Assembly: GCA_000092065.1 (NCBI GenBank)
Contig: CP000583.1
Direction: 5' to 3' (one strand)
Length of the DNA stretch: 64,000 bases
Origin: Ostreococcus lucimarinus
Taxonomy: Eukaryota
The notes below the pieces were generated by a model. It did not search any database. It had not been told where the DNA came from and saw nothing but the letters and a program-made list of their open reading frames with translations. Below, in pieces: positions 1-64,000 of this stretch; positions within the stretch are counted from its first letter, which is position 1, and each line of letters starts with the position of its first letter. A program made the position numbers and the translations under genes.

Positions 1-1990
1 CGACGAGTTCGTCGACGACTTCGCGCACCGCCATACCTTCGGCTCGATTCGGGCCACCGTCTCGCCGCGCTCGCAGGAGCGACTCGACTGCGTCCCGCCG
101 CGCAGCTTTGATCTCGCCCGGTGATATGTAAAGTCCGTCCGTAGCCTGCGCGTCGACGTCTGCGATACCTCGAAGGGTGGAGACATCCACACTTGCCACC
201 ACGAGCGGCGTTCCGCCGAGTTCGCCGATGGCTTTCTTCAACGAATTTTCGTCGAGCGCCTTGTTTTGACTCTTCTCCAACACAGAACCAGTGCGAGCTT
301 CTCCGAATCGTCCGGCATCATCGATGATTTTGATGACTAGCGGTTCACCGATCGCACCACTCGCGACGACGGTGCACGGATCTCGACGACCGTCGCGACT
401 CGGCTCGGCCTCCGCGGGAACCATCTTCGCGAGCTTGGCCTCGAGCGTCGGGTCGGATGTTCTCCACACTAGCTGTCCAACCTCGACCCGGTTGAAATCG
501 ATTTGGTTCGCACCGAACGTAACGGTGTACTCGCCCGCGGTGATGCGGTCGTCGTCTTTACCGCCCACGAGCGCTCGATTGCGATCAAAAATTTCGTAGA
601 CGCGACCGCCCTCCTCCTTCTCTTGCGGCTCGCCTCGATCGATGACGACGCCATCGCCGCGCTTCATCGCCGCGCCGTCGCTCGTGCGTACGACTATCTC
701 ACCGTTCGAGCGTCTGCCGTCCGGCTTGATCACGCGCACGATTTCTCCGAGCAAGACGCCGCGATGCCTTGGGGCTCGTCCGCGAACGAGATTTTGATGC
801 CGCGGTCCCTCCAGGAAACCGCGCGTCAATCCATCGAAATCCGCGTCTTGGCCGCGCGCGAACACTTGCGTGAGTTCCAGTCGCTGCTCTTTCGAGAGCA
901 ATTCGGAGCGCTTCACGTCGCGTCCGCTCTGCATGGCGTCCCACGCCAAGTCCACCGCGCGGCGATACGCCTGCGTGGCGATGGCGACGTACTCTGGACC
1001 TTTCAATCGTCCTTCGATTTTAAAGCACCCCACGCCGGATTCGATGAGCTCGGGCACGAGCTCGACCGCCATTAAATCTTGCGGTGACAACAAATATTTT
1101 ACATCCCCCATCTCGCGCAGCTCGCCGTCGACGACCAATCCGTACGGCATTCGACACGCCTGCGCGCACTGACCGCGATTCGCCGACCGACCGCCCCAGG
1201 CTTCGCTCGAAAAGCACTGTCCACTGTAGCTCACGCACATCGCCCCGTGCACGAACGCCTCGACCTCGACGTCCGGACAGCTCGCTTTCACCGCGGCGAT
1301 GTCCGTCACGCTCAACTCTCGACCGACGACGACGCGCTTGCACCCGAGCTCTCGCGCGAAGCGCGCGCCCTCCGCGCTCGTCACGCTCATCTGCGTCGAC
1401 CCGTGTATGGGCAAATTCGGCGCCGTCTTCCGAATCAACCGCGTCACCCCCACGTCCTGCACGATCACCGCGTCCACGCCCGCGCGCGCCACGCCTCGAA
1501 TCAGCGTTTCCGCCAACCGCAACTCCTCGTCGAACACCAACACGTTCATCGTCACGTACGCTCGCCGCCCGCGCGACTTCACGTACGCCATCACCTCATC
1601 CAGCTCATCCAGCGTAAAATTACTCGCCCGCGCGCGCGCGTTCAGCGCGTCGAGCCCAAAGTACACGCAATCCGCGCCGGTCTCGATCGCCGCGCGCAAC
1701 TGCGGCCATCCGCCCGCCGGCGCGAGCACCTCCGGCTTCGCGCGCGCCGCCGCCGCCGCCGTCCCCTCCTCGCGCGCGGCGTCCTCGCGCGCGGCGTCGC
1801 GCCACGACGTCGACGACGATAACTCGCGCGACTCTCTCAGGTATCGCGCGCCCTTGCGCGCGCCCTCGGCGCGCGCGCGCGGCGTCGTCAACGTTCGCGC
1901 GCCGTCGCGGCGGCGGCGCGCGTTCGCGCCTCGCGTCGCGCGTCGCGCGCGCGGCGCGCCGCCGACGCGCGGCGACGCGTCCGCGAGCAT
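1..1990 (-). CDS. Peptidase U32 family protein (RlhA/YdcP-like long form); 5' end complete, C-terminus runs off the window start
   Basis: Manual minus-strand translation is open from ATG (1990..1988) to position 1 (>660 aa). It is absent from the ORF track because there is no in-window stop. N-terminus reads ...KPEVLAPAGGWPQLRAAIETGADCVYFGLDALNARARASNFTLDELDE... The U32 signature EAFVHGAMCVSYSGQCFSS and ...KIEGRLKGPEYV... are present. An Arg/Ala/Thr-rich N-terminal extension resembles an organellar transit peptide. Confidence 0.7.
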   Translation of the reverse strand, partial: MLADASPRVGGAPRARRATRGANARRRRDGARTLTTPRARAEGARKGARYLRESRELSSSTSWRDAAREDAAREEGTAAAAARAKPEVLAPAGGWPQLRAAIETGADCVYFGLDALNARARASNFTLDELDEVMAYVKSRGRRAYVTMNVLVFDEELRLAETLIRGVARAGVDAVIVQDVGVTRLIRKTAPNLPIHGSTQMSVTSAEGARFARELGCKRVVVGRELSVTDIAAVKASCPDVEVEAFVHGAMCVSYSGQCFSSEAWGGRSANRGQCAQACRMPYGLVVDGELREMGDVKYLLSPQDLMAVELVPELIESGVGCFKIEGRLKGPEYVAIATQAYRRAVDLAWDAMQSGRDVKRSELLSKEQRLELTQVFARGQDADFDGLTRGFLEGPRHQNLVRGRAPRHRGVLLGEIVRVIKPDGRRSNGEIVVRTSDGAAMKRGDGVVIDRGEPQEKEEGGRVYEIFDRNRALVGGKDDDRITAGEYTVTFGANQIDFNRVEVGQLVWRTSDPTLEAKLAKMVPAEAEPSRDGRRDPCTVVASGAIGEPLVIKIIDDAGRFGEARTGSVLEKSQNKALDENSLKKAIGELGGTPLVVASVDVSTLRGIADVDAQATDGLYISPGEIKAARRDAVESLLRARRDGGPNRAEGMAVREVVDELV

Positions 1991-2273
1991 CGCGGCGACG
2001 CGCGCGCGACGTCCTCGCGGCGCGCGCGCGTCGACGGCGCGCGACGCGTCGATGTGGCGTCACTTCGCGGCATGCGCGCGGTGCTCGCGCACGCGCGCGA
2101 CGCGACGCGCGCGCGGCGCGACGTCGCCGCGCACGTGCACGTGCGGGTGCGTCGCCGCGATCGACGCGCGGACGCGCGCGCCGGACGCGCGACGCGCGCG
2201 ACGCGAGAGTGACTGACGACGCGACGGCTCGGCGTCGGCGCAGGATTCGACGACGACCGGCGCGGGGGCGCTC

Positions 2274-3260
2274 GTGGTCGACGCGCTCGTCGATGGACAC
2301 GCGCGGGACGTTCGCGCGGGCGACGCGGCGTCGCGAGCGGTCGTGCGCGCGCGATGGACGCGAGGGCGGGCGCGCGGGACGCCGACGGCGGATGTGGACT
2401 TGGCGGCGACGCGAGGCGAACGCGCGATGACGGATGCGATTCTAGCCGTCGTCGAGCGCGAACGGACGGTGGTGACGACGCGAGACGCGACGCGGGACGC
2501 GACGGCGACGACGACGGGGCGCGGGCGGCGGAGCGGGGCGTTCGGGTACAAGCCGGACGCGGAGGCGAACGCGACGGTGGTTTTGGACTGCGCGAGCAAG
2601 ATACGACGCGCGTACGGCGAAAAGGCGCTGATTCGCGTCGTGCGCGCGCTGCGGCGACACAGAAACGTGTGCTTGGTGGTGACTTTGGGGGTCGGGACGG
2701 CGACGGCGCGCGAGACGTGCGAGGCGGAGGCGTCGTGCGTGGCGACGTGCGAGCCGGCGGAGGGCGACGACGACGGGTCGCGGGCTCGTTTAGACGTAGA
2801 AATCAGACGCGCGTGCGGACGGCGGCGTCGCGAGCGCGAGCGCGTGATCATTAGAGACGACGATTCTCTCGAGTTCGCGCCGTGCGAGGCGGAATCCGTG
2901 GAAGATGCGGTGGCGCGCGCGCTGCGCGTCGGCGACGACGACGCCGAGACGCGCGCCGCGAGGCGTCTCCAAGCCGTCGTCCCGTTCAATCTCGGCGTCA
3001 GTCTCACCGCGGAAGAGCGCGAGGCCAAGCGCAACGTGAAGCTCTCCTACGAGCACCAAGGCGTGCGCGGCGTCGAGGCGTACGACACGGGTGATTTTTT
3101 AGCCTACCTCCCGCCCGACGCCGGCGGCCGCGGCGTCGCCCTCGGCGTCGCCAAGCCCGGTCGCGGTCACATCTATTACGAGCGCGACGCCGCGGACGAA
3201 GACTTAGACGACGACGATCTTCACGTCGACACCGACGACGAGCTCGAGGAGGATTATTAA
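2274..3260 (+). CDS. Hypothetical protein with acidic C-terminus; start uncertain because the N-terminal part lies in a CpG tract
   Basis: The ORF track C-terminal half is non-low-complexity (VVLDCASKIRRAYGEKALIRVV...GHIYYERDAADEDLDDDDL). I recognise no family. Confidence 0.3.
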   Translation: MVDALVDGHARDVRAGDAASRAVVRARWTRGRARGTPTADVDLAATRGERAMTDAILAVVERERTVVTTRDATRDATATTTGRGRRSGAFGYKPDAEANATVVLDCASKIRRAYGEKALIRVVRALRRHRNVCLVVTLGVGTATARETCEAEASCVATCEPAEGDDDGSRARLDVEIRRACGRRRRERERVIIRDDDSLEFAPCEAESVEDAVARALRVGDDDAETRAARRLQAVVPFNLGVSLTAEEREAKRNVKLSYEHQGVRGVEAYDTGDFLAYLPPDAGGRGVALGVAKPGRGHIYYERDAADEDLDDDDLHVDTDDELEEDY

Positions 3261-3601
3261 CGCACCCGCGCCCTCGTCTCTCGCTCTCGCGCTCCCTTCG
3301 CCCCTCGCGCGCTCGGCGTCCGCTCGGAAAGAGCCCATAACTCGCGAGACGCCACCGTCGTTTCGGCGCGCGGCCGACTTTCGCGAAGTCAAGGCGTCGT
3401 AAATCCCCAGCAAAGGCAGTATGGTAATTTTTGCCCGCGCGCGCGCGCGCGCGTCTTCGACCCCCCCGAACCGCCGAACCGACGCGCGGCGTCGCTCGAC
3501 GACACGAAGCGTCGCGAAGGGTCGACTCGACCCTCGCCGCACACCGCGCCGCGCCGCGCCGGCCCGCGCGCGCGCGAGGGCGACGCGAGACGAAACGCGG
3601 C

Positions 3602-5032
3602 ATGGGCGACGGATCCGACGCCGCGCGCGGTCGCGTCGCGCGCGCGTCGCGCCCCGTCGCGCTGTACGCGCTCGCGTGCGGCGCGCTGACGCTCGCGACG
3701 TCGACGTGCGCGTCCGCGGCGACGCGCGCGGCGGGCGCGCCGCGCGGCGCGGCGTTCGCGCTCGCGCACGCGCTCGCGCTCGGACGACTGAGCGGCGCGC
3801 TCGCCGAGCGATGGCCGCCGACGCCGGCGCTCACGGCGCAGACGCTCGCGGGGACGCTGCTGCGAAACGTCCCGGGCGCGCGCGAAGCGATCGGCGGCGC
3901 GGTGCACCGCGACGCGTCGACGCTGGCGAGAGCGTTCGCGCTGGGATTGATATTGGCGCGCGCGGGGCTGGCGCTGGACGCGGCGACGGCGCGACGACGC
4001 GCGCGGGAGGTGGCGACGCTGGCGACGATTCCGGGGACGCTGGAGATGCTGGCGACGACGGCGCTGGGCGCGGCGTTCTTCGAGCTACCGATCGCGACGG
4101 CGTTCGCGCTGGGATTTTTGATGTGCGGGATATCGCTGGCGGTGGTGATTCCGCCGGCGGTGGCGATGAAGCGGACGGGGCTGGGCGTGGAGGCGGGCGT
4201 GCCGGATCTCGTCGTCGCCGCGAGCTCGTTTGACGGAATTCTGTGCATAGTCGGCTTCGGCGTGTGCGGCGGCGTCGTGGCGGCGTCGGGGGGGGGCGGG
4301 GCGAGCGCGATGGCGTGGAAGGTGCCGACGCAACTCGTCGTCGGCGCGCTCGGGGGAGTCGGCGCGGCGGAGTTCGCGACGAGGTCGGGATTGTTGTCCG
4401 CGCCGGGGAATCGCGCGAGCGCGACGTCGGACGCGTCGATGATTTTGTCCGTGGTTTTGTTGATTTTGTTCGCGGCGAAACGGTTGGAAGTGAACGGCGG
4501 AGGAGCGCTGGCGAGCATCGCGTTTTGCGTCGCCGTCTCGAGCGCGTGGAAATCGCGCGGGATGGAGGACGCGCTCAAGGAAACGACGGCGTTTATGAAC
4601 GCGCTGTGGGCCGAGTTCGCGGCGCCGCTTTTGTTCGTCATCATCGGATGCACGCTCGATTTGCACGCGATGACGGGCGACGTCGCGGCGAAGGCGATCG
4701 GAATCATAGCTCTCGGGGGAATTGTGCGAGCGCTCGGTGTCTTTTTGAGTACGGCTGCGAGCGAGTCGATGAATCTTCGCGAGCGAGCGTTCATCGCTCT
4801 CGCATGGACACCCAAGGCGACGATTCAGGCGGCTTTGGCGAACGTGGTTTACGACCAAGCGGTCACCGCTCATGGCGTCGGCTCGCCCGAGGCGCTCGAT
4901 GGCGAAAAGCTTTTACAAACCGCGCTGTTGTCGATTTTAATCACGGCGCCCTTGGGCGCCTGGTGCATCGCCTACTTCGCCCCGCGGCTTTTGAAGCAAG
5001 AGACGAAGCCCGTCGCCATCGCTGTAGCATAG
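3602..5032 (+). CDS. Cation/proton antiporter (CPA/NhaP-like) multi-pass membrane protein
   Basis: Multiple hydrophobic helices (ALGLILARAGLALD, FALGFLMCGISLAVVIPPAVAMKRTGLGVEAGVPDLVVAASSFDGILCIV). First ATG after the CpG tract is at 3602 (MGDGSD...). Confidence 0.5.
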   Translation: MGDGSDAARGRVARASRPVALYALACGALTLATSTCASAATRAAGAPRGAAFALAHALALGRLSGALAERWPPTPALTAQTLAGTLLRNVPGAREAIGGAVHRDASTLARAFALGLILARAGLALDAATARRRAREVATLATIPGTLEMLATTALGAAFFELPIATAFALGFLMCGISLAVVIPPAVAMKRTGLGVEAGVPDLVVAASSFDGILCIVGFGVCGGVVAASGGGGASAMAWKVPTQLVVGALGGVGAAEFATRSGLLSAPGNRASATSDASMILSVVLLILFAAKRLEVNGGGALASIAFCVAVSSAWKSRGMEDALKETTAFMNALWAEFAAPLLFVIIGCTLDLHAMTGDVAAKAIGIIALGGIVRALGVFLSTAASESMNLRERAFIALAWTPKATIQAALANVVYDQAVTAHGVGSPEALDGEKLLQTALLSILITAPLGAWCIAYFAPRLLKQETKPVAIAVA

Positions 5033-5087
5033 TAGGATTAGCAAACGACGTTGCAACAATTCATCATAATTAAAATCTCTTCGCGTA

Positions 5088-6482
5088 TTAAATGTCGATC
5101 GACTCCTTCGTAAAAGCCGGCATTTCGAAGGCGGAGGCGAACGCCTCGACTTCGTCGCGCATGGCGGCCACCTTGGGGTTGTTATCGAGACCTTTCTTCC
5201 AGTCTTTGAGCATCTTTCCATGGCTCTTTTGCACTTCTAAGCACAAATCGGCGGCGCGGGAGAGGAATTCGGCGATTTGCACAAAGTCCGACTCCACGAG
5301 ACCGCGAGACGTCATCGCAGGGGCGCCGATGCGCACGCCACCCGGAGAAAGCGCACTTGCGTCGCCGAACACCGCATTCTTGTTCAAAGTAATGTGCAAA
5401 AGATCGCACAGGTATTCCATCTTGCTCCCAGTCAAACCGAGCGGGCGCAAATCCCAAAGCACCAAGTGGTTATCCGTACCGCCAGTGACGAGGTTGTAGC
5501 CCTTGGACACCAACGTTTCGCCCAACGCTCTGGCGTTCGCCTTAACTTGCTTGATGTACGTCTTGAACTCAGGGGTTTGCGCATACTTGAGCGCGACCGC
5601 CAACGCGCCGATTTGGTGGTTGTGCGGACCGCCTTGCAGCGCTGGAAAGACGGCCATGTTGATGCGCGATTCGTAGTTGTAATCCTTGCCCGTCTTCGCG
5701 TTGACGCCGCGGCGGAAGAAAATCATCCCCGAACGCGGACCGCGAAGAGACTTGTGCGTCGTCGTCGTCACGATGTCACAGTATTCGAACGGTTGTGCTT
5801 GTTCTTCCGCGGCAACCAAACCGGAGATGTGCGCCATATCCATCATCAACATCGCCCCGCACTTGTCGGCAATTTCCCGGAAACGTGCGTAATCCCAATC
5901 TCTCGCGTACGCCGAACCACCGCAAACGATCATCTTCGGTCGGAAATCCATCGCCTTTTCTTCGAGCTTATCGTAATCGATGTACCCAGTCTTCGGGTCC
6001 ACCTTGTACGGCAAAGATTCAAAGAAAATTGACGTCGCCGAAATCTTCTTCCCGTTTGAGTTGTAATATCCGTGCGTCAGGTGTCCACCGCTCGGCAGAT
6101 CCAATCCCATGATTCGATCGTGCGGGTTCAACAACGCCGTGTACACCGCCATATTCGCCGGCGATCCACTGTACGGCTGCACGTTCACCCCCCATTCCTT
6201 CTCGTCCAGGCGATACGCCGCCAACGCTCGCCTCTGGCACAGCGTCTCCACTCGATCGATCACCTCGTTCCCACCGTAATACCTCGCCCCCGGCAACCCT
6301 TCCGAGTATTTATTCGTCAACGCGCTTCCCAGCGCTTCCATCACCGGCGCGGACGTGAAATTCTCGCTCGCGATGAGCTCGATGCCACCGATTTGCCGGC
6401 GCTTTTCGAGTTGAATCAGATCGTACATCTCCTTGTCCGCGCTCTTCAGCGGCGCGAGCGCTTCGGGGAAGACGCGATTCAT
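5088..6482 (-). CDS. SHMT: Serine hydroxymethyltransferase
   Basis: Full-length SHMT, with the PLP-lysine region [34 protein letters not shown] and [14 protein letters not shown]. The ORF-track start is a non-ATG; the first ATG is at 6482 ([12 protein letters not shown]...). Confidence 0.95.
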
Positions 6483-6694
6483 GGCGGGCGATGATCGCGA
6501 TGTCAAGCGACGGCGCGCGCGGCGGGAGTCGCGACGCGGGAGTCGCGCGTCGGTGTGACGCGCCGTCGCGGCGCGCGTGTGATTTTAGTAAAAACCCGCG
6601 TGTGGTAAAATCACACTCGCGCGCGCGCCGACGACGAAAGTTTCGCGACGGTTCGGTTGGAAGTTCGATCGTCGCACGCGCGAGCGCGCGCGAC

Positions 6695-6757
6695 GCGAAC
6701 GACGCGAGCGACGCGAGAGCGCGACGCGAGCGACGCGAGCGACGCGAGGGACGCGAG
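6695..6757. repeat. (GACGCGAGC)n 9-mer tandem repeat in the SHMT/GULO-like divergent promoter or 5'UTR
   Basis: gacgcgaacgacgcgagcgacgcgagagcgcgacgcgagcgacgcgagcgacgcgagggacgcgag, directly preceding ATG 6758. Confidence 0.8.
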
Positions 6758-8434
6758 ATGCCGACGCGCGCGGTCGCGGTGGTGCTCGCGGCGACGCTGG
6801 CGGCGCGAGGCGCGCGCGGGGAACACCCTCGGGACGCGAGCAACTGGCAAGGAAAGCACGCGTGCGACGCGGCGGGCAGAGCGGCGAAGCCGCGGTCGGT
6901 GCGCGACGTGTCGGAGGCGGTGTACGCGTCGACGGATGCGCGCGCGAACGGTGCGGGGCACTCGTGGCATTCGGGATTGTTTTGCGCCGCGAACGGCGGG
7001 ACGCGCGTGGACGTGAGCGAGACGCGGGCGGTGCGCGCGGCGGAGCGTTTCGCGCTGGACGAAGGGGCGATGGCGGCGCGCGCGGACGCGGGGATGCTGA
7101 CGAGAGATTTGCTCGATGGGCTCGCGAGACGTGGGTACACGCTGCCGGCGTTTCCGTGGTTCATAGACCAGACGATCGGGGGGGCGATCGCGACGGCGAG
7201 TCACGGGAGCTCGCTCAGAGCGGGATCGCTCTCGTCGCAGATGGTGGCGTGCACGCTTGTCAAGGCAGATGGTTCCGTGGAGCATTTCTCCGAGGGCACG
7301 ACGCCCGCGCCGTTGTTCGACGCGCTGCGCGCGAACATCGGGCGGTTGGGTGTCGTCGTTGACGTCACGCTGCGCGTGGTGAAGAACACGCGAATCACTC
7401 GTAGAAACGAGGACGTGAGTCCCGAGGCGTTCGTCAACGAGATGCGGCGCGTGCAGGACGCGGTGCGAGCGTGCGAGCGCGATTACGCTGGCAACTTTGA
7501 CGCGCAGTGGTCGTGCGCGATGAACAAGCCAGAGGTGCGTGCGCTCGATGAAACCCAGTTTTTCTGGTACATTCCCCTCGGTGAAATGAGTCGCGTGCAC
7601 TTCGAGCGCGAGGAGCCGATGCCTTCGTTTCCTCGATACGACGAGCGAGGGTCGAAGGAGCTTTCCTCGATTTGGTATGGTTCGTTGAGCGGCAATGATT
7701 TGATTCGTGACTCGCCTCGCCGTGTTCGCGATATCACATCTCCTGTGACGCTGATGAGCGCCGACTCGATGGCGGAATCCTGGGCGAGACAATGGAAGCG
7801 CGCGACTCTCGCGAACATCGCCAATAACACAGAAGAACAACGAGATAATTTTTTATCGATGACTGAGCGCCAGTACGAGTTACATCAGCGATACGGGTAC
7901 GAGCAACTTGAAGTCGCGGTGCCGTTAACGAAGGCTGGCGATTGCATGCGCGCGTTCAAGGAGGCCTTGTACGACGACCGGCAGTTGAATTTAGGATTTC
8001 GCTCGCAGGCGTTACTTCGGTTCATCAAACCCGAAAGCGCGTGGCTGTCGCCCGCACATGGGCGACTTGGGTCCTTGTACATCAACATTGAAGATTTCAT
8101 CAAGTATTCCCGCTTGATCGATCGATATGGAAATCCACGCTTTGACGCCGCAGTTAAAATTTTACGCGGGGACTCGTGCGAAGGGAGATTGCACTGGGGG
8201 AAGTTTGGCTTCCCGGAACGCCGAGGGTGCTTTGACGGTGCCAAGGAGTATGGTGTTGCGTTTTGTCACTTCGGCTGTCACGTGCATCGTTTGGATCCCA
8301 CGGGAAAGTTTGCTGGAGATTCAGACGTCTTGCGCTTCGACGGCGTTGATTTCGTACACTGCTGCGGCGATGACGGATTGTTCAAAGAAAGCTCGACGTG
8401 TCGGTGCGCGCTAACGGATCGTCAATCATGCTAG
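6758..8434 (+). CDS. FAD-linked L-gulono-/D-arabinono-1,4-lactone oxidase-like oxidoreductase with N-terminal signal peptide
   Basis: FAD-binding PCMH-type region (GAGHSWHSGLFC...QTIGGAIATASHGSS). ALO C-terminal motif (LHWGKFGFPE). Hydrophobic N-terminus MPTRAVAVVLAATLAARGARG from ATG 6758. The upstream ORF-track extension overlaps the SHMT start and lies in a CpG tract. Confidence 0.75.
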   Translation: MPTRAVAVVLAATLAARGARGEHPRDASNWQGKHACDAAGRAAKPRSVRDVSEAVYASTDARANGAGHSWHSGLFCAANGGTRVDVSETRAVRAAERFALDEGAMAARADAGMLTRDLLDGLARRGYTLPAFPWFIDQTIGGAIATASHGSSLRAGSLSSQMVACTLVKADGSVEHFSEGTTPAPLFDALRANIGRLGVVVDVTLRVVKNTRITRRNEDVSPEAFVNEMRRVQDAVRACERDYAGNFDAQWSCAMNKPEVRALDETQFFWYIPLGEMSRVHFEREEPMPSFPRYDERGSKELSSIWYGSLSGNDLIRDSPRRVRDITSPVTLMSADSMAESWARQWKRATLANIANNTEEQRDNFLSMTERQYELHQRYGYEQLEVAVPLTKAGDCMRAFKEALYDDRQLNLGFRSQALLRFIKPESAWLSPAHGRLGSLYINIEDFIKYSRLIDRYGNPRFDAAVKILRGDSCEGRLHWGKFGFPERRGCFDGAKEYGVAFCHFGCHVHRLDPTGKFAGDSDVLRFDGVDFVHCCGDDGLFKESSTCRCALTDRQSC

Positions 8435-8488
8435 ATATTTGCTAACGTTTCTATGACATGATTTTACTACAGTAATTCCAGTACTCCT

Positions 8489-11400
8489 CTAACGACACAC
8501 GCTCAGCACGCCGTCGCATCTCAAAGTTGCGAATAAACGAGAACTCGACAAGAGCTGGATCGCGCAAAACGGCGTTTGCTCGCCGTACACGGAAAGTGGT
8601 GAAAATCTCGCGACCTTCTCGTTACCTGACGATGTCAAAGCAAACACGCCTATCGTCGCACCGCTCACACTGAATACATCACCCTTGGTGCTCACAGCGA
8701 TGTCTCGAACCTCGTGTTGATGACCTCGAAACGTGCGCACTCGGCCGTCGAAGCGTTTCTTAGCGTCGCCGCGGGTGTCGATCATGCGCACATCCCAAAG
8801 AGCCACAGTCATATCGTCTGAAGCGGTGAGAATTTCGTAAGATTTACTCGATGGCGAGACGATTTTGTTGACGCCACCGTCGTGCGCCTTGACGTCGAAT
8901 ACCACGCCCGACGTTCGTAAATCGAACCCACACATGTATCCGAATCGATTGCTTGCGTACACCAAGCCATCCGTTGATGCATGCAACGCTTCCACCTCGG
9001 TGGCCGATGCGGCGTCGTCATTTGGACACTTGAATTGTCGAAATATTTTACCCGCCCCTGCATCTGCGATGAGGACTCCGCCGTTGGTCGTGCCGCCAGC
9101 AACGTAAGGCGAACCGCGAGCGCCGTCATAGACGCACATCGACTCGAATCCTCCCGCATCTCGCGAGTAAAACTGCCAGATGTGATCGCTATTCGTGTTC
9201 CAGACATGCATGTATCCTTTGTCGTCGCACGAACACGCCCTGGACACGTCACCTTCGTGGTCGTTGACAAAATCGAGAAACATGCTCGCCCTCACCGTAG
9301 CTTCGTGACCTGTGTAGGCTGACATCGCACCGCTCGAGTTTTCGCCCTCCGGACCGCTCGTACGCCACACACGAACGACGTTGTCGCCACGGGACGTCAC
9401 GCCGTTGGTAAGAAAGAGACGTTCATCAGCACTCACAGAAAGCGTTTGCGCCGACGGTCGAGCTATTCGACTGTGAACGCGCCACGACGTCAACGCCGCC
9501 ACATGTAGGCGCCATGGATCGTCGTCGACCGCTCCGGCATTCGCGAGCACGCTCGACATCGTTATCGTTTCAGTTTCATCATCTTCTTCGTGGTCTGACA
9601 CATCGCGTGGAAGCCAACCCCAAGCGCCAGCATTGTTCCTGTCGTTGCTCGAACGCTGATGCCACTCATCGAGGTGGTCGAGGACTGACGGCGCCGACGC
9701 AGTCGAGGCTTTGAAAATAAAAGCTTCAGACTGCGGACCAAGAGACTTCGCTAACGACGCTAAGATGTCGGCTACGAGAACGTGCGCTCCGGACGAAGTG
9801 TCGTCTCGATTGCTCTTTAATGCTTTGCGCAGAACGTCGACGATCCTTCGCAGCGCCACGGGCAACGGCGACGATTTTGCGATGAACGTCAACCCACACG
9901 TCACACGTGCTACTTCTTCTGCGCTGCAGAATTTGGGTTGCAAACATGCGATCAAGACTGGAATGAAAATGCGGTTGAACGTCGCCGCGCCCGTCGCTTT
10001 GCGAAGCGCGCGGAGGACAGCCATATCAAACAACTCGCGCTTCAATGTCGGGCCCTCGGCGTTTAAACAAGCGCTCGGCGCACTCACGGCGCGAAGAACA
10101 AGCGGTACTATCATGTCAATGACGTCCCGACGAGAGGCAACGCCGCACGCTGTCACCACTAAAGAAGACAAACACATCGCCACTTCCATCTCATCTTTCG
10201 CGGCGAGCGGTTTGCCCCCAACGTACGATTCGACTTCCGGGCATATATCGCCTAGGACGAGGTGTGCAACAGTCGGCGAAACTCCCTTGAGCGCGTCATC
10301 AGCGATCATAATCCTTGCCGCGCGCGATTCATGTGCGGTGCGCAAATTTCCAAGGACCATTGCCGCACTGCGGATATCTGTTGAAAACAACACCGAGTCG
10401 CGCACCGCGGAGGCGGCGATTGGCTTCGGCGAGTCCATTAATAGTTTTACCACATCTCGCGCTTCAACAGGCATGCGGTTCAGCCAATATTTCAGAGACT
10501 TGAAAAGCACTTGTGTGCGGTCGATATCATCGAATAAACCGTCACTGATCGACTTCATCGGTGATTTGTTAAAGAGGCCACTCACCGACGACGGCGTGTC
10601 GTCACTGTGCGCGGGACACGGCGCACCGGCGTATATGGCTCCCAATACGCGCCCGAGCGCTCGTAGATCTTTTTCTTGGACATTTCGTAGCGACGGTTCG
10701 GTAATCTTAATGATTGTTTCGACCGCATCGCACAGGTCATCCTCAGTGTTCACTGCTGGAACCGCGCGCGGAATTTCGCCAGCGCTTCGCTTTGGATGCG
10801 GCGCGTGAAAGATACAAAATCGTCCGCTCGATTTGAGCTTGCTCTTTTCGTCATCTCGCACCATGACATTCTTTGCGATAAATGCCGCCCTACCGTATGT
10901 GGCGTAACCAAAAGTCAAATCGATCCATGTGTGTAGATTATCGCTCACCGCTTTCGATTCGAGAGCTTCGCGATGAATTTTGATGAAGTAGTCTGCCGAA
11001 CCTTCGCCAACCTGAGACCAGGATGGCAAGGACAAATCGCGCATATCTTCGTGAATGGACGTGAACACGTTCGGGTTGAGGTAAAAGTCAATCGGTGCCT
11101 CGTCTGGCGACATTTCAAAAAGCCGCGCAATATCCTTGGGATATTCGTCGGCGACAAAGTTCGCTCGAACGACGCGCGCGAGCGTCGAGCGAGGCGTCCT
11201 TCGCGCCAATGCAATGCATGCGCCGAGTTCACTGAGACAATCGTCGCTCACGTGATGCGGCGGCGTCGTGTTTCGGTACGTAAAATCCAACTGTTCGTCC
11301 CCCTTGGTCAGACGCCATTTCGTTTTGCTCAAATCTCGCGCGCCGCGGAGAGAATCCGTCGAGGCGTCGAATGGAAACTCTTTAAAGTCTATCACCCACG

Positions 11401-12205
11401 GCGCGACGGCGTAATACGCGCGATCCTTCCCGCGACGTGCAAGCTCATTCAACTTGGCGATGTACTCCAAGTTGCTTATCGCTCCCACGCGCCAAGCCGA
11501 CGTGAGATGTCGCGCGCTCGTCTCGACGGTTTGCCTTTGCTTCAGGCTCGCCGCCATCACTTCGATTTCTCGACAAGGTCCGACCTCACCATCGCGTGCG
11601 TGCGGCGAATTATGCATTCCGGACAATTGTACGAACGGCACGCCCACCGCATCGCCGCTCAGCGTGGACAAGCACACGCAGTCGACGCTCAAATTCCCGT
11701 GCGCCAAGTTCTTTTCGTGCGCGTGCGCCAACGCTCGACACAGCTGAAACGCCGCCAAAGACGCCTTCGCCGCGTCGTTCGCGAACGGATTCCCCCCCGA
11801 CCTCAAACACGCTCCGAGTGTGTACTCATAAAAAGGCTCCACCGAGCACACGACGCCATCACCGACGATCACCGCGCACGCCGGCGCGACGTTTGGATGC
11901 GACGATCGAAACGCGCTCGCGCTCGCCCCTCGCCGCGCGCTCATCGCCGCGAAAGCCCTCTCCAGCGCCGACCGCACCGCGTCACAAAACGCATTCACAT
12001 CGCCGCTCGCGTTCGCGATTTCGACGCCGAGCGCGCGCGCGATCTCGCACCGTCGTCGCGTCTCCGCCGTCGTCGCGACGCGCGCCGCGATTCTCAACCG
12101 CGCGCCTCGCGCGTCCTCCAGCACCCCCTCGCCCGCGTCGTCGTCCGCGAATCGCGCGACGACGCCCTCGGGCGCGCATCGCGAGATGACTTCCGACGCG
12201 CGCAT
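8489..12205 (-). CDS. BEACH domain and WD40 repeat protein
   Basis: BEACH motif (WRVGAISNLEYIAKLNELARRGKDRAYYAVAPWVIDF). C-terminal WD40-like repeats. ATG at 12205. Confidence 0.8.
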   Translation of the reverse strand: MRASEVISRCAPEGVVARFADDDAGEGVLEDARGARLRIAARVATTAETRRRCEIARALGVEIANASGDVNAFCDAVRSALERAFAAMSARRGASASAFRSSHPNVAPACAVIVGDGVVCSVEPFYEYTLGACLRSGGNPFANDAAKASLAAFQLCRALAHAHEKNLAHGNLSVDCVCLSTLSGDAVGVPFVQLSGMHNSPHARDGEVGPCREIEVMAASLKQRQTVETSARHLTSAWRVGAISNLEYIAKLNELARRGKDRAYYAVAPWVIDFKEFPFDASTDSLRGARDLSKTKWRLTKGDEQLDFTYRNTTPPHHVSDDCLSELGACIALARRTPRSTLARVVRANFVADEYPKDIARLFEMSPDEAPIDFYLNPNVFTSIHEDMRDLSLPSWSQVGEGSADYFIKIHREALESKAVSDNLHTWIDLTFGYATYGRAAFIAKNVMVRDDEKSKLKSSGRFCIFHAPHPKRSAGEIPRAVPAVNTEDDLCDAVETIIKITEPSLRNVQEKDLRALGRVLGAIYAGAPCPAHSDDTPSSVSGLFNKSPMKSISDGLFDDIDRTQVLFKSLKYWLNRMPVEARDVVKLLMDSPKPIAASAVRDSVLFSTDIRSAAMVLGNLRTAHESRAARIMIADDALKGVSPTVAHLVLGDICPEVESYVGGKPLAAKDEMEVAMCLSSLVVTACGVASRRDVIDMIVPLVLRAVSAPSACLNAEGPTLKRELFDMAVLRALRKATGAATFNRIFIPVLIACLQPKFCSAEEVARVTCGLTFIAKSSPLPVALRRIVDVLRKALKSNRDDTSSGAHVLVADILASLAKSLGPQSEAFIFKASTASAPSVLDHLDEWHQRSSNDRNNAGAWGWLPRDVSDHEEDDETETITMSSVLANAGAVDDDPWRLHVAALTSWRVHSRIARPSAQTLSVSADERLFLTNGVTSRGDNVVRVWRTSGPEGENSSGAMSAYTGHEATVRASMFLDFVNDHEGDVSRACSCDDKGYMHVWNTNSDHIWQFYSRDAGGFESMCVYDGARGSPYVAGGTTNGGVLIADAGAGKIFRQFKCPNDDAASATEVEALHASTDGLVYASNRFGYMCGFDLRTSGVVFDVKAHDGGVNKIVSPSSKSYEILTASDDMTVALWDVRMIDTRGDAKKRFDGRVRTFRGHQHEVRDIAVSTKGDVFSVSGATIGVFALTSSGNEKVARFSPLSVYGEQTPFCAIQLLSSSRLFATLRCDGVLSVCR

Positions 12206-12637
12206 CGCCCGCGTCGTCGTCCTCGTCGTCGTCGCGCGCGCGTCCGCGTCACCGCCGCGCCAGCGACATCAGCGCCTCCCACAGCGCGTACGCGCACAGC
12301 GCGCCGATCAAACACAGCGGCACCGCCTGCGCGCTCGCGCACGCGCGCTTCCGTCGGACGTCGTCCACGAGCGCGGTCTCGTCGTCGACGAACGTCGCCC
12401 GCGGCATTGTGACGCCGCGCGCGGCAGTTTCCGACGCGGAATCGCCTCGACGCGACGCCGTGCGCGCGCCGAACGCGTCGCGCGCGACGCGAACGAACGG
12501 AACGCGCGCGCGCGCGTCGCGCGCGAGCGCGCGAGCGCGCGACGACGCGGCGAGGACGCGGCGACGTGGGAAGAAGTCGAGTTCGTTAGTAGGGGATCGA
12601 ATCGGACGCGGGAAGAAGTCGACGCGAGGACGACGCC

Positions 12638-13783
12638 ATGCGGCGACGGGAAGGCGCGGGACGACGGCAGAGTGAACTCGCGGAAGAGATCCGACGGCGG
12701 TCGAGCGATCTGCTGAAGAGCGCGAAGAAACGACCGAAGGCGGTGATGCGGCGCGCGGTGACGGGGAACGCGGATACGCGAGTGCGCGACTACGTCAAGA
12801 TTCCGCGCGTGATACGACAGATCGATAAGGTGTCGTTTTGCGCGGGTGTGTATGGGTTGATGATGACGGAATACATCGCGACGCGCGCGCCGGAGAAGTT
12901 TTGGTTGTTTTACGCGGTGGCGATGCCGGGGGTGTTTTTGGCGAGAGCGGTGTATTATCGAATGATTCGTTGGCAATACTTTTTGTACGATTTCTGTTAC
13001 TTTGCCAACGCCTCGGCGATGATGTTTCTGTGGCGATGGAAGAAGAGCGCGACGGTGTTTCGGTGCATCTTCGCGTTCGCGAACGGGCCGGTGTTGTTGG
13101 CGATTCCGTTATGGAGAAACTCGTTGGTGTTTCACAGCGTGGACAAGGTGTCGAGCATTTTCGTGCACGCGATGCCGTGCTTGATGACTTGGTGCGGTCG
13201 GTGGTACGGGTTTGGGAACGATGTGAATAGGCTGAGTGTGCGAGAGTTGGGCGCGGACGTGAGCGTTCTCACGGGATGTTTGGATCTCATGGTGTACCCG
13301 ATGTTCGCGTACTTGTTTTGGCAGGCGCTGTATTTGGCAAAGACGGAACTCATCGACAGAGTGAAGTTAGTGAGCGATCCGGCGCTCATGACTTCGCTGC
13401 GTTGGCTTGCGAGCGATCGAAACTCATCGGCGAATAAATACGCGTTGAAGATGATGCGCGGCATCGGATTGTTCGGCGCGGACGAGTTCTTCGACGCTGA
13501 ATCCATCAAGACGAAATTCGTCTTCGTCATGCTCCAGCTCGGGTACACCATCGTCACCTTCATCCCCATCCCGCTCTGTTACTCGAATTACTACGCCCAT
13601 ACCGCTCTCATGTGGGCCGCGTTCGGGTCATCGGTGTACAACGGCGCGGTGTATTACATCGACGTCTTTTCGCGCCGCTACGTCGAACGTCTCGCCATGG
13701 CGGAAGAATTAGAACGAGACTCACAAAGTCCCGGACTCTCCGAGTCCGAAATCGATCGATTGATGATGACCCCGATAGATTGA
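12638..13783 (+). CDS. Multi-pass membrane protein, DUF2838/GPC1 (glycerophosphocholine acyltransferase)-like
   Basis: Several aromatic-rich TM helices (YYRMIRWQYFLYDFCYFANASAMMFLW...). Family assignment is from memory and of moderate reliability. Confidence 0.4.
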   Translation: MRRREGAGRRQSELAEEIRRRSSDLLKSAKKRPKAVMRRAVTGNADTRVRDYVKIPRVIRQIDKVSFCAGVYGLMMTEYIATRAPEKFWLFYAVAMPGVFLARAVYYRMIRWQYFLYDFCYFANASAMMFLWRWKKSATVFRCIFAFANGPVLLAIPLWRNSLVFHSVDKVSSIFVHAMPCLMTWCGRWYGFGNDVNRLSVRELGADVSVLTGCLDLMVYPMFAYLFWQALYLAKTELIDRVKLVSDPALMTSLRWLASDRNSSANKYALKMMRGIGLFGADEFFDAESIKTKFVFVMLQLGYTIVTFIPIPLCYSNYYAHTALMWAAFGSSVYNGAVYYIDVFSRRYVERLAMAEELERDSQSPGLSESEIDRLMMTPID

Positions 13784-14051
13784 TGCACGCGATCGATGAG
13801 ATGGTTTGTCGTAAAATTTGTCGTGAAAACGCGCGCGAAATCGTCGCGACGCCGCGCGCCCGACCCGACGCCGAGAAGCGCGTTCCCGCGCCCTCAGCCC
13901 TCGTCGAAGACTTCGCCCGCCTCGTCCGCCGTCGCGTCGCCCGCCGGCTCGCGCTCGCCCTCTCGCTCCCACCGTCCGGTTTATCGACTAGTACATCGCG
14001 TCTACGCATAACAACAATCGATTCGGTCGCGTCTACGCTCTCGCGCGCGCC

Positions 14052-14321
14052 CTAGCTCGGCGCGTTCCCTTGCGCCCCCAACATCTGCCCCACGATCGCC
14101 ACGCTCTCCCAGTACTTCGCCGCGCACCGATCCACGCACGAGTTCTCCCCCACGTTCAGTTCGCCGTCCTTGAACTTCTTATCGATGCACTTCTCGTAGC
14201 ACGCGCCCACGAGCTTGTTGAACAGCTCCACGCGGTACTCCATCTCTTGTCCAGCCATGGCGAACGCCGCGTCGCGCTGTTCGGGCGTCATCGTCGGCGC
14301 GCCCTGTCCCGTCTGCGACAT
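14052..14321 (-). CDS. Small Tim (Tim8/Tim13 family) mitochondrial intermembrane-space chaperone
   Basis: Twin CX3C motif (GACYEKCIDK...SCVDRCAAKYWE). ATG at 14321 (MSQTGQG...). The upstream ORF-track extension is in a CpG tract. Confidence 0.8.
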   Translation of the reverse strand: MSQTGQGAPTMTPEQRDAAFAMAGQEMEYRVELFNKLVGACYEKCIDKKFKDGELNVGENSCVDRCAAKYWESVAIVGQMLGAQGNAPS

Positions 14322-14471
14322 CGCGGTTTCTCTCGCCGCTCTCGCGTCGCGTCGTTCGCGTCGCTCGCTCGATCCGGCGTCGTCCGTCGTCCGTCGCGGC
14401 GTCGTCTGGCGGTCGCGCCGCCGCCGCGGCGTCGCGGTGGTTCGTCGCGCGCGCGTCGACCCTCGCGTCAC

Positions 14472-14509
14472 GGTTCGATTTTCGCGATCGAACCTCGACG
14501 CGTCGATCG
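14472..14509. promoter_or_regulatory. Conserved hairpin + palindrome element, copy 1 (Tim13/MFS divergent promoter)
   Basis: GGTTCGATtttcgcgATCGAACC is an 8-bp stem with a 7-nt loop. It is followed by CTCGACGCGTCGATCG, which contains the perfect palindrome TCGACGCGTCGA. A near-identical copy lies at 20088. Confidence 0.5.
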
Positions 14510-14725
14510 CCGCGCGTCGAGCGCGTCGATCGCGCGCGCGACAAAGAGACGCGCTGACTGTTTGCCCACACGCGAGTTCGACGCGCGCGCGAGGGGACCG
14601 ACGCGGCGGCCCGCACTCGACGTCGCGCGCGCGTCGCGGCGACGAGCGCGCGGCGGGAGGCGCGGGAGACGCGTCCGCGAGACGCGCGTCGACGCGGCGA
14701 TTCGATCGACGCGCGCGCGGGCGCG

Positions 14726-16462
14726 ATGGCGAGCGCGCGCGCGGGACTCGGCGGTCGGTCGTTAGGCGGCGACGGCGACGCGCGACGCGCGACGCGCGCG
14801 CGCGCGCGGATGCGCGGCGCGAGGCGCGACGGGAGACGCAGCGCGCGCGTCGAGCGCGCGCGCGCGACGGGAGGGACGCGCGCGCGCGACGGCGCGATGG
14901 GGCGCGCGAGAGGGGGACGCGGGGAGGAGGCGCGAGAACGCGGCGACGTCGCGGCGCGCGCGAGAGCCGAACGACGCGATCGACGGGACGCGGTCGCGGC
15001 GAGCGGGAGCTCGAAGACGACGCGCGAGGATCGGGACGAGGGCGAGGAGGATCCGGACGAGGCGTGGGCGTTTGAGTTTCCGAAGTCGGCGAGCGACGTC
15101 ACGACGCTCTGGCGAGGCGCGCCGAGTCGGTATCGCGTGCTCTTCGTCACGGTGTTCGCGTTCATCGTGTGTAACATGGATAAGGTGAATATTTCGGTGG
15201 CGATCATTCCCATGGCGCGGGAGTTCGGGTGGACGAGCACGCAGGCGGGGTTCGTGCAGAGCGCGTTTTTTTACGGTTTCGCGGCGTCGCAGTTACCGGG
15301 CGGGTACTTGTCGACGAAATTCGGTGGTGCCAAGGTGTTGCCGATCGGGATGTTGATTTTGTCGTTGGCGACGATCGCGATTCCGATCGTCGGCGTGAAC
15401 GAGCAGAGCATTTTCCTGTCGCGCGTGCTCGTGGGTTTGGGCGAAGGCGTGGCGCCGAGCGCGGCGACGGATATCATCGCGAGAAGCGTCAGCGTGGGCG
15501 AGCGTTCGCGCGCCGTCGGGTTCGTGTTCAGTGGGTTCAACATAGGTTCGGTGCTTGGTTTGGGGGTGGCGCCACTATTGATAGAGGCGACGAATTGGAG
15601 GACGGTGTTCGCATTCTTCGGCTCGTGCGGTTTAGTTTGGAGTTTTTGGGCTTGGAAGCTGTACGGCGACGGCGGGATGGTTGACGAAAGTTACAAGGAC
15701 GACGGCGTCACGGGTTTGACGGGTAAGCGCATATTCACCGTCGACGCAAAGGCGATAGCGAGCGGGAAGAGCCCGGCGGAAGACCCTCCGGTGCCGTGGG
15801 GGGAGTTTATATCGAATCCGTCGGTGCGCGCGCTCATGTACGTGCACTTTTGCAACAACTGGGGCTTCTACGTCCTACTCGCTTGGCTTCCGACGTACTT
15901 TACCGACGAGCTCGGGGTGACACTGACGAACGCATCGCTGTTGACTCTGCTTCCGCCGCTCGCGAACGTCGCGATGGCGTCCGTCGCCGGTCCGACTGCG
16001 GACCGCCTCATCGGCAGCGGCATGGAGATCACGAAGGTGCGTAAAACGATGCAAGCAGTCGCCTTCATGGGACCGGCGCTCGCCATGGGCTCGGCCGCAT
16101 TGGTAGATCAGCCGGTGGCGACCGTGGGTCTGCTCACGCTCGGCCTTTCGCTAGGCGCGTTTTCGTACGCGGGTTTGTACTCAAACCATCAAGATTTGTC
16201 GCCCAAGTACGCGAGTATCCTGTTGGGCATGACAAACACGTGCGGCGCGCTTCCGGGCGTCATCGGCGTTCCGTTGACTGGGTACTTGATCAAAGAAACG
16301 GAAAATTGGGAGCTTAGCATGTTCGTTCCGGCGATGTTCTTCTACTTTACGGGAACGCTCGTATTCAGCAAGTACGGCAGCGGCGATCGACAAGCGTTCA
16401 CGGGACAACCTATGCCCGAACCAGGCGAGATTCCGCCATCGTGCGATGGCGGCGGACATTAA
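14726..16462 (+). CDS. MFS anion transporter, SLC17/PHT4-like
   Basis: MFS signature regions (MDKVNISVAIIPMAREFGWTSTQAGFVQSAFFYGFAASQLPGGYLSTKFGGAKVL). 12 predicted TM segments. Arg-rich N-terminus may be a transit peptide or spurious. Confidence 0.7.
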   Translation: MASARAGLGGRSLGGDGDARRATRARARMRGARRDGRRSARVERARATGGTRARDGAMGRARGGRGEEARERGDVAARARAERRDRRDAVAASGSSKTTREDRDEGEEDPDEAWAFEFPKSASDVTTLWRGAPSRYRVLFVTVFAFIVCNMDKVNISVAIIPMAREFGWTSTQAGFVQSAFFYGFAASQLPGGYLSTKFGGAKVLPIGMLILSLATIAIPIVGVNEQSIFLSRVLVGLGEGVAPSAATDIIARSVSVGERSRAVGFVFSGFNIGSVLGLGVAPLLIEATNWRTVFAFFGSCGLVWSFWAWKLYGDGGMVDESYKDDGVTGLTGKRIFTVDAKAIASGKSPAEDPPVPWGEFISNPSVRALMYVHFCNNWGFYVLLAWLPTYFTDELGVTLTNASLLTLLPPLANVAMASVAGPTADRLIGSGMEITKVRKTMQAVAFMGPALAMGSAALVDQPVATVGLLTLGLSLGAFSYAGLYSNHQDLSPKYASILLGMTNTCGALPGVIGVPLTGYLIKETENWELSMFVPAMFFYFTGTLVFSKYGSGDRQAFTGQPMPEPGEIPPSCDGGGH

Positions 16463-16526
16463 ACGTATGTACATATAGAAACACGCACGTATTATCACAA
16501 CAGCACAATCGACGATCGTCCAAAAA

Positions 16527-17039
16527 TCACGCCCAAAAATCATCGTCCTCCCCGGGGCCTAATCCGGCCTCGGCTCGCTCCACGAGCGCTCGATCGATGC
16601 CGAGCAAGATCTTACACCCTCGAGGCACCCCATAGCTACTGACTTTGTTGTCGTCGTCGTCCAAACGCTTACCGCAATAAAACAAAACTAGTGACTCCGG
16701 GCCGTCGAGCTTTTGCCGCGCCCCCGTGGTCATGTCCGCTCCAGAGCCCAACCCGCCCGCGCATAACGCGCGCGCCAATTCGCCAACCGTACCGCCATCG
16801 ACGTCAAACTCGCACCGGTAACGACATCCATCGAAAAACACGGCGACGTGTCTGTCGTCCGTTCGCGCGGCGACCGTCGGTACGCTCGGCAAGAGCGCGA
16901 ACCGCGGCGAATGCGCACTGGGTAGCTCCTCGAACACCGTCGCTTCGTCCTGCGGTAAGATCTCGCGTCCACCGCTCGCGTCGCACTGCCACGCGCCCTT
17001 TCCCAGCCCCACGTCCTTCCAATACTCCATGTCGTCCAT
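16527..17039 (-). CDS. Small protein with C-terminal ubiquitin-like domain
   Basis: UBL-like segment LVLFYCGKRLDDDDNKVSSYGVPRGCKILL. ATG at 17039. Confidence 0.4.
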   Translation of the reverse strand: MDDMEYWKDVGLGKGAWQCDASGGREILPQDEATVFEELPSAHSPRFALLPSVPTVAARTDDRHVAVFFDGCRYRCEFDVDGGTVGELARALCAGGLGSGADMTTGARQKLDGPESLVLFYCGKRLDDDDNKVSSYGVPRGCKILLGIDRALVERAEAGLGPGEDDDFWA

Positions 17040-17209
17040 CGCGGCGCGCGCGCGTCTCGCGACGACGAATCGCGACTTTTCAAGAGCCGTTTTCGGAGCG
17101 TTACGACGCGACGACGCGACGACATAACAACGCGCGCGCGGGCAGACAAACGCCCGCGAGCGCGCGCGATCGTCGACGCGGCCGCCGTGTCGTCGAACCG
17201 CGTCGAGCG

Positions 17210-18292
17210 ATGGCGATTCAGACGCCGCGCGCGACGTCGGCGTCGCGCGCGCGAACGACGTTCGCGATCGGGCGAATCTTAAACGTGCACGCGCTGTACG
17301 AGTGGTTCGTCGCGCTGTTCCTGCGCTTCGTCACTCCTGGATGCCCGCGAGGGTTACCGAAGCTCGATCACGTGCGCGCGGTGTCGCGGCGGGTGACCCG
17401 CGTGCTCGGGCTGAATCCGAGCGCGTTGACACTGCAGGGGACGAATACGTACCTCGTGGGCACGGGACGCGAACGCGTGTTGATCGATTGCGGCGAAGGA
17501 CGGCGTGGGTACGCGAAAAATGTGATCGAGGCGATGCGTGCGAGCGGGTGTGAGCGCTTGAAGTGCGTGTTGCTGACGCATTGGCATCCGGATCACGTCG
17601 GCGGGTTGCGCGGGCTTCGCAAAGCGTTGGGCGAAAACGTGCCGGCGTATAAACGAATTCGTACGAGTAAGGGGGAGTACGACGCGCGCGAGGGGATGGT
17701 GAGCCCGTATAATGTTCGGGCGTATGTAGATATACAAGATGGAGACGTCATCGCGGTGCCCGGAGCGACGCTTCGAGCAATATACACCCCGGGGCACACG
17801 ACGGATCACATGTGCTTCGCGTTTGAGGAGGAGGGGGCAGTTTTCGCAGGTGATTGCGTTTTAAACGGGTCCACGAGCGATTTCGAGGACTTAACGATGT
17901 ATTCATCATCACTCACGACGATCAAGGACGAGTTGGAGTCTTTCAAGCGACGCGGAGTGCAGGAGAATGGATCGAACAGACTGTACCCGTCGCACGGCGA
18001 CGTCATCGAGGACGGCGCAAAGAAAATCGACGCCTACATCAATCACCGCGTTAGTCGAGAGACAATCTTACTGAACACCCTTCGCGAGCATCGTGAGTAT
18101 GGGATGACGGCGTGGGAGCTCACGCGCGCGGTGTACGCATCCCTCGTCTCCTTCGTCGTTCTCTACACGTCGTGTGTGAAAATCACACGACAACACATCG
18201 AAAAGATGATCAACGACGGCGTCGTGCGCGAGCGACGAGAAAAGGGAACGCTATGGGGCGAAGTCGTGCGTTATCACGCCGTAGATTCCTAG
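17210..18292 (+). CDS. Metallo-beta-lactamase fold hydrolase, LACTB2-like
   Basis: THWHPDHVGG motif and LQGTNTYLVGTGRERVLIDCG. ATG 17210 (MAIQTPRAT...). The upstream ORF-track extension is Arg-rich CpG sequence. Confidence 0.75.
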   Translation: MAIQTPRATSASRARTTFAIGRILNVHALYEWFVALFLRFVTPGCPRGLPKLDHVRAVSRRVTRVLGLNPSALTLQGTNTYLVGTGRERVLIDCGEGRRGYAKNVIEAMRASGCERLKCVLLTHWHPDHVGGLRGLRKALGENVPAYKRIRTSKGEYDAREGMVSPYNVRAYVDIQDGDVIAVPGATLRAIYTPGHTTDHMCFAFEEEGAVFAGDCVLNGSTSDFEDLTMYSSSLTTIKDELESFKRRGVQENGSNRLYPSHGDVIEDGAKKIDAYINHRVSRETILLNTLREHREYGMTAWELTRAVYASLVSFVVLYTSCVKITRQHIEKMINDGVVRERREKGTLWGEVVRYHAVDS

Positions 18293-18321
18293 TGTTGGGT
18301 TTCGTTTGTAACAACACCTAA

Positions 18322-18360
18322 CTACGCTACGCTACGCTACGCTACGCTACGCTACGCTAC
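18322..18360. repeat. (CTACG)n pentamer microsatellite in a convergent 3' intergenic region
   Basis: ctacg repeated about 8 times, immediately after a TGTAA motif. Confidence 0.9.
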
Positions 18361-19077
18361 AACGTCGCTCGAGTTCGCCGCTCGAGCCTCCTCCGCGACG
18401 GTCAAATCGTACATCTCAAACGCATCTAAAACCACCCCGCTCTCTTCATCCTTGAACACCGTACGATTTCCATTCACCGGCGCATCCCAGACGTTTCTCT
18501 CGAACAAAAGCTCCGGCAACACGTCTCGCCCTCGTCCGCGCAACGCTTCCTCGGCGTCGCATTTCGCCCACATCAACTGCACGCTCGGCCTGCTGTAAAA
18601 CGCCCCCGTCGTCGCCTTGCGCCACGCCTCCGGCACGTCCAACGCATCGCACGCATCCTTAAACGCTCTTCCGTGATCTACGCCCGCCACGCCTGCCACC
18701 GCGTGCGCGAGCTCGTGCCGCACGCACCCGACGACGTTCTCGAACGCCGGGTCCAGCATGACGTACTTGGATAAAAACACGTCTCCGCGTTCGCCTCCGT
18801 CGCGTTCATCGTCGTACAGGTAGGTGATGCCGACGTAACTCTTGCACTTGTGCCAGCCGACGCGAAAGCGCGCGGGATCGAGCTCGGCGCGCGCGATCTC
18901 CAGCGCGCAGAGCTCGTTGGTGAGCGGCCAACGAAGGCTCAAGTCGTAGGACGAGCGCGCCCACGCGCGTTCGATGTCCGCGAGCGAGCGCGCGGCGTCG
19001 GCGACGGTGGCGCGACGCGCGGCGTGTTTGCGCGGCGCGAGCGCGCGCGCGGGTCGAGGCGCGGTGGCGGCGCGCAT
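18352..19077 (-). CDS. SprT-like zinc metalloprotease domain protein
   Basis: HExxH motif (VRHELAHAV) in SprT-like context. ATG 19077. Confidence 0.45.
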   Translation of the reverse strand: MRAATAPRPARALAPRKHAARRATVADAARSLADIERAWARSSYDLSLRWPLTNELCALEIARAELDPARFRVGWHKCKSYVGITYLYDDERDGGERGDVFLSKYVMLDPAFENVVGCVRHELAHAVAGVAGVDHGRAFKDACDALDVPEAWRKATTGAFYSRPSVQLMWAKCDAEEALRGRGRDVLPELLFERNVWDAPVNGNRTVFKDEESGVVLDAFEMYDLTVAEEARAANSSDVVA

Positions 19078-19104
19078 GGCGGCGAGGCGCGCTGTGCGGG
19101 CGCC

Positions 19105-19147
19105 GACGAAGTACGACGAAGTACGACGAAGTACGACAAAGTACGAA
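19105..19147. repeat. (CGAAGTACGA)n 10-mer tandem repeat upstream of the SprT-like gene
   Basis: cgaagtacgacgaagtacgacgaagtacgacaaagtacgaag. Confidence 0.85.
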
Positions 19148-19310
19148 GCCGTTCACGAAAGTGCGCGTCGTGCAGATTACAATAACCTCTCTCCTCTAAG
19201 AAGACGCACGAACGATGCCGTTCGCTCATTGTAACGAGCGATATCGTTCGCGCGCGCGATGCGCGGTGTCGTCGACGACGCAAACGTCTCGCGAGCGAGA
19301 GACGCGTCGC

Positions 19311-19688
19311 CTAGTTGTCGACGATCGTCACCTCAACCTCCACGCCCGGTTCGATGGAGATTGACGTGATTTGCTTCACCACGTCCGCCGGCGAGTGCAA
19401 GTCGATCAAACGCTTGTGGATGCGCATTTGAAAGCGATCCCAAGTGTTCGTACCTTCCCCGCACGGCGACTTGCGCACGGTGAGCTTCAAAACCTTCGTC
19501 GGCATGCGCACCGGGCCCTTCACCTTCAACCGCTTATCCTTCGCCCCGCGAATGAGATCCGCGCACACCTTCTCGAGGTTCTTCACGTTACGAGACGTGA
19601 GCGTGATGCGAATGCGGTGCATCTGCTGCGTCGACTCTTCAGTCTTCGCGGCGGGCGCCTTGTACGGCGCGGCGGCGGCGGCGGACAT
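19311..19688 (-). CDS. RPS20: 40S ribosomal protein S20 (uS10, cytosolic)
   Basis: [10 protein letters not shown]...[75 protein letters not shown] 19688. The longer ORF-track N-terminus is spurious. Confidence 0.9.
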
Positions 19689-20087
19689 CTTCCTGCGCGT
19701 CCAGAAATCGCGTCCTACGTCAGTCATTATTCTCCCACTCGATTCCCATCGCGCGCGCGCCCTTCGTCCCATCGCGCGCGTCGTCGTCGTCCCATCCATC
19801 CATCCGCCCCGCGTTCTAGGGCTTTCGCCCCGATCGCGTCTCGCGCCGCCCCCCCTCGCGCGCGCGTCTCCCGCGTCTCCGCGCGCGTCGTCCTCGTCGT
19901 CGCGTTCGCACCTCTCGCGTTCTCGCGCGTTGGGTCCGAGTCGACGATCCGCTTCGGTGGATCTCGTCACTGAGACTGACGCGCGCGCCGTCGCGCGCGC
20001 GCGCGTCGCGCGCGCGTTGCGAATCACACCGCGCGCGGCGCCGATATCGCGTCGATCGCGCGTCCGTCGCGTCGATCGACGGTCGAG

Positions 20088-20125
20088 GGTTCGATTTTCG
20101 CTATCGAACCTTGACGCGTCGATCG
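20088..20125. promoter_or_regulatory. Conserved hairpin + palindrome element, copy 2 (RPS20/PDH-E2 divergent promoter)
   Basis: GGGTTCGATtttcgctATCGAACCttGACGCGTCGATCG matches the 14472 copy at 35 of 38 positions. Confidence 0.5.
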
Positions 20126-20284
20126 ACGCGTCGATCGCGCGATCGATCGCGCGTCGATCGCGTCGCCGTCGTTATCCAAAACGCCGATCTCGACGACGCG
20201 CGACGCGCGCGACGCGGCACACACCGACGCCGCGCGCCGCGCGACGACGTCGAACGAACGCAGGGCGGAGGAATCACGCGCACG

Positions 20285-21715
20285 ATGGCGTCGACGCACG
20301 CGTGCGCGTCGCGATTGACGGCGAGACGCGCGGGGAGTTTGAATGGTAAGGTTTTGCGGGCGCGCGCGACGGGCGGGGCGCGCGCGCGACGGGCGTGCGA
20401 GGCGAGGGCGGAGATCAAGGAGATCTTCATGCCGGCGCTGTCGTCGACGATGACGGAGGGGAAGATCGTGAGCTGGTTGATGGGCGAGGGGGACGCGATC
20501 GGGAAGGGGGACGCGGTCGTGGTCGTGGAGAGCGACAAGGCGGACATGGACGTGGAGTCGTTCGTGGATGGAATCATCGCGCACATCGCGGTCGGGGACG
20601 GGGAGGTGGCGACCGTGGGAGCGCCGATCGCGTACGTCGTCGATAGCGAGAGCGAGATCGAGGAGGCGAAGGCGAAGGCGGGCGGCGCGCCGGCGCCGGC
20701 GCCGGCCGCGCCGGCGGCCGCGGCGCCCGCGCCGGCGCCGGCGCCGGCGGCGCCCGCGCCGGCGGCGGCGGCGGCGGCGCCTGCACCGGCGGCGCCGGCG
20801 GCGCCGGCCGCGCCGGTGGCTTCCGGTCGCGTCGTCGCGACGCCGTACGCGAAGAAGCTCGCGAAGAAGCACAAGGTTGACCTCAAGACGCTCGCCGGTA
20901 CGGGCTTGAATGGCCGCATCACCGCGGTGGACATCGAGAACGCCGCGGGCTTGCCGCCGACGCCGAAGGCTGGCGCCGCGCCTGCCCCGGCAGCGGCCGC
21001 GGCCGCCGCACCGAAGAAGGCGGCCGCCGTCGCGCCTCCGGCGCCCGCCGGCACCGTCGTGCCGCTCTCGGGCATGCAAGCCGCCGTCGCGAAGAACATG
21101 TTGCCGTCTCTCTCAGTTCCGGTCTCCCGCATCGCGATGAGCATCTGCACCGACGAGTTCGACAAGTTGTACGCCACTCTCAAGCCGAAGGGTGTGACGA
21201 TGACCGCCTTGCTCACCAAGGCTGTCGGCGTCGCGCTCGCGCAGCACCCGATCATGTACTCCACCTACCACGACGGTAAGGGCATCGTGTACAACGACAA
21301 GGTGAACATCGCCGTCGCCGTTGCGCTCGATGATGGTTTGATCACGCCAGTCTTGAACGACACCGCCAACACCGATGTCTACCAACTCGGCCGCGAATGG
21401 AGCGGGCTCGTGAAGAAGGCGCGCAGCACTGGCTTGTCCCCGGCTGACTACGCCGGCGGTAACTTCACCATCTCCAACCTCGGCATGTTCGGCGTCGACC
21501 AATTCGACGCCATTCTCCCACCGAACCAAACCGCGATCCTGGCCGTCGGCTCTTCCAAGAAGACCGTCGTCCCGGTTGGTGGCATGATTGGCGTCAAGAG
21601 CTTCATGACGGTCAACATCGTCGCCGACCACCGTCACGTCAACGGTAACGTCGCGGCTGACTTCGGCAAGACTTTGCGCGAAGTGATCGAAAACCCTAGC
21701 AACCTGACGCTTTAA
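20285..21715 (+). CDS. Dihydrolipoamide acetyltransferase (pyruvate dehydrogenase E2), likely organellar
   Basis: Lipoyl domain (MPALSSTMTEGKIVSWL...VVVVESDKADMDVES). Ala/Pro linker. Catalytic DHRHVNG motif. ATG 20285 (MASTHACASRL..., transit-peptide-like). Confidence 0.9.
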   Translation: MASTHACASRLTARRAGSLNGKVLRARATGGARARRACEARAEIKEIFMPALSSTMTEGKIVSWLMGEGDAIGKGDAVVVVESDKADMDVESFVDGIIAHIAVGDGEVATVGAPIAYVVDSESEIEEAKAKAGGAPAPAPAAPAAAAPAPAPAPAAPAPAAAAAAPAPAAPAAPAAPVASGRVVATPYAKKLAKKHKVDLKTLAGTGLNGRITAVDIENAAGLPPTPKAGAAPAPAAAAAAAPKKAAAVAPPAPAGTVVPLSGMQAAVAKNMLPSLSVPVSRIAMSICTDEFDKLYATLKPKGVTMTALLTKAVGVALAQHPIMYSTYHDGKGIVYNDKVNIAVAVALDDGLITPVLNDTANTDVYQLGREWSGLVKKARSTGLSPADYAGGNFTISNLGMFGVDQFDAILPPNQTAILAVGSSKKTVVPVGGMIGVKSFMTVNIVADHRHVNGNVAADFGKTLREVIENPSNLTL

Positions 21716-21847
21716 GTCGAAACTTTGGTGTTAGTAGGGCGTAGCGAGGTGATTCATTAATACACAATTTCGTTTGTATTCAACTTTTTAGACGCGTTCA
21801 ATCAAATGCGGCACAATTTTCGCGGATTGCGAGCGACCCTAGTATAT

Positions 21848-23230
21848 TTAAAGCTGCGAGGACGACCAAGACTTGGCGACGGCATCGAGAAGGCGTTCGT
21901 GAAGTGCGCTAGATGCGGCGATGATACCGCGATCCAACCCTTCGATGTAACGCCCGCCGGCAAAATTGAGCGGCGCGCCACCAGCGTCAGACACCCGACC
22001 ACCCGCCTCCTCGACGAGAATCACGCCCGCGGCGTGATCCCAAATCTTTTCTCTGTACCCAGCCTTGGGAAACTTCATGAAAACGTCTGCATCGGCTCGC
22101 GCCACAGAGCCGTACTTGACTTGAGAATAAATGCGCAACGGTTTGCACTCGATACCGAGGTTGGTTGCCACCGCCGCCGTGAAACCCTGAGACGAGTTCG
22201 CCTTCATCACCGGCTCGGTGAATTTGGCTTTTTGGGGATCGAAAGCACCGCTGACCGTCACCTTACTCGGTTCAAAGTTTAGCTCCTCGTCAACAGGGAA
22301 CATGTATGACCCATGGCCGCGCACGGCGGTGAAAATACAGCCCTTGTACCAACCGAGCGAGTCGCCTGCGAGCATCTTTGACACCAACCTCGGCGAAAAG
22401 CCGTAACTGTAACTCGTCTCAAATTCCAATACGTCTCCTTGCTTGGGCATGTTCGGGCACCCCATGACCCCAACCTTCAAATCGCCTTCGTCCATCAGCG
22501 CCAGCGCGATGGCGTACTGATCACCTCGCACGAAACCGAGCGTCCCGTCCACCGGATCCAAAATCCAATGCTTGCCCTTTGCCCCGCCCGTACTCTTTCC
22601 TTTATTGATCGCGCTCACCACGTCTTGCGAGCTCAATTCCACGGCATCATCCCCAATGTGAGTCTTCAACGTCTTATTCACCAACGCCACGATCTTCGCC
22701 AGCGTCGCGGCGCCGCCTTCGCCGCCTTCGGTGAGCGCCTCGGCGTCCTCCTCGCCGACGAGCGTCATATCCGGAAAGTCTTGCGAGATTCGCCTGTTCG
22801 TCATCCGCGTCGCGCTTTTCGTCAGTCTCCGCGCCCGATCGCGACTTAGAAATGTTTACGCGTCCATCGTCGCCGCGATCGCCATCGTCGCTCGCCATCG
22901 CGCGTACCACACGATTATTGCCTGCGCCGCGTAGTCGGCGAGCGTCACGAGCGATCGATCCTCCTTCGTCTCCGCCTGTTCGTCCATGCGCATCAGCTGC
23001 GCCTGCACCTCCTGACACAGCGTGCTCGCCAAACGAACGGCGTCGAGCGCGGTCTCGAGCTCGCGGGCGTAGGCGCCGCCGTCGATGCCGAGCGACGCCG
23101 CGGTGTCGGACGCCGACGCCGCCGCGCGCGAGCGACGGGAAAGCGTCGAGCGCGCGCGATCGCGCTGGATTCGGGACGCGCGCGCGGGCGCGTGGGTCGC
23201 GCGCGATGCGCGGGCGGCGGTGGTCGACAT
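21848..23230 (-). CDS. SAL1/HAL2-like 3'(2'),5'-bisphosphate nucleotidase, 2 exons
   Basis: Exon 1 is 23230..22908 (LETALDAVRLASTLCQEVQAQLM...VTLADYAAQAIIVW). Intron is 22907..22794 (GTACGC...ACTGAC...ACAG). Exon 2 is 22793..21848 (WILDPVDGTLGFVRGDQYAIALALM, inositol monophosphatase family). The splice restores a continuous alignment to SAL1. Confidence 0.8.
22794..22907 (-). other. Spliceosomal intron of SAL1-like gene
   Basis: GTACGC donor, GAGACTGAC branch, ACAG acceptor. Splicing restores SAL1 colinearity. Confidence 0.75.
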
Positions 23231-23312
23231 CGGGGCCGACGAGCGAGCGCGCGCGGGCGTGTGCGGGGCGAGAAAGCAGGGGTAGGTTTGTCGCGCGCTT
23301 TATCGTACACGT

Positions 23313-23993
23313 CTACGCCGGTTGCTCGGAACGAGGCGGGCTCTCCTCGTCGAAGCACACCCTGATCGACACGCCCTTGGCGTCTAAATCCCACGCCATG
23401 GTGTAACACGCGGCCACTAAGGCGAGCACGGCGAGCCACTCGCAAAAACCTATGAGCGAATACGCCGTCCGGCTCTCGTCCTTGCCCACGAGCGCCGAGA
23501 GCGCGGTGAATCCGCCGACGCCCAATCCCGCGAACGCCAATCCCGCGACTTTCGCGCGCATGCTGAATCGACTCACCGCGTCTTCGTGTTTTCTCAACTG
23601 CGCGACGACGCACGCGAGCCATATCCACAGCGCGAACAAGAATCCAAACGCCGCCGTCACGTGCGCGCCGAACGATTCCCCATAGTTTATCGCCGCCGTC
23701 AGCGCCAAGCATATCGCCGCCACGTACCCCACTCGCGCGCTCCTTCGCCCGTGCGCGCGCCATCGCGCATCGCTCGTCGCGTATCGATCCAAATATACCT
23801 TCACGACCGCCACCATGAAGAACAGCACCCACGACGCGAATCCCAGCGCGAATTCGCTCACCGCGCTCTGCGGCGTCCCCGTGAACGTCTCGGAGATGAT
23901 CGGGAACACGTTCGTCGCGATCGCGCTCTGCGACGTCGCGAACGCGTAGGTGGTGACGATGCACGCCACCGTGCTCGCGCACGCGACGCGCAC
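23313..23993 (-). CDS. Frag1/DRAM/Sfk1-family multi-pass membrane protein
   Basis: N-terminal motif ...PIISETFTGTPQSAVSEF... resembles the family ISDTG..PE motif. Six hydrophobic segments. No in-frame ATG at the ORF 5' end, so an upstream exon is possible. Confidence 0.4.
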   Translation of the reverse strand: MRVACASTVACIVTTYAFATSQSAIATNVFPIISETFTGTPQSAVSEFALGFASWVLFFMVAVVKVYLDRYATSDARWRAHGRRSARVGYVAAICLALTAAINYGESFGAHVTAAFGFLFALWIWLACVVAQLRKHEDAVSRFSMRAKVAGLAFAGLGVGGFTALSALVGKDESRTAYSLIGFCEWLAVLALVAACYTMAWDLDAKGVSIRVCFDEESPPRSEQPA

Positions 23994-24449
23994 GAGCGCG
24001 CTCGCGGAGATCTGGTCGTCGAAAGTCGCGCTCGGTCAGCGCCTCGTCGTCGCCTCGTCGGCGCGCGTCCGCGCGTCGCGCGCGCGCGCCTCGACGCGTC
24101 GCGCCGCGGGGCGTCGCGGAGGGCGTCGCGTCGCGCGCGCCGTCGCACCTCGTCGCCGGACGCCGCGCCGGGCGCCATCGCGCGTCGTCGTCTGTCGCGC
24201 GCGTTTCGCGACGCACTGCGCGACGCGCGTCGGGCATGGAGCCGCGCGCGCGCGGCGCGGCGGCGCGGCGGGGGAAGGCCAAGGTGCGCCGCGACGAGAC
24301 GCGCGACGCGCGACGCGCGACGCGCGCGACGAGGGCGCGCGCGACTGATTTCGATTTGATTCGCGACGCAACAGCTCGACGCATTTCGCGCGCGGGAACG
24401 CGGCGACGCGCGCGCGGACGCGTCGAACGATGGACGACGGACGATTGAC

Positions 24450-26165
24450 TTGGCGCGCGCGACGCGCGACGGCGCGCGCGACGCGCGAAGCTCGAGCGAC
24501 GGCGCGGTGGACGCGACGACGACGGCGACGGCGACGACGGCGGCGGCGGCGGCGCGCGCGACGGACGACGCGAGCGAAGACGCGAGCGAAGACGCGCGGG
24601 ATGAGTTCGAGGAAATGCGAGGGGTGCTCGAGCGCGCGCGAGCGGAGGCGCGTCGGGCGCGAGAGGAGACGGCGATGGTGAAGGCGGAGCTCGCGGTGCT
24701 GAGGCGGAGCGCGAAGGAGGCGAAAATGTCGGCGGACGCGGCGAAGGGCGCGGCGGACGAAGCGAGCGGGAGTCGAGCGGTGTTGGAGGCGCGCGCGGTG
24801 GAGGCGGAAGAGGCGCGAGAGAGAGCGGAGAAGGCGCTCGATGCGGCGGAGACGGAGGCGAGGGAGGCGCGACTCGCGCTGGACGCGGCGCTCGCCGAGT
24901 CGGAGGAAGCGAGAGCGGCGCGGGCGGACGTAGAACGACGATTAGAGGTCGCCACCGCGCGAGCGACGGACGAGGAGCGAGAAAAGTCACGTTTCGATGA
25001 AATTATTCGCGAACGCGACGCGGCGCTGCGCGCGAGCGAGACCGCGAACGCGAGATCGCGAAGTTTAGAATCCGCGTTGGCGGAGTCGCGCGAGGAGCAG
25101 CTTCGCGCCGAGGAGGAAGCTATGCAGCTTCGGCGAGATTTAGACGAGAGCCGCGAGGAGCGACGACGCGCTCGCAGTGACGGCGCAATTTCGGCCGTGA
25201 ACGACGACGGGACGAGCGCGGGCGACGTGGACCGGCGAAGGGGGCAATTTGTCGCCGACGAGGACATCGCGGCGCAGCAGGAGGAAAAGTACGCCTTGCT
25301 CGCCGAGTTACAAACGGAACGTCGCCGTCGCATCGAAGTCGAGGCCGAGCTCGAGGACGTGATTAACACGCAAAATGATATGAATGCGCGCGCGGAAACC
25401 GCATCGCGCATCGCCGCGGTGGCGGAAGGCGAGGCGGACGATTACCGCGCGCGCGTATCGGAGACGGAAAAGGCGACGAGGGCGGCGAAACGTTCGGCGA
25501 CGGCGTTCGAGAGCCGCGCGGTGAAGGCGGAGAGCGCCATCGCTGCCGTCAAGCTCGTTATCGGCGAATCCGAAGACGCGAAGCACAGCGACGACGAGCT
25601 GCACCTCCGCGTCCGAGCGTACGTCGATCGCAAGACGCGGCGGGCGGACGCCGCGCTCGCCGACGCCCTGGAAGAGGCCCAACTTTTGCGCTCAAAGGCG
25701 AAACAGATGGGTGAATCCCGCGTCACCGACGCCGCGAGCGTCGACGACCGCGTGCTCAAACTCGCGGAAGTTCGCGACAAGCTCGTGGAAGAGATGAACG
25801 CCCAATCCGCCGAACTCGAACGCGCCGACGCCGAGATCGAGACCCGCGCCGACGCCGTCGCCGCCGCGCGCGACGAAATCACCGACCTCGAGCTCAAGCT
25901 CGCCTCTTCCAACGCTCAAAACGCGCGTCTGATCGAAATCATCGAGGAACAGGGCCGATGGTCCGCCGCCGAGCCGTCCTCGAGCGTCTCCGCGTCCTCC
26001 GCGGCGCGCGCCGCCGTCTCCGCCCCCGTCACCCCCGTCAAATTCGCGCCTCGTCGCGCCGACGTTCGCCGTCGAGACCTCGCCGCCGACGTCCTCGGCG
26101 ATCGCAAGGCGCTTCTCGCTCGCATCGAGGCGCGCTTGCTCGAGATTCACGCGCTCCAACGTTAA
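24450..26165 (+). CDS. Charged coiled-coil protein (E/R/A-rich); start unresolved
   Basis: Long heptad-like E/R/A/L-rich sequence without low-complexity collapse. No ATG at the ORF start. Confidence 0.35.
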   Translation: MARATRDGARDARSSSDGAVDATTTATATTAAAAARATDDASEDASEDARDEFEEMRGVLERARAEARRAREETAMVKAELAVLRRSAKEAKMSADAAKGAADEASGSRAVLEARAVEAEEARERAEKALDAAETEAREARLALDAALAESEEARAARADVERRLEVATARATDEEREKSRFDEIIRERDAALRASETANARSRSLESALAESREEQLRAEEEAMQLRRDLDESREERRRARSDGAISAVNDDGTSAGDVDRRRGQFVADEDIAAQQEEKYALLAELQTERRRRIEVEAELEDVINTQNDMNARAETASRIAAVAEGEADDYRARVSETEKATRAAKRSATAFESRAVKAESAIAAVKLVIGESEDAKHSDDELHLRVRAYVDRKTRRADAALADALEEAQLLRSKAKQMGESRVTDAASVDDRVLKLAEVRDKLVEEMNAQSAELERADAEIETRADAVAAARDEITDLELKLASSNAQNARLIEIIEEQGRWSAAEPSSSVSASSAARAAVSAPVTPVKFAPRRADVRRRDLAADVLGDRKALLARIEARLLEIHALQR

Positions 26166-26208
26166 TTCACGCGCGACCGACCGCCCACCAGCCGCCATTC
26201 GAGACGAT

Positions 26209-26511
26209 TCACCGCTCGCGCTCGAACGCGCGCTCGGCGTCCTCGTACGCCTCTCGCACGCGATCGCACACCGAGATGACGTCCAACAGCGCGTCCCGCA
26301 TCGCGCCCTGCGCCGTCGTCCCGTTCGCGCCCGTCGTCTGCACGCGCACGCGCGCCTCGCGCTTCATCGGATGCGGCACCGAGTACCCGCACAGCGCGAC
26401 GTCCGCGTTGCCGTTCAGCGCGTGTCGCAGCGCGTTCGCCAGCGTGTGGTCCTCGCCCGCGAGCGTGAAGGTGGCCTCGTTGGACGTCGCGGCGCGGCGC
26501 GGCGCCGTCAT
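26209..26511 (-). CDS. DNA-directed RNA polymerase I/III subunit RPAC2 (AC19, Rpb11-like)
   Basis: TFTLAGEDHTLANALRHALNGNADVALCGYSVPHP matches the RPB11/AC19 dimerisation motif. ATG 26511. Confidence 0.7.
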   Translation of the reverse strand: MTAPRRAATSNEATFTLAGEDHTLANALRHALNGNADVALCGYSVPHPMKREARVRVQTTGANGTTAQGAMRDALLDVISVCDRVREAYEDAERAFERER

Positions 26512-27022
26512 GGCGACGACGACGAGTGCGGGGGCGAGGGACGCGGTTCGAGGACGCGTCGTCTCGGCGACGCGAGGCGCGGGAGACGGGCGGCGACGCG
26601 CGGCGACGCGCGCGGGACGGCCGGGACGGATGCACGTGCCGAGCGACGCGTTTCAGGGACGGTCGCCGGAGATCGCGGCGAGGGACGCGCTCGGGAGGCT
26701 GTTCACGGCGGTGGCGGCGCGCGCGACGCTGGCGGAGACGCTCGAGCGCGAGGGCGCGGAGAGCGAGACGTATCTGGCGTTGAAAGCGTACGTGGACGCG
26801 CATCCGATCGGGAGGGACGGGAACGATTGGTTGCGGGGACTGATGGCGCGCGACGACGCGGGGAGTCGCGCGGCGGGGTTGCGCGTGTTGGAGGCGCGAG
26901 AGACGTACGCGAACGAGGTGTTTTCGTTCGAGGAGGTGCGGGAGATGGTGGAGAAGGCGGTGACGGAGGAAAACGATAAGTTGATGGCGGATTACGTGAA
27001 GAGAATGCTGCCGAAAATGTAA
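26510..27022 (+). CDS. Small alpha-helical protein with RbcX-like similarity (tentative), possible plastid transit peptide
   Basis: C-terminal 130 aa (from ATG 26630, MHVPSDAF...) loosely match the RbcX core (DGNDWLRGL...AGLRVLEARETYANEV...EEVREMVEKAVTEEN). The in-frame upstream ATG at 26510 adds an Ala/Arg/Thr-rich leader. Confidence 0.3.
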   Translation: MATTTSAGARDAVRGRVVSATRGAGDGRRRAATRAGRPGRMHVPSDAFQGRSPEIAARDALGRLFTAVAARATLAETLEREGAESETYLALKAYVDAHPIGRDGNDWLRGLMARDDAGSRAAGLRVLEARETYANEVFSFEEVREMVEKAVTEENDKLMADYVKRMLPKM

Positions 27023-27074
27023 GCTATGAGTACAGATTAATGAATATTACACTATGACTATGAATGCGTCGCGT

Positions 27075-30000
27075 TCAGCACAAGTAACCGCGACAGTTGT
27101 CGGCGCCGCAATAGCACGGCACTTTGCCGTCTTCGCTTTCGAATCTGTAGTTGTACGTCAGCTCTTCCCCGGGCCGAACGTCGGTTCGAGCGAAAAAGAT
27201 GATGTGATTCGCGTCGTCTACTTTGACGATTTTTGAGTACATGTTCGGGTTGCAGCTGTGATTGGTGAATCGCGCAAAGTTTCCTTGAAACGTGCAATCG
27301 ACGACGGTGTCGTCGTCTTGTTTTAAGAGGTAGCAATCCACTCCGTTATCTTCGTAAAAGGTTTCGCGAAGATCCGCGACGGTGCTTCGACACGTCTCGC
27401 CTTTGAACTGCGTGACGATGGAACCCGCCTTGTGGAAAACCTTGGCCACCAGTCCCCATCCGTGTATGTTGGATTTGGCGAACGTGAGTCTATCGGAGTA
27501 CGACGCCGTCATTTGTTCGAGCTTCTCTCGCATCGTGAGCCCATGCTGTTCGACGACTTTATCATCCGAAGCGCCGTTCACGCCCCTAGCCTTGCGCTCC
27601 GCTTGTACCGCCGCAAACTCTTCGGGCGTGTACTTTTTTGAAGCAATCAACTCGCGCTTGAAGGCGCCTCGCGACCCGCGCACGATGTACGGCGTAAGTC
27701 CGACGTACAGACGTTTTCCTGTCTTCGGCGGTGGTCCCGTAACCTTGGCGTTTTTGTCGTTTTTATTCAATCCAAGACGCTTGTACACGTTGGCTTGAAT
27801 TTCTTCGAGCTGCTTGCGGCTGAGATTTCTCTGGTGTCCGAGCGATTTGGCGGACAGGTCAACGGTTTTTTCGCGCCGGATTTCGCATCCCCACACCTCG
27901 AGCCATTTTCCAAGCGACATTACCGTTCGGTTATTGAGGACGACTCTGATGTGATGGCTCCACTTCTTCGGTCCTTTCACTCCAATGTGGGCTTCAAACC
28001 GCGACCTCTCGTGGTACACCGGCCCTTGGTCGCTATCGACGCACGCTCGACACAGACATTCGATTCGTCGCGTTTGTACGTGATATGTCCCAGATACACC
28101 TTTGCATACGACGCTCACCATCGCTGGCAAGTCATCGGGAACGTGCGTACGAACGGCGTCTTCGTCTTCCGATTCTTCGTCGTCTGAACCCTCCATGTAC
28201 GGAGCGTTATCACCAAGCGCGATGCGTCGATCGATCTCGTCGTCCTCAAACTCTTGAGGCACTGAACACACCGAAAATGCGGCTTCAGGATTTTTCTGAC
28301 ACGTCCACATGTCGGCATCATCGGCAGATAACTTCTCCGCAAAACTTTGAGGGACGCGCCGCCACTTCCCGCACGACGGGTTCTCGCACTGCACCCAAGC
28401 CTCTTTCTCACGAGGCTTTTTCGGCCGCCCGAGTTCCGCGATCTTGGCGCGGTCTGCGGGATTAGACGGTCGTTTTGCTGATGTAAATTGTGCGTTGGCG
28501 ATCGCCAGTTGCGTCTCAAGTTGTGTGTTTTTGCCAGAGCTTAATTTTGCGGCTTCAGGCAAAAACGACAAATCCGGTGCCTCGCCATCGACGAATTTCA
28601 AATTTTGCGCATCACGCGTAAACGATATCATCAAGTCTGTCCCATCGTCGAAAATGACTTTATACCGAATGCCAGTGCGCGTTATCGTGACGTCAATCAT
28701 CGTTCCGTCTTTCCAGTCCGGTGCGAGAATGGTACCGGTGTCGATTTGCACGCGGCGTCCAACGAGAGCTCTTGCTCGAGTCTCTTCGCCGCTCTTATCT
28801 TCCAACTTGTCGTCTTCAAATGTTCCCAGACCGAGACCGAGGAGTGCGTGCGTACGCGAAGCTTTGGGCCGTTGGGCTTTTGGTTTTGCCGACATCGACG
28901 CAACCTTGGCCGTTTTTCCAGTATTCGCGAGCACGACGATATTGTGATCGGTAAGCCAATCACCGAAAGCTTGCTCGCCACCGTTATCGTCGACGACGAC
29001 TCTGATTGACGTTTTCCATTTCTTGGTGTGCTTCATACCCGCGTGCTGCTCCCATCTGTTCGCTTCCCACAGAGTCGTCGCGTCAGAGTTCGTGGCTTCG
29101 GCCTCACGTCTGCACCGTCCGCAGAGACATTTGATCAACGTATCTGCTGGTCTAAATATTCCTCTAAACGTCTTGCAGTAAATGTTTACTTCGGGAATAT
29201 CCGGACGCGGAACGTTTCCTTCAGGTACGGGTAAGCCGCCGGGAAGTGCCGGGTACTTTGCTTCCGGCAACTTTGCTTGCAGCGCCAACGTCGCACTCTG
29301 AGGTGAGCTCTCGGAACGCTCTGATACGGTTTTACGTCTCTTTGATTCCGGAAACGTCGTTGAGGGATCTAATTTGGCATCGGCATCCTCCACGGCATCC
29401 TCGGCGTCTGTTTTACCGCCTTCGGCATTGTCGTCGTCGTCGTCGTCTGTTGGATCGGCGTCGTACTCAACGTCGAGATCTGTCGAGAGTTCTGCGTCGT
29501 CGTCGTCGTCGTCATCCTGCAATAAGTCTTCAGTAGTTTCCATGGTATCGACGCGTTGATGCGCGATGACGTCGTCTTTTGTATGCACCATGTCTGTATC
29601 AGCACGTTCCGTCATGTCGTCGTCGTCGTCGTCATCCTCGTCGTCGTCGTCGTCGTCGTTCTCGTCCTCGTCGTCCGCGTGCAAGACCCGTTTACGAACT
29701 CGATACTTCTTCGTTCCTGACCCGGGAGCGTCGGGATTTTCTTCGTTTTCGTCCTTGATGTCCGCCTCCGTCCTCGGATGACCAAGTTGCTCGTAACGAC
29801 GGAACTTTGCGCAGTTCATGAAGTCTGTCTCAGAGTCTGAGCTCAACTCTGGCTCATCAGCGAGCGTCGCGGATGCTTCTCGTCTCTCGCGCTCTTCTGT
29901 TTCCGCGCGCATCTCCGCCTTGGTACGTTTTCGTTCCTTATTGGCACCACACTCCAACAGCCGTCCCTCCTGGCCGATCTTCAAGCCCTCTGTGCCGGCG

Positions 30001-32540
30001 TAAATTTGTGCGCGCTCGACGTCGACACGACAGTGTCTATGACAGTACGACAGTAACTGTAATGGCGATTCATCATCGTCGCCATCGTCGTTGGCATCCA
30101 TGTACAAACCAGTCGCGCGCGCGCACAACGGATGATACGCGATGTAGCAACCCGGATGACAGCATTGGATTTTCGCGCCCATGCGTTGCTTACAGACCGT
30201 GCACAAGAGCGACCAGCGTTCTTTTTGAATGTTTGCGATGTTATCGATGGGCTCCATGCGCTCGATATCAAGCACGGTGGTCTCGGGTATCCATTGGCAG
30301 CACGCGCTGTGCGCCCAGAGCGAAGGAATCGTCGTCGGTTTGAGCGCACCGCCGGCGACGGGACACAAACAACACAAGGGTGTTTCGCTCACTGCACCAC
30401 CGGTGTGCTCGCACGAACGACACAGCCAACCGACGGTGTCGTCTGGTATGTCTGGAACACCGTAGCAAGACTGATGCACCGTCACCGCGCACGCCTCGCA
30501 CGTGATGAGCTGGTCAAAGTCGAAGTCGCGCTCATCGTCGCACACCGCACACCGATCGACGCTCCAACTCACTTGCACGATTTCGTAATCCAGCGAAGCA
30601 TTTTCATCGTCCTCGGTATGTTGATCCCTACGAGCGTTGAAATCATTGCCGTCCAAGAAACGTCCTATGGGCATCTTTGCCGGCTCAATCATTCTCAAAG
30701 ACGCCTTCCACTTTTTCGCTTGCCCCATGCCAGCGTGCTTTTCGAACTCAGTCGGCGTCATGTACTTGTTCGTTCCTGCGCAATCCGAGCATTGACACAT
30801 CACTTGATTCAAGCGCGTGTAATAGTCTGCGGCCACGCCGTTACAAATCACCGCAAGTGTCTCTGGCAACTCGTTCCCGTCGCGAAGCTTGGAAATATCA
30901 CCCGCCTTGGAGCGACGCGACGCCTTGCTCGCATCGGGGTTTCGTTCCGTCTTCACCCTCGCTGCGTGCGCGTCTGGGTTCAAGATTTTATCGTAACGCT
31001 TTCGCTGCTGGTCGTCGAGCTCGCCGCTCTCAAACATCTCCGTGATCATCTCTCTAAATCGCTCCGCCTCATCTCTGGCGAGCTCCTCGTATCTCTCGCG
31101 CTCTGACGCGTCAATCTCGCGCCACGCCGCACCCTGCTCGCGATAGACCGCGGCGAAATCTATGTTATCTTCGCCGTTTTCGTCTTTGTACTGTTGGAAG
31201 AAATCCGCGGCGAAGAGCTGCCACGAACTCTTCGGTCGTTTGGGCACGGTGTTTTGCTTCTTCGACACTGCGTGCGGCGATTTCATCGTCCCCGCTCGCA
31301 CCGAGGCTGAGGAAGAACCCTTTAGGAGTTTATCCAGCGTTGGCATGCGCCTCAGCAGCATTTTAGCCTCTTTCATCTCCTTTGAAGGTCGACCGACTCG
31401 AGGTTTGCTGAGAAGTTTTTCCAAGCGCTTGCGCTCTCGAATCTGCGCCTTGCGTTCAGCCTCGACGCGCGCTTGCTCCGCGAGTCTCGCCTCCGCGGCG
31501 ATCTGCTCGGGAGTTTTACTTCTACACACCGGACACGCGTACGGAATATCCTCATCCTCACCGTTTTGTTCTCTATCCAACACCTCCGCCGCCACGGCGT
31601 CGCATTCGCGATGAATCCACATCTCGCATCGATCGCACCCCACCATGGCGTCGCCCGCGCTCCAGTGCCACACTCGATCGCACACCGGACAGAACTGACC
31701 CTCTTTGTGCAACTTTCTGCACAGCGCGCAGAGCCCATTCGAGTTTTTCGATCGCAACGACTCGTCATCCGTCACGCCGCACGACGCGCACCGACGCGTC
31801 GCCAGCCGCTCCGCCGGCGCGCTGCACGGCAACCCGAACGAGTCCTGTAATCCCAGCACCCCCACCTCGTCTTCGCGCTCGCCCTCGCGCGAGCCATCGT
31901 CGCCGTCGAGCCCCTTCCCGTCCCCCCCCCGATCGTCGGCTCTCCCTTCGCTCTCCGTCGCCCCGACGTCGTCCTCGTCCGCCGCCGCCGCCTCGCGCGC
32001 CTCCTCGCACGCCTCCTCGAACGCCCTCGGTCGCATTCGCTTCGCCACGCGCTGCGCGTCCAACCCTCGTCGCACCCCTCGCGCCCACGCCATCAACCCC
32101 TCCGCGGGCGCCCAGCAATAATCCCTCTCCCGCCCCCGCGTCCCGCTCGGCCCGTAAAACATCACGCAGCAGCACGCCGCCGCGAAATCCCTCCGCACCG
32201 CCTCCGGCGCTCGCCCCACGTCCACGATCACGCCCGGCCACATCGGTTCCCGTCCTCGCGCGCCGACGCCTCGCGCGAACACGACGTCTCCCGCGACGTA
32301 CGACGCGAGCGGCGCCGGCGAATCGTCCGCGTCGTCCGTCGCCCCCCTCGTCGGTCGCGCGCGCGTCGCGCGTCCATCGTCGCCGTCGTCGCCGTCCGTC
32401 CGCGCCGTCGACGTCGACGGCATCGCGACGCGCGCGCCGCCCGCGACGGGCGCGCCCGGGAGCATCGCGCGACGCGACGCGTCGCGAACGCGCGCGCGGC
32501 GCGGCGCGGCCGCGCAATGCGCCGACGTATGAAAACCCAT
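27075..32540 (-). CDS. Trithorax-like histone-lysine N-methyltransferase with PWWP, PHD/ePHD fingers, HMG box, CW-type zinc finger, three SAND-like modules and C-terminal SET + post-SET
   Basis: SET/post-SET at the C-terminus (NHSCNPNMYSKIV...GEELTYNYRF...CYCGADNCRGYL). PWWP (GDVVFARG...PMWPGVIV). PHD fingers (CAVCDDERDFDFDQLITCEACAVTVHQSC; CPVCDRVWHW...CDRCEMWIHREC). HMG box (KRPKSSWQLFAADFFQQYK). CW finger (WVQCENPSCGKWRRV...WTC). Three repeats end in FE.HAGM..KKWK.S.R, which is SAND KDWK-like. Poly-Asp tract. The ORF start is non-ATG. The first ATGs are at 32540, 32465 and 32420, so the start is uncertain. Confidence 0.85.
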   Translation of the reverse strand: MGFHTSAHCAAAPRRARVRDASRRAMLPGAPVAGGARVAMPSTSTARTDGDDGDDGRATRARPTRGATDDADDSPAPLASYVAGDVVFARGVGARGREPMWPGVIVDVGRAPEAVRRDFAAACCCVMFYGPSGTRGRERDYCWAPAEGLMAWARGVRRGLDAQRVAKRMRPRAFEEACEEAREAAAADEDDVGATESEGRADDRGGDGKGLDGDDGSREGEREDEVGVLGLQDSFGLPCSAPAERLATRRCASCGVTDDESLRSKNSNGLCALCRKLHKEGQFCPVCDRVWHWSAGDAMVGCDRCEMWIHRECDAVAAEVLDREQNGEDEDIPYACPVCRSKTPEQIAAEARLAEQARVEAERKAQIRERKRLEKLLSKPRVGRPSKEMKEAKMLLRRMPTLDKLLKGSSSASVRAGTMKSPHAVSKKQNTVPKRPKSSWQLFAADFFQQYKDENGEDNIDFAAVYREQGAAWREIDASERERYEELARDEAERFREMITEMFESGELDDQQRKRYDKILNPDAHAARVKTERNPDASKASRRSKAGDISKLRDGNELPETLAVICNGVAADYYTRLNQVMCQCSDCAGTNKYMTPTEFEKHAGMGQAKKWKASLRMIEPAKMPIGRFLDGNDFNARRDQHTEDDENASLDYEIVQVSWSVDRCAVCDDERDFDFDQLITCEACAVTVHQSCYGVPDIPDDTVGWLCRSCEHTGGAVSETPLCCLCPVAGGALKPTTIPSLWAHSACCQWIPETTVLDIERMEPIDNIANIQKERWSLLCTVCKQRMGAKIQCCHPGCYIAYHPLCARATGLYMDANDDGDDDESPLQLLSYCHRHCRVDVERAQIYAGTEGLKIGQEGRLLECGANKERKRTKAEMRAETEERERREASATLADEPELSSDSETDFMNCAKFRRYEQLGHPRTEADIKDENEENPDAPGSGTKKYRVRKRVLHADDEDENDDDDDDEDDDDDDDMTERADTDMVHTKDDVIAHQRVDTMETTEDLLQDDDDDDDAELSTDLDVEYDADPTDDDDDDNAEGGKTDAEDAVEDADAKLDPSTTFPESKRRKTVSERSESSPQSATLALQAKLPEAKYPALPGGLPVPEGNVPRPDIPEVNIYCKTFRGIFRPADTLIKCLCGRCRREAEATNSDATTLWEANRWEQHAGMKHTKKWKTSIRVVVDDNGGEQAFGDWLTDHNIVVLANTGKTAKVASMSAKPKAQRPKASRTHALLGLGLGTFEDDKLEDKSGEETRARALVGRRVQIDTGTILAPDWKDGTMIDVTITRTGIRYKVIFDDGTDLMISFTRDAQNLKFVDGEAPDLSFLPEAAKLSSGKNTQLETQLAIANAQFTSAKRPSNPADRAKIAELGRPKKPREKEAWVQCENPSCGKWRRVPQSFAEKLSADDADMWTCQKNPEAAFSVCSVPQEFEDDEIDRRIALGDNAPYMEGSDDEESEDEDAVRTHVPDDLPAMVSVVCKGVSGTYHVQTRRIECLCRACVDSDQGPVYHERSRFEAHIGVKGPKKWSHHIRVVLNNRTVMSLGKWLEVWGCEIRREKTVDLSAKSLGHQRNLSRKQLEEIQANVYKRLGLNKNDKNAKVTGPPPKTGKRLYVGLTPYIVRGSRGAFKRELIASKKYTPEEFAAVQAERKARGVNGASDDKVVEQHGLTMREKLEQMTASYSDRLTFAKSNIHGWGLVAKVFHKAGSIVTQFKGETCRSTVADLRETFYEDNGVDCYLLKQDDDTVVDCTFQGNFARFTNHSCNPNMYSKIVKVDDANHIIFFARTDVRPGEELTYNYRFESEDGKVPCYCGADNCRGYLC
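29380..29700 (-). repeat. GAC/GTC trinucleotide-rich tract encoding poly-Asp/acidic stretches in the SET protein
   Basis: Long gtcgtcgtc runs on the plus strand, translated as DDDDDDD.../EDENDDDDDDEDDDDDDD on the minus strand. Confidence 0.8.
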
Positions 32541-33153
32541 CCGAGATCGCGCGCGTGTTTCGGGGCACGAAACACCCGCGCGCGGCGAGAGATTCGATCG
32601 CGCGATCGCCACGTGCCGCGCCGACGGCCGCGCGACGCGCGATCGCGCACACCGCGCTTTTCGAACGCGCAATACGTCGATCTCGGCGAACTTCGCGAAA
32701 TTCGCGCCGCGCGAAAAAAAAAGAAGCGCCGATCCGCAAAGACGGAAAAGATTTTCTCGCGCGCGCGATCGGATCTCGAACGCGGGGGATTCGCGCGATC
32801 GACGACGTGAGGTTCGCGCGCGATCGATGATCGCCGACTCCAGGGTCGCGCGATCGCGCGATCGATCGATCGCGCGCGCGTGCCGCGCGCGGCCGACCGC
32901 GCGCGCGCGGCCTTTCGGAACCCGCGGGCGCGCGCGCGGGAGACGACGACGCGCGAGGCGCGCGGGCGAGCGCGAGCGCGGGCGCGAGCGCGCGCGGGGG
33001 GGTTCGGTGCGAAAAAATTCGCGCGCGGCGACGTCGAGGCGCGGGCGCGGAGACGCGGTCGGCGACGGCGCGAGGGCGGTGGCGATTCATCCATCCATCG
33101 CGCCATCGAGCCATCGAGCCATCCATCGCGGCGCGGCGGGCGAGACGGGGGGC

Positions 33154-34059
33154 ATGGGCGTGGTGTCGCGACATCGATCGACGCGCGCGCAGGCGGTGAA
33201 CGGGATGCGCGATAACGGCCTGCCGCGGAGCGACAGCGCGATGACGCTGCGGAACGCGCAGAAGGGGTCGGAGACGAGCGCGCGCGCGACGCGGGGCAAG
33301 TCGCCATCGCGCGCGGCCGGAGATCGCGGTGATCCGTGTGTGACGGACGCGAACCGGGTCGCGGCGACGGCGGCGACGCGCGGGGACGGGACGGAGACGC
33401 CGCTGGGGGGGGAGGACGAAGACGAGGACATGCTCGGGGAGGAGACGCCGTCCGCGAGGGAGCTGGTGCCGGATCGACGGTGGTACACGCTGGTGAAGAT
33501 TCACGACGACGGGTGCACGGTGGCGGTGTCGGACGCGGAGCTGGCGATGCTGGAGGCGAGCATTTTGAAGGAAAACGTGGGGGGAGGGGCGAACGCGTGG
33601 ACGCGACCGTCGTCGATGCGACCGTGCTCGAGCGAGGAAGATGGTTCGGGCGGACGATGGGCGCCGGACGACGCGGAGGAGTACGAGGAGTGCGGGGCGA
33701 GCGGACGCGGCGGGGACTCGATGTCGGCGTGGGAGGACTCGGAAGTCAGCAGACTGCCGAGCGCGGCGCCGGGCGTGGCTGGGCACACCAAACCGGGCGG
33801 TCCGTGTGATCACTGCGGTGCGTTGGACTCGCCGCAGTGGCGCCGAGGACCGGCGAGCAAGCCGATGCTGTGCAACGCGTGCGGCACCCGATACCGCAGA
33901 ACGAACAACCTGGGACCGTCGCCGTCGAGCCGCATGGCGACGCCGGAGAAACGCAAGGCGACTGCGGTACAACAAAACGACACCCCGCGTGGGAAAAAGA
34001 ACGCGCGCTGCGGTGCTATCGGTGAAAAATTTTCCCGAGCAAATGCGATGGTTTACTAA
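33154..34059 (+). CDS. GATA-type zinc finger transcription factor
   Basis: C-terminal CDHCGALDSPQWRRGPASKPMLCNACGTRYRR is a GATA finger. Start is uncertain: ATG 33154 or upstream ATG 32827 within the CpG tract. Confidence 0.6.
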   Translation: MGVVSRHRSTRAQAVNGMRDNGLPRSDSAMTLRNAQKGSETSARATRGKSPSRAAGDRGDPCVTDANRVAATAATRGDGTETPLGGEDEDEDMLGEETPSARELVPDRRWYTLVKIHDDGCTVAVSDAELAMLEASILKENVGGGANAWTRPSSMRPCSSEEDGSGGRWAPDDAEEYEECGASGRGGDSMSAWEDSEVSRLPSAAPGVAGHTKPGGPCDHCGALDSPQWRRGPASKPMLCNACGTRYRRTNNLGPSPSSRMATPEKRKATAVQQNDTPRGKKNARCGAIGEKFSRANAMVY

Positions 34060-34229
34060 ATAAACCTCGCCCAACGACGTGTTGGCGTCCGGATCTTATC
34101 TTCAAGGATCTAAAATCTATTCCAACCTAATTCACCTATTCCTTTGAAGATCACAAGCAGTGGATGCAAAAATATAGAAGCCGCAAAAATGTTATTACAA
34201 ACATGAATTTAGTAGTTTACATGCGTTGC

Positions 34230-37130
34230 CTAAGCTTCACCTCTCGCGACGAGGTGCTCGCGCAGCCAGCGCTTCTTCGCGAGCAACTGCGCTTTGCGCG
34301 ATTCCAGTCTGGCGCCGTCCTCGCGCGCGGAGGCAGCCAGCCTGGAGAATTTCGAATTCGTCGATGACGCGTCGTTACCAGGGCTCGTTGACGAGACCGT
34401 TTCAACATCATTTGGCGCGTTTTGATTCATCGAAGCCTTTGACGGCGTCGGCGAGGCAAAACTGCGCAGACGATTGCCAAAGCTGCCGAGCTTGGATCCG
34501 GCGATGTCGGTTAGTTTTTCCATCTGACTCGTCAGCGAGCGGAGAGAGTTGCCCGACATCGGCGATGCGTGCGATGGATTTAGCTCACGTATTGATCCAG
34601 GTGATGTAGAGAGCGAAGAGCTCGCGTCTAGCCGACTCGTCGATGCGGCGAGTGCGGCTTGCGTGTCGCTGAGCGCCTGTGCGGACGAGTCGATGATGCT
34701 GACGTACTCCAGAACGACCTGGCTCGTGATTTTGCGAACGAACGATGACCACTCACGAAGGATTCTCACGCAAGAATTTCTCGCGCTCGCACTCAATTCT
34801 TCGATGATGTCGGCGAGTCGCTCAAAATCGTCGACGAAATCCTTTGAGCCCCGTGCGACGAGCTCGTGCTCCAACCACTCGCCCGCTTCAAAGACGAGCA
34901 ATAACGACGCGTTGGTCTGAGATAACGTGCGCGAAGATATCGCCCGCACGCTTTGTGATGTTTGCTTCTCACGCTCCAGCGCGTTCGAGCGTCGACTCAG
35001 AACCGATTCGAGCGTCTTGACGCTTTGCAAAGCCGCTCGAAGACGTCTTTCTTCATCCGCGTGCGATTGCTCCAAGCCGTCTTTTGCGCTCACACTGCCA
35101 GTCTCGCTATCGCTCGCCGCCAACGCGTCATCAATGGCAATATGCGACTTATCATACGCCTTCATAAGTTCGCGTGAGACCTGCTCGAGCTTTTTCTCCG
35201 TTGATTCCTGCTTTATCTTGTTGCGGCTCTCCGCGTTCGCCGCCCAATCGTTCACCGCGTCCTCCTCCGCGGATAATTCGTCCTTGAGTTTTGCCGTAGT
35301 CGCGCTTAAATTTTGCCTCAACCTCGGCAAGTCTTCGATCGCTTCCGTGTGCGTGCGCTTCACCATGATTCTAATTTCGTTCAACCTATTCTCCGTCTCG
35401 TTCTTATGAGACTGAAAAGACGCGGCGAGATATTCCTCGTCCGGTTCGGCGGTGATTGAAGCCTCCGCGTTTGTGTCCTCTCCGAGGTCTTCCCAACCAT
35501 CTGCTCGGGATATTTTCGGTGTGACACTTTTTTTACGCTCACCGACGAGCACGCTCACCATCCACGCGAGTTCAGCACGGATTTGTTCGAGGGACTCGAG
35601 GACAATTTCCGCCTGTTCGATTGTGACCTCAAAAATTGACTCTGTCCAAAGCGGCCACATCGATCTGTTGTACGATTGCGAAGCGAGAAACACGCTCAAA
35701 TCTGGCGCCATTTCCAACTGTTGATCCATAGTGTTGCGAAGTGTGATGACTTTTGTCGCGAATTCACCTTGAAGAAAGCGAATCTCTTCGCAAAATGATT
35801 TCAGTCGCGACTCCAGAATGGCGCGCAACGGTCGCAAAACGATTTGTTTCACGCACGTCAACACTTTATCGCCATGCTCTGTGAGCGCATTCGCGTGCGT
35901 CTCAATCGACACCACTTTGGCAAAGATTGAATTCAGCTCACTCGTTTTGAGAATAGATTCGGGTGAGTTCCTGTCATCACTCGAGTGTCGCTCACGCTGC
36001 GACTCGTTTTCGACGGGTTCGCCATTCATGTCGGAATCATGAACACTGCTCGCGAGCGATGCATCCTTGAGCATGGATAACTCATCTTTCAAATTTTCAG
36101 TCGCGCACATATTTTCGTGCGCGGCCGTCATTTTATCTCGTAGATCTCCCGAGAGTAGACCGACGTACAAGTCATCCACATCCGTCAACGCCGACACGTT
36201 TGTAATCGCGGCGGGCAACCGCACGTCGCTCGGACGTCGAAACTTCCCTCGCACGCGCGCCGTAAGTTCGTCTACTTTCGCGGGCGAAAGTTCGTTGCTC
36301 AATAACTCGCGAACTCGCGCTAGAAACGCGTCGCACTCCGCCTCATCGCACGCGTCGCCCTCGCCTTCGCTTGCCGGCGCTCGGCGCAAACTCTCGCTGC
36401 ATCGTTGCAGCAGCTCGATCGCCTCGCCCATCTCCGTGGTCGCTAAAATTGCCTGCGCGTTCCGTTCGAGCAGCGCGACGCACGCCGCAAATAGCGGCGC
36501 GCGGTGTCGGTGCCTAAACATCTCATCCCACACCTCCATCGTCGCTCGCGTCGGTAACACGTTGACGAAGAGCGTGAGCAACCACTGCCCGCTCATGATG
36601 GCCGCGATGATATCATCCGGCCCCAGCGCCCCCACGTGCAAGCCAACGCTCGGCAAACGCTCGCGCAATATCCTCATAAACACCCTCTGATCGAGTTTCG
36701 CCGCCGTCATCCCTTCCGAAAAGTACCCCGGCACGATTTCCCCCACCAGCTGCACCAGGCACCAAAACGCGTCCTCCTCGTCCAATCCCGCCAGCAACAA
36801 AAACGCCGCGATCGAGTGCATCGACTGCACGTACCCGATCTCCGGTTCGTGCGACACGAACGCCAGCAGCACTCGCTTCAGCGCGTTCCAATCCTTCGTT
36901 CCCGGCTCGCTCAGATCCAACGCGTTTCGAAACGCGCCGCCGACGCGCGGCAAATCCTTATCAATCTGCCCCGACGTCTCCGCGCTGTGCGTCTCCTCGT
37001 CCCCTCTCAGATCCACCAGCGCGCGATAGTGCCCCGGGTACGTCTCCCGCATCCCTCGCGCCGCGCTCCGCGCCCACGTCTCGCTTCGCGCCGCGTCGTT
37101 CGCGTCTCGCGCGTGCGTTTCGTTCGCCAT
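34230..37130 (-). CDS. TBC-domain Rab GTPase-activating protein with long coiled-coil C-terminus
   Basis: TBC region (IGYVQSMHSIAAFLLLAGLDEEDAFWCLVQLV...). ATG 37130 (MANETHARD...). Confidence 0.75.
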   Translation of the reverse strand: MANETHARDANDAARSETWARSAARGMRETYPGHYRALVDLRGDEETHSAETSGQIDKDLPRVGGAFRNALDLSEPGTKDWNALKRVLLAFVSHEPEIGYVQSMHSIAAFLLLAGLDEEDAFWCLVQLVGEIVPGYFSEGMTAAKLDQRVFMRILRERLPSVGLHVGALGPDDIIAAIMSGQWLLTLFVNVLPTRATMEVWDEMFRHRHRAPLFAACVALLERNAQAILATTEMGEAIELLQRCSESLRRAPASEGEGDACDEAECDAFLARVRELLSNELSPAKVDELTARVRGKFRRPSDVRLPAAITNVSALTDVDDLYVGLLSGDLRDKMTAAHENMCATENLKDELSMLKDASLASSVHDSDMNGEPVENESQRERHSSDDRNSPESILKTSELNSIFAKVVSIETHANALTEHGDKVLTCVKQIVLRPLRAILESRLKSFCEEIRFLQGEFATKVITLRNTMDQQLEMAPDLSVFLASQSYNRSMWPLWTESIFEVTIEQAEIVLESLEQIRAELAWMVSVLVGERKKSVTPKISRADGWEDLGEDTNAEASITAEPDEEYLAASFQSHKNETENRLNEIRIMVKRTHTEAIEDLPRLRQNLSATTAKLKDELSAEEDAVNDWAANAESRNKIKQESTEKKLEQVSRELMKAYDKSHIAIDDALAASDSETGSVSAKDGLEQSHADEERRLRAALQSVKTLESVLSRRSNALEREKQTSQSVRAISSRTLSQTNASLLLVFEAGEWLEHELVARGSKDFVDDFERLADIIEELSASARNSCVRILREWSSFVRKITSQVVLEYVSIIDSSAQALSDTQAALAASTSRLDASSSLSTSPGSIRELNPSHASPMSGNSLRSLTSQMEKLTDIAGSKLGSFGNRLRSFASPTPSKASMNQNAPNDVETVSSTSPGNDASSTNSKFSRLAASAREDGARLESRKAQLLAKKRWLREHLVARGEA

Positions 37131-37160
37131 CGCGCGATTCGATTCGACGCGATTCGACCT

Positions 37161-37250
37161 CCCTCGTCCCTCGTCCCTCGTCCCTCGCGCGCGATCGACG
37201 CGCGCGATCGACGCGCGCGATCGACGCGCGCGATCGACGCTCGCGCGCGT
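37161..37250. repeat. (CCCTCGT)x3-4 followed by a (CGCGCGATCGACGCG) 15-mer x4 in the TBC/hypothetical-gene divergent promoter
   Basis: ccctcgtccctcgtccctcgtccctcgcgcgcgatcgacgcgcgcgatcgacgcgcgcgatcgacgcgcgcgatcgacgc. Confidence 0.85.
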
Positions 37251-37559
37251 CCGTCTCGCGCGTCTCGCGCGCGCGCGTCTCGCGCGTCCCGCGCGTCGAC
37301 CGAACGAATCGACGCGTCCGTCTCTCGGACGTCTCGGACGCGACGATCCGTCTCGGACGCGGAGACGCGCGACGCAGCGACGGCGCGCGCACACCGCGAC
37401 GCACGCGCGACGGCGAACGACGACGAACGACGTCCGCGACGCGCGCGCGCGAGACGGCGAACGACGACGCGCGCGAGACGGCGAAAAAAGGCGCGACGCA
37501 TCGCGAGACGACGGCGAACGACGGTTTGAGTTCTCGGAGGCGAACGAGCGACGCGCGCG

Positions 37560-39548
37560 ATGCTTCGAGCGAGCGCGGCGCGACGAGACGTGCCGACGCC
37601 GGTCCTGGGGAGGTTATCGCTCGCGCGCGTGGCGCTGGTGGCGATGCGCGTGGAGCCGGAGGTGACGGAGGCGAGCGCGCGGGAGACGCTGCGGCGGGTG
37701 GTGGAATCGACGGTGCGCGCGGAGCTGCGAACGCTGCGAACGGCGTTCGGAGACGCGGCGACGGACGAGGGCGAGGGATGGCGCGATGTGCACGTGTTGG
37801 GGATGTCGAGCGAGACGTACGTGTGCGTGACGCCGCGGAAGTACGCGGAGGCGACGAAGATGGTGTGTCGGGCGACGACGAGCGACGAGAAAATTAAAGA
37901 GGCAAAGATTCCAGTGCGCGTGACGGAGGTGACGACGTGCGAGGGGAAGGATCAGATGGATGTGTTGCGGAGTTTGGTGCCGACGTTGGTTATGCAGGCG
38001 TTCGGAGAGGTGCCGCACTGGCGTGCGTTCGGGCGCACGGAGTACGGGACGCGGTTCATGTACGAAGACTTTTTCCCGTCGGTGCCGGGAGGGATGACGC
38101 ACGCCTTCGGGGTCGAGATTGAACACGGAATCAAAGTCACCAAGGCGCCGGCGACGCTGGCGCAGGACATCGGTGAAGATTGTGAAATTGAGATTCTGTT
38201 TCCAAGCATCAACGCCGTGGCGCTGCGGCTGCAACGATTTGGATCGGTGATCGACGAAATGCGACAACACGGAGTGGCGACGGCGAAAATCAGATCATTC
38301 ATCGACGGCGCCAAAGTCGTCGAGATCCACGACACGCCGATCATGGCGCAAGCGGCGCCGGAAATCGGCGTTGAAGTCGGTATCGTCGCGATTCGTCGCG
38401 AAGTTCCGCGTCCTTGCGGCTTCAAATCGATCGCAGAATTCAGAATCGCCTTCGAGTCGTCGCTCGGAACGTTTGTGCCCAGACACGCTCACACGGATGA
38501 TTCAGAGGAGGAACTTCTCGCTGATATCTGCGTTCCTGGGTGCGATAAACCTTTCTTATGGCCCGTGTCTTTGCTTCTCAAAAGCACTGGAGGTACCGAA
38601 TTTCCGGCAAGGCAGTCGCATGTGACGAACGACCACGTGCTGCGATTTCTCGAAGCCGCGCGACGCGTGAACATCGTCGACGCCCATCTTTCCTGGCTCG
38701 TCCGACGGAGCACGTTCTTGGCTCGTGAGAGCGCGCCCAAGAGTGGACCTGTCGTCCCAGATCGTGATATCTTCGTCGGCGCCTCGCACAACCGAAGCGG
38801 ATGGCCCGCGTTTTCTGCCCGAGCTAACGGGATGCCAGATTCGCTCGAGATGTGGGTCGATCCTTGGCCGCCGAATCGTAACGCGTTGCCGGATAGCATC
38901 TTCTCGCCACACGATATGGTCCCACCGAACTTTACGTCTACACCACCATCCATTCCACCAACGTTGAAAGCGCCGGGCGAAAGCAGTGATCTATTCATCG
39001 GCGAAGATTTCGACGATATCATTGATTGCGCGATGGACTTGTCTCCGTCTCGAATCGTCGCCAACGCGAGAAAGCGCATGCGCGTTGAATCTTCCGGCGA
39101 CGAAGCGCCTCCAGTGCTCGGGAGCCGCGTGACGCAGGATGGTATTCAAAAGTCACAGTTTTACAGCGTGCCAGGAGCTCCACCGATGAAGAAAAGGACG
39201 ACGCCGACGGGTCGAGAAAATCTCAAGAATCGAATCGTCGCCGCGTACGGAGTCGACAATACTGAAGTTTCCAAGCGTTTTCTCGATGTCTGTCTGCTGA
39301 TTGAGGCCGACAAACTTGATCAAATTACCGTCTCTCGGCACCATGCATTGGATGCTGCGGTGACTGACGCCCGAAACTTGATCAAATCTGTTTTGAAAAA
39401 GTATGAAGACGACGAAAACGGCAAGAATTTTGTAGAGCGATGTGGCCTTGTGCTGACGCAGATCCCGAAGGGGCGGAAGAAAGTGGAACTCATTGATTTC
39501 TTGCGAAGCGCTTTCGATCTAAAGATAAAGACGAAAACAAAGTTATAA
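37560..39548 (+). CDS. Hypothetical protein (662 aa); no confident family assignment
   Basis: Long non-repetitive ORF with ATG at 37560 and protein-like composition. Possible C-terminal alpha-helical domain. Confidence 0.4.
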   Translation: MLRASAARRDVPTPVLGRLSLARVALVAMRVEPEVTEASARETLRRVVESTVRAELRTLRTAFGDAATDEGEGWRDVHVLGMSSETYVCVTPRKYAEATKMVCRATTSDEKIKEAKIPVRVTEVTTCEGKDQMDVLRSLVPTLVMQAFGEVPHWRAFGRTEYGTRFMYEDFFPSVPGGMTHAFGVEIEHGIKVTKAPATLAQDIGEDCEIEILFPSINAVALRLQRFGSVIDEMRQHGVATAKIRSFIDGAKVVEIHDTPIMAQAAPEIGVEVGIVAIRREVPRPCGFKSIAEFRIAFESSLGTFVPRHAHTDDSEEELLADICVPGCDKPFLWPVSLLLKSTGGTEFPARQSHVTNDHVLRFLEAARRVNIVDAHLSWLVRRSTFLARESAPKSGPVVPDRDIFVGASHNRSGWPAFSARANGMPDSLEMWVDPWPPNRNALPDSIFSPHDMVPPNFTSTPPSIPPTLKAPGESSDLFIGEDFDDIIDCAMDLSPSRIVANARKRMRVESSGDEAPPVLGSRVTQDGIQKSQFYSVPGAPPMKKRTTPTGRENLKNRIVAAYGVDNTEVSKRFLDVCLLIEADKLDQITVSRHHALDAAVTDARNLIKSVLKKYEDDENGKNFVERCGLVLTQIPKGRKKVELIDFLRSAFDLKIKTKTKL

Positions 39549-39647
39549 CAACACGACAAAGGTGATGAAGCGATGATGATTGATGATTGAATATGTAAAA
39601 AATATGTATATGAATATGCGCGCCGCTACTGTACTTGAAGAATTTCG

Positions 39648-41609
39648 TTAAAGATTCCTCAACAACGTTTCGAGTTTAGTCATCGTCTCCTCCGAAAGCG
39701 CGGACGATGGGTTAGTGTTAATATACTCTAACTCCTCGCGCATTGTTTCTGTCGCGCGCTTGACCGCCTTGGCGAGCATATCTTCGACTTCTTCCGCAGT
39801 CTTATTGTTCGCGAAACCTTTTTGGATGGCAAACAAACCGACGGTTTGCTCGGCGAGCGACGCGACCTCTCCTTGCTTTTGCTTGAGGAAACCACGAATG
39901 GCCTCGGAGCGGCTACGAAGCTTGCTTTTTTCTGTTCCAGCGCTACCAAACGTACCCATGTCGTCCGATTGCATCAAATCGAGGCGAAGTTGAAGAAAGT
40001 TGAGCGAGCGGAAAGGCCCCGCAGCGCCCGGCGCGCCGATGCGACTCACCGAATCTTTCGCGCTGATGATCCATCCTTTCGCCGGATCGTACGAATCGAC
40101 AAAAACTTGACCATCAGTGATGGACATGAACTCTTCGACCATCGGTCGCGACTGCACGAACGCGGACTCGGGAAATTCGTCATCCGCCGTGGATACGTGC
40201 GCCGCCTTGGCTTTTTCCTCGAGCGCCTTGCGCAGCTTCTCTTGCACGGCGGCAGGCATGGAGTCGAAACCCTTGATCGATTCGACGCTGCTCGGGAGCA
40301 CAGCGCCACCCGAACCGGCGCCTTCGACCCCAGATTTGAACGTCTTCTTGTACGCCCCCTTCGGATGGTACATGACGCCCATGAGCGTGATGGACCCACC
40401 CTTGAGTTCGTCGTTCATTCTAGCAACGCGTTGGAGCGTCATACCTAAGAATCTGCGACGTTCGGCGAGTGAAGCGGAAATCAACATGCCCTCGTACTCT
40501 TCCATTTGCTCTTCCGTACCCTCGGCGACGTTCAACTGCGGTGCCATGCGCGCCATATCCTTGGTGAAGTTGACCAAGCCGGTGAAATCGTCGAGCACCA
40601 AGAGGACGTCTTCGCCCAAAGCACGCGCGCCCTCCGCGATGGCGAACGCCGTGCACGTGGCCGCGTAGCGCTCGGCCTCGCTCGGTTCATCGTCCACGGT
40701 CACGATCGTGGTGTGCGACATCGCCCCGTCTCCCTCTAATCGCTTCGCGACTTCGTCGACGCGAGACGCCTGGGCGCCCAGCGCCGCGTACACGCACCGC
40801 ACGCCCGTACTCCTTTGCGCCACGATCGATGTCAATCCGAGCTCGGAAAGTCCCGTTCCCGGTTCACCGCTCACCAGCATGCACTGCCCGCGCCCGACCG
40901 GGGCCAATAAATCCACAGCCTTGATCCCCGTCACGAGCGGCGTCGTGATCGGCTTTCTTTCCTCCACGCTCGGCGGTTCGCGCATCATCTTCGACGAATC
41001 CTCCGTTCCGGTCACCATCGCCGACCCATCCCTCGCCTCCCCGAACGCGTCCACGATCTTCCCTCGCGTCGCCCTCGCGCTCGGTCCCCACACGAACTCC
41101 GTCTTGCTCGCCTCCGCCGTCTTCCCCACCGCCCTCGCGCCGTCGCCCGTCCGTCGCCGCTCCCCTCCCTCGCCGCCGTCGAACATCAGCGCGAACGTCT
41201 TCGGTTCCCGATGGCTCAGCAGCACCGCCCGTCCGCCATCCGCGAATCGCAGCACCGCTCCCGGCGGCGCCGCGCTTCGCATGCCCTCCAGCGCGACGAC
41301 GCCGCCCCGCTCCGCCCGCGCGCACGTCCCGCTGAAATTCTTCATCCGATCCTCGTCCTCCACGCTCTCCACCGTCGGCGCCGCGCTCGATCGCGCGTCC
41401 TCCGGCACGGGTTTGCCCGCGATTCGCGCCCGCGCCACCGCCTCGGTCCCGCGCGCGCGCCGCGAGACGCCGTCGCCGCGATCGCCCGGTCGGCGGCGCG
41501 TCGCCGCGATCGTCGCCGTCGCGTCGCGTCGCGCGGGCGCGGCGCGGCGCGCGACGGCGCGACACGCGCGCGCGAGCGTCATCGCGCGATGCGGCGCGAC
41601 GGCGAGCAT
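39648..41609 (-). CDS. ATP synthase F1 alpha-subunit-like paralog with degenerate P-loop
   Basis: Alpha-type architecture is present: N-terminal beta-barrel region, ITTPLVTGIKAVDLLAPVGRGQ, VLLVLDDFTGLVNFTKDMA, SITDGQVFVD and DSVSRIGAPGAAG. The Walker A position reads GEPGTGLS in place of the canonical GDRQTGKT, so the lysine is lost. ATG 41609 with an Arg/Ala-rich leader. Confidence 0.7.
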   Translation of the reverse strand: MLAVAPHRAMTLARACRAVARRAAPARRDATATIAATRRRPGDRGDGVSRRARGTEAVARARIAGKPVPEDARSSAAPTVESVEDEDRMKNFSGTCARAERGGVVALEGMRSAAPPGAVLRFADGGRAVLLSHREPKTFALMFDGGEGGERRRTGDGARAVGKTAEASKTEFVWGPSARATRGKIVDAFGEARDGSAMVTGTEDSSKMMREPPSVEERKPITTPLVTGIKAVDLLAPVGRGQCMLVSGEPGTGLSELGLTSIVAQRSTGVRCVYAALGAQASRVDEVAKRLEGDGAMSHTTIVTVDDEPSEAERYAATCTAFAIAEGARALGEDVLLVLDDFTGLVNFTKDMARMAPQLNVAEGTEEQMEEYEGMLISASLAERRRFLGMTLQRVARMNDELKGGSITLMGVMYHPKGAYKKTFKSGVEGAGSGGAVLPSSVESIKGFDSMPAAVQEKLRKALEEKAKAAHVSTADDEFPESAFVQSRPMVEEFMSITDGQVFVDSYDPAKGWIISAKDSVSRIGAPGAAGPFRSLNFLQLRLDLMQSDDMGTFGSAGTEKSKLRSRSEAIRGFLKQKQGEVASLAEQTVGLFAIQKGFANNKTAEEVEDMLAKAVKRATETMREELEYINTNPSSALSEETMTKLETLLRNL

Positions 41610-41722
41610 GCCGACGCGCGCGCGTCGTCGCGGTGTGCGGCGGCGCCGTCGCGCGCGCGTCGGCCGCACTCGCGCGCGCGCCGAAGCGCCGCGCCGCGAC
41701 GACGCGACGCCGCGACGACGCG

Positions 41723-42568
41723 ATGGCGAAGAAGAAGGCGTCTCGAACGTCGCCCGCGGTCGAGCGCGCGCCGGCGCGCGCGAGCGACGGCGCGACGGCG
41801 ACGACGGGCGCGAACTGGGCGGCGCTGAAAAAGCGCATCAACGCCGGCGCGTCGAGCGCGGCCAAGGCGGCGGCCGCGGCGCGACGCGCGCTGGAGGACG
41901 TCGACGATGCGACGCGAACGCGCGACGGCGGGCGCGACGCGAGCGCGACGCCGAGGGCGACGGGACGGAACACGGCGGTGACGGCGGTGCTGGCGCTGGA
42001 CTGCGAGATGGTCGGCGTCGGCGCGGACGGGAAGCGGTCGATCCTCGCGCGAGCGTCCATCGTGAACGAGGATGGGAACGTGATCATGGACGCGCACGTG
42101 CTGCCGACGGAGCGGGTGACGGATTACAGGACGGCGGTGTCGGGGGTGCGAGCGAAGGATTTGACGGCGGCGAACGGCGCGGTGGCGTTTAAAAAGGTGC
42201 AGGCGCAGATGAGCGAACTGCTGAGGGGACGGATATTGGTGGGGCACTCCTTGAAGAATGATATGCGGGTGCTGATGCTGGATCATCCGAAGCGAGACAC
42301 GCGGGACACGAGTTTGTATCATCCGCTGACGAGGCCGTTGCGGCCGGAGGAGCGGTGCGTTCCGGGCGCGCCTCGCGGTCGCGGATGTCGCGCCCTGCGC
42401 GATCTCGCGCGGCAGCATTTAGGGTTAGAGATTCAAAAGGGCGAGCACTCCTCCGTGGACGACGCGCGGGCGACGTTGGCGCTGTATAAAAAGTTTGCCA
42501 AGCGGTGGGAGAGCGCGCTGCGCCGCGCCGACGGTAGAGACAAATTCAAAAAGCGTCGCGTCGACTAG
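41723..42568 (+). CDS. REX4-like DEDDh 3'-5' RNA exonuclease
   Basis: TAVLALDCEMVGVGADGKRS...ILVGHSLKNDMRVLML...EHSSVDDARATLALYKK. ATG 41723. Confidence 0.75.
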   Translation: MAKKKASRTSPAVERAPARASDGATATTGANWAALKKRINAGASSAAKAAAAARRALEDVDDATRTRDGGRDASATPRATGRNTAVTAVLALDCEMVGVGADGKRSILARASIVNEDGNVIMDAHVLPTERVTDYRTAVSGVRAKDLTAANGAVAFKKVQAQMSELLRGRILVGHSLKNDMRVLMLDHPKRDTRDTSLYHPLTRPLRPEERCVPGAPRGRGCRALRDLARQHLGLEIQKGEHSSVDDARATLALYKKFAKRWESALRRADGRDKFKKRRVD

Positions 42569-42781
42569 CGTCGATTCGTTCGATTCGCGTTTAATCGTCG
42601 TTTAATCGCACGTTTGTATCACCGAATCGCCCGCGCTTCGCCGCCGCGTCGATGAGGCGAGTCGTCCCGCCGCGCCTCGCCTCGGCCCGCGACTCAAAGT
42701 CGTTGCCAGCCTCGGATCGTCACATCGAACCGCACCCCGCCCGCGCGCGCGCATCTCGCGCGCGCGACGCGACGCGAAACG

Positions 42782-44263
42782 ATGGCGACCGCCGTGCTGT
42801 CGTCCATGGACGTCGACGCGCGACCGCAAACGGGTCTGCGCGCGTATTACGACGCGAAAATCGAAGAGTTGGAGGTTCGCCTGCGCGACAAGACGCAGAA
42901 TCTTCGACGCTTAGAGGCGCAGAGAAATGAATTGAACGGACGAGGTGCGCGGAGCGCGCGTGAGAAGGGCGTCGTCGTCGTCGATCGCGCGAGCGCGGTG
43001 CGCGAACGGACGCGAAAGCGTGATGAGAGGAACGATCGAGGCGAGATCGCGAACGACGCGCGAACGACGAGCGAAGACTGACTTTGAATTTCGTTCGGTT
43101 TACCGCGCGCGCGCAGTTCGATCGCTTCGCGAGGAATTGCACATGTTGCAGGAACCCGGATCGTACGTCGGGGAGGTGGTGAAGGTGATGGGGAAGAAGA
43201 AAGTGTTGGTCAAGGTGAGCGGACGACTCGCCCGCGCGGCGCGCCGAGCGCGCGGAGACGGCGAGAGAGGAAAGAATACTGACAGTTTGTGTTTCGCGCG
43301 CAGGTGCACCCGGAGGGAAAATACGTGTGTGATATGGACAAGAGCATCGATGTGACGAAACTGACGGCGGGGACTCGGGTGGCGTTGAGGAACGATTCGT
43401 ACACGCTGCACGTGATCCTTCCGTCGAACATCGACCCGCTCGTGTCGCTCATGAAGGTTGAAAAGGTTCCCGATTCCACGTTCGATATGATTGGTGGATT
43501 GGATCAGCAAGTGAAGGAGATCAAGGAAGTCGTGGAGTTACCGATCAAGCACCCAGAGCTTTTCGACGCGCTCGGGATCGCGCAACCGAAGGGGGTCATC
43601 CTTTACGGTCCCCCGGGTACCGGGAAGACGCTCTTGGCTCGTGCCGTTGCGCACCACACCGATTGCTGCTTCATTCGCGTGTCTGGTTCGGAATTAGTTC
43701 AAAAGTACATAGGAGAAGGGGCGCGGATGGTTCGTGAACTGTTCGTCATGGCTCGCGAGCACGCGCCGAGCATCTTGTTCATGGATGAAGTAGATTCTAT
43801 CGGTAGCGCTCGCGACGGAGGCGGCGGAGGTGGAGGCGACAGCGAAGTGCAGCGTACGATGCTTGAACTGCTCAACCAGCTCGACGGTTTCGAGGCGACG
43901 AACAAGATTAAGGTGATCATGGCCACGAACCGCCTCGATATCCTCGATCAGGCGCTTCTTCGTCCGGGCCGCATCGATCGTAAAATCGAGTTCCCCAATC
44001 CATCTGAAGACAGCCGCGTCGATATTCTCAAGATTCATAGCCGCAAGATGAACCTCGTTCGCGGGATCGATCTTAAGAAGATCGCGAGCAAGATGGGTGG
44101 GGCTTCCGGGGCAGAATCCAAGGCGGTGTGCACCGAGGCCGGAATGTTCGCGCTTCGCGAACGTCGCGTCCACGTCACGCAAGAAGACTTTGAAATGGCC
44201 GTATCCAAGGTGATGCAAAAGGATAGCGAAAAGAACATTTCCGTGAAAAAGCTCTTTTCGTAA
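42782..44263 (+). CDS. RPT6: 26S proteasome regulatory ATPase subunit Rpt6 (PSMC5), 3 exons
   Basis: Exons 42782..42944, 43117..43214 and 43304..44263. The joined product aligns colinearly with Rpt6 ([15 protein letters not shown]...QRNELNGR|[34 protein letters not shown]|HPEGKYVCD...[20 protein letters not shown]...). Introns are GTGCGC...ACTGAC...CAG and GTGAGC...ACTGAC...CAG. Confidence 0.9.
42945..43116 (+). other. Rpt6 intron 1
   Basis: GTGCGC...GAAGACTGAC...CGCGCAG. Phase-1 junction gives NGR|VRSLREEL. Confidence 0.8.
43215..43303 (+). other. Rpt6 intron 2
   Basis: GTGAGC...AATACTGACAG...GCGCAG. Junction gives LVKV|HPEGKYV. Confidence 0.85.
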
Positions 44264-44330
44264 AGATTTACGTACTTAGCGATTGTAAGACGAGAGAAAC
44301 GTCGAGTGTTAAAAATTTATAACAACTTTT

Positions 44331-45980
44331 TTAAGCGATGGACGTCTGATAGGCTTCCCAACCAGCCGCGCGGTACTCCTTCGCGGCGGCGGCAGGGTCG
44401 GATGCCTTGTAAATGCCGCGACCGACGATGATAACATCGCTTCCGTTTTCCACGATAACATTATGCGGGGTGTTGTACTGCTGGCCCATGGCGTCGCCGC
44501 CCACCTGAAGTTGCACTCCCGGAGTCATGTTGATGAGACCCTTGCTCCACTCCGCCTTCCACGCCTTCGGGTTGGTGGAGATGAAACCCATGACAAAGTC
44601 GGGGTGTTGGGCAGCCATACCGATCGCGGCTTCGGTGTACTCACCCTTGGCCATCGTGCCCTTGGAGCTCATCTCCGCGAGAAGGAGCAAACCGCGACCC
44701 TTGGAAAGACCGACGGACTTCAAGCCGTCGATGATGCCGCTCCCCGGGACGATGTGCGCGTTCGTGATGTGACTCCAGTCCGCAATCTTATGCACACCGC
44801 TGCTGTACTGCCCGACCACGGTGTTACCGATGTCGGCAAACTTGCGATCTTCGAAAATCATAAAGTTGTGCTTTTCCGCAATGGCCATCAGTTGGGCGCC
44901 GAAGGACTCGGTGAAGTCAGGGTAGAGGTCGCAGTGCGTCTTGAGCATGCAGATTTCCGGACCGAGAATTTCAGCCATCTCCAAAAGTTCCTTCGCCGTG
45001 TCCACGTCGGCGGCGACGCACAAGTTGGTCTTCTTCGTCTCCATCAACTTGAACAACTGCTTGGCGCACGCGTTATCGGTGAGCTCAGAGCGAGCCGTGT
45101 AAGACATTCGCGTCGGTTTCTTGACTTCGGCGCCGGCGACGGGCATGGTTTGATTCGCCGCGATGAAATCCTTTACGTTCTGCACGAGTTCGGAGCTGCG
45201 AAAGAAATTAAAACAAAACAGTCAGTCATCCGTCGCGACGAGAAATCACCCGCCGGCGCGGCGGCACTCGCGTGTCGGTGCATATCCACCTCGACGACTC
45301 ATAGAAGAGAACCGTCGAGGGAAAGGGTTACGGAGCTACCGGAATTCAATATTGCGTGCATGAAAATTCGAAAACGCGTGTGATTTCGCGCAGACGAGAA
45401 GACTGAAGCACGCCCGCGCTAGCGAACGTTTCGACGCGCTCGCGCACCTCATTTTACCGGCCGCTTCCAACGTCTTCAAGACGCGAGATAACGGCAAGAC
45501 GGAGTGCAAGCGAAGCCCGTGCGAGGCTAAGCGCGCCTCCCCTCCCTGTTCACGATCGATCAACACCACAACGTCCTTCACCTTCAGCCCCACGCTCTCG
45601 AGCGGTTCCACCGTCTCCATCACCGACGCCCCGCTCGTGACCAAATCCTCCACGCACAGGCACGTTTGTCCCGCCTCAAACGCCCCCTCGATCTGTTTCT
45701 TCGTCCCATACGCCTTCACTTCTTTCCGTCGCATCAACATCGGGCAATCATGCGCCAACGACATGCACGTCGCGATCGGCAGCGCCGTATACGGCACCCC
45801 GCACATGTTATCAAACGTCGCCCCGTTCGCCTTCAGCGTCTCCCACATGCACTCCGCCACCGCCGTCAGCACGTCCGGGTAGCTCACGATCACGCGAAGA
45901 TCGACGTATATCGGCGACATGATCCCAGATTTCAGTTTAAACTCCCCAAACTTCACCGCTTCGATCTCGTGCAGCCGCAT
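44331..45980 (-). CDS. UMPS: UMP synthase (fused orotate phosphoribosyltransferase + OMP decarboxylase), 2 exons
   Basis: Exon 1 is 45980..45448 (OPRT: [29 protein letters not shown]...). Intron is 45447..45198 (GTGCGC...ACTGAC...CAG, 250 nt). Exon 2 is 45197..44331 (ODC: ...[10 protein letters not shown]...). The junction gives ...[22 protein letters not shown], colinear with UMPS linkers. Confidence 0.9.
45198..45447 (-). other. UMPS intron (250 nt)
   Basis: GTGCGC donor, GGATGACTGACTG branch region, T-rich tail, TTTCGCAG acceptor. Confidence 0.8.
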
Positions 45981-46858
45981 GACGAGCGCTGCGCATCGGT
46001 TTGAAATCGCCGTCGCCCGTCAGTCATCCCATCGTCGTCCGTCGTCCGCGTCGCTTCGTCCGCGCGTTCGGTCCACTCGCGCATCGCGCGCGACGTCGCG
46101 CGCACCGTCGATCTTGGCGTCCATGGCGACCTCGTCGCGTCGTCGCGCGGCGCGATGTGGCGCGGCGTCGCGCCGTCGCCGTGTGCGCCTCCATTGATGG
46201 CGTTAAAACCACGCTTCGTACGCGCGCGTCCTCGCACGATGGATCGTTTTAAAGCCATCACGCGGCGTCGCGCGCGCGCCACAACCCTCGCGGCGCGCGA
46301 CGTCGCACGCGTCGGCACCACACGACGCACGCCCGCGCGCGCCGCGACGCGAATCATGTTCGCCACGCACACGTCCCAAATTTCTGCGCTTCGCGCCGCG
46401 CCCGCGAAGACGCGCGCGACGGTGCGTCGCGAAGAACGCGCGACGACGCGAGGCGACGACGAAACCCTGAATGACGTCGCGACGCGAACGCGCTCGGAGG
46501 GGCGCGCGACGCGCGCGATGGGGCGCGAACGCGCGATGAATGACTGACGCAATTTTTATTCGATGTGGTTTTCGATCGACGCAGACGAAGGCTCGCGCGG
46601 CGACGGCGCAAGCGGTGCGTGAGACGATGCGACGTGACCCTGATTTCGCGATGGGGGCGACGACGCGCGCGAGGCCTCGCGCGTGTGAACGGCGGCGCGC
46701 GCGCGTCGCGCGCCGGTGGTGCGCGCGTGGATTTATTCTAAACCGTTCGGTTCGCGGTCTGCGCGCGAACGCGCGATGGCGCGGGCGAGGAGGCGCAGGC
46801 GATGATGGGTGGGACAAAGGATGGTGACTGACTGAGCGTTCGCGTACGACAGGCCGCG

Positions 46859-47167
46859 GTGCAAGCGTCCAAGATTCGCATTCGCCTTCGATCTTTCGAG
46901 ACGAACCACATGCAGAGCGCGTGTGATAAGATTCTTGAGGCGGCGAAGGCGACGGAGGCGCGCGTCTCCGGACCGGTGCCGCTCCCGACGAAGCGCCGCA
47001 TCTTTTGCGTGTTGCGCTCGCCGCACGTGAACAAGGACAGCCGGGAACACTTTGAGACGCGCACGCACCACCGATTGATTGATGTTCATCAGCCGACGGC
47101 GCAAACTATTGATGCGCTCATGGCGCTTGAGCTTCCGTCCGGGGTTGACGTGGAAATCAAGCTCTAG
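46859..47167 (+). CDS. RPS10: Bacterial-type (organellar) ribosomal protein S10 (uS10m/c), nuclear-encoded
   Basis: [75 protein letters not shown] is a near-perfect match to bacterial S10. The ORF begins with GTG and has no in-frame ATG, so an upstream targeting exon is likely. Confidence 0.8.
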
Positions 47168-47373
47168 ACGCGAGACGATTATTTCATTTTCAGGATAGGG
47201 CGAGGTGTCGCGACGCGAGGGAAGTCGTCGCGGCGGAGTGTTTAGAGGGAGTGCGGCGGCGCCGTGCTTTGTAATCCAGACTAGTCTGCATTAACAAACA
47301 ATCATAAATAAATCCCGCGCTCTCGCGACGCGGGATTCATCGCTAAATTAGCTAGAGCGCGACGGATTCGCGA

Positions 47374-48420
47374 TCAAAAGTCGTCGTCGTCGAATTCGCC
47401 GCTCGTCACCATGTCGTGGTCGCCGTCCATTTGCGCGTCGTGATGATCGCGCTCGGCGCCCTCGTAGGGCGTTTTCGCCTCCTCCACGATGGCGAGGATC
47501 TCTTCTATGGACATCGTGCTCGTCGGGCTGGCGTTCGTGGGATTCGCCGCGATAGCGTCGTCGACGAGTTCGATCGGCAAATCGATGAGAAACCAAGGAT
47601 GGGCTTTGATTCCAGCGATGTCGATGCGCTTCGCGGCGTCCACGACAAAAATACGCTGAATCAAGTCCAAACACCCCGCGCTGAGCTCGACTCCGGGAGG
47701 AATGGCGTAATCGCAGCTCCGAATCTTTAAAATCGTGCTTCGGAAATCTCGCGGTTTGCGTCGATCCTCAAACGGGTACTTACCGCACAGCATCACGAAC
47801 AGCGTCACCCCGCACGACCAAACGTCCGCAGTCTTACCATCGTACGGTTTCCGTTCCAACACTTCCGGGGCGATGTACGCCGGCGTCCCCACCGTGCTCT
47901 TCGGATCGCTATCGATGAACGCGTTCTTCGAGTATCCGAAATCGCAAATTTTCAACCGCGGCACCGCGTCGCCGTCCAGCAGCGTGTTCTCCAATTTCAA
48001 GTCCCTGTGCGCCACGCCCTTGGCGTGACAGTGCGCCACCCCCGAAATCAACTGCTGAAAGAAGTACCTCGCCTCCGCCTCGCAAAATTTCCCCTTTTTC
48101 AAAATCCTATCGAACAGCTCCCCCCCGCTCGCGTACTCCATCGCGATGGCCAGATGCGTCTTCGTCAGCACCACCTCGATGAATCGCACCACGTTCCCGT
48201 GCGTCAGCAGCCTGTGGTTCACCAGCTCCCGCTTCACGTTCTCGTCGATCCTCGCCCCTCGCTCGATGTACTTTATCGCCACCAGCTCGTTCGTCCGCTT
48301 GCTTCGCATCAGTTTCGCCGTGCCAAAGTTTCCGCATCCGAGCACGCGCGCGCGCGACGACGGTCCATCGGGCGGCGCGTACAGATCGCTCAGCTCTCGC
48401 GCGAGCGCGCGGTGCGCCAT
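47374..48420 (-). CDS. SnRK2-type serine/threonine protein kinase
   Basis: [38 protein letters not shown]...[25 protein letters not shown]...[10 protein letters not shown] is collinear with plant SnRK2. Acidic C-terminus. ATG 48420. Confidence 0.85.
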
Positions 48421-48912
48421 CGCGCGATCCGCGCGCGCCGTCCTCTGTCGCCGCGCCGCCGCGCGCGCCACCGCGCGCCGCGCGCGCGCGCCCGTAACAA
48501 AACACACGGACCGCGAACCGCCGCGCCGTACACCCGCGCCCTCGCATCGTATGCGCAAACAGTCACGCGTCGACGCGTGTGCTCGACATAAATCGTTCCC
48601 CCGTCCGCATACGCATACGGACGCGCGCGAGCGGTATCATCGGCGTCGAAGGTTCGCGCCGTCGCGCGAAGGTTCGCGCGGCGTCGGCGCCGAACGCGCG
48701 ACGCGCGCGGGTCAACGCGCCGCACACGTCGACGACACCGCGCGTCGACGCGACCGCGAGGAAGCGTCGAAGCGCGAGGAAACGCGACTCGCGAGACGCG
48801 CGCGACCGGCGAGAGACGCGCGCGACGACGCACGGCGCGAGAATCGCGGGATCTGCGGCGCGATTGGCGATCGAATCGGATCGAATCTCGAGCGACGACG
48901 CACGGCGCGACG

Positions 48913-50154
48913 ATGGCGGGATGCGCGAAGATGACGGTGGCGGTGCTGAAGGAGGAACTGAAGAAGCGCGGATTGGACGCGACGGGGCTGAAGGCGGCGC
49001 TCGTGGCGCGATTGGAGGAAGCGATGGCGGGCGAGGACGACGGGGCGGCGGCTGAGGCGGCGGCGCCGGAGGAGGAAGAGGCGAAGGAAGAGCCGAAGGA
49101 AGAGGCTGGGGAGGAAGAGGACGTGCGAGCGAAGGCGGAGGAAATGGCGGAGAAGGCCATGGCGGAGCACGCGGCGAGCGAGAAGAAACGCGAGCGATCT
49201 CCCGAACAAGACGACGCGCCTCCGGAGGCGAAGAGCGCGAAGTCGGACGGCGAACACGCCGCGGCGCCGAGCTCGGCGCAGGGTGGCCTGACCAAGGATG
49301 GGCAAAATCTCGCCACGTATGAGATGCCGGACGGTCAAGTGCGCAAGGACGTGCCGACGCAAGGCAACGAAGGGCGCATCATCGGTCGCGGCGGCTCAAA
49401 GATTCGTGAATTACAAGACATGTTCCGAACGCGCATCACCATGAACCGACCGGCGGGTTTGGCTGAAGTTGTCGGTATGTTGGATCACGTGAACGATTGC
49501 TGCGACGAAATCACTCGTATTGTCGAGGACGGTAACGTCCGCGAAGCTGCCGAGCGCGCGGGTCAGCCCGTCCCGGGCGGCGCCTATAGCTCGTACGGTG
49601 GCGGCGGCTTCGGCGGCGGCGGCGGCGGCTTCGGCGGCGGCGGCTTCGGCGGTGGCGGCGGCGGCGGCGGCGGCGGTCCTTTCAGCGGCCATATGGAACG
49701 CGTCCCGTGCGAAGGTCAAGAGGGGCGCATCATCGGCCGCGGCGGGGAAAATATTCGTCGCGTCGAGTCCCAAACCGGCACTCGCATCAAGATGAACCGC
49801 GTCGACAACGTCGCCGAAGTGTACGGTACCCCGGCGCAGTGCACCGAAGCCGTGCGCATGATCCAAGAGTACATTCACACCGCGCCGAACCGCGGTGGTG
49901 GTGGCTTTGGCGGCGGCGGGTTTGGTCAACAAGGCGGCTACGGCGGCGGGTACCAGCAGCAAAGCTTCGGCCAGCAAGCCGGCTACGGCGGCGGATACCA
50001 GCAGCAAGCCGGCTACGGCCAACCGGCGTACGGCGCCCCGGCGGGCGGTGCGCCGCTCCCGCACGGCTGGGAGGAAGTCAACCCGGGTAACGGTGGGCCA
50101 GTGTATTATTGGGACACGGTTTCGAACACAACGACCTACACTCGCCCGACGTGA
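48913..50154 (+). CDS. RNA-binding protein with SAP, two KH domains, Gly-rich (GGF/GGY) region and C-terminal WW domain
   Basis: SAP domain (TVAVLKEELKKRGLDATGLKAALVARLEE). KH domains (EGRIIGRGGSKIRELQ; EGRIIGRGGENIRRVE). GGFGGGG tract. WW domain (LPHGWEEV...YYWDTVSNTTTYTRP). Confidence 0.7.
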   Translation: MAGCAKMTVAVLKEELKKRGLDATGLKAALVARLEEAMAGEDDGAAAEAAAPEEEEAKEEPKEEAGEEEDVRAKAEEMAEKAMAEHAASEKKRERSPEQDDAPPEAKSAKSDGEHAAAPSSAQGGLTKDGQNLATYEMPDGQVRKDVPTQGNEGRIIGRGGSKIRELQDMFRTRITMNRPAGLAEVVGMLDHVNDCCDEITRIVEDGNVREAAERAGQPVPGGAYSSYGGGGFGGGGGGFGGGGFGGGGGGGGGGPFSGHMERVPCEGQEGRIIGRGGENIRRVESQTGTRIKMNRVDNVAEVYGTPAQCTEAVRMIQEYIHTAPNRGGGGFGGGGFGQQGGYGGGYQQQSFGQQAGYGGGYQQQAGYGQPAYGAPAGGAPLPHGWEEVNPGNGGPVYYWDTVSNTTTYTRPT

Positions 50155-50313
50155 AGCGTTTACCAGCCCAGCCAGCCAACCGGTAGTTGCGACTTAGACA
50201 CGGCGGTTTCTACACAAAGGAATCATCTTACGTTCTTCGTGCCTACACAAAACAATCTTACAGTCGTACCGAATCATCGTTGAAGCGATGTGAAGCGATC
50301 GCATTAATAAAAC

Positions 50314-51495
50314 TCAATCACTCTCGAGCACGTTCTCAAACTCTCGCGGCATCACGGTGCCGTTTCGACCCTTAAATTTCCCTAAAACTCCTCGCTTGCC
50401 GCCCGCCACGCTCTCCAACATTTCGCCGCTTCCAGTCGCGTCGACCCAAAACGCGCCCTCCACGAGTTTGTGCGGACTCCACTCGAAACCCGCGCGCTCG
50501 CCCACGGATTTCGTCGCCGTGACAAACTCTTCACGAGTCGGTCTCGGCTCACCCGTTCCTCGCTTCGTCGCGCTGAGAACGACGTTCACCGGCGACTCCA
50601 TGACGGGAAAGCTACACACCGGTCCGATCCACCGCTCGAGTCGCCGAGCAAAGTCCCGCACCGCCTCTCGGGCCGGTGACCCTCGCACACCGTTAAACAT
50701 ATTCAACACTAAGCTACCATCCGATTTGAGCGCCTCGCCGCACGTCTGAAGAAACGCGTCTTCGCTGAGATGACTCGGAATCTCGCCCGCGCCGTCGAAC
50801 GCGTCGACGAAGACGATATCCAAACCATCGCGCCGACGCAAAACGCTCGCGCAATCCCCCAACACCACTCGCATCATCGACGTTCCTTCACGGCTTCCAC
50901 TCTCGCTCTCGCGCGCGTCCACGAACCCTACTTTCAAGTGCTCCCTCGCCACGTCCGCGACCAAAGGATCGATCTCGCACACCTCGACGTCGCACGCCGC
51001 GAATTTCTTCTTCGCGAACGCCGGCGCCGCCCCCGATCCCAAGCCGACGTAAAACAGCCTTCCATTCGCGGTCACTAAATCCAGTCCCTTGCGCGCGCAC
51101 AGCCCGATCGACGCCGCCGTCATCACGCGCAGGTATTCGTACGGCAGCGCGTCGGCGTCGGCGCCCGCGTCGCCGACGTACGTCAGCCCTTGTTCCACCT
51201 CGTTGAACCGCAGCGAGCGCCAGGGTCCGAACGCCGCGACGCGCACGTTCCCGTTCATCGCGCTCGCGCGCTCGAACACCGTGCGCTCGTCGCGCGGGTC
51301 CCATTCCAAGTACGCGCGCTCCGACCTCGCAAAGTCCCCGCTCCATCGATTCAGCGCGCGTTCGGCGCGATCGAGGTCGATCCATCGCGCGCGCGCGCGC
51401 GCGGACGCGCGACGACGTCCGCACGATGGATCTCGCGCGTCGACGACGCGAACGAACGCGCGGTGCGCGCGCGGAAGCGCCGAGAGCGCGCGCAT
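50314..51495 (-). CDS. Spermidine/spermine synthase-like (PABS fold) methyltransferase-family protein
   Basis: RLFYVGLGSGAAPAFAKKKFAACDVEVCEIDPLVADVAREHL and DIVFVDAFDGAG are typical of the PABS/class I MTase fold. ATG 51495. Confidence 0.45.
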   Translation of the reverse strand: MRALSALPRAHRAFVRVVDARDPSCGRRRASARARARWIDLDRAERALNRWSGDFARSERAYLEWDPRDERTVFERASAMNGNVRVAAFGPWRSLRFNEVEQGLTYVGDAGADADALPYEYLRVMTAASIGLCARKGLDLVTANGRLFYVGLGSGAAPAFAKKKFAACDVEVCEIDPLVADVAREHLKVGFVDARESESGSREGTSMMRVVLGDCASVLRRRDGLDIVFVDAFDGAGEIPSHLSEDAFLQTCGEALKSDGSLVLNMFNGVRGSPAREAVRDFARRLERWIGPVCSFPVMESPVNVVLSATKRGTGEPRPTREEFVTATKSVGERAGFEWSPHKLVEGAFWVDATGSGEMLESVAGGKRGVLGKFKGRNGTVMPREFENVLESD

Positions 51496-51660
51496 GGATG
51501 TGTCGAATTAACGGCATTAATGCGCGCGGCGTTCGCGCGACGCGCGGCGCTCCGCGTCGTCGCCGCGCGCGGTCGAGGGCGCGCGAATGAGGTCGGCGCG
51601 AAAATCACGGCGATCCCTCCTGACGAGCGCGAAAATCACGGCGGCGCGCGCGATCGACAG

Positions 51661-51914
51661 GCGTGGACGTGAGCATGAACACGCACCTGAAGCAGGTGAA
51701 GCTCACGCTCAAGGGTAAAAACCCGACGGCGGTCGAACACCTGAGCGTTCGAGGGAACACGATTCGGTATTACATCCTTCCGGACTCTTTGAATCTGGAC
51801 ACTTTGTTAGTAGACGACACGCCCAAGCAAGGGAAACCGCGCGCGAAGGCGGCGGCGAGCGCCGGTCGAGGGCGCGGTCGCGGTCGAGGGCGCGGGCGCG
51901 CGCGGCCGACGTAG
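51661..51914 (+). CDS. SMD1: Small nuclear ribonucleoprotein SmD1, 3' exon only (first exon not located)
   Basis: [53 protein letters not shown]...[12 protein letters not shown] matches the SmD1 Sm2 motif and RG tail. An upstream in-frame TGA sits inside a CCTGAC branch-like motif followed by ACAG, consistent with an intron ending at 51660. Confidence 0.75.
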
Positions 51915-52210
51915 TCGGTCCGCCGTCGGCGTCCGAGCGCGTAGTATATAAAAAATGTCAGCAAATAAAGCGACGACACGCGCAACTGCTCCTTTGCGCG
52001 CGTCACTTGTTAGACCCGTCCCTTACCGACGGGGTTGTTTGTAGGACGCACATTTGCTTTCAAGAATCGCACGCGAATTGGCTTCAATCTCCTTCGGCCT
52101 AGGACTTCGAGGCCTCGGACCCCATCAGGTAGAGATACGCTTAGCAGTGGAACGCTGAACGCATCAGGCGGTGAGACAGTTAATTCATTCTGAATTACTA
52201 AATTTCCGCG

Positions 52211-55200
52211 CTACAGTACGGACTCAAGAGACCGGTTGGGGGGCAGCAGATCAGCCATTTCGCTCTTCAAACGCTCGAGAGCGTCCGCGTACGAAATGTG
52301 CGCGTTCTCTGTCTTTTTGCTCAACAACCTCCGCCAGCGAGCAAACAATGCCTCCAACGTTCGGGCACTACGAACGTAAGGAAGCACGACTTCCCACACG
52401 TACCGCATATTTTCCGTGCCCAGCCAGGTTGTTCTGTCCACCTGGAACGCACCCGCGCCGCCGCCTTTTTCGGCGAGCGCGGCCAAGGCGAACGCGATGA
52501 CGGCGTCTTCGAGGTCCGACCACATAAGATCGCCGGACCGCGTCTCGCCGTGCTCGTCGATGAGTCGCTTCGCGTTCTCGAGGAGCGCCTTGGCCTGAGC
52601 GTCGAGCGTCGCTTTTTTGTCCCTCTCTTTGGGCTCGATGTCCTCGTACTTCGCCGTTTCGCTCTTCAAACGCTCGAGAGCGTCCGCGTACGAAATGGAA
52701 TTGTTCTCTGTCTTTTTGCTCAACACCTTCCGCCAGCGAGCACACAATGCCACCGGCATTCGGCCACTACGAACGTAAGGAAGCACGACTTCCCACACGT
52801 ACCGCATATTTTCCGTGCCCAGCCAGGTTGTTCTGTCCACCTGGAACGCACCCGCGCCGCCGCCTTTTTCGGCGAGCGCGGCCAAGGCGAACACGATGAC
52901 GGCGTCTTCGAGGTCCGACCACATAAGCTTGCCGGACCGCGTCTCGCCGTGCTCGTCGATGAGTCGCTTCGCGTTCTCGAGGAGCGCCTTGGCCTGAGCG
53001 TCGAGCGTCGCTTTTTTGTCCCTCTCTTTGGGCTCGATGTCCTCGTACTTCGCCGTTTCGCTCTTCAAACGCTCGAGAGCGTCCGCGTACGAAATGGAAT
53101 TGTTCTCTGTCTTTTTGCTCAACACCTTCCGCCAGCGAGCACACAATGCCTCCGACGTTCGGGCACTACGAACGTAAGGAAGCACGACTTCCCACACGTA
53201 CCGCATATTTTCCGTGCGCAGCGCGGTTGTTCTGTCCACCTGGAACGCACCCGCGCCGCCGCCTTTTTCGGCGAGCGCGGCCAAGGCGAACGCGATGGCG
53301 GCGTCTTCGAGGTCCGACCACATAAGATCGCCGGACCGCGTCTCGCCGTGCTCGTCGATGAGTCGCTTCGCGTTCTCGAGGAGCGCCTTGGCCTGAGCGT
53401 TTAGCGTCGCCTCCGTACTCGCCCCCACTTCAGGGCGGAGCACGTATTTTTCAGCAATGCTCGCGTACTTGGCGTCGTATGTGTCTCCGTTCGCCGCGGC
53501 GAGAAGAACGCCAAAAATCAGGCGACGCATGTTCAATTGTTTGCCCGCGCGTGCGTCGACATCGCTGTACGCAGCCGCGAAGTTCTCTTTCGAGAATTTT
53601 GCGACATCGACTTTTTTGTCCGTCGATTCCATGCGACTTCGCCAGAACGTTATGAACCATGTGATTGGGGCGGACAAGCCCCCTCGAAGCAACTCTCGTA
53701 ATTGTCGTGCATTGATTGCGTCACTCTCGCGGGCGGATGCGGTTTCCACGCGCGCTACCGAACGCGCTTCCTCGGGTGAAAGCGTACCCTCGGCGCTGTG
53801 AATCAAAACGAGTAGTGAACGCAGCGCCTGCGGATACCGAATCCAATGAGCGACGAGTCGTCCGCTCAAGGCGTCACCGTACTGTGATGTCTTCGTGTGC
53901 ATCTTCGTGATCCTATATAGCTCCATGTAGACCGCCTTACTTGGCAGAATTATTTCTGCGTCGCGAAACCAAATTTCCAGCGCCGCTTCGAGACGGTCGG
54001 GTTGGCTTCGGCAAGCTTCTCCCAGGAACGCCGTAAGGAATTCCTTGTTACCCAGCGAATCGATGAGAGCGCGCGCATGACCGCCGTTTGCGTCAAAACG
54101 GAGCAAGTCTCGAAATAACGAGAGGATTGCGCCGTCTTCAATGTCGCACGCCTTCTCGTCGCCGCCGAAGAAGCGCGCCGTGAGCGACCGCGAGGACGGC
54201 TGCGCGCCCGATCCATTTCCGTTCGAGACCGCCTCGGCGCCCGCCAAAAGATCGACAAAGGCACTCCAAAAGTTTTGCGTGAAGAAAACGAGCAGCCGAT
54301 TTACTAGGTCAGGCGAGACTGTCGAGTCGGCAAAGATCGTCTCGTGACGTGCGAGCACTATGCTGCTCATGGTGCGTACCGCAGTCGCGGCGCGGTCGGT
54401 GTCTTCTCCGTAACAGCGCAGCACCCACGGGTTTGTGGCGAAGCCGGCAGTGTCTGCCATGGAGACGACCGGCACCTTGCGGTGACCGGCGATGCGAATG
54501 CCCGGCGTCGCTCGGTTCAAGGCCCACGTCGAACCCAGCTCGATCCACGTTTTCAGAAAATAGGTCCAGACTATTTCAACAAACATTCCATCGAACGCGC
54601 CCAGAGCAGCGAGCGCGTGCATTCGTACGTATTTCGGCTTGTTCGACTTGTGCGTCGCGCGGTACTCGAGGACAAAGGCCACGAATGCGCTGAGCAGTCG
54701 TCCCATTCGACGTCTCGTCGGGTGAGTGATGGCGTGGAACCGGACGTTGGCGTCGACGATAGGTTCCCAGCACTTTGATGGATTGCCGCTCACCGTGAAG
54801 TCGACGTAACGGACGAGCGTGTTGTCTCTCGCTCGAATGTGCGCTTGCTGCGCGTTGTCGCCGTCACTAATGAGGTAGTTTCGATGCTCTCCCAAGCGTG
54901 TTGAAAACCAGCGCTCCGATTCGCCGACGTACGCGCCTTCATCGGACCGCACCAGCCACACGTACGCGTTGACCGGCTCAGCGTACAACCTCGCCTTCAG
55001 GTCGCCGCGCGAGTCGCGATGTTCTCGAGACTTCAACCAATTCGATAACGTTCGTAGGTGCTCCATGAGTTCTAGCGCCCCCGACTTGTCGTCACCCAGC
55101 GTCTCGCCGACGTCGTAAAATTGCTCCACAAAAAAAGCCGGGACGTGCGTCGTACTAAAGTACGTGTGGCGCCAGGTTGACGTGTCCGCTAGATGTCCCG

Positions 55201-56821
55201 CAACTGAGGCGTCTTGAGTATCTCTGCGCTGCGCGCCGATGATGTCGCCGCTGAGCGTTTGGATGGGTGTGTCGGCGCCGCTCACCCAGCCAGGCACGCG
55301 AGCGACTTCTCGTAGGAAGGATTTGATGCTTTCGTCGCTGGCATCCTTCGGGTCGAAGGCGTCCTTGAATCCAACGAGAGGGAAGCACTCGCAGCGGTCG
55401 AGAAAAGTTAACATGGCGTCCTTCGCCTTGGACATGTTGTCCCCATCGGCGAGCCACTGCTCGGCGTCGAGCACGAACTCCTCTAAAACGGGAGACAAGT
55501 TCGCCTCGAAGTGGACGTCAAGCACCCCGCGAATCTTTGCGTTTGCGTCGTACATAGCCTTCGCGCTCCCTGCGATCGCGGGACCTACGAATCGTCGCGC
55601 GCGCGATTCCAGCGAATCATCTGAAACCTCCACCGCCGGCGCCGGGGACGGCGTCGCCGGTTTATGGGTTTGGCGACAATGGTCTAGAATTTCGCGTCGC
55701 CAATCGGTCATCTTAATAGAGCCGAATTTGGCGCGCACGTGCGCGACCTCTGCCCCTTCCCCTTCCTTCTCCTCTTCCCCTTCTTCTTCCCCTTCCCCTT
55801 CGTCTTCGTGTTCGTCTTCGTCTTCGTGTGCATCTTCGTCTTTGTCTTCGACGAATCCGTCTGCGAGTGGGGCGAACAAGTTACCGCGCGACTTGGCGCG
55901 ACGACGCGGGCGACACGCCCGCCCCGTGTGCAACTCTCGTACCGTGCCACCCGGCGACTGCTCGTGCTGCGCATCACTCTCGGCGTAGGTCGGCGAGGCG
56001 TGAAATTGTGCGGCTCGCTTGCCTGTCGCCGCCAGGATCGGAGGACTCTGCGGTTCGTCGTCACCGACCGCGTGCGCTGATGCCATCATTCGACACAAGG
56101 CGACGTCCATCGCCGTTCTCTCAATGATTTGGTCCGCATCGGCGCGGCCGCGCAACATCGCTCCGAGCGTGCCCTGAACGTCGTTCCGAGCTCGTTGAAG
56201 CGTCTCTTCGTCGGGTTCGTCGGGTTCGTCGGGTTCGGCGGGCGCGGTGCGCGGTTCGATCGATTCGTAGTGCATCTGCGCACGCTCGCCACCGCTGAGA
56301 ACGAGCGTTACGTCGATCGTAGCCTCTTCCGGCTCGATGATGACGTCGGCGTCTCCGTCGGGCGTCGCAGACAAACTGTCCGATATTACGCGCACGCGCA
56401 TCTTGTGCACGTCGGCCAACGCCATGAGCGAGAATTCGTCGCCCCACTTGCCCCCGAGCTGACCCAGGCTTGCGCACTCGGCCAGAAACTCCTCGCGTAT
56501 CTCACCCTCACTGAGATCTTCACGTCCTGCACCGTTCGCTGTATCGAGAAAACCGATGCGCACCGGCACTATATCGTCGTCGTCGACGCGACGCTCCAAC
56601 CAGGCCGCGGCTTGGTGGCGTAAAAGTTCCACCGACACTTCGCGTTCGGGATCGGTTCGTCCTATGGCGGCGACAATCGCGTGGAACTGGCAGTCGCCCC
56701 CGCCCTCGGTGGTGACTCTCTGGACGCGCTCACGGATGAGGCGCCGCTCCAACCGACCTAGTCGCGCTTCGCCGTAGAGGCGCGGGTGACGTTTTCCCCA
56801 CTCCGCGAGAACGTCTGCCAT
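52211..56821 (-). CDS. Giant OTU-domain (deubiquitinase-like) protein with acidic tract and triplicated C-terminal 133-aa module
   Basis: OTU Cys box (GGGDCQFHAIVAAIG) and His box (QMHYESI) near the N-terminus. Poly-D/E tract. About 1000 aa of unassigned sequence. Three near-identical C-terminal repeats. First ATG 56821; the ORF extends to 56854 with a non-ATG. Confidence 0.65.
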   Translation of the reverse strand: MADVLAEWGKRHPRLYGEARLGRLERRLIRERVQRVTTEGGGDCQFHAIVAAIGRTDPEREVSVELLRHQAAAWLERRVDDDDIVPVRIGFLDTANGAGREDLSEGEIREEFLAECASLGQLGGKWGDEFSLMALADVHKMRVRVISDSLSATPDGDADVIIEPEEATIDVTLVLSGGERAQMHYESIEPRTAPAEPDEPDEPDEETLQRARNDVQGTLGAMLRGRADADQIIERTAMDVALCRMMASAHAVGDDEPQSPPILAATGKRAAQFHASPTYAESDAQHEQSPGGTVRELHTGRACRPRRRAKSRGNLFAPLADGFVEDKDEDAHEDEDEHEDEGEGEEEGEEEKEGEGAEVAHVRAKFGSIKMTDWRREILDHCRQTHKPATPSPAPAVEVSDDSLESRARRFVGPAIAGSAKAMYDANAKIRGVLDVHFEANLSPVLEEFVLDAEQWLADGDNMSKAKDAMLTFLDRCECFPLVGFKDAFDPKDASDESIKSFLREVARVPGWVSGADTPIQTLSGDIIGAQRRDTQDASVAGHLADTSTWRHTYFSTTHVPAFFVEQFYDVGETLGDDKSGALELMEHLRTLSNWLKSREHRDSRGDLKARLYAEPVNAYVWLVRSDEGAYVGESERWFSTRLGEHRNYLISDGDNAQQAHIRARDNTLVRYVDFTVSGNPSKCWEPIVDANVRFHAITHPTRRRMGRLLSAFVAFVLEYRATHKSNKPKYVRMHALAALGAFDGMFVEIVWTYFLKTWIELGSTWALNRATPGIRIAGHRKVPVVSMADTAGFATNPWVLRCYGEDTDRAATAVRTMSSIVLARHETIFADSTVSPDLVNRLLVFFTQNFWSAFVDLLAGAEAVSNGNGSGAQPSSRSLTARFFGGDEKACDIEDGAILSLFRDLLRFDANGGHARALIDSLGNKEFLTAFLGEACRSQPDRLEAALEIWFRDAEIILPSKAVYMELYRITKMHTKTSQYGDALSGRLVAHWIRYPQALRSLLVLIHSAEGTLSPEEARSVARVETASARESDAINARQLRELLRGGLSAPITWFITFWRSRMESTDKKVDVAKFSKENFAAAYSDVDARAGKQLNMRRLIFGVLLAAANGDTYDAKYASIAEKYVLRPEVGASTEATLNAQAKALLENAKRLIDEHGETRSGDLMWSDLEDAAIAFALAALAEKGGGAGAFQVDRTTALRTENMRYVWEVVLPYVRSARTSEALCARWRKVLSKKTENNSISYADALERLKSETAKYEDIEPKERDKKATLDAQAKALLENAKRLIDEHGETRSGKLMWSDLEDAVIVFALAALAEKGGGAGAFQVDRTTWLGTENMRYVWEVVLPYVRSGRMPVALCARWRKVLSKKTENNSISYADALERLKSETAKYEDIEPKERDKKATLDAQAKALLENAKRLIDEHGETRSGDLMWSDLEDAVIAFALAALAEKGGGAGAFQVDRTTWLGTENMRYVWEVVLPYVRSARTLEALFARWRRLLSKKTENAHISYADALERLKSEMADLLPPNRSLESVL
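52264..53440 (-). repeat. Three tandem copies of a 399-bp unit (about 99% identical) inside the OTU-protein CDS
   Basis: Antisense ORFs 52368..52745 and 52767..53144 are identical apart from 2 residues. A third copy follows from 53166. The protein module ATLDAQAKALLENAKRLIDEHGETRSG...ISYADALERLKSE occurs three times. Confidence 0.9.
55752..55860 (-). repeat. GAA/GAG-rich simple repeat encoding a poly-Glu/Asp tract in the OTU protein
   Basis: cccttccccttccttctcctcttcc... on the plus strand, translated on the minus strand as EDEDEHEDEGEGEEEGEEEKEGEG. Confidence 0.8.
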
Positions 56822-56854
56822 GCCTCCCCGCCTCGTCTCCGCCTCGTCTGTCAC

Positions 56855-58600
56855 GCTTCCCCGTTCCGTCGGATGCGAAAACTTTCAAGAATGTGTTTTG
56901 ATATCACCCTTCTTTCCAGGGTAGAAACGCGCGTCAGTCGCGTCGTCGTCGTCGCCGCCTCGCGCGAACCTCGCGCGAACGTGTCCCTTCGCCTCCGAGG
57001 ACGCAATCGCTCGTGCGCGCGCGCGTTCGTCGCCGCGCGCGTTCGCCGCGGACGCGGCGGAGAGAACGCACGACGTTTTTCGTGACACGCGCTCGACACG
57101 CGCGCACCGCTCGCGCGCTTCCGACGCGCGCGTGGGCGGTTTCGAGCGCGCGGCGCGATCGTCCCTCGTTTCTCCGTAACGCATCGACGCTCGAGATGCG
57201 CGAACGAGACGCACGACGACGTACCGCTACCGCTACCGCTGCCGCAACCGCTATCGCGTACGCGCGCTCGCTGCGTGCTCGCTTCTTGCAATCGCGAGAA
57301 AGTGCGGCCACGAACGAGCGCCGGGTTCCTTCTGGATGAAAACGCCGATTCGTTGACCCGCCCGCCTCCCTTTTTCTGTTTTTTGCTTTTCGCCGCGATG
57401 TTTTCGCGCTTGAGAACCCGAAGCCGAGGACCGCGCCGAATCGACGCTCGCACGGGCGCCGACGCGCGTCGATCGGCGCGGCGCGATCGCGCAATCGCGC
57501 GAACGCGCGTCGACGCGCGTTCGTCGACCCCGCGATCGCGCGAACGGACGCGCGCGCGCGCGAACGCGCGCCATTCCCGACGCTCGCGCGTCGTTAACAA
57601 CGTCGCGTTCTTCGCACGCGCGCGTGGATTCGCGCGACGTGCGACGTCGGGCGCGCGCGAGCGCGCGCGACACGCGTCGATGACGGCATCGCGCGCGCGC
57701 CGACGCGCGCTGGACGCGCGGCGCGCGGAACGCGCGCCGTCGTCGCGAGTAATGTCGCGAATCGCCGCGCGCGGCGACGCGCGCGCGGCGTCGCACACGC
57801 GGGTGTGCGCGCCGTCGCACAAAGCGCTCGGCGACGCATTATACGAGCGGCGCGTCGGCGCGACGCCGCGTCGCGCGCGGTCGCGGACGAGCGCGTGCGA
57901 GCGGGGCGTTCGGAAGCGTGACGGGTGCGGACGCGTCGCGCGCGTCGTTCGCGCGGATGCGCGCGCGCGCGACGCGACGACGCGCGCGCGAATGTACGAC
58001 GATCGATTCGCGACGCTCGCGCGACGCGCTGGGCGTCGCGCGAGCGCCGCGCGGACGCGCGCTCGAGCGCGATGCGCGCGGCGATCGCGAAGACGAAACC
58101 TCGCTCGATCGCGCGCGCGCCTCGAACGCGCGCGCGCGTTCGGCGCCGAACGCGCAGCGCGCTGTGTCGCGCGCGCGCGGACGCTCGACGTGCAGATCGC
58201 CGCGCGCGCGATAAGGGTAAGTTCGTCGCGCGCGCGTCGGACGACGCGCGCGCGGCGATTTTCCGTGCGCGCGACGCGCGTTTCGCGCGTAGCGGCGCGC
58301 GCGGCGCGCGCTTCGACCGCGAAGCGCTCGATGCGCGCGCGCGCTCGAGCGAGGTTGCGTCTTCGCGACGCGCGCGACGATGCCTCGCGCGCGTCGCGCG
58401 CCGTCGCGCGCCGAACCGGCGCGCGACGCGAGCGCGAACGGCGTCCCGCCGACGCGCACTGCGCTGTTTGCGCCCACCGTGGAGACCGGCGACCGCTTCC
58501 GCGTCGACGCGAGCGTGCGAACGCACACCGCTGAAGGCGGGCGAGCGTGGACCCCGTACTCGCCGGGGCGCGACGACGCGCCGTGCGTGGTCGGGTTCGG
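56855..58600. repeat. About 1.7-kb CpG-dense, T-poor low-complexity tract (degenerate CGCGCGA/GACGCG repeats) between divergent genes
   Basis: The tract is nearly devoid of stop-forming triplets, so both strands give long Arg/Ala ORFs. There is no protein-like composition. Confidence 0.7.
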
Positions 58601-59939
58601 CGTCGTTCAAGCGGACTCTCGCATCGCATCCGAATACGACGAAGAATTGCGCAAAGCGCGCAAGTTGCGGCGAAAGCTCGGCCTAGAGCTCGTGATGGAT
58701 GTGCGCTACGCCCGAAATCGCGGGACGGTGCAGACGACCATGTCCGTGGAGACGTTCATCGATGGCGCGGGCGCCGCCGGGACGATCTTCGGGACTCGAA
58801 GTCAAAGATTCAGATTCGTCGAAAACGCGATTCGACGGCGATACCCGCGGCGCGCGCGCGCGCAAGACGACGACGACGGCCCTCCGTGCGACGCGGACGC
58901 CGCCGTCGCGTGGCTGCTCCGACAACCGCACGATTCGCGAGACAGTATCCTCGTCGAATTCGATCGCGATACCGTGCGCAAGCCTTCGTTTCCGTATCGC
59001 GTGGTGTACGAGAGCGAGTCCGGCGACGAAGGCGCGTTCGGATGCGCGCTCACGGAAGCTGAGTTCGCCGACTGGTTAGGCGGTTGGCGTCCGCCGCCGG
59101 CCGCGAATCTCGACGAATTCTTCGCGATCCTGCGGACGATGAACGTCGATTTGAGCGGCATCGATACCGTCAGGACGCGGTGGCTATGTTTTGAAATTGG
59201 CAGTGGATGGGCGAACGTGTCCCTGGCTTTAGCGGAAACGCTCGGCGACGACGTATTGTGCATCGCGATGGACCCGAAGGAAGGGCTGGAATCGACACGC
59301 GCGAAGAACCACCCGCGCGTGCTCATTCTTAACGAAGACGTGTGGGATGCCCAATTCTTCATGGACGTCAGAAGAGCCACCGCTGGGCGCGTGCTTCACG
59401 CGCACGCGTCGCCGCTGTGTAAGTATTACTCCACGGAGCAGCGCCCGAGGCGAAAAAATCTACGCGACCGCGGATTGCAGCACGTGATTGATGAAGAGCT
59501 GCTGCACGCAGACTCCATGGTGACTGTGGAAGTCGACACGTTACGACTGCTAAATCCGCTTAGCATCAGCGTGGAGAACCCGCACAACGACGCGGATGGC
59601 ATCGGCTCGCGATGCGATCTCTTGTCCGACGTGTACGCAATGCTCGACTTCCTCGTGAGGTGGAGCGTGAGCTACTGCCACTTCACAAAGGGCGAGATAC
59701 GGAAGCACACCGACCTGTACGTCACCCGCAATCTGTACGACGTCATGAAAGAGGCGAAATGGAAGGGCCTGTGCACGTCGAGGTCGCCGTGCGCGTACCG
59801 TCGCCGATCGGGGGCGAGGCAGCACAAGTCTGGCGTTCAAAACCAAAAGGGATCGGCGAAAAAAGGGAGAATCCCTTTAGCGCTCGCTCGCGACCTCGCC
59901 AAGCACGTCGGCGTTCTCAAGACGGGCGTCGCGCGTTGA
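58380..59939 (+). CDS. Divergent DNA (cytosine-5) methyltransferase-like protein (DNMT6-like?), tentative
   Basis: Motif I-like LCFEIGSGWANVSLA. Catalytic PC-like HASPLCKYYS. Motif VI-like ISVENPHND. The 5' part of the ORF lies in the CpG tract, so the true start may be downstream (for example near MDVRYARNRG). Confidence 0.4.
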   Translation: MPRARRAPSRAEPARDASANGVPPTRTALFAPTVETGDRFRVDASVRTHTAEGGRAWTPYSPGRDDAPCVVGFGVVQADSRIASEYDEELRKARKLRRKLGLELVMDVRYARNRGTVQTTMSVETFIDGAGAAGTIFGTRSQRFRFVENAIRRRYPRRARAQDDDDGPPCDADAAVAWLLRQPHDSRDSILVEFDRDTVRKPSFPYRVVYESESGDEGAFGCALTEAEFADWLGGWRPPPAANLDEFFAILRTMNVDLSGIDTVRTRWLCFEIGSGWANVSLALAETLGDDVLCIAMDPKEGLESTRAKNHPRVLILNEDVWDAQFFMDVRRATAGRVLHAHASPLCKYYSTEQRPRRKNLRDRGLQHVIDEELLHADSMVTVEVDTLRLLNPLSISVENPHNDADGIGSRCDLLSDVYAMLDFLVRWSVSYCHFTKGEIRKHTDLYVTRNLYDVMKEAKWKGLCTSRSPCAYRRRSGARQHKSGVQNQKGSAKKGRIPLALARDLAKHVGVLKTGVAR

Positions 59940-60157
59940 GTTTCTACCCGTCAACCCGTGTACGTCGCAAAGCGACCGTTCGAATCCAGCGAGCCTCTCC
60001 GTAAGGTATAGCACACGCATGTTCACCCAGAGACACCCAGTGGCAAAATGGAATTGTTGAAGAGAATGTCAATGGATTGCGAGAGAATGCTACAAGAGTG
60101 CCGCGGCGTTGGCGCAACCCGAGAAGAGGAATCGTCGTCGAGCGTGGTGGTGATGTG

Positions 60158-60265
60158 CTTAAATAAGATATCAATCGCGCTCGAAAGCTTAAATAAGATA
60201 TCAATCGCGCTCGAAAGCTTAAATAAGATATCAATCGCGCTCGAAAGCTTAAATAAGACATCGTG
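60158..60265 (+). repeat. 30-bp tandem repeat cttaaataagatatcaatcgcgctcgaaag, 3.6 copies
   Basis: Perfect copies at 60158, 60188 and 60218, plus a partial fourth copy. The repeat sits inside an AT-richer island. In the 60048..60269 ORF frame it encodes (LNKISIALES)n. Confidence 0.9.
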
Positions 60266-60907
60266 GTAGATACATCAGTGCTACTAAATACATATACCCG
60301 AGTGTCCGATAAACAGGACGCGCGCGCGGAGGAGATGCGACGGATGGTGGAGATTGAGGCGTCGGCGTCGGCGTCGGCGTCGCGGCGCGTGTCTCGCGAC
60401 GACGCGAAGGATTCGTATCCGGTAGTGGTCGTCGCGAGGGAGAGACCGCGCGATACACGACGAGTGGAGGAGCTAGAAACTGAACTTAAAAAGTTACAGG
60501 CGAAGAGCGAGCGGCAGACGAAGAAGATCAACGCGCTCAAGGAGGAGCTCGCGACGGAACGAAGGGCGCGCTCCAACGAGTTGCAGACGGTGCGCGCAAA
60601 ACACGAGCGCGAAATGCGCGATCTGGTCGCGTCGGTGAGCGGGGTGCAGAAATCAAATGTTCAACGGCGACGTCGGGTGAGTTCGAACGAGTATCCGCCG
60701 CCGCCTTCGAGGATAGTATCGGGCGCGGACGAGTTTGATGCGTTCATCGCATCGTTTCACGCTTTACCTTCGTCTCGCCTTCGCCCTCGCCTTCGCGTCT
60801 CGCCCTCGCCCTCGCGCGTCCGATCGGACAATCGGACCGTCGGATCGACGTCGATCCGTCCGAGATTTCCGAGACGCCCCGAGACGGCGATCGAGGATTC
60901 ATCGTGA
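60263..60907 (+). CDS. Possible coiled-coil protein (N-terminal ~130 aa plausible; remainder may be non-coding or another frame)
   Basis: EELETELKKLQAKSERQTKKINALKEELATERRARSNELQTVRAKHEREMRDL looks like coiled-coil. The start is non-ATG. It may be spliced to the upstream 60048..60269 ORF. Confidence 0.25.
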   Translation: MVDTSVLLNTYTRVSDKQDARAEEMRRMVEIEASASASASRRVSRDDAKDSYPVVVVARERPRDTRRVEELETELKKLQAKSERQTKKINALKEELATERRARSNELQTVRAKHEREMRDLVASVSGVQKSNVQRRRRVSSNEYPPPPSRIVSGADEFDAFIASFHALPSSRLRPRLRVSPSPSRVRSDNRTVGSTSIRPRFPRRPETAIEDSS

Positions 60908-60967
60908 TCGTCATCTCGCGACGCCGCGCGATCGCGATCGCGACGCGCGCCGCGCCCGGACGCCGAC

Positions 60968-61967
60968 GATGAAACCGTCCGACGGCGTCGACGTCGCGCG
61001 CCGCGCGTCGTCGACGTCGCCGCCGCGCACGCCCGAGCGCGACGCGACGATCGCGCGGCGACCGCGGCGCGACGATGCGACGGTGCCGACGACGACGACG
61101 ACGGACGCGACGGCGCGAGCGCGCGCGGACGCGAGCGAGTGGTTGGAATTCGACGGCGCGCGCGACGACGGGCCGCTGGAGGGGTTTCCGTACGAACTCG
61201 GGGCGCTGGACTCGGGGCGCGGACGAATCGCGTCACGCGCGTCGACGCGCGCGATGGCGCTCGAGGGCGCGTCGGGGACGAGCGACGGCGCGGTGAAGTC
61301 GAACGCCGGTGATTTCGCGACCGACGACGGCGCGACGGAATGGGACGCGATGTGGTCGCGCGGCATCGAGCGCGGGCAGGCGTTCGATTGCAGTCGAACC
61401 GAACCCGCGTTTGAGCGGTTTTTGAGCGCGCGCGCGGCGACGGGACGGGGCGCGAGCGCGCTCGTGCCGGGCTGCGGGCGCGGGTACGCGCTCGCGTCGC
61501 TCGCGCGCGCGGGATACGAGGTTTGCGTTGGTCTGGAGATCTCGAACACGGCGCGCGCGAGCGCGTTGGAACACCTGAAGACGGAGGACGTGCCGTCGAC
61601 GGCGGTGGTGGAGGTGATGGTGGAGGATTTCTTCGCGTTCGCGCCCGAGGAAAAATTTGATTTGTGCTACGACTGCACGTTTTTGTGCGCCATCGATCCG
61701 CGGCGACGCGAGGAATGGGCGCGCGTGTACGCCAATTGCGTGAAACCTGGCGGTATTTTGGTGTCCGTGGTGTTTCCGTGTGGGGATTTCGAGGGTGGTC
61801 CGCCGTACGCTTTGACGCCGGAAATCGTGCGCGACTTGCTCGCGCCCGTCGGTTTCGAAGAAGTGTCGCTGGAAGAAACGCCCGCGGAGCTCTACGCGCG
61901 AGGACGCTTGGAATATTTACACGTTTTTAAGCGAAGTGCGTTAAGCGAAGTGCGTAGCGTAGCGTAG
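60968..61967 (+). CDS. Thiopurine/halide (HOL-like) S-adenosylmethionine-dependent methyltransferase, TPMT family
   Basis: LVPGCGRGYALASLARAGYEVCVGLEIS...FDLCYDCTFLCAIDPRRREEWARVYANCVKPGGILVSVVFP...GGPPYALTPEIV is collinear with plant HOL/TPMT. Long Asp/Thr/Ala-rich N-terminal extension from ATG 60968. Confidence 0.75.
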
Positions 61968-62080
61968 TCGCTGAACCTAGGCTCTGTAAAAGTAATTGAC
62001 CCTGAAGCCGATGCCGACGCGTCGCCGAGACGAGAACGAGACCACGAGAAAACCTCGTTACTTCACGACGCTTCTTCAGC

Positions 62081-63059
62081 ATGTTCTCATCGCGCGCTCT
62101 ACGCATCATCGGATTACTTCTTTTCGCCATCGCCGTCGCGCCCGTCGACGCCGTGGTTTACTACGGTGCGTTTCGTCTCGACCGTCGCGCCGCGCGAGAT
62201 ACTAACAGACAGTTTTCTTCGGGTGCCCACAGGTGGCTACACGTACGGCGAAGACGGCTTTCAAACGTACGGCGGGGCCGCCGTCGTGCGTCCCGGCATT
62301 CGTCCACGTCGTTACCGCTACGGACGCAAGCTTTTACAACAAGACAAGAAGTGCAAGACGATGCTCGACGTCGTCGAAAGCCTCCCGCAACTGAGCTCGC
62401 TCAAAGAAGCCATCAAAGATTTACCGAAAATCCGCGACGCCCTGAACAACTCGACTGCCCAGGACACGTTTTTCGCACCATCGAACGAGGCCATCGCATC
62501 GTTGACGCTATGGGGCGGGTTCGATGATTTCAAACGCGGGCTCGAGGGCATGTTTTCGTCCGACGAGATCAAAGCTCTGGTCGTCGCGTATCACGCGATT
62601 CCGGATCAAAAGTTGAATTGGGGTCAACTTCGCGCCAAGGCGGCAAAGGGTGAGTTCTTACCCACCGCTCTTTCGAAGATTTTCCCTGATTCCAGCGCCG
62701 CGCTGGAGGTGAGCTGGTGGAAAGGGGACATCTTTCTCAAGGGCGTCGGCTCCGAGGCTAAAATCTCCGCCGCCGACATCCCCGCGTGCGGATCCATCGT
62801 GCACGTGATCGACGGCGTCTTGCTCCCTCTCGATGGCGACGGTGAACTCTCTGACGAACAAAAAGCCCGCATCGAAGCCGCGCGAATAGCTTTGGGCGGC
62901 AAAGATGAAGAACCGGGCGACGCGCCCGCGCCCGCGCCCGACGCAGCGCCCGCGCCCGCGCCCGCGGAAGTCTTTCCAGACGACATCGAAGAGCTCGACG
63001 TGGACTACCCCATGGAAGACCAGTACGGTGAGGCACCCGCGCCCGCACCCGCGCCCTAG
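62081..63059 (+). CDS. Fasciclin (FAS1) domain protein with signal peptide and Pro/Ala-rich C-terminus (FLA-like), 2 exons
   Basis: Exon 1 is 62081..62165 (MFSSRALRIIGLLLFAIAVAPVDAVVYY). Intron is 62166..62232 (GTGCGT...ACTAAC...CACAG). Exon 2 is 62233..63059 (GGYTYGEDG...DTFFAPSNEAIASL...GSIVHVIDGVLLP...APAPAPDAAPAPAP). Confidence 0.75.
62166..62232 (+). other. FLA-like gene intron (67 nt)
   Basis: GTGCGT...GATACTAACAG...CCCACAG. The phase-1 junction joins the signal peptide to the FAS1 domain. Confidence 0.8.
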
Positions 63060-63067
63060 GGACCGAC

Positions 63068-63098
63068 TCAAGACTCAAGACTCAAGACTCAAGACTCG
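63068..63098. repeat. (CAAGACT)n heptamer microsatellite in the 3' region of the FLA-like gene
   Basis: caagactcaagactcaagactcaagactcgagacg. Confidence 0.85.
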
Positions 63099-63198
63099 AG
63101 ACGATTTTACGACGACTTTTACCGCGAGCGCGCGACGACGCCGCTCTCTGAATGACACAAACTCTACCGTTTACCCAATCACAAACTAAAAGACTACG

Positions 63199-63314
63199 TC
63201 ACGGCGAACCCGGCGGCGGCGGCGGCACGTCCACGGCGCCCATCGGCGCGAATCCGATCCCCGACGGCGGCGGCGGCACGTCCACGGCGCCCATCGGCGC
63301 GAATCCGATCCCCG

Positions 63315-63348
<34 letters not shown>

Positions 63349-63966
63349 TCGCCCCGCGCCCCACTCCGTCGGCGGCTCCCCCGGCGGCGGCGGCGGCGGC
63401 GCTTCCTCCTCCTCCGTCTCCCCCCTCCCTCCCGGCGGTTTCGGCGGCACGTCTTCCACCGTCCACGGCTCCACCGCGAACTCGATCTCGTCCCCGCCCC
63501 TCGCGCCCTCCGGCGCCGTCACCGTCACCACCGGCCCGTTTGGAAAAATCTGCGCCCGCGTCTCCCCCCCCGCCCACGCCGTCGGCAGCCGCACCCGCGC
63601 GAACCGCCGTCCATCGTGTTTTTCAAGATCCAAATCGCACGGATCTCCCATCGGCGCCGCCGGGATCCCCGTGATCGTCGCCCGTCCCGCGCGCGCCGCG
63701 CGCGTCCCGCTCGCCGTCCCGCGCGCGCTCCCCCGCGCGCTCGTCAGCCGCAGCGCCGTCGCGCGCAGCGCCGGCGCGCCTCGCGCGCGTCCCGTCGTCG
63801 CCGTCGCCGTCGCCGTCGTCGTCTCGCGCGCGCGCGTCCCATCGCGCGCGTCCTCGTCGCGCGTCTTCGTCGTCGCGCGCGCCGTCTTCGTCGATCGCCG
63901 CGCTGACGCGTCGCGCGTCAGCGCGTCGAAGTACGCCTCGCGCTTCCGTCGCAGGTCGTCCGACAT
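63199..63966 (-). CDS. Proline-rich hypothetical protein with duplicated SGIGFAPMGAVDVPPPP motif
   Basis: ATG 63966. A non-repetitive N-terminal region is followed by polyproline and a 51-bp direct duplication. Confidence 0.3.
63211..63316. repeat. 51-bp direct tandem duplication within the Pro-rich CDS
   Basis: cggcggcggcggcacgtccacggcgcccatcggcgcgaatccgatccccga occurs twice back to back. Confidence 0.85.
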
Positions 63967-64000
63967 CGCGCGCGCGCTCGGCGACGGCGCGCGCGTCGCG

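Follow-up and report, generated by a model that had tools for sequence, protein, structure and literature searches.

The locus at the start of the window (the whole stretch of 64,000 nucleotides analysed here) raises the question of what a peptidase U32 gene is doing among the genes of an algal nucleus, where it came from and which reaction its product may catalyse. The reading preferred here, that of an algal nuclear gene for a long-form RlhA which would make ho5C2501 in plastid rRNA and which came from a bacterial donor other than a cyanobacterium, was given about an even chance of being right as a whole.

Reading frame and genomic neighbourhood

The features of the locus are summarized in Table 1. 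Translation of the minus strand from 1990 to 2 gave 663 sense codons and zero stops. The extended translation contained no second in-frame ATG between the start codon (1988-1990) and the upstream stop (2060-2062). The next methionine of the protein is M134, which is located within the conserved domain, and the N-terminal extension must therefore be translated. The first-pass annotation had described a single exon of more than 660 codons running off the window, which was borne out, and its proposal to retrieve the missing C-terminus could be carried through with a metagenome contig (L001) whose DNA is 99.85% identical to the window. The complete gene occupies positions 10001-13060 of that contig and its product, P0001, is a protein of 1019 aa with a second U32 module, with which the window translation agrees except for 3 differences. 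No sign of an intron was found in the U32 frame, and the alignment with bacterial homologs is collinear. The region 1991..2426 is very GC-rich with low complexity of the GCGCGAC type (GC is 0.74 across 2001-4000), and it presumably contains the promoter and 5'UTR of the U32 gene.

Table 1. Coordinates of the U32 gene and its parts in the window
Feature	Position	Strand	Remarks
Long-form RlhA-type U32 coding sequence, codons 1-663 of 1019	1..1990	minus	5' two-thirds of the gene; single uninterrupted exon, running off the window start
DUF3656, residues 508-642	65..469	minus	Pfam PF12392, E=1.5e-14; hhalign to RlhA residues 391-506
U32 module 1, residues 86-389	824..1735	minus	Catalytic domain with a TIM-barrel-like fold; homology to residues 9-263 of E. 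coli RlhA
CX6CX15CX3C (C252, C259, C275, C279)	1154..1237	minus	Predicted [4Fe-4S] ligands
N-terminal extension, residues 1-85	1736..1990	minus	Not in bacterial homologs; precedes conserved 'KPEVLAPAGG'
'RKGARYL', residues 45-51	1838..1858	minus	Local variant of RKNxx[LIVM]Y inside the extension (alignment)
Start codon ATG	1988..1990	minus	First ATG past the in-frame stop; from sequence and extended translation
5' intergenic region	1991..2426		Common to the U32 gene and the divergent gene 2427-3260 (+)
In-frame upstream stop TGA	2060..2062	minus	5' bound of the U32 ORF; end of ORF 2060..3034(-)

The neighbouring genes encode BEACH-WD40, SET/PHD/PWWP/HMG and RabGAP-TBC proteins and a plant-type SHMT, the last having its best named match in Mamiellaceae sp. 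RCC2288 (80%); it is from this match only that the gene is ascribed to a Mamiellophyceae-like marine green picoalga. The gene order around the U32 gene was repeated in three independent metagenome assemblies with DNA 99.8% identical. The RSCU correlation of the gene with its neighbours was r=0.935, within a control range of 0.78-0.95, and its GC3 is native. Two neighbour genes whose coordinates, carried over from L001, fell out of frame were left out of the GC3 comparison. These neighbours, the codon usage and the linkage agree with the eukaryotic nuclear context that had been proposed from the window. The accompanying statement that the neighbours contain introns did not hold, as the ten that were tested are all single uninterrupted ORFs with full-length domain matches.

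The idea that the gene is a bacterial contaminant or an assembly chimera draws on the description of U32 proteins as almost exclusively bacterial (PMC10990095). It is extremely unlikely, in view of the physical linkage to eukaryote-only genes both in the window and in the three assemblies, the native codon usage and GC3, and the eukaryote-specific leader and RKNxx[LIVM]Y motif. The gene also clades with algal proteins derived from genomes or transcriptomes, for example those of Coccomyxa, Volvox and Chlamydomonas and one from an MMETSP transcript. Contamination was rejected on the linkage, codon usage and repeated gene order; the check proposed earlier came out in favour of an algal gene, with eukaryotic flanking genes and no grouping with contaminant bacteria.

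Domain architecture and subfamily

The 1019-aa protein comprises, in order, an 85-aa leader, U32 module 1, a β-rich region, DUF3656 and a UbiV-like U32 module 2. Pfam matched Peptidase_U32 (PF01136) at residues 161-389 with E=3e-76 and a score of 256 bits (cut-off 22.4). DUF3656 scored 55 bits (cut-off 22.1), and both matches are far beyond chance. Two U32 stretches were matched in the full-length protein. Searches of the PDB by sequence gave no match with phmmer and chance hits only with a profile.

The spacing C252-X6-C259-X15-C275-X3-C279 in the window protein fits the conserved four-cysteine motif CX6CX15CX3/4C that was defined for the Fe-S site of U32 proteins by Pelosi et al. (2019; PMC6747719). 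The four cysteines of module 1 are invariant in alignments of 12 and of 74 sequences. Those of module 2, which lie beyond the window (C861, C876, C880 and C903 in P0001), are invariant in the alignment of 12 and at least 90% conserved in that of 74; their spacing, C-X14-C-X3-C plus a remote cysteine, is UbiV-like and goes with a weak similarity to UbiV (E=1e-4). The loop 256-276 has low confidence in the AlphaFold model, as is expected of a site that needs a cofactor. The protein is thus in effect a single-chain pair of the UbiU/UbiV type with the RlhA-specific DUF3656 between its modules. The UbiU-UbiV heterodimer likewise has a pair of U32 modules with a [4Fe-4S] site of four cysteines in either one (predicted in the alga), and UbiU is 32% identical to algal module 1, whereas its two modules are separate chains and those of the alga are fused in one.

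The PROSITE signature PS01276, which we take to read E-x-F-x(2)-G-[SA]-[LIVM]-C-x(4)-G-x-C-x-[LIVM]-S, had been reported as present. The window has EAFVHGAMCVSYSGQCFSS, with one mismatch to that pattern, a serine ('C-F-S-S') where [LIVM] is required. The claim therefore fails to the letter, and no functional residue of the motif is missing.

The databases JGI and UniRef use the name 'collagenase-like PrtC family protease', and a few distant U32 members were reported as collagenases, which belong to other subfamilies, PepU32#2 and #4 (PMC5727448). That the protein is a true protease is very improbable, since its conserved features are Fe-S-type cysteine clusters and an RlhA-specific domain, and its TIM barrel fold has no recognisable protease site. 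Collagen, moreover, is not an algal substrate.

RlhA is the 23S rRNA ho5C2501 synthase of E. coli, and the co-occurrence of U32 with DUF3656 is reported to be unique to it (PMC5727448). Mutagenesis of E. coli RlhA has shown that C169 and C176 are essential and that E161 is partly required, C580 and C611 being essential as well (PMC5727448). E161, C169 and C176 align with E244, C252 and C259 of the algal protein, which are invariant in 74 homologs. Among the E. coli paralogs RlhA scored highest against the window protein, with 199 bits compared to 156 for TrhP and 130 for UbiU. The hhalign comparison joined RlhA 6-506 to residues 85-647 with probability 100 and E=3e-60, and module 1 is 42% identical to E. 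coli RlhA. E. coli RlhA itself gave the same two-domain Pfam result as the algal protein, and the two show the same below-threshold pattern in NCBIfam, where the algal protein missed the equivalog cut-offs of TrhP (218 vs 534), UbiU (171.5 vs 440) and UbiV (41.9 vs 275). NCBIfam has no RlhA model, so this search excludes only TrhP, UbiU and UbiV. From these comparisons of sequence the window protein is assigned to the RlhA branch of U32 proteins, in accordance with the earlier description of a long-form RlhA/YdcP-like U32 gene.

The likeness to E. coli RlhA consists of module 1 followed by DUF3656, the CX6CX15CX3C motif and collinearity over RlhA 6-506. The differences are the length (1019 aa vs 653 aa), the 85-aa N-terminal leader, the eukaryotic nuclear gene and a complete second U32 module where E. 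coli RlhA has a short Cys-rich tail. The hhalign alignment ends at RlhA residue 506, and 'LPIFHTEHC' gave a non-significant local match to RlhA 564-572 (E=2.7-3.0). No alignment of the essential C580 and C611 to the second module was obtained, and these two residues have no established counterparts in the alga. TrhP (YegQ), a prephenate-dependent tRNA U34 hydroxylase, shares the U32 module and the cysteine motif and is 30-31% identical to module 1; it lacks DUF3656 and the second module, and its alignment to the algal protein requires a long insertion.

The enzyme may instead be an organellar, O2-independent and prephenate-dependent hydroxylase of another substrate, be it tRNA U34, a prenylquinone or another aromatic ring, with the two fused modules replacing the UbiU-UbiV heterodimer. 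This was judged unlikely. The UbiV-like cysteine spacing and weak UbiV similarity of module 2 favour it, as does the fact that TrhP and UbiU gave the top NCBIfam matches, below threshold; long forms, further, are known from sequence alone. On the other side, DUF3656 is reported only in the RlhA subfamily (PMC5727448), RlhA scores higher than TrhP and UbiU and aligns collinearly across 500 residues, and the protein falls far short of the equivalog cut-offs of TrhP, UbiU and UbiV in the same pattern as E. coli RlhA. Deinococcus, the second bacterium reported with ho5C2501, also has the long form. The narrower proposal of a self-contained UbiU/UbiV-like prephenate-dependent hydroxylase, acting on a small molecule of the plastid (a prenylquinone or aromatic ring) and not on rRNA, is quite improbable.

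Relatives, origin and targeting

Bacterial long-form proteins of the RlhA1+RlhA2 type, of about 830-890 aa, are found in Deinococcus (DR2130 type), Chromatiaceae/Sedimenticolaceae, Leptolyngbya, Chloroflexi and Paenibacillus. Among the matches listed they are collinear with the algal protein over the full length at 41-54% identity and share its two U32 modules, its DUF3656 and the eight conserved cysteines, whereas RKNxxLY is absent from them, as is the N-terminal extension, their domain being preceded by a median of 8 aa. Among the same matches the long form is widespread in Deinococcus. D. radiodurans was reported with ho5C2501 and an RlhA1 protein, and the link between Deinococcus and ho5C was only inferred by Kimura et al. 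(PMC5727448).

The tree was built by neighbour-joining only, with two cyanobacterial sequences and with neither named alphaproteobacteria nor Magnetococcales among its bacteria, which come from the matches listed; in it the eukaryote clade received 87% bootstrap and its union with gammaproteobacteria 99%. The eukaryote clade is thus nested in the bacterial radiation, as expected from the bacterial ancestry proposed before. Its sister among the matches listed is gammaproteobacterial and not cyanobacterial, and the cyanobacterial link that the first-pass annotation had suggested checking by phylogeny was not recovered with the two cyanobacterial sequences in the tree. Leptolyngbya falls outside the clade of eukaryotes and gammaproteobacteria, its own nearest relatives among the matches listed being Deinococcus and Chloroflexi and not algae, and a cyanobacterial origin was rejected on this sampling. 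The identity to gammaproteobacteria, 54.6%, is barely above that to Leptolyngbya, 53.2%. From the tree the donor appears to have been related to Chromatiaceae/Sedimenticolaceae rather than to the cyanobacterial endosymbiont, with transfer into an algal ancestor. Its present carriers are green algae and complex-plastid algae.

Composites of U32, DUF3656 and a UbiV-like part in SAR and Chlorophyta were mentioned in the Methods of Degli Esposti et al. 2023 (PMC10411912). Their domain fusion and their lineages are the same as here, and the paper describes for them neither a targeting signal or a motif specific to eukaryotes nor a function or a place in a phylogeny. The window gene is accordingly a further member of a eukaryotic fusion class already in print.

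The composition of residues 1-41 is 29% Arg, 24% Ala and 5% acidic (Asp+Glu) with a net charge of +10, by which this stretch resembles an organellar presequence. The leader is predicted to be disordered, with AlphaFold pLDDT below 50 at residues 1-52 and 54-65. The median extension is 83 aa in the eukaryote clade compared to 8 aa in bacteria; the N-termini of the metagenome proteins rest on automatic gene calls. The transit-peptide-like extension noted earlier is therefore confirmed as an Arg/Ala-rich, predicted disordered stretch that occurs throughout the eukaryote clade and is absent from bacteria. The strict RKNxx[LIVM]Y motif is eukaryote-specific, being present in 42 of the 70 eukaryote-clade sequences and in none of the 94 bacterial ones.

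A hydrophobic, signal-peptide-like start was found in six members of the eukaryote clade, and one such member has the junction 'PAAA|FGVSAP'; the two of these members that were looked up are both on eukaryotic contigs. An 'AAA|F' junction after a signal peptide is typical of the bipartite signals of complex plastids, and such signals in some orthologs point to plastid targeting. The Bigelowiella model has no signal peptide and may be truncated. The named carriers, Chlorophyta and Bigelowiella, are all plastid-bearing lineages.

Import into the mitochondrion, with the same family and chemistry and with mitochondrial large-subunit rRNA as the substrate, was considered rather unlikely. The positively charged, Arg/Ala-rich leader would also fit a mitochondrial presequence, and green-algal plastid presequences resemble mitochondrial ones. 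Mitochondrial ancestry is discussed by Degli Esposti et al. with relatives in deep alphaproteobacteria (PMC10411912), and similar proteins in Magnetococcales are reported there. The nearest bacteria in the present tree, among the matches listed, are nevertheless gammaproteobacteria and not alphaproteobacteria. The first 46 residues, being 10% hydrophobic and without a predicted helix, would make a poor amphipathic presequence. The signal-peptide-like starts with the 'AAA|F' junction form a complex-plastid and not a mitochondrial signal, the named carriers all bear plastids, and it is plastids that make prephenate.

Proposed function and its meaning

The most likely function is that of a plastid-imported Fe-S enzyme which hydroxylates C2501 of plastid 23S rRNA with the use of prephenate. 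The precursor would be synthesized in the cytosol, and its Arg/Ala-rich leader would direct it into the plastid. This leader would be cut off at a point upstream of RKGARYL/RKNxxLY, the conserved motif. One [4Fe-4S] cluster would be loaded per module in the stroma, and the enzyme would dock onto plastid 50S particles during their assembly. The enzyme's target in plastid 23S rRNA would be cytidine 2501 in E. coli numbering, a universally conserved nucleotide, which it would hydroxylate at C5 without O2. Plants and algae are well known to synthesize prephenate in their plastids; prephenate from the plastid shikimate pathway would serve as the oxygen donor, and electrons would be removed via the Fe-S clusters. 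Prephenate is the oxygen donor for U32 enzymes, and prephenate-dependent chemistry has been proposed for the whole family (PMC10990095). A literature search for ho5C in the rRNA of plastids yielded no report of it. In E. coli, ho5C2501 is responsive to the supply of iron and beneficial under oxidative stress. By analogy, the modification may tune the peptidyl-transferase centre of the plastid ribosome to iron supply and oxidative stress.

At present the result is a well-supported annotation that gives a testable hypothesis, and not a new kind of system. Were the enzyme to act on a plastid small molecule, it would give algae O2-independent hydroxylation in the dark or in anoxia, a chemistry so far described in prokaryotes only, and a partner in the plastid would dock at the RKNxxLY motif. 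Were the rRNA function to hold, prephenate-dependent, O2-independent Fe-S hydroxylation would extend beyond prokaryotes, against the U32 literature, and would also take place in plastids of marine algae that are very abundant. The plastid ribosomes of the carrier algae would have ho5C at the peptidyl-transferase centre; in the ecology of phytoplankton, iron supply and oxidative stress are conditions of central importance. A plastid function would then have come from non-cyanobacterial bacteria and been passed on later with secondary plastids.

Reading frame and protein ends

The U32 gene of the window was translated on the minus strand, and the coordinates of its features are summarized in the table below. 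The first-pass annotation had described an uninterrupted exon of more than 660 codons running off the window, and the translation bore this out. The next methionine in the frame, M134, already falls within the conserved domain, so the 85 residues ahead of 'KPEVLAPAGG' cannot be skipped. The C-terminus, whose retrieval had been asked for earlier, was obtained from P0001, a full-length metagenome copy of 1019 aa encoded by three independent contigs, which the protein search found equal to the window fragment save at three positions; the off-window third was found as a second Peptidase_U32 domain. The longest of these contigs, L001, shares 99.85% identity with the window over the U32 gene and 99.8% over 10 kb of flank.

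Features of the U32 gene and of the protein encoded in the window
Feature	Location	Strand	Basis
U32 reading frame, 663 codons	1990→2	-	Translation; one open frame without a stop, leaving the window at position 1
Start ATG	1988-1990	-	First ATG past the in-frame TGA at 2060-2062
Peptidase_U32	residues 161-389	-	Pfam, E=3e-76
DUF3656	residues 508-642	-	Pfam, E=1.5e-14
Motif variant RKGARYL	residues 45-51, window 1838-1858	-	Window protein

Residue M251 (window 1238-1240, minus strand) directly precedes the first cluster cysteine, C252. Leu occupies this position in at least 90% of homologs, among them the 99.85%-identical metagenome copy; the Met reflects either natural variation or an error in sequencing. 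Listed beside it were T104 and one Ala fewer in a poly-Ala run at about residue 77-83.

Family assignment and domain architecture

In the work of Kimura et al. (PMC5727448), YdcP/RlhA was needed for 5-hydroxycytidine (ho5C) at C2501 of E. coli 23S rRNA, the pairing of U32 with DUF3656 was described as unique to RlhA, and an RlhA1 protein was reported from D. radiodurans, a bacterium with ho5C2501. The long-form RlhA/YdcP-like assignment was upheld by the presence of U32 and DUF3656 domains and by RlhA being the best E. coli paralog (199 bits compared to 156 for TrhP and 130 for UbiU). Identity to RlhA in module 1 is 42%, and hhalign aligned RlhA residues 6-506 collinearly to residues 85-647 (probability 100, E=3e-60), with E161, C169 and C176 of RlhA matching E244, C252 and C259. 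The essential C580 and C611 of RlhA did not align to the algal second module, which resembles UbiV in its cysteine spacing and, weakly, in sequence. The window protein scored far under the TrhP, UbiU and UbiV cut-offs of NCBIfam, which is without an RlhA model, and E. coli RlhA behaved alike.

The full protein is ordered as leader, U32 module 1, β-rich region, DUF3656 and U32 module 2. The PROSITE U32 signature reported earlier stood in part: the functionally important residues are all there, but the match to what we take to be the pattern is inexact by one residue ('CFSS' against C-x-[LIVM]-S). The cysteines of module 1, C252-X6-C259-X15-C275-X3-C279, fit the CX6CX15CX3/4C pattern tied to [4Fe-4S] binding in U32 proteins by Pelosi et al. 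(PMC6747719), and the alignments revealed four conserved cysteines in module 2 (C861, C876, C880 and C903, P0001 numbering). The AlphaFold model of the full protein, from a 74-sequence alignment, had a mean pLDDT of 84.9 and a pTM of 0.86; both U32 modules were predicted as α/β barrels with the β-rich region and DUF3656 between them. Residues 1-65 were of low confidence and mostly without predicted structure, and so was the confidence of cysteine loop 256-276 low, as expected because such a site needs its cofactor.

Genomic context and origin

Ten large neighbouring ORFs were analysed and included a plant-type SHMT, an ALO/FAD oxidase, BEACH-WD40, DUF2838, an MFS transporter, a RabGAP-TBC protein and a chromatin protein; several are eukaryote-only types. 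The SHMT has its best named match in Mamiellaceae sp. RCC2288 (80%), closer matches (89-92%) being from marine metagenomes only; this places the source as a Mamiellophyceae-like picoalga. The U32 gene has a GC3 of 0.77, and its codon usage correlated with the pooled neighbours at r=0.935, inside the control range of 0.78-0.95. The eukaryotic nuclear context was thus confirmed, and contamination or chimerism is no serious option given these neighbours, the native-like codon usage and the 99.8% flank identity to L001. The introns earlier attributed to the neighbours were not seen: all ten are single long ORFs, and the region is gene-dense and intron-poor.

The chromatin protein (window 27075-32672, minus strand) is one intronless 1865-aa ORF with PWWP, HMG-box, SAND, PHD, zf-CW and SET domains. 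It is a histone methyltransferase of the trithorax-like type, and its pairing of SAND with HMG is unusual. The intergenic stretch 1991-2426, which separates the U32 gene from the divergent gene 2427-3260 (+), is extremely GC-rich and made up of GCGCGAC-like low-complexity sequence; GC is 0.74 over 2001-4000, and the genes past this stretch (277 aa and roughly 480 aa) gave no Pfam match. Past window position 1, L001 carries a DUF493 (YbeD-like) gene of 183 aa (13164-13715, +), adjacent to the U32 gene on all three contigs, and a squalene/oxidosqualene cyclase gene of 797 aa (13901-16294, -).

The nearest relatives (72-80% identity) came from metagenomes only, and the named ones (50-57%) were Coccomyxa, Micractinium, Volvox, Chlamydomonas, Sanguina, Cymbomonas, a pedinophyte and the chlorarachniophyte Bigelowiella. 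Among the matches listed, bacterial proteins homologous over the full length (about 830-890 aa) were from Chromatiaceae/Sedimenticolaceae, Leptolyngbya, Deinococcus, Pirellulaceae, Chloroflexi, Acidobacteria and Paenibacillus. The trees, rooted with E. coli RlhA, were neighbour-joining only and sampled the matches listed, which included two cyanobacteria and no named alphaproteobacteria; relatives are also reported in Magnetococcales (Degli Esposti et al., PMC10411912). The eukaryote clade (n=70) had a bootstrap of 87% for the full length and 65% for the window-encoded part, and its grouping with 36 gammaproteobacterial sequences had 99% and 88%. A cyanobacterial affinity, put up for checking earlier, was not recovered, as both Leptolyngbya sequences fell outside this grouping, nearest to Deinococcus and Chloroflexi among the matches listed. 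On this sampling the trees give limited evidence against a cyanobacterial origin of the algal gene. Just outside the grouping lies a small bacterial group (P0104, on contig L088) whose contigs bear BRCT+LRR, DUF4215 and MopE-like genes at a GC of 0.70; it could bear on the donor question.

Leader, predicted destination and proposed function

The transit-peptide-like N-terminal extension was corroborated: the 85 residues are Arg/Ala-rich, and the median length ahead of the domain is 83 in the eukaryote clade compared to 8 in bacteria. Residues 1-41 hold 29% Arg, 24% Ala and 5% acidic residues, with a net charge of +10 and few hydrophobics. Six other eukaryote-clade members have a hydrophobic signal-peptide-like start, one with a 'PAAA|FGVSAP' junction; the AAA|F type is the classic form of complex-plastid bipartite signals. 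P0061 and P0040, the two of these six whose contigs were analysed, both lie on eukaryotic contigs, and every named carrier belongs to a plastid-bearing lineage. Prephenate is made in plastids. It was shown to be the oxygen donor for UbiU/V and is genetically required for RlhA (PMC10990095, PMC5727448). The leader, the bipartite signals, the plastid-bearing carriers and plastid prephenate together favour the plastid over the mitochondrion as the predicted destination. Next to P0061, contig L087 carries a bacterial-type aconitase B (1909-4813, minus strand; Aconitase_B_N + Aconitase_2_N), apparently split into two gene calls; L087 is otherwise clearly eukaryotic (RING, CAF1 and BMT5-like genes), and the aconitase may represent a further gene of bacterial type in this alga.

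The extension also holds a motif, RKNxx[LIVM]Y, about 40 residues ahead of the U32 domain, present in 42/70 eukaryote-clade sequences (among homologs P0017-P0100) compared to 0/94 bacterial ones; the clade of the window protein has the form RKG[AE][RK]Y[LI]. The motif is probably retained in the mature protein, where it may be a docking site at the N-terminus.

From the observed sequence features we infer import, cluster binding and rRNA hydroxylation by the algal protein. The leader would direct plastid import and then be cleaved, one [4Fe-4S] cluster would be loaded per module, and the enzyme would attach to pre-50S particles in the manner of E. coli RlhA (PMC5727448). C5 of C2501 would then be hydroxylated without O2, the hydroxyl coming from prephenate decarboxylation and the electrons being relayed by the clusters, a mechanism put forward in PMC10990095.

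The U32 family is called almost exclusively bacterial in recent literature (PMC10990095), and the literature search found no paper that connects Chlamydomonas with U32, or plastid rRNA with ho5C. The Methods of Degli Esposti et al. 2023 (PMC10411912) nevertheless record U32-DUF3656 fusions, often ending in a UbiV-like domain at the C-terminus, as frequent among SAR and Chlorophyta, and algal homologs are annotated as U32 peptidases in public databases; the window gene therefore adds one more member to a known family that had already been noticed in this lineage. The present analysis adds the leader, the relatives' bipartite signals, the motif specific to eukaryotes and, among the matches listed, a gammaproteobacterial sister group. 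In E. coli, ho5C2501 follows iron supply and helps cells under oxidative stress (PMC5727448), and by analogy a modification linked to iron and oxidative stress would be a sensible plastid role.

Follow-up and report, generated by a model that had tools for sequence, protein, structure and literature searches.

Two neighbouring promoters within a 64-kb stretch of nuclear DNA from the marine green picoalga Ostreococcus lucimarinus (the window, that is, the whole 64,000 nucleotides analysed here) share a 38-bp element consisting of a hairpin and a CG-rich tail. With moderate confidence, we interpret the shared sequence as a short paralogous tract that arose when non-allelic (ectopic) gene conversion took place between two quasi-palindromic, CpG-rich promoter cores. 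The comparisons of haplotypes and related species presented below do not appear to support a sequence-specific function.

A 38-bp element shared by two divergent promoters

Both copies of the element are located on the plus strand, at 14472-14509 (GGTTCGATTTTCGCGATCGAACCTCGACGCGTCGATCG) and 20088-20125 (GGTTCGATTTTCGCTATCGAACCTTGACGCGTCGATCG), where the initial annotation had placed them; they are separated by 5.6 kb and have the same orientation. They match at 36 of 38 positions, with two mismatches, rather than at 35 as previously counted. In the contigs in which copy 2 carries the G allele in its loop (L003, L004, L005 and L029), the two copies have the same 23-nt hairpin, and the match over the 38-mer rises to 37/38. 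The earlier description of a hairpin followed by a palindrome is correct for copy 1, in which the 12-nt palindrome TCGACGCGTCGA is perfect, and fails for copy 2, in which the corresponding site is the imperfect TTGACGCGTCGA. The coordinates of the elements and of the flanking genes are presented in Table 1.

Table 1 Features of the two divergent promoters in the window
Feature	Description	Position	Strand
Tim10-family gene	small Tim protein, 89 aa; left gene of pair 1	14052..14321	-
Second inverted repeat	degenerate GGTTCG-N12-CGACCC, just upstream of copy 1	14439..14462	.
Copy 1 hairpin	inverted repeat GGTTCGAT (14472-14479), loop TTTCGCG, ATCGAACC (14487-14494); with the tail, the shared 38-bp element and probable gene-conversion tract	14472..14494	.
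Copy 1 tail	CG-rich; perfect palindrome TCGACGCGTCGA + TCG	14495..14509	.
MFS_1 transporter ORF	578 aa from the first ATG; right gene of pair 1	14726..16462	+
RPS20	ribosomal protein S20 (uS10), 125 aa; left gene of pair 2	19311..19688	-
Quasi-palindrome	95 nt, centred on copy 2; 44-nt arms, 82% complementary	20052..20146	.
Copy 2 hairpin	GGTTCGAT / TTTCGCT / ATCGAACC; loop T/G polymorphic between strains	20088..20110	.
Copy 2 tail	CG-rich TTGACGCGTCGATCG, imperfect palindrome; perfect TCGACGCGTCGA next at 20123-20134	20111..20125	.
PDH-E2 ORF	2-oxoacid dehydrogenase E2; lipoyl, E3-binding and catalytic domains; right gene of pair 2	20285..21715	+

A first question is whether such a match could be expected by chance in DNA of this composition. 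None of 100 dinucleotide shuffles equalled the 38-mer pair, and across 36 pairs of divergent intergenic regions from the 64-kb window, the best 38-nt ungapped match reached 28 positions at the median and never more than 30, compared with 36 here. A chance origin of the shared 38-mer is therefore excluded, as the initial annotation had held. Because the background match level is high, the CG-rich half, TCGACGCGTCGATCG, is ordinary in this genome; judged from its sequence, the unusual part is the GGTTCGAT-N7-ATCGAACC hairpin, and this exact inverted repeat occurs only at these two sites in the 64 kb.

The promoter background of the window has to be considered as well. The whole window has a GC content of 62.5% and a CpG observed/expected ratio of 1.69, and all nine of its divergent intergenic regions have a GC content of 0.65-0.86, a CpG ratio of 1.9-2.3 and perfect stems of 7-11 bp. 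For at least six of the nine, the sequence can be aligned to its own reverse complement, and CGCGTCGA and CGTCGATCG words are clustered in several of them. Hairpin potential is thus generic in these CpG-rich, stem-bearing and often self-complementary promoters, and only two properties appear to be distinctive here, namely, the non-CG composition of the hairpin and its duplication.

Other repeats were observed in the same kinds of regions. One divergent promoter contains the inverted repeat CGCGTCGA-N9-TCGACGCG at 37292-37316, with a purine-skew switch nearby at 37354, and a 13-nt unit, CGCGCGATCGACG, repeated four times in tandem at 37185-37240. The divergent intergenic region 48421-48912 holds a perfect 16-nt palindrome, CACGCGTCGACGCGTG, at 48564-48579, direct repeats of AAGGTTCGCGC at 48649 and 48669, 20 nt apart (48649-48681), and AGGTTCGCG, which the sister haplotype group described below also carries as an arm of copy 2. 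Tandem repeats of CGACGAAGTA (10 nt, ~4-5 copies) and CTACG (~8 copies) are present between the gene at 18352-19077 and RPS20; the repeat positions recorded near RPS20 are 19104-19153 and 18322-18360. In the 2-kb blocks 2001-4000, 24001-26000 and 32001-34000, the GC content reaches 0.70-0.74 and long ORFs are GC-high at codon position 2, which could reflect either low-complexity Ala/Arg/Gly-rich proteins or mis-called frames.

Each copy lies between head-to-head genes, Tim10/MFS and RPS20/PDH-E2, in agreement with the initial annotation, in which the small Tim protein was called Tim13; the name given by the sources is TIM10. Public collections contain the exact Tim10-family protein and two neighbouring proteins, and among the members of their clusters are O. 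lucimarinus XP_001416863 and an Ostreococcus sp. 'lucimarinus' transcript. The Tim10 protein is represented by 912 blocks in the contig collection, and all loci retrieved were from marine metagenome assemblies. The distance from the element to the start codon is 151 nt for Tim10 (14321), 217 nt for MFS (14726) and 160 nt for PDH-E2 (20285), all within the 150-250 bp originally proposed, while RPS20, at 400 nt (19688), falls outside that range. Head-to-head pairs are commonplace in Ostreococcus, given the 2288 bidirectional transcript pairs reported for O. tauri (PMC4035068).

In each intergenic region, the cumulative purine excess drops on the left side and climbs on the right, which is consistent with purine-rich sense strands of two divergent leaders. 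Between these slopes lies a flat zone, from ~14497 to 14572 in the first region, with copy 1 at its edge, and from ~19964 to 20240 in the second, with copy 2 inside it. This arrangement suggests that the element is upstream of both transcription start sites.

The 400-nt distance to the RPS20 start codon would be explained by a suspected 5'-UTR intron at ~19697-19917 on the minus strand, with AG|GTGCGA near 19917, a branch-like ACTGAC and, immediately before the ATG at 19688, CAG|G. Within this probable intron, at 19816-19825, there is a telo-box-like word, CTAGGGCTTT, which is kept in the sister haplotype group and in species B (TTTAGGGCTTAC) and is inverted in species C (AAAGCCCTAG); it is reminiscent of the telo-boxes carried by plant ribosomal-protein genes. 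A block of ~95 nt upstream of RPS20 (19905-20000, core 19946-19963) is identical in the two haplotype groups, is recognisable in two further Ostreococcus species as GAGTCGA..ATCC...GGATC.GTCACTGA and contains a TTCG-loop hairpin, GATCCGC-TTCG-GTGGATC. Its probable identity is the 5' exon of RPS20 or the region in which RPS20 transcription starts. This block is conserved far better than the 38-mer, so real constraint is detectable in these regions, but outside the element.

Haplotype comparisons and probable short-tract gene conversion

Approximately ten further contigs of the window lineage (T1) carry both copies of the element. Three singleton variants were found among them, each in one contig, namely, GGTTCAAT (L002), ATCGAACT (L005) and ATCGACCC (L001); two are single-sided stem breaks and one is a wobble, and none of the three is compensated. 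Among T1 strains, variable sites have a density of 0.08 in copy 1 versus 0.11 outside it and 0.16 in copy 2 versus 0.04 outside, the latter value for the element being inflated partly by one indel-bearing mosaic contig. Within T1, divergent intergenic regions differ by 1-3%, compared with 0% at 4-fold synonymous sites.

A sister haplotype group, T2, is represented by contigs L024, L026 and L027, and contigs L025 and L029 are mosaics. T1 and T2 differ at 0.083-0.094 of 4-fold sites (~9%) in two flanking genes. For SHMT, the 4-fold difference is 0.065 with respect to L026 and only 0.009 with respect to L024, a contrast that we take as a sign of mosaicism. In L029, the left part of the second intergenic region is T2-like and the right part T1-like. 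Such mosaic contigs may represent either recombining groups or chimeric assemblies.

Over the whole intergenic regions, the identity between T1 and T2 is 78% (first region) and 81-87% (second region); a difference of 13-22% against ~9% at 4-fold sites indicates that the intergenic regions outpace synonymous sites. The element is no exception: T1 and T2 are 79% identical in copy 1 and 75-85% identical in copy 2. By these estimates, its divergence equals or exceeds that of its flanks and is greater than that of synonymous sites, and CpG-rich divergent promoter regions seem to be mutation hot spots.

These data raise a key question: are the two copies alike because they are constrained, or because they share a recent history? 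Copy 1 of T1 matches copy 2 of T1 at 36-37 of 38 positions and its own ortholog, copy 1 of T2, at only 30 of 38; the corresponding values are 34/40 for copy 1 of T1 versus copy 2 of T2 and 33/40 for the two T2 copies compared with each other. Positions 27 and 32-35 of T1 copy 1 are in the copy-2 state, and the copy-2 states fall in TCGACGCGTCGATCG, which corresponds to TCGCCGCGCGGGTCG in the T2 ortholog. The TT/CG and T/G differences distinguish the lineages, yet are common to both paralogs within each lineage. Because T1 copy 1 is nearer to copy 2 than to its own ortholog, we infer short-tract gene conversion, the direction of which would rest on few informative sites and the timing likewise on a handful. 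The near-identity of the stem arms, from which a function had originally been deduced, is no evidence of function, since the copies share recent ancestry.

The similarity is confined to the core. Outside ~60 nt, the two intergenic regions resemble each other no more than unrelated CpG-rich promoters do, and their full alignment scores 96 bits, ~35 of which come from the core, compared with 62 bits for the best unrelated pair. Extended paralogy of the whole promoters was rejected, as the similarity beyond the core equals the background of unrelated CpG-rich intergenic regions.

The following sequence of events would account for these observations. Older, related quasi-palindromes (inverted repeats) may have pre-existed in both promoter cores, and in T1, the Tim10/MFS promoter would have received a copy of ~30-40 bp of the RPS20/PDH-E2 promoter, a transfer possibly seeded by CGCGTCGATCG-type words that occur in the two promoters. 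The palindromic form itself could be made and renewed by slippage and template switching in quasi-palindromes, a kind of mutation presumably typical of self-complementary, CpG-rich, low-complexity DNA. No sequence-specific function would be required for these steps; the element probably lies in the untranscribed core between divergent start regions, where it might at most give generic aid to an open, symmetric promoter.

Two observations in T2 do not sit easily with gene conversion as the whole explanation. The inverted repeat is kept at both loci with the same outer arms (9 + 9 nt), CGAGGTTCG ... CGAACCTCG, and in T1 and T2 alike, GGTTCG and CGAACC are separated by 11 nt (13 nt in one variant), while the inner 11 nt differ. 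T2 copy 1 reads GGTTCGGTCGTCGCGAGCGAACC; T2 copy 2 reads GGTTCGCGATCGTCGCGCGAACC in L024 and L027, with a perfect 8-bp stem (12 bp in L027) and a 7-nt loop, and GGTTCGCGATCGTCGCTAGCGAACC in L026. When stem pairs were counted on ungapped 23-mers of seven hairpin variants, pairs 1-6 were invariant between T1 and T2, pairs 7 and 8 of T2 copy 2 (L024, L027) carried compensated two-sided changes (A-T to C-G and T-A to G-C), and pair 7 of T2 copy 1 showed a double change to G-G. The compensated pairs look like the result of selection for symmetry, and templated quasi-palindrome correction could also yield them. In addition, the second repeat upstream of copy 1, degenerate in the window, is intact in T2 (GGTTCG-N13-CGAACC). 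A local function at the DNA level is possible because the outer arms and their spacing are kept in T2.

In more distant Ostreococcus species, the synteny of both divergent gene pairs is conserved in L007/L008 and L009. The hairpin is absent in L007/L008, L034, L032 and L031, the last of which is AT-rich with a different intergenic make-up, and it was not seen in the short upstream stretches covered in L010, L033 and L035. At the orthologous Tim10/MFS site of L009 (9844-9931), GGTTCGG and CCGAACC arms surround a largely AT-rich spacer of 74-76 nt, which may be either an insertion into the hairpin loop or an ancestral state later shortened by deletion. The same site contains GGTTCGGTCGTC, identical to T2 copy 1 at 12 of 12 positions, which makes it probable that copy 1 is in its ancestral state in T2.

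Searches for further copies and rival readings

Another important question is whether the element recurs beyond these two promoters. No further copy was found in the other divergent intergenic regions of the window. In JGI metagenomes, the exact 21-nt core was recovered three times from the Tim10/MFS locus, twice from the RPS20/PDH-E2 locus and once from an unrelated contig, with no third Ostreococcus locus at a genome coverage of only ~2-3 fold. Since the known loci were recovered 2-3 times each, the scan would probably have detected any third exact copy in this genome (~0.9 by a rough Poisson estimate); the scans covered the exact core, and diverged copies would be missed. A pattern with W before the hairpin, made to exclude both known contexts, gave no matches in the JGI metagenomes, and in viral contigs, GGTTCGAT-N7-ATCGAACC retrieved eight unrelated chance hairpins with other loops and contexts. 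Within the window, inverted repeats with at most one mismatch are unenriched (11 observed versus 7.6 expected), and the half-sites GGTTCG, AGGTTCG and GGTTCGCG show no promoter enrichment and are spread through coding DNA, the one suggestive case being the AAGGTTCGCGC direct-repeat pair. No information on the motif is present in Monnier et al. 2010. A recurrent promoter motif is therefore not borne out in the window or in the core scan. Nor is the element a dispersed repeat indifferent to promoters, the outcome that had been named as fatal to the original proposal, as only two loci were found in the same searches.

Apart from gene conversion acting alone, the element may be a lineage-specific DNA cis-element, in which inverted CGAGGTTCG half-sites 11 bp apart would be recognised by a dimeric factor in the middle of each bidirectional promoter; the sequence between them would be unconstrained, and conversion would merely have homogenised two functional sites. 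We regard this as possible but unlikely. The retention of arms and spacing at both loci in T1 and T2 while the spacer diverged, the compensated pairs 7 and 8 of T2 copy 2, the position in the non-skewed centre of both promoters and the second tandem inverted repeat intact in T2 all point towards it. Against these stand the restriction to two loci whose four flanking genes are functionally unrelated, the lack of half-site enrichment in the other promoters of the window, the absence from the orthologous promoters of the other Ostreococcus species examined and the singleton SNPs that fall in the arms. Moreover, with 36 unchanged arm positions at a 4-fold rate of 0.09, the post-hoc probability is only ~0.03. 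In a narrower form, CGAGGTTCG-N11-CGAACCTCG would be a young, lineage-specific, symmetric protein-binding or cruciform element, an insulator-like or ETC-like organiser of the promoter core that was selected as symmetric and spread by conversion, which seems rather improbable. It is very doubtful that the element is an ETC ('extra TFIIIC') site proper, with GGTTCGA on each strand acting as a B-box and TFIIIC forming a boundary that separates divergent Pol II genes, as it does in yeast and human. The B-box consensus is GGTTCGANTCC, and divergent intergenic regions are preferred locations of ETC sites (PMC3395662). Each strand of the T1 element does begin with GGTTCGAT, which contains the GGTTCGA core, and both copies lie between divergently transcribed Pol II genes, a weak argument given how commonplace such pairs are. 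However, T1 matches the B-box at 8/10 positions (forward GGTTCGATTTT, reverse GGTTCGATCGC), with the 3' CC missing or half matched, and the T2 copies match at 6-7/10, having lost the A at position 7 (GGTTCGG, GGTTCGC). The element is also without the 3' TCC and the 10-nt ETC extension (PMC3395662), so membership in the B-box/ETC class was rejected. ARAGORN found no tRNA gene in the window or in the 14 loci fetched and scanned that could calibrate a local B-box.

A structured RNA, either the 5'-leader hairpin proposed in the initial annotation or a small hairpin RNA from the 95-nt palindrome, is highly unlikely. The 8-bp stem with its 7-nt loop would suit such a role, as would the 95-nt quasi-palindrome at copy 2, whose single-strand DNA fold of -46 kcal/mol is far better than that of shuffles (z = -7.3), and there are sub-threshold matches to generic miRNA-precursor models. 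Yet the fold of copy 1 with 40-nt flanks is unexceptional (z = -0.9), and shuffled sequences fold as well as the 38-mers on their own (z = -0.8 and -1.3). Rfam revealed no family at the gathering score in the whole window, and in relaxed scans of both intergenic regions, the best match, a generic miRNA hairpin model, reached 37 bits versus the 268 required. The element lies in the flat purine-skew zone, outside the skewed flanks that probably mark transcripts, its stem-breaking SNPs are uncompensated, and a palindrome that is identical on both strands suits DNA as well. The leader interpretation is thus not supported. We likewise give very little credence to a foldback or MITE-like remnant with terminal inverted repeats GGTTCG(G)/(C)CGAACC that entered both promoters by independent insertions. 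The same arms around a long, largely AT-rich spacer at the orthologous site of L009 would fit a mobile element, but no target-site duplication was found at any copy (T1, T2 or L009), no other copies were found in the 64-kb window or the metagenome exact-core scan, and the viral-contig pattern gave unrelated chance hairpins only.

Resemblances to cell-cycle motifs were also considered. The MluI cell-cycle box, ACGCGT, is present inside the flanking palindrome and is uninformative because it occurs 57 times in the window. The E2F-type consensus is TTTSSCGC, and loop plus stem read TTTCGCGA, a 7/8 match; this candidate was rejected, since TTTCGCGA is found in T1 only and the T2 copies read GTCGTCGCG and ATCGTCG, so that the TTTCGCG string is absent from both of them.

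Implications and relation to known systems

If ectopic gene conversion is the correct explanation, the shared 38-mer would be an ordinary by-product of CpG-rich, self-complementary promoter DNA that mutates and recombines, and it would serve as a caution that near-identity of hairpin arms in recent paralogs is uninformative on selection. For genome evolution in Mamiellales, the two promoters compared would offer an example of CpG-rich DNA that diverges faster than 4-fold synonymous sites and of a 30-40 bp tract apparently converted across 5.6 kb. Should the tract instead contain a symmetric binding site spread by conversion, it would bear on the origin and movement of cis-elements in compact eukaryotic genomes; if that element were also young, it would be a small-scale example of the propagation of a new cis-element in one of the smallest eukaryotic genomes.

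Among known systems, the closest likeness may be to the concerted evolution of short non-coding repeats, in which linked copies are more alike within a lineage than to their orthologs and the tract is short (tens of bp) and lies inside shared microhomology. The difference is that the tract here is very short and is located in promoter cores rather than in duplicated genes. The element can also be compared with the quasi-palindromes, or cruciform-prone inverted repeats, of CpG-island-like bidirectional promoters; self-complementary CGCG, TCGA, ACGCGT and CGATCG words give abundant stems of 7-11 bp in all the divergent intergenic regions of the window, and the element is placed at the centre of promoter symmetry. 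Unlike them, its hairpin is formed by GGTTCGAT and ATCGAACC around a T-rich loop, and it stands out because it is not built from CG repeats.

What the first reader, a model, noticed from the sequence alone, without database searches (positions are those of the whole stretch)
39648..41609. Nuclear ATP-synthase alpha-like paralog lacking the P-loop lysine
The protein is colinear with F1/CF1 alpha (beta-barrel, nucleotide-binding core, SITDGQVFVD, DSVSRIG...). The Walker A position reads GEPGTGLS where alpha normally has GDRQTGKT. Insertions are also present. In green algae the canonical alpha subunits are organelle-encoded. A nuclear, probably organelle-targeted (Arg/Ala leader), nucleotide-binding-deficient alpha homolog is therefore unexpected. 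It could be an assembly factor, a regulatory pseudo-subunit, or a component of a different complex.
Basis: partly seen in the sequence, partly recalled or inferred. Interest (0 to 1): 0.6.

Follow-up and report, generated by a model that had tools for sequence, protein, structure and literature searches.

The report
Ostreococcus xATPA: ATP-synthase alpha-like pseudo-subunit
This gene encodes the Ostreococcus lucimarinus copy of xATPA, a nuclear, organelle-targeted relative of the ATP-synthase alpha subunit with a dead nucleotide site; a July 2026 preprint described the family and lists this exact protein, so the finding is correct but not new.

Summary
Window 39648-41609 (minus strand) is one uninterrupted 653-codon ORF. 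Its product has the three-domain fold of F1 alpha, and GEPGTGLS sits where alpha has GDRQTGKT (Lys to Leu254).

It is neither a canonical alpha, nor a pseudogene, nor an annotation artefact. It is far below the atpA model cut-offs. It falls in a clade separate from canonical alphas. Its mature part has dN/dS of about 0.11. The same motif occurs in all Mamiellophyceae orthologues and in an ocean transcript.

The family is already described as xATPA (ATP1B in Chlamydomonas) in bioRxiv 10.64898/2026.07.08.737214. That preprint's table lists this exact O. lucimarinus sequence.

The defining features are present:
- an N-terminal presequence;
- a 73-residue "bump" insertion at the family's position;
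- the invariant alpha arginine finger (R523) and SITDGQ.

The likely mechanism is inferred from diatom experiments. The protein would be a non-catalytic, beta-binding pseudo-subunit that joins incomplete F1 assemblies in the plastid.

My addition is that the P-loop lysine loss is clade-specific. It is lost in Mamiellophyceae (0 of 8) and kept in most other green (24 of 29) and SAR-type (10 of 14) xATPAs.

The parts
39648..41609 (-). Complete coding sequence of xATPA: 653 aa plus a stop codon at 39648-39650. The start may instead be Met10 at 41582, which is where the gene caller began the closest orthologue's protein.
   Evidence: ORF list and translation. It is 100% identical to cluster P0001/P0121. 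Residues 89-487 equal the preprint's 'xATPA_CHL_MAM_Ostreococcus_lucimarinus' entry exactly.
41346..41609 (-). N-terminal presequence (aa 1-88), Arg/Ala-rich, presumed organelle-targeting peptide. It is missing from the public gene model, which starts at Met89.
   Evidence: pLDDT is below 50 over residues 1-86. It has 18 Arg and 22 Ala, a net charge of +11 in the first 60 residues, and the first acidic residue at position 29. dN/dS is 0.6-0.7 here against 0.11 for the core. A Tara transcript covers it from aa 67.
41085..41345 (-). N-terminal beta-barrel (crown) domain, aa 89-175.
   Evidence: The model has strands at 92-172. The region aligns to the N-terminal domain of alpha chains.
40845..40868 (-). 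Degenerate Walker A (P-loop), GEPGTGLS at aa 248-255. Leu254 replaces the Lys and Ser255 replaces the Thr.
   Evidence: Census: Lys in 76 of 78 canonical alphas and in 0 of 8 Mamiellophyceae xATPAs.
40587..40604 (-). Walker B strand LLVLDD (aa 336-341). Both aspartates are retained.
40434..40556 (-). Remodelled segment (aa 352-392) that replaces alpha's [26 protein letters not shown]. It has a variable acidic loop, an EYEGM motif and a long helix carrying the family motif AERRRFLG..LQR.
   Evidence: Alignments. Helix 366-392 in the model. The motif recurs in green and diatom-type members.
40149..40367 (-). The 'bump' insertion (aa 415-487, a net gain of about 66 aa). It lies between the strand GGSITLMGVMY and the SITDGQ helix, and contains a 22-residue helix (aa 453-474) with the conserved pattern F..MP...QEKL..AL.
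   Evidence: GGS-to-SITDGQ spacing is 92, against 26 in canonical alphas and 84-93 in diatom-type xATPAs. It sits at the same alignment position as in Chlorella, a chlorophycean and two diatom-type sequences. Against the closest orthologue it has no non-synonymous changes, with synonymous pS = 0.147.
40107..40124 (-). SITDGQ (aa 496-501). Ser496 is equivalent to bovine alpha Ser344, a residue at the catalytic interface.
   Evidence: Invariant in the family alignment. The Ser is present in all 51 xATPA-like sequences scored. The bovine numbering comes from my own count of the sequence as I remember it.
40035..40052 (-). SVSRIG (aa 520-525). Arg523 (nt 40041-40043) is equivalent to the alpha arginine finger (bovine Arg373), which reaches into the beta catalytic site.
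   Evidence: Invariant. Arg is present in 8 of 8 Mamiellophyceae, 27 of 29 other green and 14 of 14 SAR-type sequences. The preprint also reports this arginine as conserved in all xATPAs.
39651..40019 (-). C-terminal helical domain (aa 531-653).
   Evidence: PF00306 matches aa 541-651. The model has helices at 531-652 with pLDDT of about 90.

Best explanation
The gene is the Ostreococcus lucimarinus orthologue of xATPA, which is called ATP1B in Chlamydomonas. xATPA is a nucleus-encoded, organelle-targeted, highly diverged paralogue of the F1 ATP-synthase alpha subunit.

Shown here:
- It keeps the alpha fold.
- It keeps the residues alpha contributes to the catalytic alpha/beta interface: the Arg finger R523 and S496 in SITDGQ.
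- Its own (non-catalytic) nucleotide site has lost the P-loop Lys and Thr.
- A 73-residue bump is inserted right after the strand that ends at that site.
- The whole mature protein, bump included, is under strong purifying selection.

Inferred from the diatom work and from this anatomy: after import, most likely into the plastid, the protein docks through its intact catalytic-interface face onto a beta subunit, and onto gamma. It does not bind ATP itself. The bump sterically blocks the beta that would sit on its non-catalytic face. The protein therefore ends up in incomplete F1 sub-assemblies of the 2 alpha : 2 beta : 1 xATPA type. There it would act as a non-catalytic pseudo-subunit that buffers, chaperones or regulates unassembled beta/F1, rather than making ATP.
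For: Identity:
- The 399 visible residues of the preprint's O. lucimarinus xATPA entry equal window aa 89-487 exactly. A Tara unigene classed as chlorophyte xATPA equals aa 67-465.
- A neighbour-joining tree of 133 sequences over 487 columns separates canonical alphas from the rest in 200 of 200 bootstraps. It recovers an xATPA-like clade, which includes a diatom (Stephanopyxis) sequence, in 178 of 200.
- The bump lies at the same position as in the diatom-type sequences.

A functional gene:
- dN/dS is 0.11-0.12 for aa 89-653, and the bump has no non-synonymous change against the closest orthologue.
- Gene order is conserved on an independent 261-kb contig.

Interface logic:
- R523 and SITDGQ are invariant, while the P-loop Lys is absent in 8 of 8 Mamiellophyceae.

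Mechanism, from the preprint:
- P. tricornutum xATPA-GFP co-localises with chlorophyll.
- Purified xATPA binds plastid ATPB with Kd 1.2e-8 M, against 2.3e-9 M for ATPA.
- It pulls down ATPB and ATPC.
- AlphaFold 3 places it in a 2 alpha : 2 beta : 1 xATPA assembly on gamma, with the bump blocking the third beta.
- Knock-outs keep normal Fv/Fm but fail to grow in cold, low-salinity, constant-light conditions.
Against: - No experiment exists for Ostreococcus or any prasinophyte, so localisation and partners are extrapolated from a diatom.
- The diatom protein is only about 26-30% identical to this one. In pairwise BLAST it is no closer than canonical alpha.
- The preprint itself says that the green and SAR bumps may not be homologous.
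- A labyrinthulomycete xATPA did not complement the diatom knock-out.
- The targeting predictions reported there are split between mitochondria and plastids.
- Chlamydomonas ATP1B is annotated as mitochondrial.
- The claim that the bump lies on the non-catalytic face is my inference from sequence position. I could not inspect model coordinates or predict a complex.
- The source is an unreviewed preprint.
Confidence: 0.75

Rival explanations
1. The protein is the same xATPA, but in Ostreococcus it works in the mitochondrion. Its partners would be the mitochondrial F1 beta and gamma subunits, not the plastid CF1 subunits.
For: The Arg/Ala-rich, Ser-poor presequence looks as much like a mitochondrial presequence as a transit peptide. 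The preprint reports predictions of either mitochondria or chloroplasts across taxa. Chlamydomonas ATP1B is annotated as a mitochondrial isoform. xATPA also occurs in non-photosynthetic labyrinthulomycetes.
Against: The only experimental localisations are plastidial: P. tricornutum by GFP and the Euglena plastid proteome. Chlamydomonas ATP1B expression is reported as synchronised with the plastid ATP-synthase genes.
Confidence: 0.2
2. It has left the F1 world altogether. The bump recruits unrelated partners, or the protein forms its own oligomer, and any beta binding is an in-vitro relic.
For: Diatom knock-outs show no ATP-synthase or photosynthesis phenotype, and their transcriptome changes point to protein metabolism. 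The bump is strictly conserved among Ostreococcus species.
Against: The Arg finger and SITDGQ matter only at an alpha/beta catalytic interface, yet they are kept in 49 of 51 and 51 of 51 xATPA-like sequences. The protein's own P-loop decays repeatedly over the same history. ATPB and ATPC were pulled down from diatom lysate.
Confidence: 0.1
3. It is simply the canonical nuclear-encoded alpha subunit of an organellar ATP synthase in this lineage.
For: The best family matches are atpA models, and the fold is alpha.
Against: - It scores 168.7 bits against a 554-bit cut-off and 157.4 against 484.
- It is about 25% identical to canonical alphas, which are about 45% identical to each other on the same columns.
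- It lacks the P-loop Lys and carries a 66-residue net insertion.
- It falls outside the canonical clade in 200 of 200 bootstraps.
Confidence: 0.02
4. It is a decaying duplicate (pseudogene), or the missing GKT is an artefact of an unrecognised intron or frameshift.
For: None beyond the degenerate motif itself.
Against: - The ORF is continuous over 653 codons.
- dN/dS is 0.11.
- The same Leu or Val is found at this position in all 8 Mamiellophyceae representatives, which come from independent contigs.
- An identical sequence occurs in an ocean metatranscriptome unigene.
Confidence: 0.01

Closest known systems
xATPA of Phaeodactylum tricornutum (Phatr3_J31465, UniProt B7FRE6; bioRxiv 10.64898/2026.07.08.737214)
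   Same: It is a nuclear gene with an N-terminal targeting extension and an alpha fold. It has an insertion of about 60-70 residues at the same place between the GGS strand and the S(I/M)(T/S)DGQ helix. It has a degenerate P-loop (GHDVHDMR in P. tricornutum), a conserved Arg finger and the shared ...RxF(Y/F)SSL(I/L)QR helix motif. It falls in the same non-canonical clade.
   Different: It shares only about 26-30% identity with this protein. The bump sequence is unrelated between the green and SAR types. The diatom presequence is bipartite, for a secondary plastid. The P-loops were lost independently. All experimental data (plastid localisation, beta/gamma binding, cold, low-salinity and constant-light phenotype) exist only for the diatom.
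Chlamydomonas reinhardtii ATP1B (Cre10.g419050) and the other core-chlorophyte xATPAs (Chlorella sorokiniana PRW45016.1, Picochlorum, Apatococcus, Bryopsis, Pleodorina)
   Same: They belong to the same green-type family and are about 30% identical to this protein. They share the VEYEGML..AAQRRRF and VEEFMSITDGQ motifs, the bump position and the Arg finger.
   Different: They keep an intact Walker A (G..GSGKT), whereas Ostreococcus, Micromonas and Bathycoccus-type sequences have Leu or Val in place of the Lys. Several of them have Asn in place of the first Walker B Asp.
Canonical F1/CF1 alpha subunit (atpA / atp1)
   Same: It has the same three-domain architecture, the same order of motifs, the same Arg finger and SITDGQ, and Walker B aspartates.
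   Different: The canonical subunit is organelle-encoded in this lineage and has GDRQTGKT. It has no bump and a conserved [12 protein letters not shown] loop. It is an obligatory member of the 3:3 hexamer.
V/A-type ATPase B subunit (functional analogy only)
   Same: It is a non-catalytic member of the alpha/beta ATPase superfamily that has lost the consensus P-loop yet still pairs with a catalytic partner. This rests on my own knowledge of the family.
   Different: Sequence relationship is remote: the NCBIfam V-type B model scores E = 1e-9, against 2e-49 for atpA. The B subunit is a stoichiometric ring member, not a sub-stoichiometric extra.
Bacterial alternative F1-like alphas (N-ATPase alpha TIGR03324; Mycoplasma gliding MMOB1660 and MSC_0619 alphas)
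   Same: They are diverged alpha paralogues that coexist with a canonical ATP synthase. They are the next-best NCBIfam matches, at 2.5e-41 and 2.7e-32.
   Different: They come with their own beta partner in an operon and keep the P-loop. Here the scores are far below the cut-offs (142 bits against 750, and 112 against 600), and the window contains no partner gene.

Membership tests
xATPA (nucleus-encoded divergent F-type alpha homologue) | The sequence is part of the published family set. | tested here: met
   The preprint's Supplemental Table 1 entry 'xATPA_CHL_MAM_Ostreococcus_lucimarinus' (399 residues visible) is an exact substring of the window protein, aa 89-487.
xATPA (nucleus-encoded divergent F-type alpha homologue) | It has an alpha-type fold and is closer to alpha than to beta. 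| tested here: met
   atpA models score 2e-49 and 5e-46, against 2e-13 for atpD. The listed PDB sequence and fold matches are all alpha chains.
xATPA (nucleus-encoded divergent F-type alpha homologue) | It forms a clade separate from canonical plastid, mitochondrial and bacterial alphas. | tested here: met
   Neighbour-joining bootstraps give 200 of 200 for canonical versus the rest. They give 178 of 200 for the xATPA-like clade, which includes the diatom Stephanopyxis. Caveats: this is a distance method, there is no beta outgroup, and the canonical set is unlabelled.
xATPA (nucleus-encoded divergent F-type alpha homologue) | A bump insertion of about 60 aa protrudes from the central domain at a fixed position. 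| tested here: met
   The insertion covers aa 415-487. The GGS-to-SITDGQ spacing is 92 residues, against 26 in canonical alphas and 84-93 in diatom-type xATPAs. It occupies the same alignment columns as in green and diatom-type members.
xATPA (nucleus-encoded divergent F-type alpha homologue) | It has an unfolded N-terminal targeting extension. | tested here: met
   Residues 1-86 have pLDDT below 50. The composition is Arg/Ala-rich. Constraint is relaxed, with dN/dS of 0.6-0.7. The transcript extends upstream of the annotated Met89. The actual import destination was not tested.
xATPA (nucleus-encoded divergent F-type alpha homologue) | The P-loop is not conserved. | tested here: met
   The motif is GEPGTGLS, with Leu254 in place of the Lys.
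xATPA (nucleus-encoded divergent F-type alpha homologue) | The arginine finger towards the beta catalytic site is conserved. | tested here: met
   R523 lies in SVSRIG and is invariant in the family alignment.
xATPA (nucleus-encoded divergent F-type alpha homologue) | It is plastid-localised and physically binds ATPB and ATPC. | not testable with these tools
   This has been shown only for P. tricornutum. It needs tagging and pull-down experiments in Ostreococcus.
Canonical F0F1 ATP synthase subunit alpha (atpA / atp1) | It reaches the curated equivalog score. | tested here: not met
   NF009884 scores 168.7 bits against a 554-bit cut-off. TIGR00962 scores 157.4 against 484.45.
Canonical F0F1 ATP synthase subunit alpha (atpA / atp1) | It has Walker A GDRxTGK[TS], which binds the non-catalytic nucleotide. 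| tested here: not met
   Lys is present in 76 of 78 canonical sequences. Here the residue is Leu254.
V/A-type ATPase B subunit | Its best family match is to V/A-type B models. | tested here: not met
   PRK04196 scores 1.2e-9 (37 bits against a 349-bit cut-off) and TIGR01041 scores 5e-6. Both are far weaker than the alpha models.

The most novel reading that the evidence does not exclude
xATPA may not be uniformly nucleotide-blind. In my census most green (24 of 29) and SAR-type (10 of 14) members keep the P-loop lysine. Mamiellophyceae (0 of 8), a Pyramimonas sequence and pennate-diatom-type sequences lost it independently. The ancestral xATPA would then have been a nucleotide-binding, possibly ATP/ADP-sensing, pseudo-subunit. 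The Ostreococcus and Micromonas form would be a derived, nucleotide-independent class with a different regulatory logic, fixed under strong purifying selection.
Probability: 0.3. Interest if true: 0.45.

Novelty: already known. Interest (0 to 1): 0.3.

Why it matters
xATPA is a widespread microalgal protein. It competes with alpha for the ATP-synthase beta subunit, and a diatom needs it to grow under cold, low-salinity, constant-light conditions. Its molecular role is still open.

Ostreococcus is abundant in the ocean. By my own knowledge it is genetically tractable and has organelle-encoded canonical alphas, so it would be a clean green-lineage system for asking what xATPA does.

Two points from this work are useful for that:
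- The public O. lucimarinus gene model, as listed in the preprint, lacks the presequence.
- The P-loop loss is clade-specific rather than family-wide. This allows natural Lys-versus-Leu comparisons between Chlorella-type and Ostreococcus-type proteins.

None of this changes the fact that the finding itself has already been published.

Tried and rejected
- Four literature searches with paralogue, Walker A, alpha-like and Chlamydomonas terms found nothing relevant. The fifth found the xATPA preprint.
- I first placed the alpha arginine finger in the [12 protein letters not shown] loop, which is lost here, and was about to conclude that the protein cannot support beta catalysis. Counting the bovine sequence from K175 puts Arg373 in SVSRVG, which is conserved here. 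The preprint agrees with the second.
- A regex split into canonical and non-canonical sequences was too crude and gave 0 of 100 bootstrap support. I replaced it with clade sets read off the tree.
- Pairwise BLAST of the window protein against fragments of diatom xATPA is no better than against canonical plastid alpha: 81 and 67 bits against 109 and 98. Pairwise similarity therefore cannot show membership. The tree, the shared insertion site and the exact listing do.
- The preprint's supplementary sequences are cut at about 400 residues in the held copy. I could not use the full P. tricornutum xATPA or the reference alpha and beta sets for a rooted maximum-likelihood tree.
- The AlphaFold-database fold library was not available, so there is no structural link to B7FRE6.
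- I looked for ATP-synthase partners among the window's neighbours and found none.
- No tool was available for targeting prediction or for predicting a complex.
Full report
**The observation**

Window 39648-41609 holds, on the minus strand, one uninterrupted ORF of 653 codons plus a stop.
- Pfam finds the alpha/beta ATP-synthase nucleotide-binding domain (3.9e-27) and C-terminal domain (9e-7).
- The best matches among solved structures are all F1 alpha chains, down to 6e-36.
- An AlphaFold2 model built on 23 family sequences has pLDDT 79 and pTM 0.77. It has the beta-barrel, Rossmann-type core and helical C-terminal domain of alpha. It matches alpha chains with Foldseek E of about 1e-37.
- GEPGTGLS (aa 248-255) aligns exactly to GDRQTGKT, so the P-loop Lys is Leu254 and the Thr is Ser255.

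**Not an artefact, pseudogene or canonical alpha**

There is no frame break. All eight Mamiellophyceae representatives, taken from independent contigs, have Leu or Val at the Lys position.

dN/dS against two orthologues is 0.11-0.12 for the mature part. It is 0.6-0.7 for the first 88 residues, as expected for a targeting peptide. The large insertion has no non-synonymous change against the closest orthologue. Gene order is conserved on an independent 261-kb contig: a divergent RNase_T exonuclease upstream, a convergent gene of about 660 aa downstream, then a RabGAP gene.

Scores against the curated atpA models are far below their cut-offs, at 168.7 against 554 and 157.4 against 484. On shared columns the protein is about 25% identical to canonical alphas, which are about 45% identical to each other.

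The neighbours are ordinary nuclear genes: RabGAP-TBC, RNase_T, a proteasomal AAA ATPase, a SET/PHD protein, a BEACH-WD40 protein, a kinase and a KH protein. There is no ATP-synthase partner among them.

**The family**

A word-indexed search found close relatives at 69-100% identity, Micromonas/Bathycoccus-type proteins at 44-51%, and trebouxiophyte proteins at about 30% (Picochlorum, Apatococcus, Nannochloris, Chlorella sorokiniana 'ATP synthase subunit alpha'). Bacterial alphas came only after that, at about 25%.

A profile search of 1.84 billion representatives extended the family to Bryopsis, Pleodorina, Pyramimonas, Cymbomonas and the diatom Stephanopyxis.

A neighbour-joining tree of 133 sequences over 487 columns gave these bootstrap values:
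- canonical alphas separate from everything else in 200 of 200;
- an xATPA-like clade spanning green and diatom types is recovered in 178 of 200;
- the Mamiellophyceae clade is recovered in 200 of 200.

**It is already described**

A literature search found bioRxiv 10.64898/2026.07.08.737214 (Penot-Raquin et al., 9 July 2026). It names this family xATPA. The preprint reports:
- 222 nucleus-encoded homologues in Chlorophyta, euglenophytes, dinoflagellates, haptophytes, chlorarachniophytes, cryptophytes and several heterokont groups, and none in land plants, red algae or cyanobacteria;
- an unfolded N-terminal targeting sequence;
- a 'bump domain' of about 60 aa;
- an inconsistent P-loop;
- a conserved arginine finger.

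Its Supplemental Table 1 lists 'xATPA_CHL_MAM_Ostreococcus_lucimarinus'. The 399 visible residues of that entry are an exact substring of the window protein, aa 89-487. A Tara Oceans unigene classed as chlorophyte xATPA equals aa 67-465. The window is therefore O. lucimarinus nuclear DNA, and the gene is a listed xATPA. In Chlamydomonas the orthologue is ATP1B (Cre10.g419050).

**How it most likely works**

Shown here:
- The residues that alpha contributes to the catalytic alpha/beta interface are kept throughout the family. These are the Arg finger (R523 here) and the Ser of SITDGQ (S496). Arg is present in 49 of 51 xATPA-like sequences and Ser in 51 of 51.
- The protein's own P-loop decays repeatedly over the same history.
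- The bump (aa 415-487) is inserted directly after the core strand GGSITLMGVMY. The Walker-B-proximal loop [12 protein letters not shown] is replaced by a variable acidic loop plus a long helix carrying AERRRFLG..LQR.

Reported for the diatom protein:
- It localises to the plastid.
- It binds plastid beta about five-fold more weakly than alpha does.
- It pulls down beta and gamma.
- AlphaFold 3 places it in a 2 alpha : 2 beta : 1 xATPA assembly in which the bump excludes the third beta.
- Knock-outs have normal photosynthetic parameters but cannot grow in cold, low-salinity, continuous-light conditions.

Inference: the Ostreococcus protein is imported into an organelle, most likely the plastid. 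It docks on beta through its intact catalytic-interface face, binds no nucleotide itself, and caps or buffers incomplete F1. It would be a non-catalytic regulatory or assembly pseudo-subunit.

I put identity at about 0.97 and this mechanism at about 0.45.

The main rival keeps the same mechanism but places it in the mitochondrion. The presequence is ambiguous, ATP1B is annotated as mitochondrial, and xATPA occurs in non-photosynthetic labyrinthulomycetes.

**What this adds to the preprint**

1. The loss of the P-loop lysine is clade-specific, not family-wide. Lys is present in 0 of 8 Mamiellophyceae, 24 of 29 other green and 10 of 14 SAR-type sequences. The losses are evidently independent: Mamiellophyceae, Pyramimonas, and the pennate-diatom type (GHDVHDMR in P. 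tricornutum).
2. The O. lucimarinus model used in the preprint starts at Met89 and omits an 88-residue presequence that is transcribed.
3. A second 'O. lucimarinus' entry in the preprint's table is a frame-shifted translation of this locus.
4. The remodelled ...RRRF(F/L)..L(I/L)QR helix is a second family signature shared by green and diatom types.

**Limits**

- The tree is a distance tree. It has no beta outgroup, and the canonical alphas in it are unlabelled.
- Pairwise similarity to diatom xATPA fragments is no higher than to canonical alpha.
- I could not inspect model coordinates, predict complexes or predict targeting.
- The key reference is an unreviewed preprint.

**Verdict**

The feature is a bona fide member of the recently described xATPA family, so it is already known. 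Interest is modest (0.3). It rests on the unresolved function of the family and on the clade-specific loss of the P-loop.

Noticed in passing
window 41346-41609 (-): The O. lucimarinus xATPA entry listed in the preprint starts at Met89 (nt 41345) and so lacks the Arg/Ala-rich presequence. The window ORF continues upstream to Met1 (41609) or Met10 (41582). A Tara transcript covers it from aa 67, and orthologues carry comparable leaders. That entry, and presumably the public gene model behind it, is probably truncated at the N-terminus.
   Followed up: yes
window 40864-42087 (-), overlapping the xATPA 5' half in another frame: [quoted passage not shown] This is the translation of the 407-aa alternative-frame ORF listed. 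At VTGIKAVDLL it switches into the true frame. It looks like a frame-shifted transcriptome contig of the same locus rather than a second gene (read by eye).
   Followed up: partly
Micromonas pusilla CCMP1545 orthologue (cluster of P0075; XP_003062668.1 and XP_003062669.1): The Micromonas pusilla orthologue appears in NCBI as two adjacent partial models of 374 aa and 165 aa, annotated 'H+- or Na+-translocating F-type, V-type and A-type ATPase superfamily'. A 676-aa version exists in metagenomes. The gene model is probably split, as the preprint notes for Thalassiosira.
   Followed up: no
window 40000-42600, both strands: Several long ORFs overlap in other frames or on the other strand: 40708-42192 (+) of 494 aa, 41211-41828 (+), and 41579-42418 (-). 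They are Arg/Gly/Ala-rich and lie in a stretch of 69% G+C. They look like by-products of composition, not genes.
   Followed up: no
window 41610-41722: Only 113 bp separate the xATPA start codon from the divergent start (MAKKK, 41723) of an RNase_T-family exonuclease gene. This implies a very compact shared promoter region. The same head-to-head pair is conserved in locus L001.
   Followed up: partly
window 37560-39548 (+) and 52211-56854 (-): Two long ORFs of 662 aa and 1547 aa have no Pfam match at E <= 1e-5. The 662-aa one is convergent with xATPA, with 99 bp between the two stop codons. It has a syntenic 660-aa counterpart in L001, so it is a conserved gene of unknown function.
   Followed up: no
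proteins P0216, P0248, P0281 (profile search): Three alpha-like proteins with Walker A GE(E/K/R)G.GK(T/S) sit between canonical alphas and the xATPA-like clade in the neighbour-joining tree. Their organisms and their relationship to xATPA are unknown.
   Followed up: no
window 43289-44263 (+): A proteasomal-type AAA ATPase ORF of 324 aa begins inside its OB domain. An upstream exon is probably separated from it by an intron. The syntenic gene in L001 is called at 312 aa.
   Followed up: no

Follow-up and report, generated by a model that had tools for sequence, protein, structure and literature searches.

In fungi, TET/JBP genes accompany KDZ transposons, and some Helitron proteins contain OTU domains; the mobile restriction-modification modules of bacteria, and free-standing homing-endonuclease genes, represent comparable cargo or mobile units. 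DNMT-bearing retrotransposons occur in dinoflagellates and charophytes (PMC5890265), and fungal Starships are cargo-carrying genomic islands with presence/absence polymorphism (PMC9156397). CG methylation that depends on DNMT5 marks the linkers between nucleosomes in Mamiellales (summarised in PMC5082852). The locus described here, in which a giant gene with a putative OTU domain is divided from a divergent methyltransferase-like (MTase-like) gene by CpG-dense DNA, probably forms the core of a 9.6-kb Ostreococcus island that is discrete, varies between strains and appears to be mobile, rather than a fixed chromosomal module. It lies within a 64,000-nucleotide stretch (the window), the proteins of which exactly match those of O. 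lucimarinus CCE9901, on a source chromosome of 982,987 bp. An earlier sequence-only reading had recognised a three-part locus; those coordinates were too narrow, as the discrete unit extends from 51584 to 61214:

50314-51495, minus strand: 393-aa gene, the left neighbour of the island
51577..51583, unstranded: left 7-bp direct repeat, GGGCGCG, from junction sequences
51584..61214, unstranded: strain-specific island, 9,631 bp, between the 393-aa gene and the TPMT gene
51584..52210, unstranded: left arm, 3' of the giant gene, with no ORF assigned
60157..60262, unstranded: 30-bp tandem repeat, 3.5 copies in the window
60335..60750, plus strand: 5' part of a coiled-coil ORF, intact in contig L006 and diverging at 60750 in CCE9901
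60751..61214, unstranded: CpG-rich right arm, seen only in the island type of the window and contig L044
61215..61221, unstranded: right 7-bp direct repeat, GGGCGCG, from junction sequences
61254: first ATG of the TPMT gene, the right neighbour of the island

In ten contigs (L026-L035, drawn from JGI, Tara and further ENA assemblies, 957-966-kb scaffolds included), window position 51583 is joined directly to 61215, at 98.8-99.6% identity. The junction reads ...GGTCGA GGGCGCG AACGAATCG..., with island sequence absent, and is the same in all ten, across different projects and assemblers. One copy of GGGCGCG, the perfect 7-bp core inside a ~25-bp imperfect direct repeat, is present at this empty site, and the flanking genes stand head to head with ~130 bp between them, as is usual for this compact genome. 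The whole island is carried by L044 (9,649 bp), which corresponds to window 51583-61220 at 99.66% identity, has both its ends at the island boundaries, and comes from the same assembly as the empty-site scaffold L033. L045 starts at 51587, at the left boundary, and shares its assembly with the empty-site scaffold L031. Assembly-graph branching in a mixed population could also produce contigs that end at these boundaries. Independent read-based contigs (L024 and L025) contain the filled left junction, and L004 covers 53486-60186 at 100% identity to the window. The left arm is found in L044, L045 and L023, and is missing at empty-site loci. The island is host-like in both codon usage and composition, and strain-level pN/pS draws on few differences among strains.

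Two or more independent chromosomal sites hold the island, and for each of them there are contigs in which the site is empty. In L010, its right end, ...CTCGAAAGAAGTGGAAAC, adjoins an 883-aa gene, an RSM22-like gene and the gene for an Obg-like ATPase identical to XP_001419688, which in CCE9901 is encoded on a 670,853-bp chromosome. This second site is uninterrupted in six contigs (L038-L043), with L038 aligning to L010 at 99.6% identity. Beyond the same island end, L007 and L009, from two samples, have a different right flank, and L022 has a truncated island copy adjoining a P450 gene. In L007, L009, L010 and L022 the 30-bp repeat has two copies, and the island ends right after it, with AAGTGGAAAC. 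L006 is colinear with the window up to 60750, then continues ...DRLRKTLEHKRFLA*, leading into the intact coiled-coil gene and an MFS permease gene. The right end is at 61214 in the CCE9901/L044 type, whereas it falls just after 60217 in the L010/L007/L022 type, and therefore the unit is not uniform. The alternative contexts rest on metagenome contigs, L010 being a single contig, and there is a slight residual chance that they are chimeric joins at tandem repeats. A recent insertion, which the sequence-only reading had offered as speculation, is supported by the precise empty site (n=10), the contigs ending at the boundaries, and the second site on another chromosome.

The same junction pattern would be left by deletion between the two 7-bp repeats, which might be microhomology that arose by chance in CpG-rich DNA; only one insertion has both of its junctions known. 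It is unlikely that this is an old 9.6-kb segment that most strains have lost through recombination between the GGGCGCG-containing repeats, with the other contexts being ordinary rearrangements or assembly errors, rather than products of mobility. Two repeat copies in the filled state and one in the empty are the pattern of microhomology-mediated deletion, and such loss is also consistent with the host-like codon usage, the orthologs of both genes held by other Ostreococcus lineages, and the failure to detect a mobility gene. However, the right end is found at a precise second site on another chromosome, where six contigs are empty, and the third flank, that of L007 and L009, is replicated in two samples. 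The genes have unrelated neighbourhoods in distant lineages, and the ~130-bp head-to-head spacing of the empty allele is itself typical of this compact genome.

The divergent genes of the apparently mobile island, and the spacer between them, comprise the following:

52211..56821, minus strand: giant gene, 1536 aa (A4RU04), an ORF identical to XP_001416876.1
52214..53410, minus strand: three tandem 133-aa C-terminal modules, in 399-bp units
53411..55750, minus strand: 780-aa conserved region, aa 358-1137, with relatives only within its own family
55751..55858, minus strand: poly-acidic linker, aa ~322-357, from translation and alignment
56252..56704, minus strand: putative OTU-like cysteine protease domain, aa ~40-190, with Cys44 and His184
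56822..57440, unstranded: giant-gene-proximal CpG-dense spacer, delimited by L045 and L007-L010 against the window
57441..58379, unstranded: non-coding CpG-dense stretch next to the MTase-like gene, 31 CpG per 100 bp
58380..59939, plus strand: 519-aa gene (A4RU05), an exact match to XP_001416586.1
59181..59924, plus strand: predicted C5-MTase-type domain, aa ~268-515, the C-terminal 250 aa of the 519-aa protein

The giant gene proved much as it had first been described. Its open frame occupies 52211-56854 of the minus strand; translation from the first ATG, at 56821, yields the 1536 aa. The proposed N-terminal OTU Cys/His box is present as GGGDC44QF and H184-Y-E-S, both invariant in alignment A8. 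PF02338 scores 23.1 bits in Pfam, short of the 23.3-bit cut-off (E 1.1e-4), and also matches P0003, the ortholog in L001 with 50% identity; no solved structure was matched by the domain at the sequence level, and the assignment, as read from these motifs, appears borderline but consistent. In the natural variant L022, which is without window 56103-56861, the OTU domain is gone and the MTase-like gene retained, a combination that is neutral as to the toxicity considered below. The poly-acidic tract was confirmed at aa ~322-357, as was the description of about 1000 aa as having no assignable family: Pfam, NCBIfam, PHROGs and PDB profiles gave no match, and an exhaustive hmmsearch with aa 358-1137 across 1.84e9 representative proteins returned four matches, all from its own small family. 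The C-terminal triplication was recovered by TRF as 2.9 copies of 399 bp (96% matches, 52254-53410). Module copy number ranges from one to three between strains, and is two in the distant ortholog (alignment A9), with 1403-aa and 1536-aa length variants of the protein; the module itself gave a weak Myb-like alignment (E 7.8e-4, probability 10%).

The divergent 519-aa gene, with its SPLC and ENP motifs, likewise stood at 58380-59939, and its orthologs have 63%, 47% and 46-48% identity. The C-terminal domain contains motifs I (FEIGSGW), IV (ASPLC347), VI (ENP399-401), VIII (SYCHF..RKHTD) and X (RIPLALAR), which are invariant across paralogs, keeping the catalytic Cys and the ENP Glu; motif IV is P-L-C where the canonical form is P-C, and P-S-C in another lineage. 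PF00145 was not matched in Pfam, even at E<=10. The earlier call of a C5-MTase-like protein is instead supported by profile-profile comparison: profile A6 matches PF00145-positive ~210-aa phage proteins (P0256-P0258), and hhalign of A6 against A7 gave 98.9% (E 2.6e-17, 200 columns). The nearest PF00145 relatives are in a phage context. The AF2 model had a pLDDT of 44.5, with 70-83 in the beta-alpha core, and its top Foldseek matches were weak ones to SAM-MTases. To judge from these comparisons, the protein is an N-terminal domain joined to a predicted minimal C5 cytosine methyltransferase domain of otherwise phage type.

The divergent OTU/MTase-like pairing is conserved across lineages. In L001, the 50%-identical OTU-like gene and p570, which keeps P-P-C and is a full-length paralog (24% identity) of the MTase-like gene, are divergently oriented, and a second MTase-like copy lies downstream; in L045, the pair is retained though the spacer is swapped. 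This order, maintained even with so distant a paralog, is consistent with a selfish restriction-modification-like or toxin-antidote module, in which a toxic giant protein, nuclease or other, would be countered by a C5-methyltransferase shielding the DNA of carriers. The island would thereby be stabilised and spread, and some defence against prasinoviruses might come as a by-product. The phage-type MTase domain and the presence/absence polymorphism fit this too, and Y620-x10-YVG-x8-R-x3-H646, then E749 and N769, GIY-YIG-like and kept in the ortholog, provided a lead only. However, no GIY-YIG match was found in Pfam at E<=10, a small GIY-YIG alignment scored 0.7% in hhalign, the AF2 model of aa 581-802 was uninformative (pLDDT 30.3), and profile searches detected no nuclease family anywhere in the giant protein, leaving such a module distinctly unlikely.

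The spacer of the island had been read as a 1.7-kb CpG tract. It is CpG-dense (56855-58379: 27 CpG per 100 bp, GC 0.72, observed/expected 2.09), but just ~1.5 kb is intergenic, and the suggestion that it is unusually long for this genome failed, similar tracts occurring throughout the window, the CpG observed/expected ratio of which is 1.69 overall. At a loose threshold, three tracts within the window (3.6, 3.4 and 2.5 kb) exceed the spacer; at strict thresholds its core of 1.0-1.1 kb is the longest, at only 1.0-1.4x the next, with ~10 others in the same class. Because the same kind of tract is found all over the window, the spacer is not a special target. Other strains (L045, L007-L010) have 56867-57440 exchanged for 870 bp of unrelated sequence that contains 44-bp tandem repeats. 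The 0.9 kb nearest the MTase-like gene shows conservation across species, and occurs together with that gene in every case. Window 57463-58162 aligns with 170-871 of the O. mediterraneus-like L003 at 298 bits, against a tract-to-tract background of <=85 bits, with 68.7% identity, three single-nt gaps and mismatches without 3-periodicity; in L003, all six frames contain stops. We infer that this part most likely holds the promoter or 5' leader of the MTase gene.

It is very unlikely that the locus is a fixed, lineage-specific chromatin or ubiquitin module, in which two ordinary, though fast-evolving, nuclear genes act together in chromatin regulation, the CpG tract being the site that they specially target. 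Both ORFs are intact across many strains and three lineages, OTU and C5-MTase domains would fit a chromatin role, and the CpG tract is conserved in part, but all ten of the long near-identical contigs are without the locus at the CCE9901 site, CpG-dense tracts of the same kind pervade the window, and orthologs of the locus genes were not detected in O. tauri, Micromonas or Bathycoccus. A fixed chromatin module amid housekeeping genes, as first envisaged, is not supported because most strains are without the locus at that site. The description as lineage-specific survives, with relatives detected solely in Ostreococcus-like contigs. Instead of ordinary orthologs that keep their synteny throughout related algae, there are orthologs in only a few Ostreococcus lineages and in differing contexts, the neighbourhoods in distant lineages being unrelated. 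Fixation is contradicted, and the encoded proteins may have a chromatin function. That the polymorphism is an artefact of a misassembled CCE9901 reference or misassembled metagenome contigs is extremely improbable: many contigs do break at the 399-, 44- and 30-bp tandem repeats and low-complexity CpG DNA, but the filled left junction is repeated by the read-based L024 and L025, L004 is identical to the window over its length, the empty junction recurs across projects and assemblers, and L044 carries the entire island.

Profiles from Pfam, NCBIfam, PHROGs and PDB detected no gene for a transposase, integrase, Rep/helicase, reverse transcriptase or capsid; the original remark on the absence of viral or transposase hallmarks held after testing, and a search for terminal inverted repeats of the island found none. 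As a mobile unit, the island may move via a function of its own, or a circular or linear copy of it may recombine where short homologies exist. The 519-aa protein would methylate cytosines in DNA, and the giant protein might supply what the pair needs by acting on proteins in a deubiquitinase-like way, by targeting DNA, or by doing both.

Among known enzymes, the predicted island MTase is closest to the C5 cytosine DNA methyltransferases of prokaryotes and phages (PF00145; for example M.HhaI and Dcm), and specifically to an undescribed ~210-aa phage 'mini' subgroup (P0256-P0258). It shares with PF00145 enzymes the colinear motifs I (xxGSG), IV (ASPxC), VI (ENP), VIII-like (YC..K.TD) and X-like (RIPxxL), and a core predicted to adopt a Rossmann-type beta-alpha fold. 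Unlike them, it has no direct Pfam match, P-L-C in motif IV, only ~30-50 aa, with two conserved Cys, at the expected place of the target-recognition domain, and a fused ~260-aa N-terminal domain; unlike prokaryotic and phage C5-MTases, its gene is nuclear, with host-like codon usage. The giant protein resembles OTU deubiquitinases (PF02338) in having GGGDCQFHAI and HYES in the right order and spacing, invariant in the ortholog. It differs in that the putative OTU domain is ~10% of the 1536 aa, the remainder being without relatives, in having no UBA, UBX or zinc-finger partners, and in that one natural strain variant lacks the domain.

Compared with mobile elements bearing DNA-modification genes, the island similarly places a putative C5-MTase on a variably present segment, at different genomic sites, and encodes an OTU-type protease too. 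In contrast to these, searches of the island found neither a reverse transcriptase or integrase, nor a DDE transposase, a tyrosine recombinase or a Rep/helicase, and it is single-copy per genome as far as is visible; it has neither LTRs nor terminal inverted repeats, and its MTase is of the phage mini type, not a relative of the DNMT1/3/5 enzymes. Relative to Starships, it is far smaller and lacks a 'captain' recombinase; relative to restriction-modification and homing modules, no nuclease family was detected in its giant protein, and its host is a eukaryotic nucleus. Yet as in cargo islands, it is discrete, with defined ends, lies in the small gap that separates two conserved genes, and has a short direct repeat at its junctions and a common empty allele, and as in mobile restriction-modification modules, the MTase gene is divergently paired with a large partner. 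The very high CpG content (observed/expected 2.1 in the tract, 1.69 in the window) of a tract between divergent genes resembles CpG-rich Mamiellales DNA in general, but whereas that composition is genome-wide, the locus-specific part is the 0.7-kb cross-species block that moves with the MTase gene.

The best-supported interpretation of this locus is a discrete accessory island, mobile or at least repeatedly translocated, with an OTU-protein/C5-methyltransferase pair as its conserved core. It lies on a 982,987-bp chromosome of Ostreococcus lucimarinus CCE9901, and three of the window's ORFs have exact matches among NCBI proteins: the giant 1536-aa protein (XP_001416876.1/A4RU04), the 519-aa methyltransferase-like protein (XP_001416586.1/A4RU05) and a neighbouring KH/WW protein. 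The features originally listed for the giant gene (the ORF, its first ATG at 56821, the acidic tract and the repeated C-terminal unit) are present in the sequence, and that starting observation was largely correct:

52211-56854, minus strand: giant ORF, first ATG at 56821, encoding 1536 aa
52254-53410, within the giant gene: 399-bp tandem unit, 2.9 copies, 96% matches

A literature search found no paper on this locus, on A4RU04/A4RU05, or on an OTU/methyltransferase island in Mamiellales. The Gly-rich KH/WW/SAP gene (48913-50154) itself varies between 388 and 431 aa among near-identical strains, with alignments of this region (window 48532-49654) breaking at 48586-48764 and 49619-49654; expansion of low-complexity repeats is the presumed cause.

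An insertion had been proposed by the sequence-only reading as speculation; it proved to be right, and is the principal result. Ten near-identical contigs join both flanks directly. These long contigs (L026-L035, including three scaffolds of 957-966 kb), found through a protein nearly identical to the flanking 393-aa one, follow the window at 98.8-99.6% identity over approximately 40.3-51.6 kb, then pass straight to 61215-64000, and in 10/10 cases the 393-aa and TPMT genes stand head to head. The empty junction, GGTCGA-GGGCGCG-AACGAATCG, is identical in all ten, and the island sequence is absent. GGGCGCG occurs in CCE9901 at both 51577-51583 and 61215-61221, bracketing 9,631 bp (51584-61214), and once in the empty site; both CCE9901 copies sit inside an imperfect repeat of ~25 bp. 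Both junctions are known for one insertion only. Three origins would suit this 7-bp repeat: duplication of the target site, recombination of a circular copy at a short core, or a deletion mediated by microhomology. The last of these is what the strongest rival explanation, an ancestral locus subject to a common deletion, would draw upon, and it must be weighed against the occurrence of the island at other positions. Were the island excised as a circle, the junction would read ...GGACTCGGGGCGCGCGAATGAGG..., which would point to the GGGCGCG core as the place of both excision and integration. No terminal inverted repeats were found at the island ends beyond CpG low-complexity noise, and no transposase, integrase, reverse transcriptase, Rep-helicase or capsid genes were recognised using Pfam, NCBIfam and PHROGs. 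Small indels or alignment breaks were also seen in a CpG-rich stretch of the right flank (window 63226-63320) in three of the empty-site contigs (L027, L030 and L032).

The pattern expected of a mobile element, with the same sequence at different sites and matching empty sites, was found at two sites, and further flanks were seen. Firstly, in L010 the right part of the island ends ...CTCGAAAG-AAGTGGAAAC and adjoins an 883-aa gene, an RSM22-like gene and an Obg-like ATPase gene, the last being identical to XP_001419688 on CCE9901's 670,853-bp chromosome. In six contigs (L038-L043) a nucleotide-sugar transporter gene and the 883-aa gene enclose this second site with no interruption, L038 aligning to L010 at 99.6% identity. 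Secondly, L007 and L009 share the island end of L010, and have a different flank. Thirdly, L022 shares this end, and its truncated giant gene gives way to a P450 gene, with three TTTAGGG units in between. Fourthly, L006 is colinear with the window to 60750, then runs on into a coiled-coil gene, here intact, and an MFS permease gene, and so the window ORF at 60335-60750 is a cut-off version of this coiled-coil gene that was carried with the island. The right end of the island is not the same in all island types. The TTTAGGG units of L022, a plant-type telomere repeat or telo-box, stand in tandem (L022:6430-6470, after the window equivalent of 53020) exactly between the truncated giant gene and the P450 upstream region. 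The same contig, a natural strain variant, has lost 759 bp (L022:3340-3360; window 56103-56861), and with them the start codon and the entire OTU domain (aa 1-240); the rest of the giant gene is kept, with a single C-terminal module.

Island variants also differ internally. In L007-L010 and L045, window 56867-57440 is replaced by an unrelated 870 bp with 44-bp tandem repeats. It was considered from L007-L010 that the methyltransferase gene might move alone as a 2.8-kb cassette (57441-60217), and this was rejected, because L045 combines the alternative spacer with an attached OTU gene; L007-L010 therefore belong to islands with this spacer. The 44-bp repeats (L007:1-140, L008:1-180 and L045) and a set of 30-bp repeats (window 60157-60262; 3.5 vs 2 copies) are points at which island variants diverge and many metagenome contigs break.

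The giant protein begins with an OTU-like domain. The Cys/His box described from the sequence stood at the level of residues, with D43-C44 and H184 invariant between 53%-identical orthologs; as a family match, PF02338 over aa 1-230 fell just short (23.1 bits vs a cut-off of 23.3, E 1.1e-4), with the 50%-identical ortholog also matching at E<=1, and no PDB sequence matched the domain. Outside the OTU domain, searches of PDB, Pfam, NCBIfam and PHROGs returned nothing, as anticipated for the middle of the protein, which had been described as having no assignable family. When aa 358-1137 were searched exhaustively with HMMER, the only matches among 1.84 billion representative proteins were the ortholog P0003 from the distant-lineage locus L001 and three fragments of the same family. 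On these comparisons the giant protein is a true orphan, and its 780 conserved residues make a clean candidate for a novel fold of enzymatic or DNA-handling type. A GIY-YIG nuclease at aa ~618-770 (motif at aa 620-646) was entertained and rejected: Pfam was empty, hhalign gave 0.7% and AF2 was uninformative, leaving a motif-level resemblance as a lead. The AF2 model of the giant-protein segment reached a pLDDT of 30.3, both AF2 jobs having used alignments of just 3-4 sequences. The 133-aa C-terminal module is present in one, two or three copies among O. lucimarinus-like strains, and in two in the distant ortholog. It had no Pfam or PDB match, and its hhalign comparison with a Myb/SANT repeat, against hand-entered reference sequences, was weak, spanning the full 52 columns at E 7.8e-4 and 10% probability. 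Strain-level differences were too few for pN/pS (0-9 per gene) in all but the L022 copy, where the value of 0.87 looks relaxed.

The 519-aa protein had no match to a Pfam, NCBIfam or PHROG family; a direct Pfam scan gave no match to PF00145 at E<=10 for it or its orthologs, a profile of five homologs found nothing in PDB, and Foldseek on its model gave no match at E<=1e-3, the best weak matches being class-I SAM methyltransferases. Relatives are few, all on Ostreococcus-like metagenome contigs, with identities of 63%, 47% and 46-48%. The earlier C5-methyltransferase call was nevertheless supported, through a statistical bridge to PF00145 via phage-type proteins. The first step is p570, a 570-aa protein encoded divergently from the OTU-like gene of L001, which is a full-length paralog (24% identity, E 4e-11) with motifs nearer the canon (ELCSGSTE, WASPPCTAYT, IIENPH, YRKTTDFF and RIPPALLRHI). 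With p570 included, a profile built on the C-terminal domains then matches three ~210-aa proteins (P0256-P0258) that pass the PF00145 threshold (29-32 bits vs a cut-off of 22), and hhalign joins the two alignments at 98.9% probability (E 2.6e-17) over 200 columns, nearly the full length of the ~210-aa proteins.

Invariant in both paralog groups are ExxSG, ASPxCxxY, ENPH, SYC..K.TD, two Cys and RIPxxL. The motif IV Cys (C347, ASPxCxxY) is invariant, preceded by Leu or Ser in window-type proteins and by Pro (PPC) in p570 and the phage relatives; motif VI reads E-N-P-H in all family members, with ENP also in the PF00145-positive phage relatives. ExGSG aligns with the motif I FSGxGG in hhalign, and orthologs have sub-threshold Pfam methyltransferase matches there. 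This alignment and the AF2 core together place a SAM-binding motif I on a Rossmann-type fold: pLDDT is poor overall (44.5), and 70-83 across the beta-alpha-beta core. The target-recognition domain is another matter, with ~55 aa between the motif VIII-like and motif X-like segments, whereas M.HhaI has about 140 aa in this interval. Hence the bridge, the invariant motifs and the Rossmann core led us to place the C-terminal ~250 aa within the C5-methyltransferase superfamily, as a minimal and divergent member that appears to keep the catalytic Cys and Glu, differing from canonical enzymes in its P-L-C motif IV and near-absence of a target-recognition domain. The ~260-aa N-terminal part had no family match. 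We infer cytosine methyltransferase activity for this protein. The second-ranked rival, that the pair is a restriction-modification-like addiction module, would build on this predicted activity.

The phage relatives are of interest in themselves as minimal enzymes. One ~210-aa protein is encoded on a siphophage-like contig that also carries TerL, RusA, YqaJ and a tail protein. In these proteins (L036:9001-9645, P0256-P0258) the PF00145 match is restricted to motifs I-VI, and the C-terminal half is compressed and Cys-rich. They may be the smallest C5-methyltransferase-like proteins; no description of this "mini" family, which bridges to the known one, was found.

Between the two genes, the spacer (56855-58379) has 27 CpG per 100 bp and a CpG o/e of 2.09. 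The claim that this tract is unusually long for the genome did not hold: CpG o/e is 1.69 across the window (vs 1.21 for GpC), and three window tracts exceed the spacer at a loose threshold. At strict thresholds its 1.0-1.1 kb core is narrowly the longest of about ten similar tracts. Spacer CpG density is not unusual for this genome. Such CpG-dense low-complexity tracts, of GC 0.70-0.80, recur every few kb (e.g. 1139-4718, 23470-26917 and 31493-33973), and in them all six frames are open, generating spurious Arg/Ala-rich ORFs. What does distinguish the spacer is its methyltransferase-proximal part (57463-58162), which is colinear with L003, from an O. mediterraneus-like organism, at 298 bits vs a tract-to-tract background of at most 85 bits. 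Its identity of 68.7%, with three single-nucleotide gaps, is similar to that of coding sequence (70.4%), and above that of third codon positions (61.4%). Mismatches show no periodicity by codon, and stops interrupt all six frames of L003; on these grounds and the single-nucleotide gaps, a protein-coding spacer was rejected. Hence this part is conserved non-coding DNA, and would most simply be the promoter or leader of the methyltransferase gene. A structured RNA in the tract was also considered and rejected, with nothing above noise in Rfam.

In a distant lineage the pair recurs in other surroundings. Conserved synteny across related algae, which the sequence-only reading had named as counting against an atypical locus, was not seen, as the L001 and L003 neighbourhoods are otherwise unrelated to that of the window. 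In L001 the OTU-like gene lies between the divergent p570 and a second, downstream methyltransferase-like gene; the two flanking genes (5875-7587, minus; 14051-15532, plus) are diverged paralogs of the methyltransferase-like gene (24-31% identity). Similarity starts and stops sharply around the methyltransferase-like gene and its ~1-kb upstream region, both for L001:12956-15542 vs L013-L018 and for L003:1-2825 vs L011, L012, L019 and L020, with unrelated flanks in each case; the L019 and L020 copies are truncated at aa ~250. An inositol-phosphatase-family gene lies 4-10 kb from the OTU/methyltransferase genes in both distant lineages (L001:3543-4694, L003:12366-12697), and ~30 kb away in the window (21848-22804), possibly a vestige of the ancestral gene order, or coincidence.

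As for origin, the island genes have host-like GC3 and codon usage, and 2.9 million viral contigs (IMG/VR) held no relatives of either gene. Together these suggest that the genes have long resided in Ostreococcus, and did not arrive recently from a virus. The reported absence of viral and transposase hallmarks was upheld by the same contigs and by Pfam, NCBIfam and PHROGs; host-like codon usage and the empty IMG/VR and PHROGs searches also led us to reject a viral origin. A fixed chromatin module, ranked third among the rivals, conflicts with the ten contigs that lack it. That the island is an artefact comes last. Two assemblies hold island sequence on separate contigs (L044, 9,649 bp, matching window 51583-61220 at 99.66% identity, and L045, starting at window 51587) as well as a chromosome-scale scaffold with the empty site, and the filled left junction recurs in the read-derived contigs L024 and L025.

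The accessory island is of wider interest. Few eukaryotic genomes are as compact and poor in transposons as those of Ostreococcus, whose known hypervariability is concentrated on two outlier chromosomes. As the 9.6-kb island sits on ordinary chromosomes of near-identical wild strains, mobile cargo would vary gene content in the core genome too. To our knowledge, DNMT5 is the sole CG methyltransferase proposed so far for Mamiellales. The island's predicted cytosine methyltransferase is unrelated to DNMT5, hence the methylomes of island-plus and island-minus strains may differ, with possible consequences for virus resistance or gene silencing. A bolder and rather unlikely reading takes the island for an autonomous mobile element of eukaryotes, in a class that has yet to be described. 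DNA binding and strand transfer would then fall to the 780-aa orphan region and the C-terminal modules, while a phage-derived C5-methyltransferase would serve protection, addiction or escape from silencing by marking either the host genome or the element's own CpG-dense leader. If true, one of the smallest free-living eukaryotes would harbour a nuclear analogue of the mobile restriction-modification or integrative elements.
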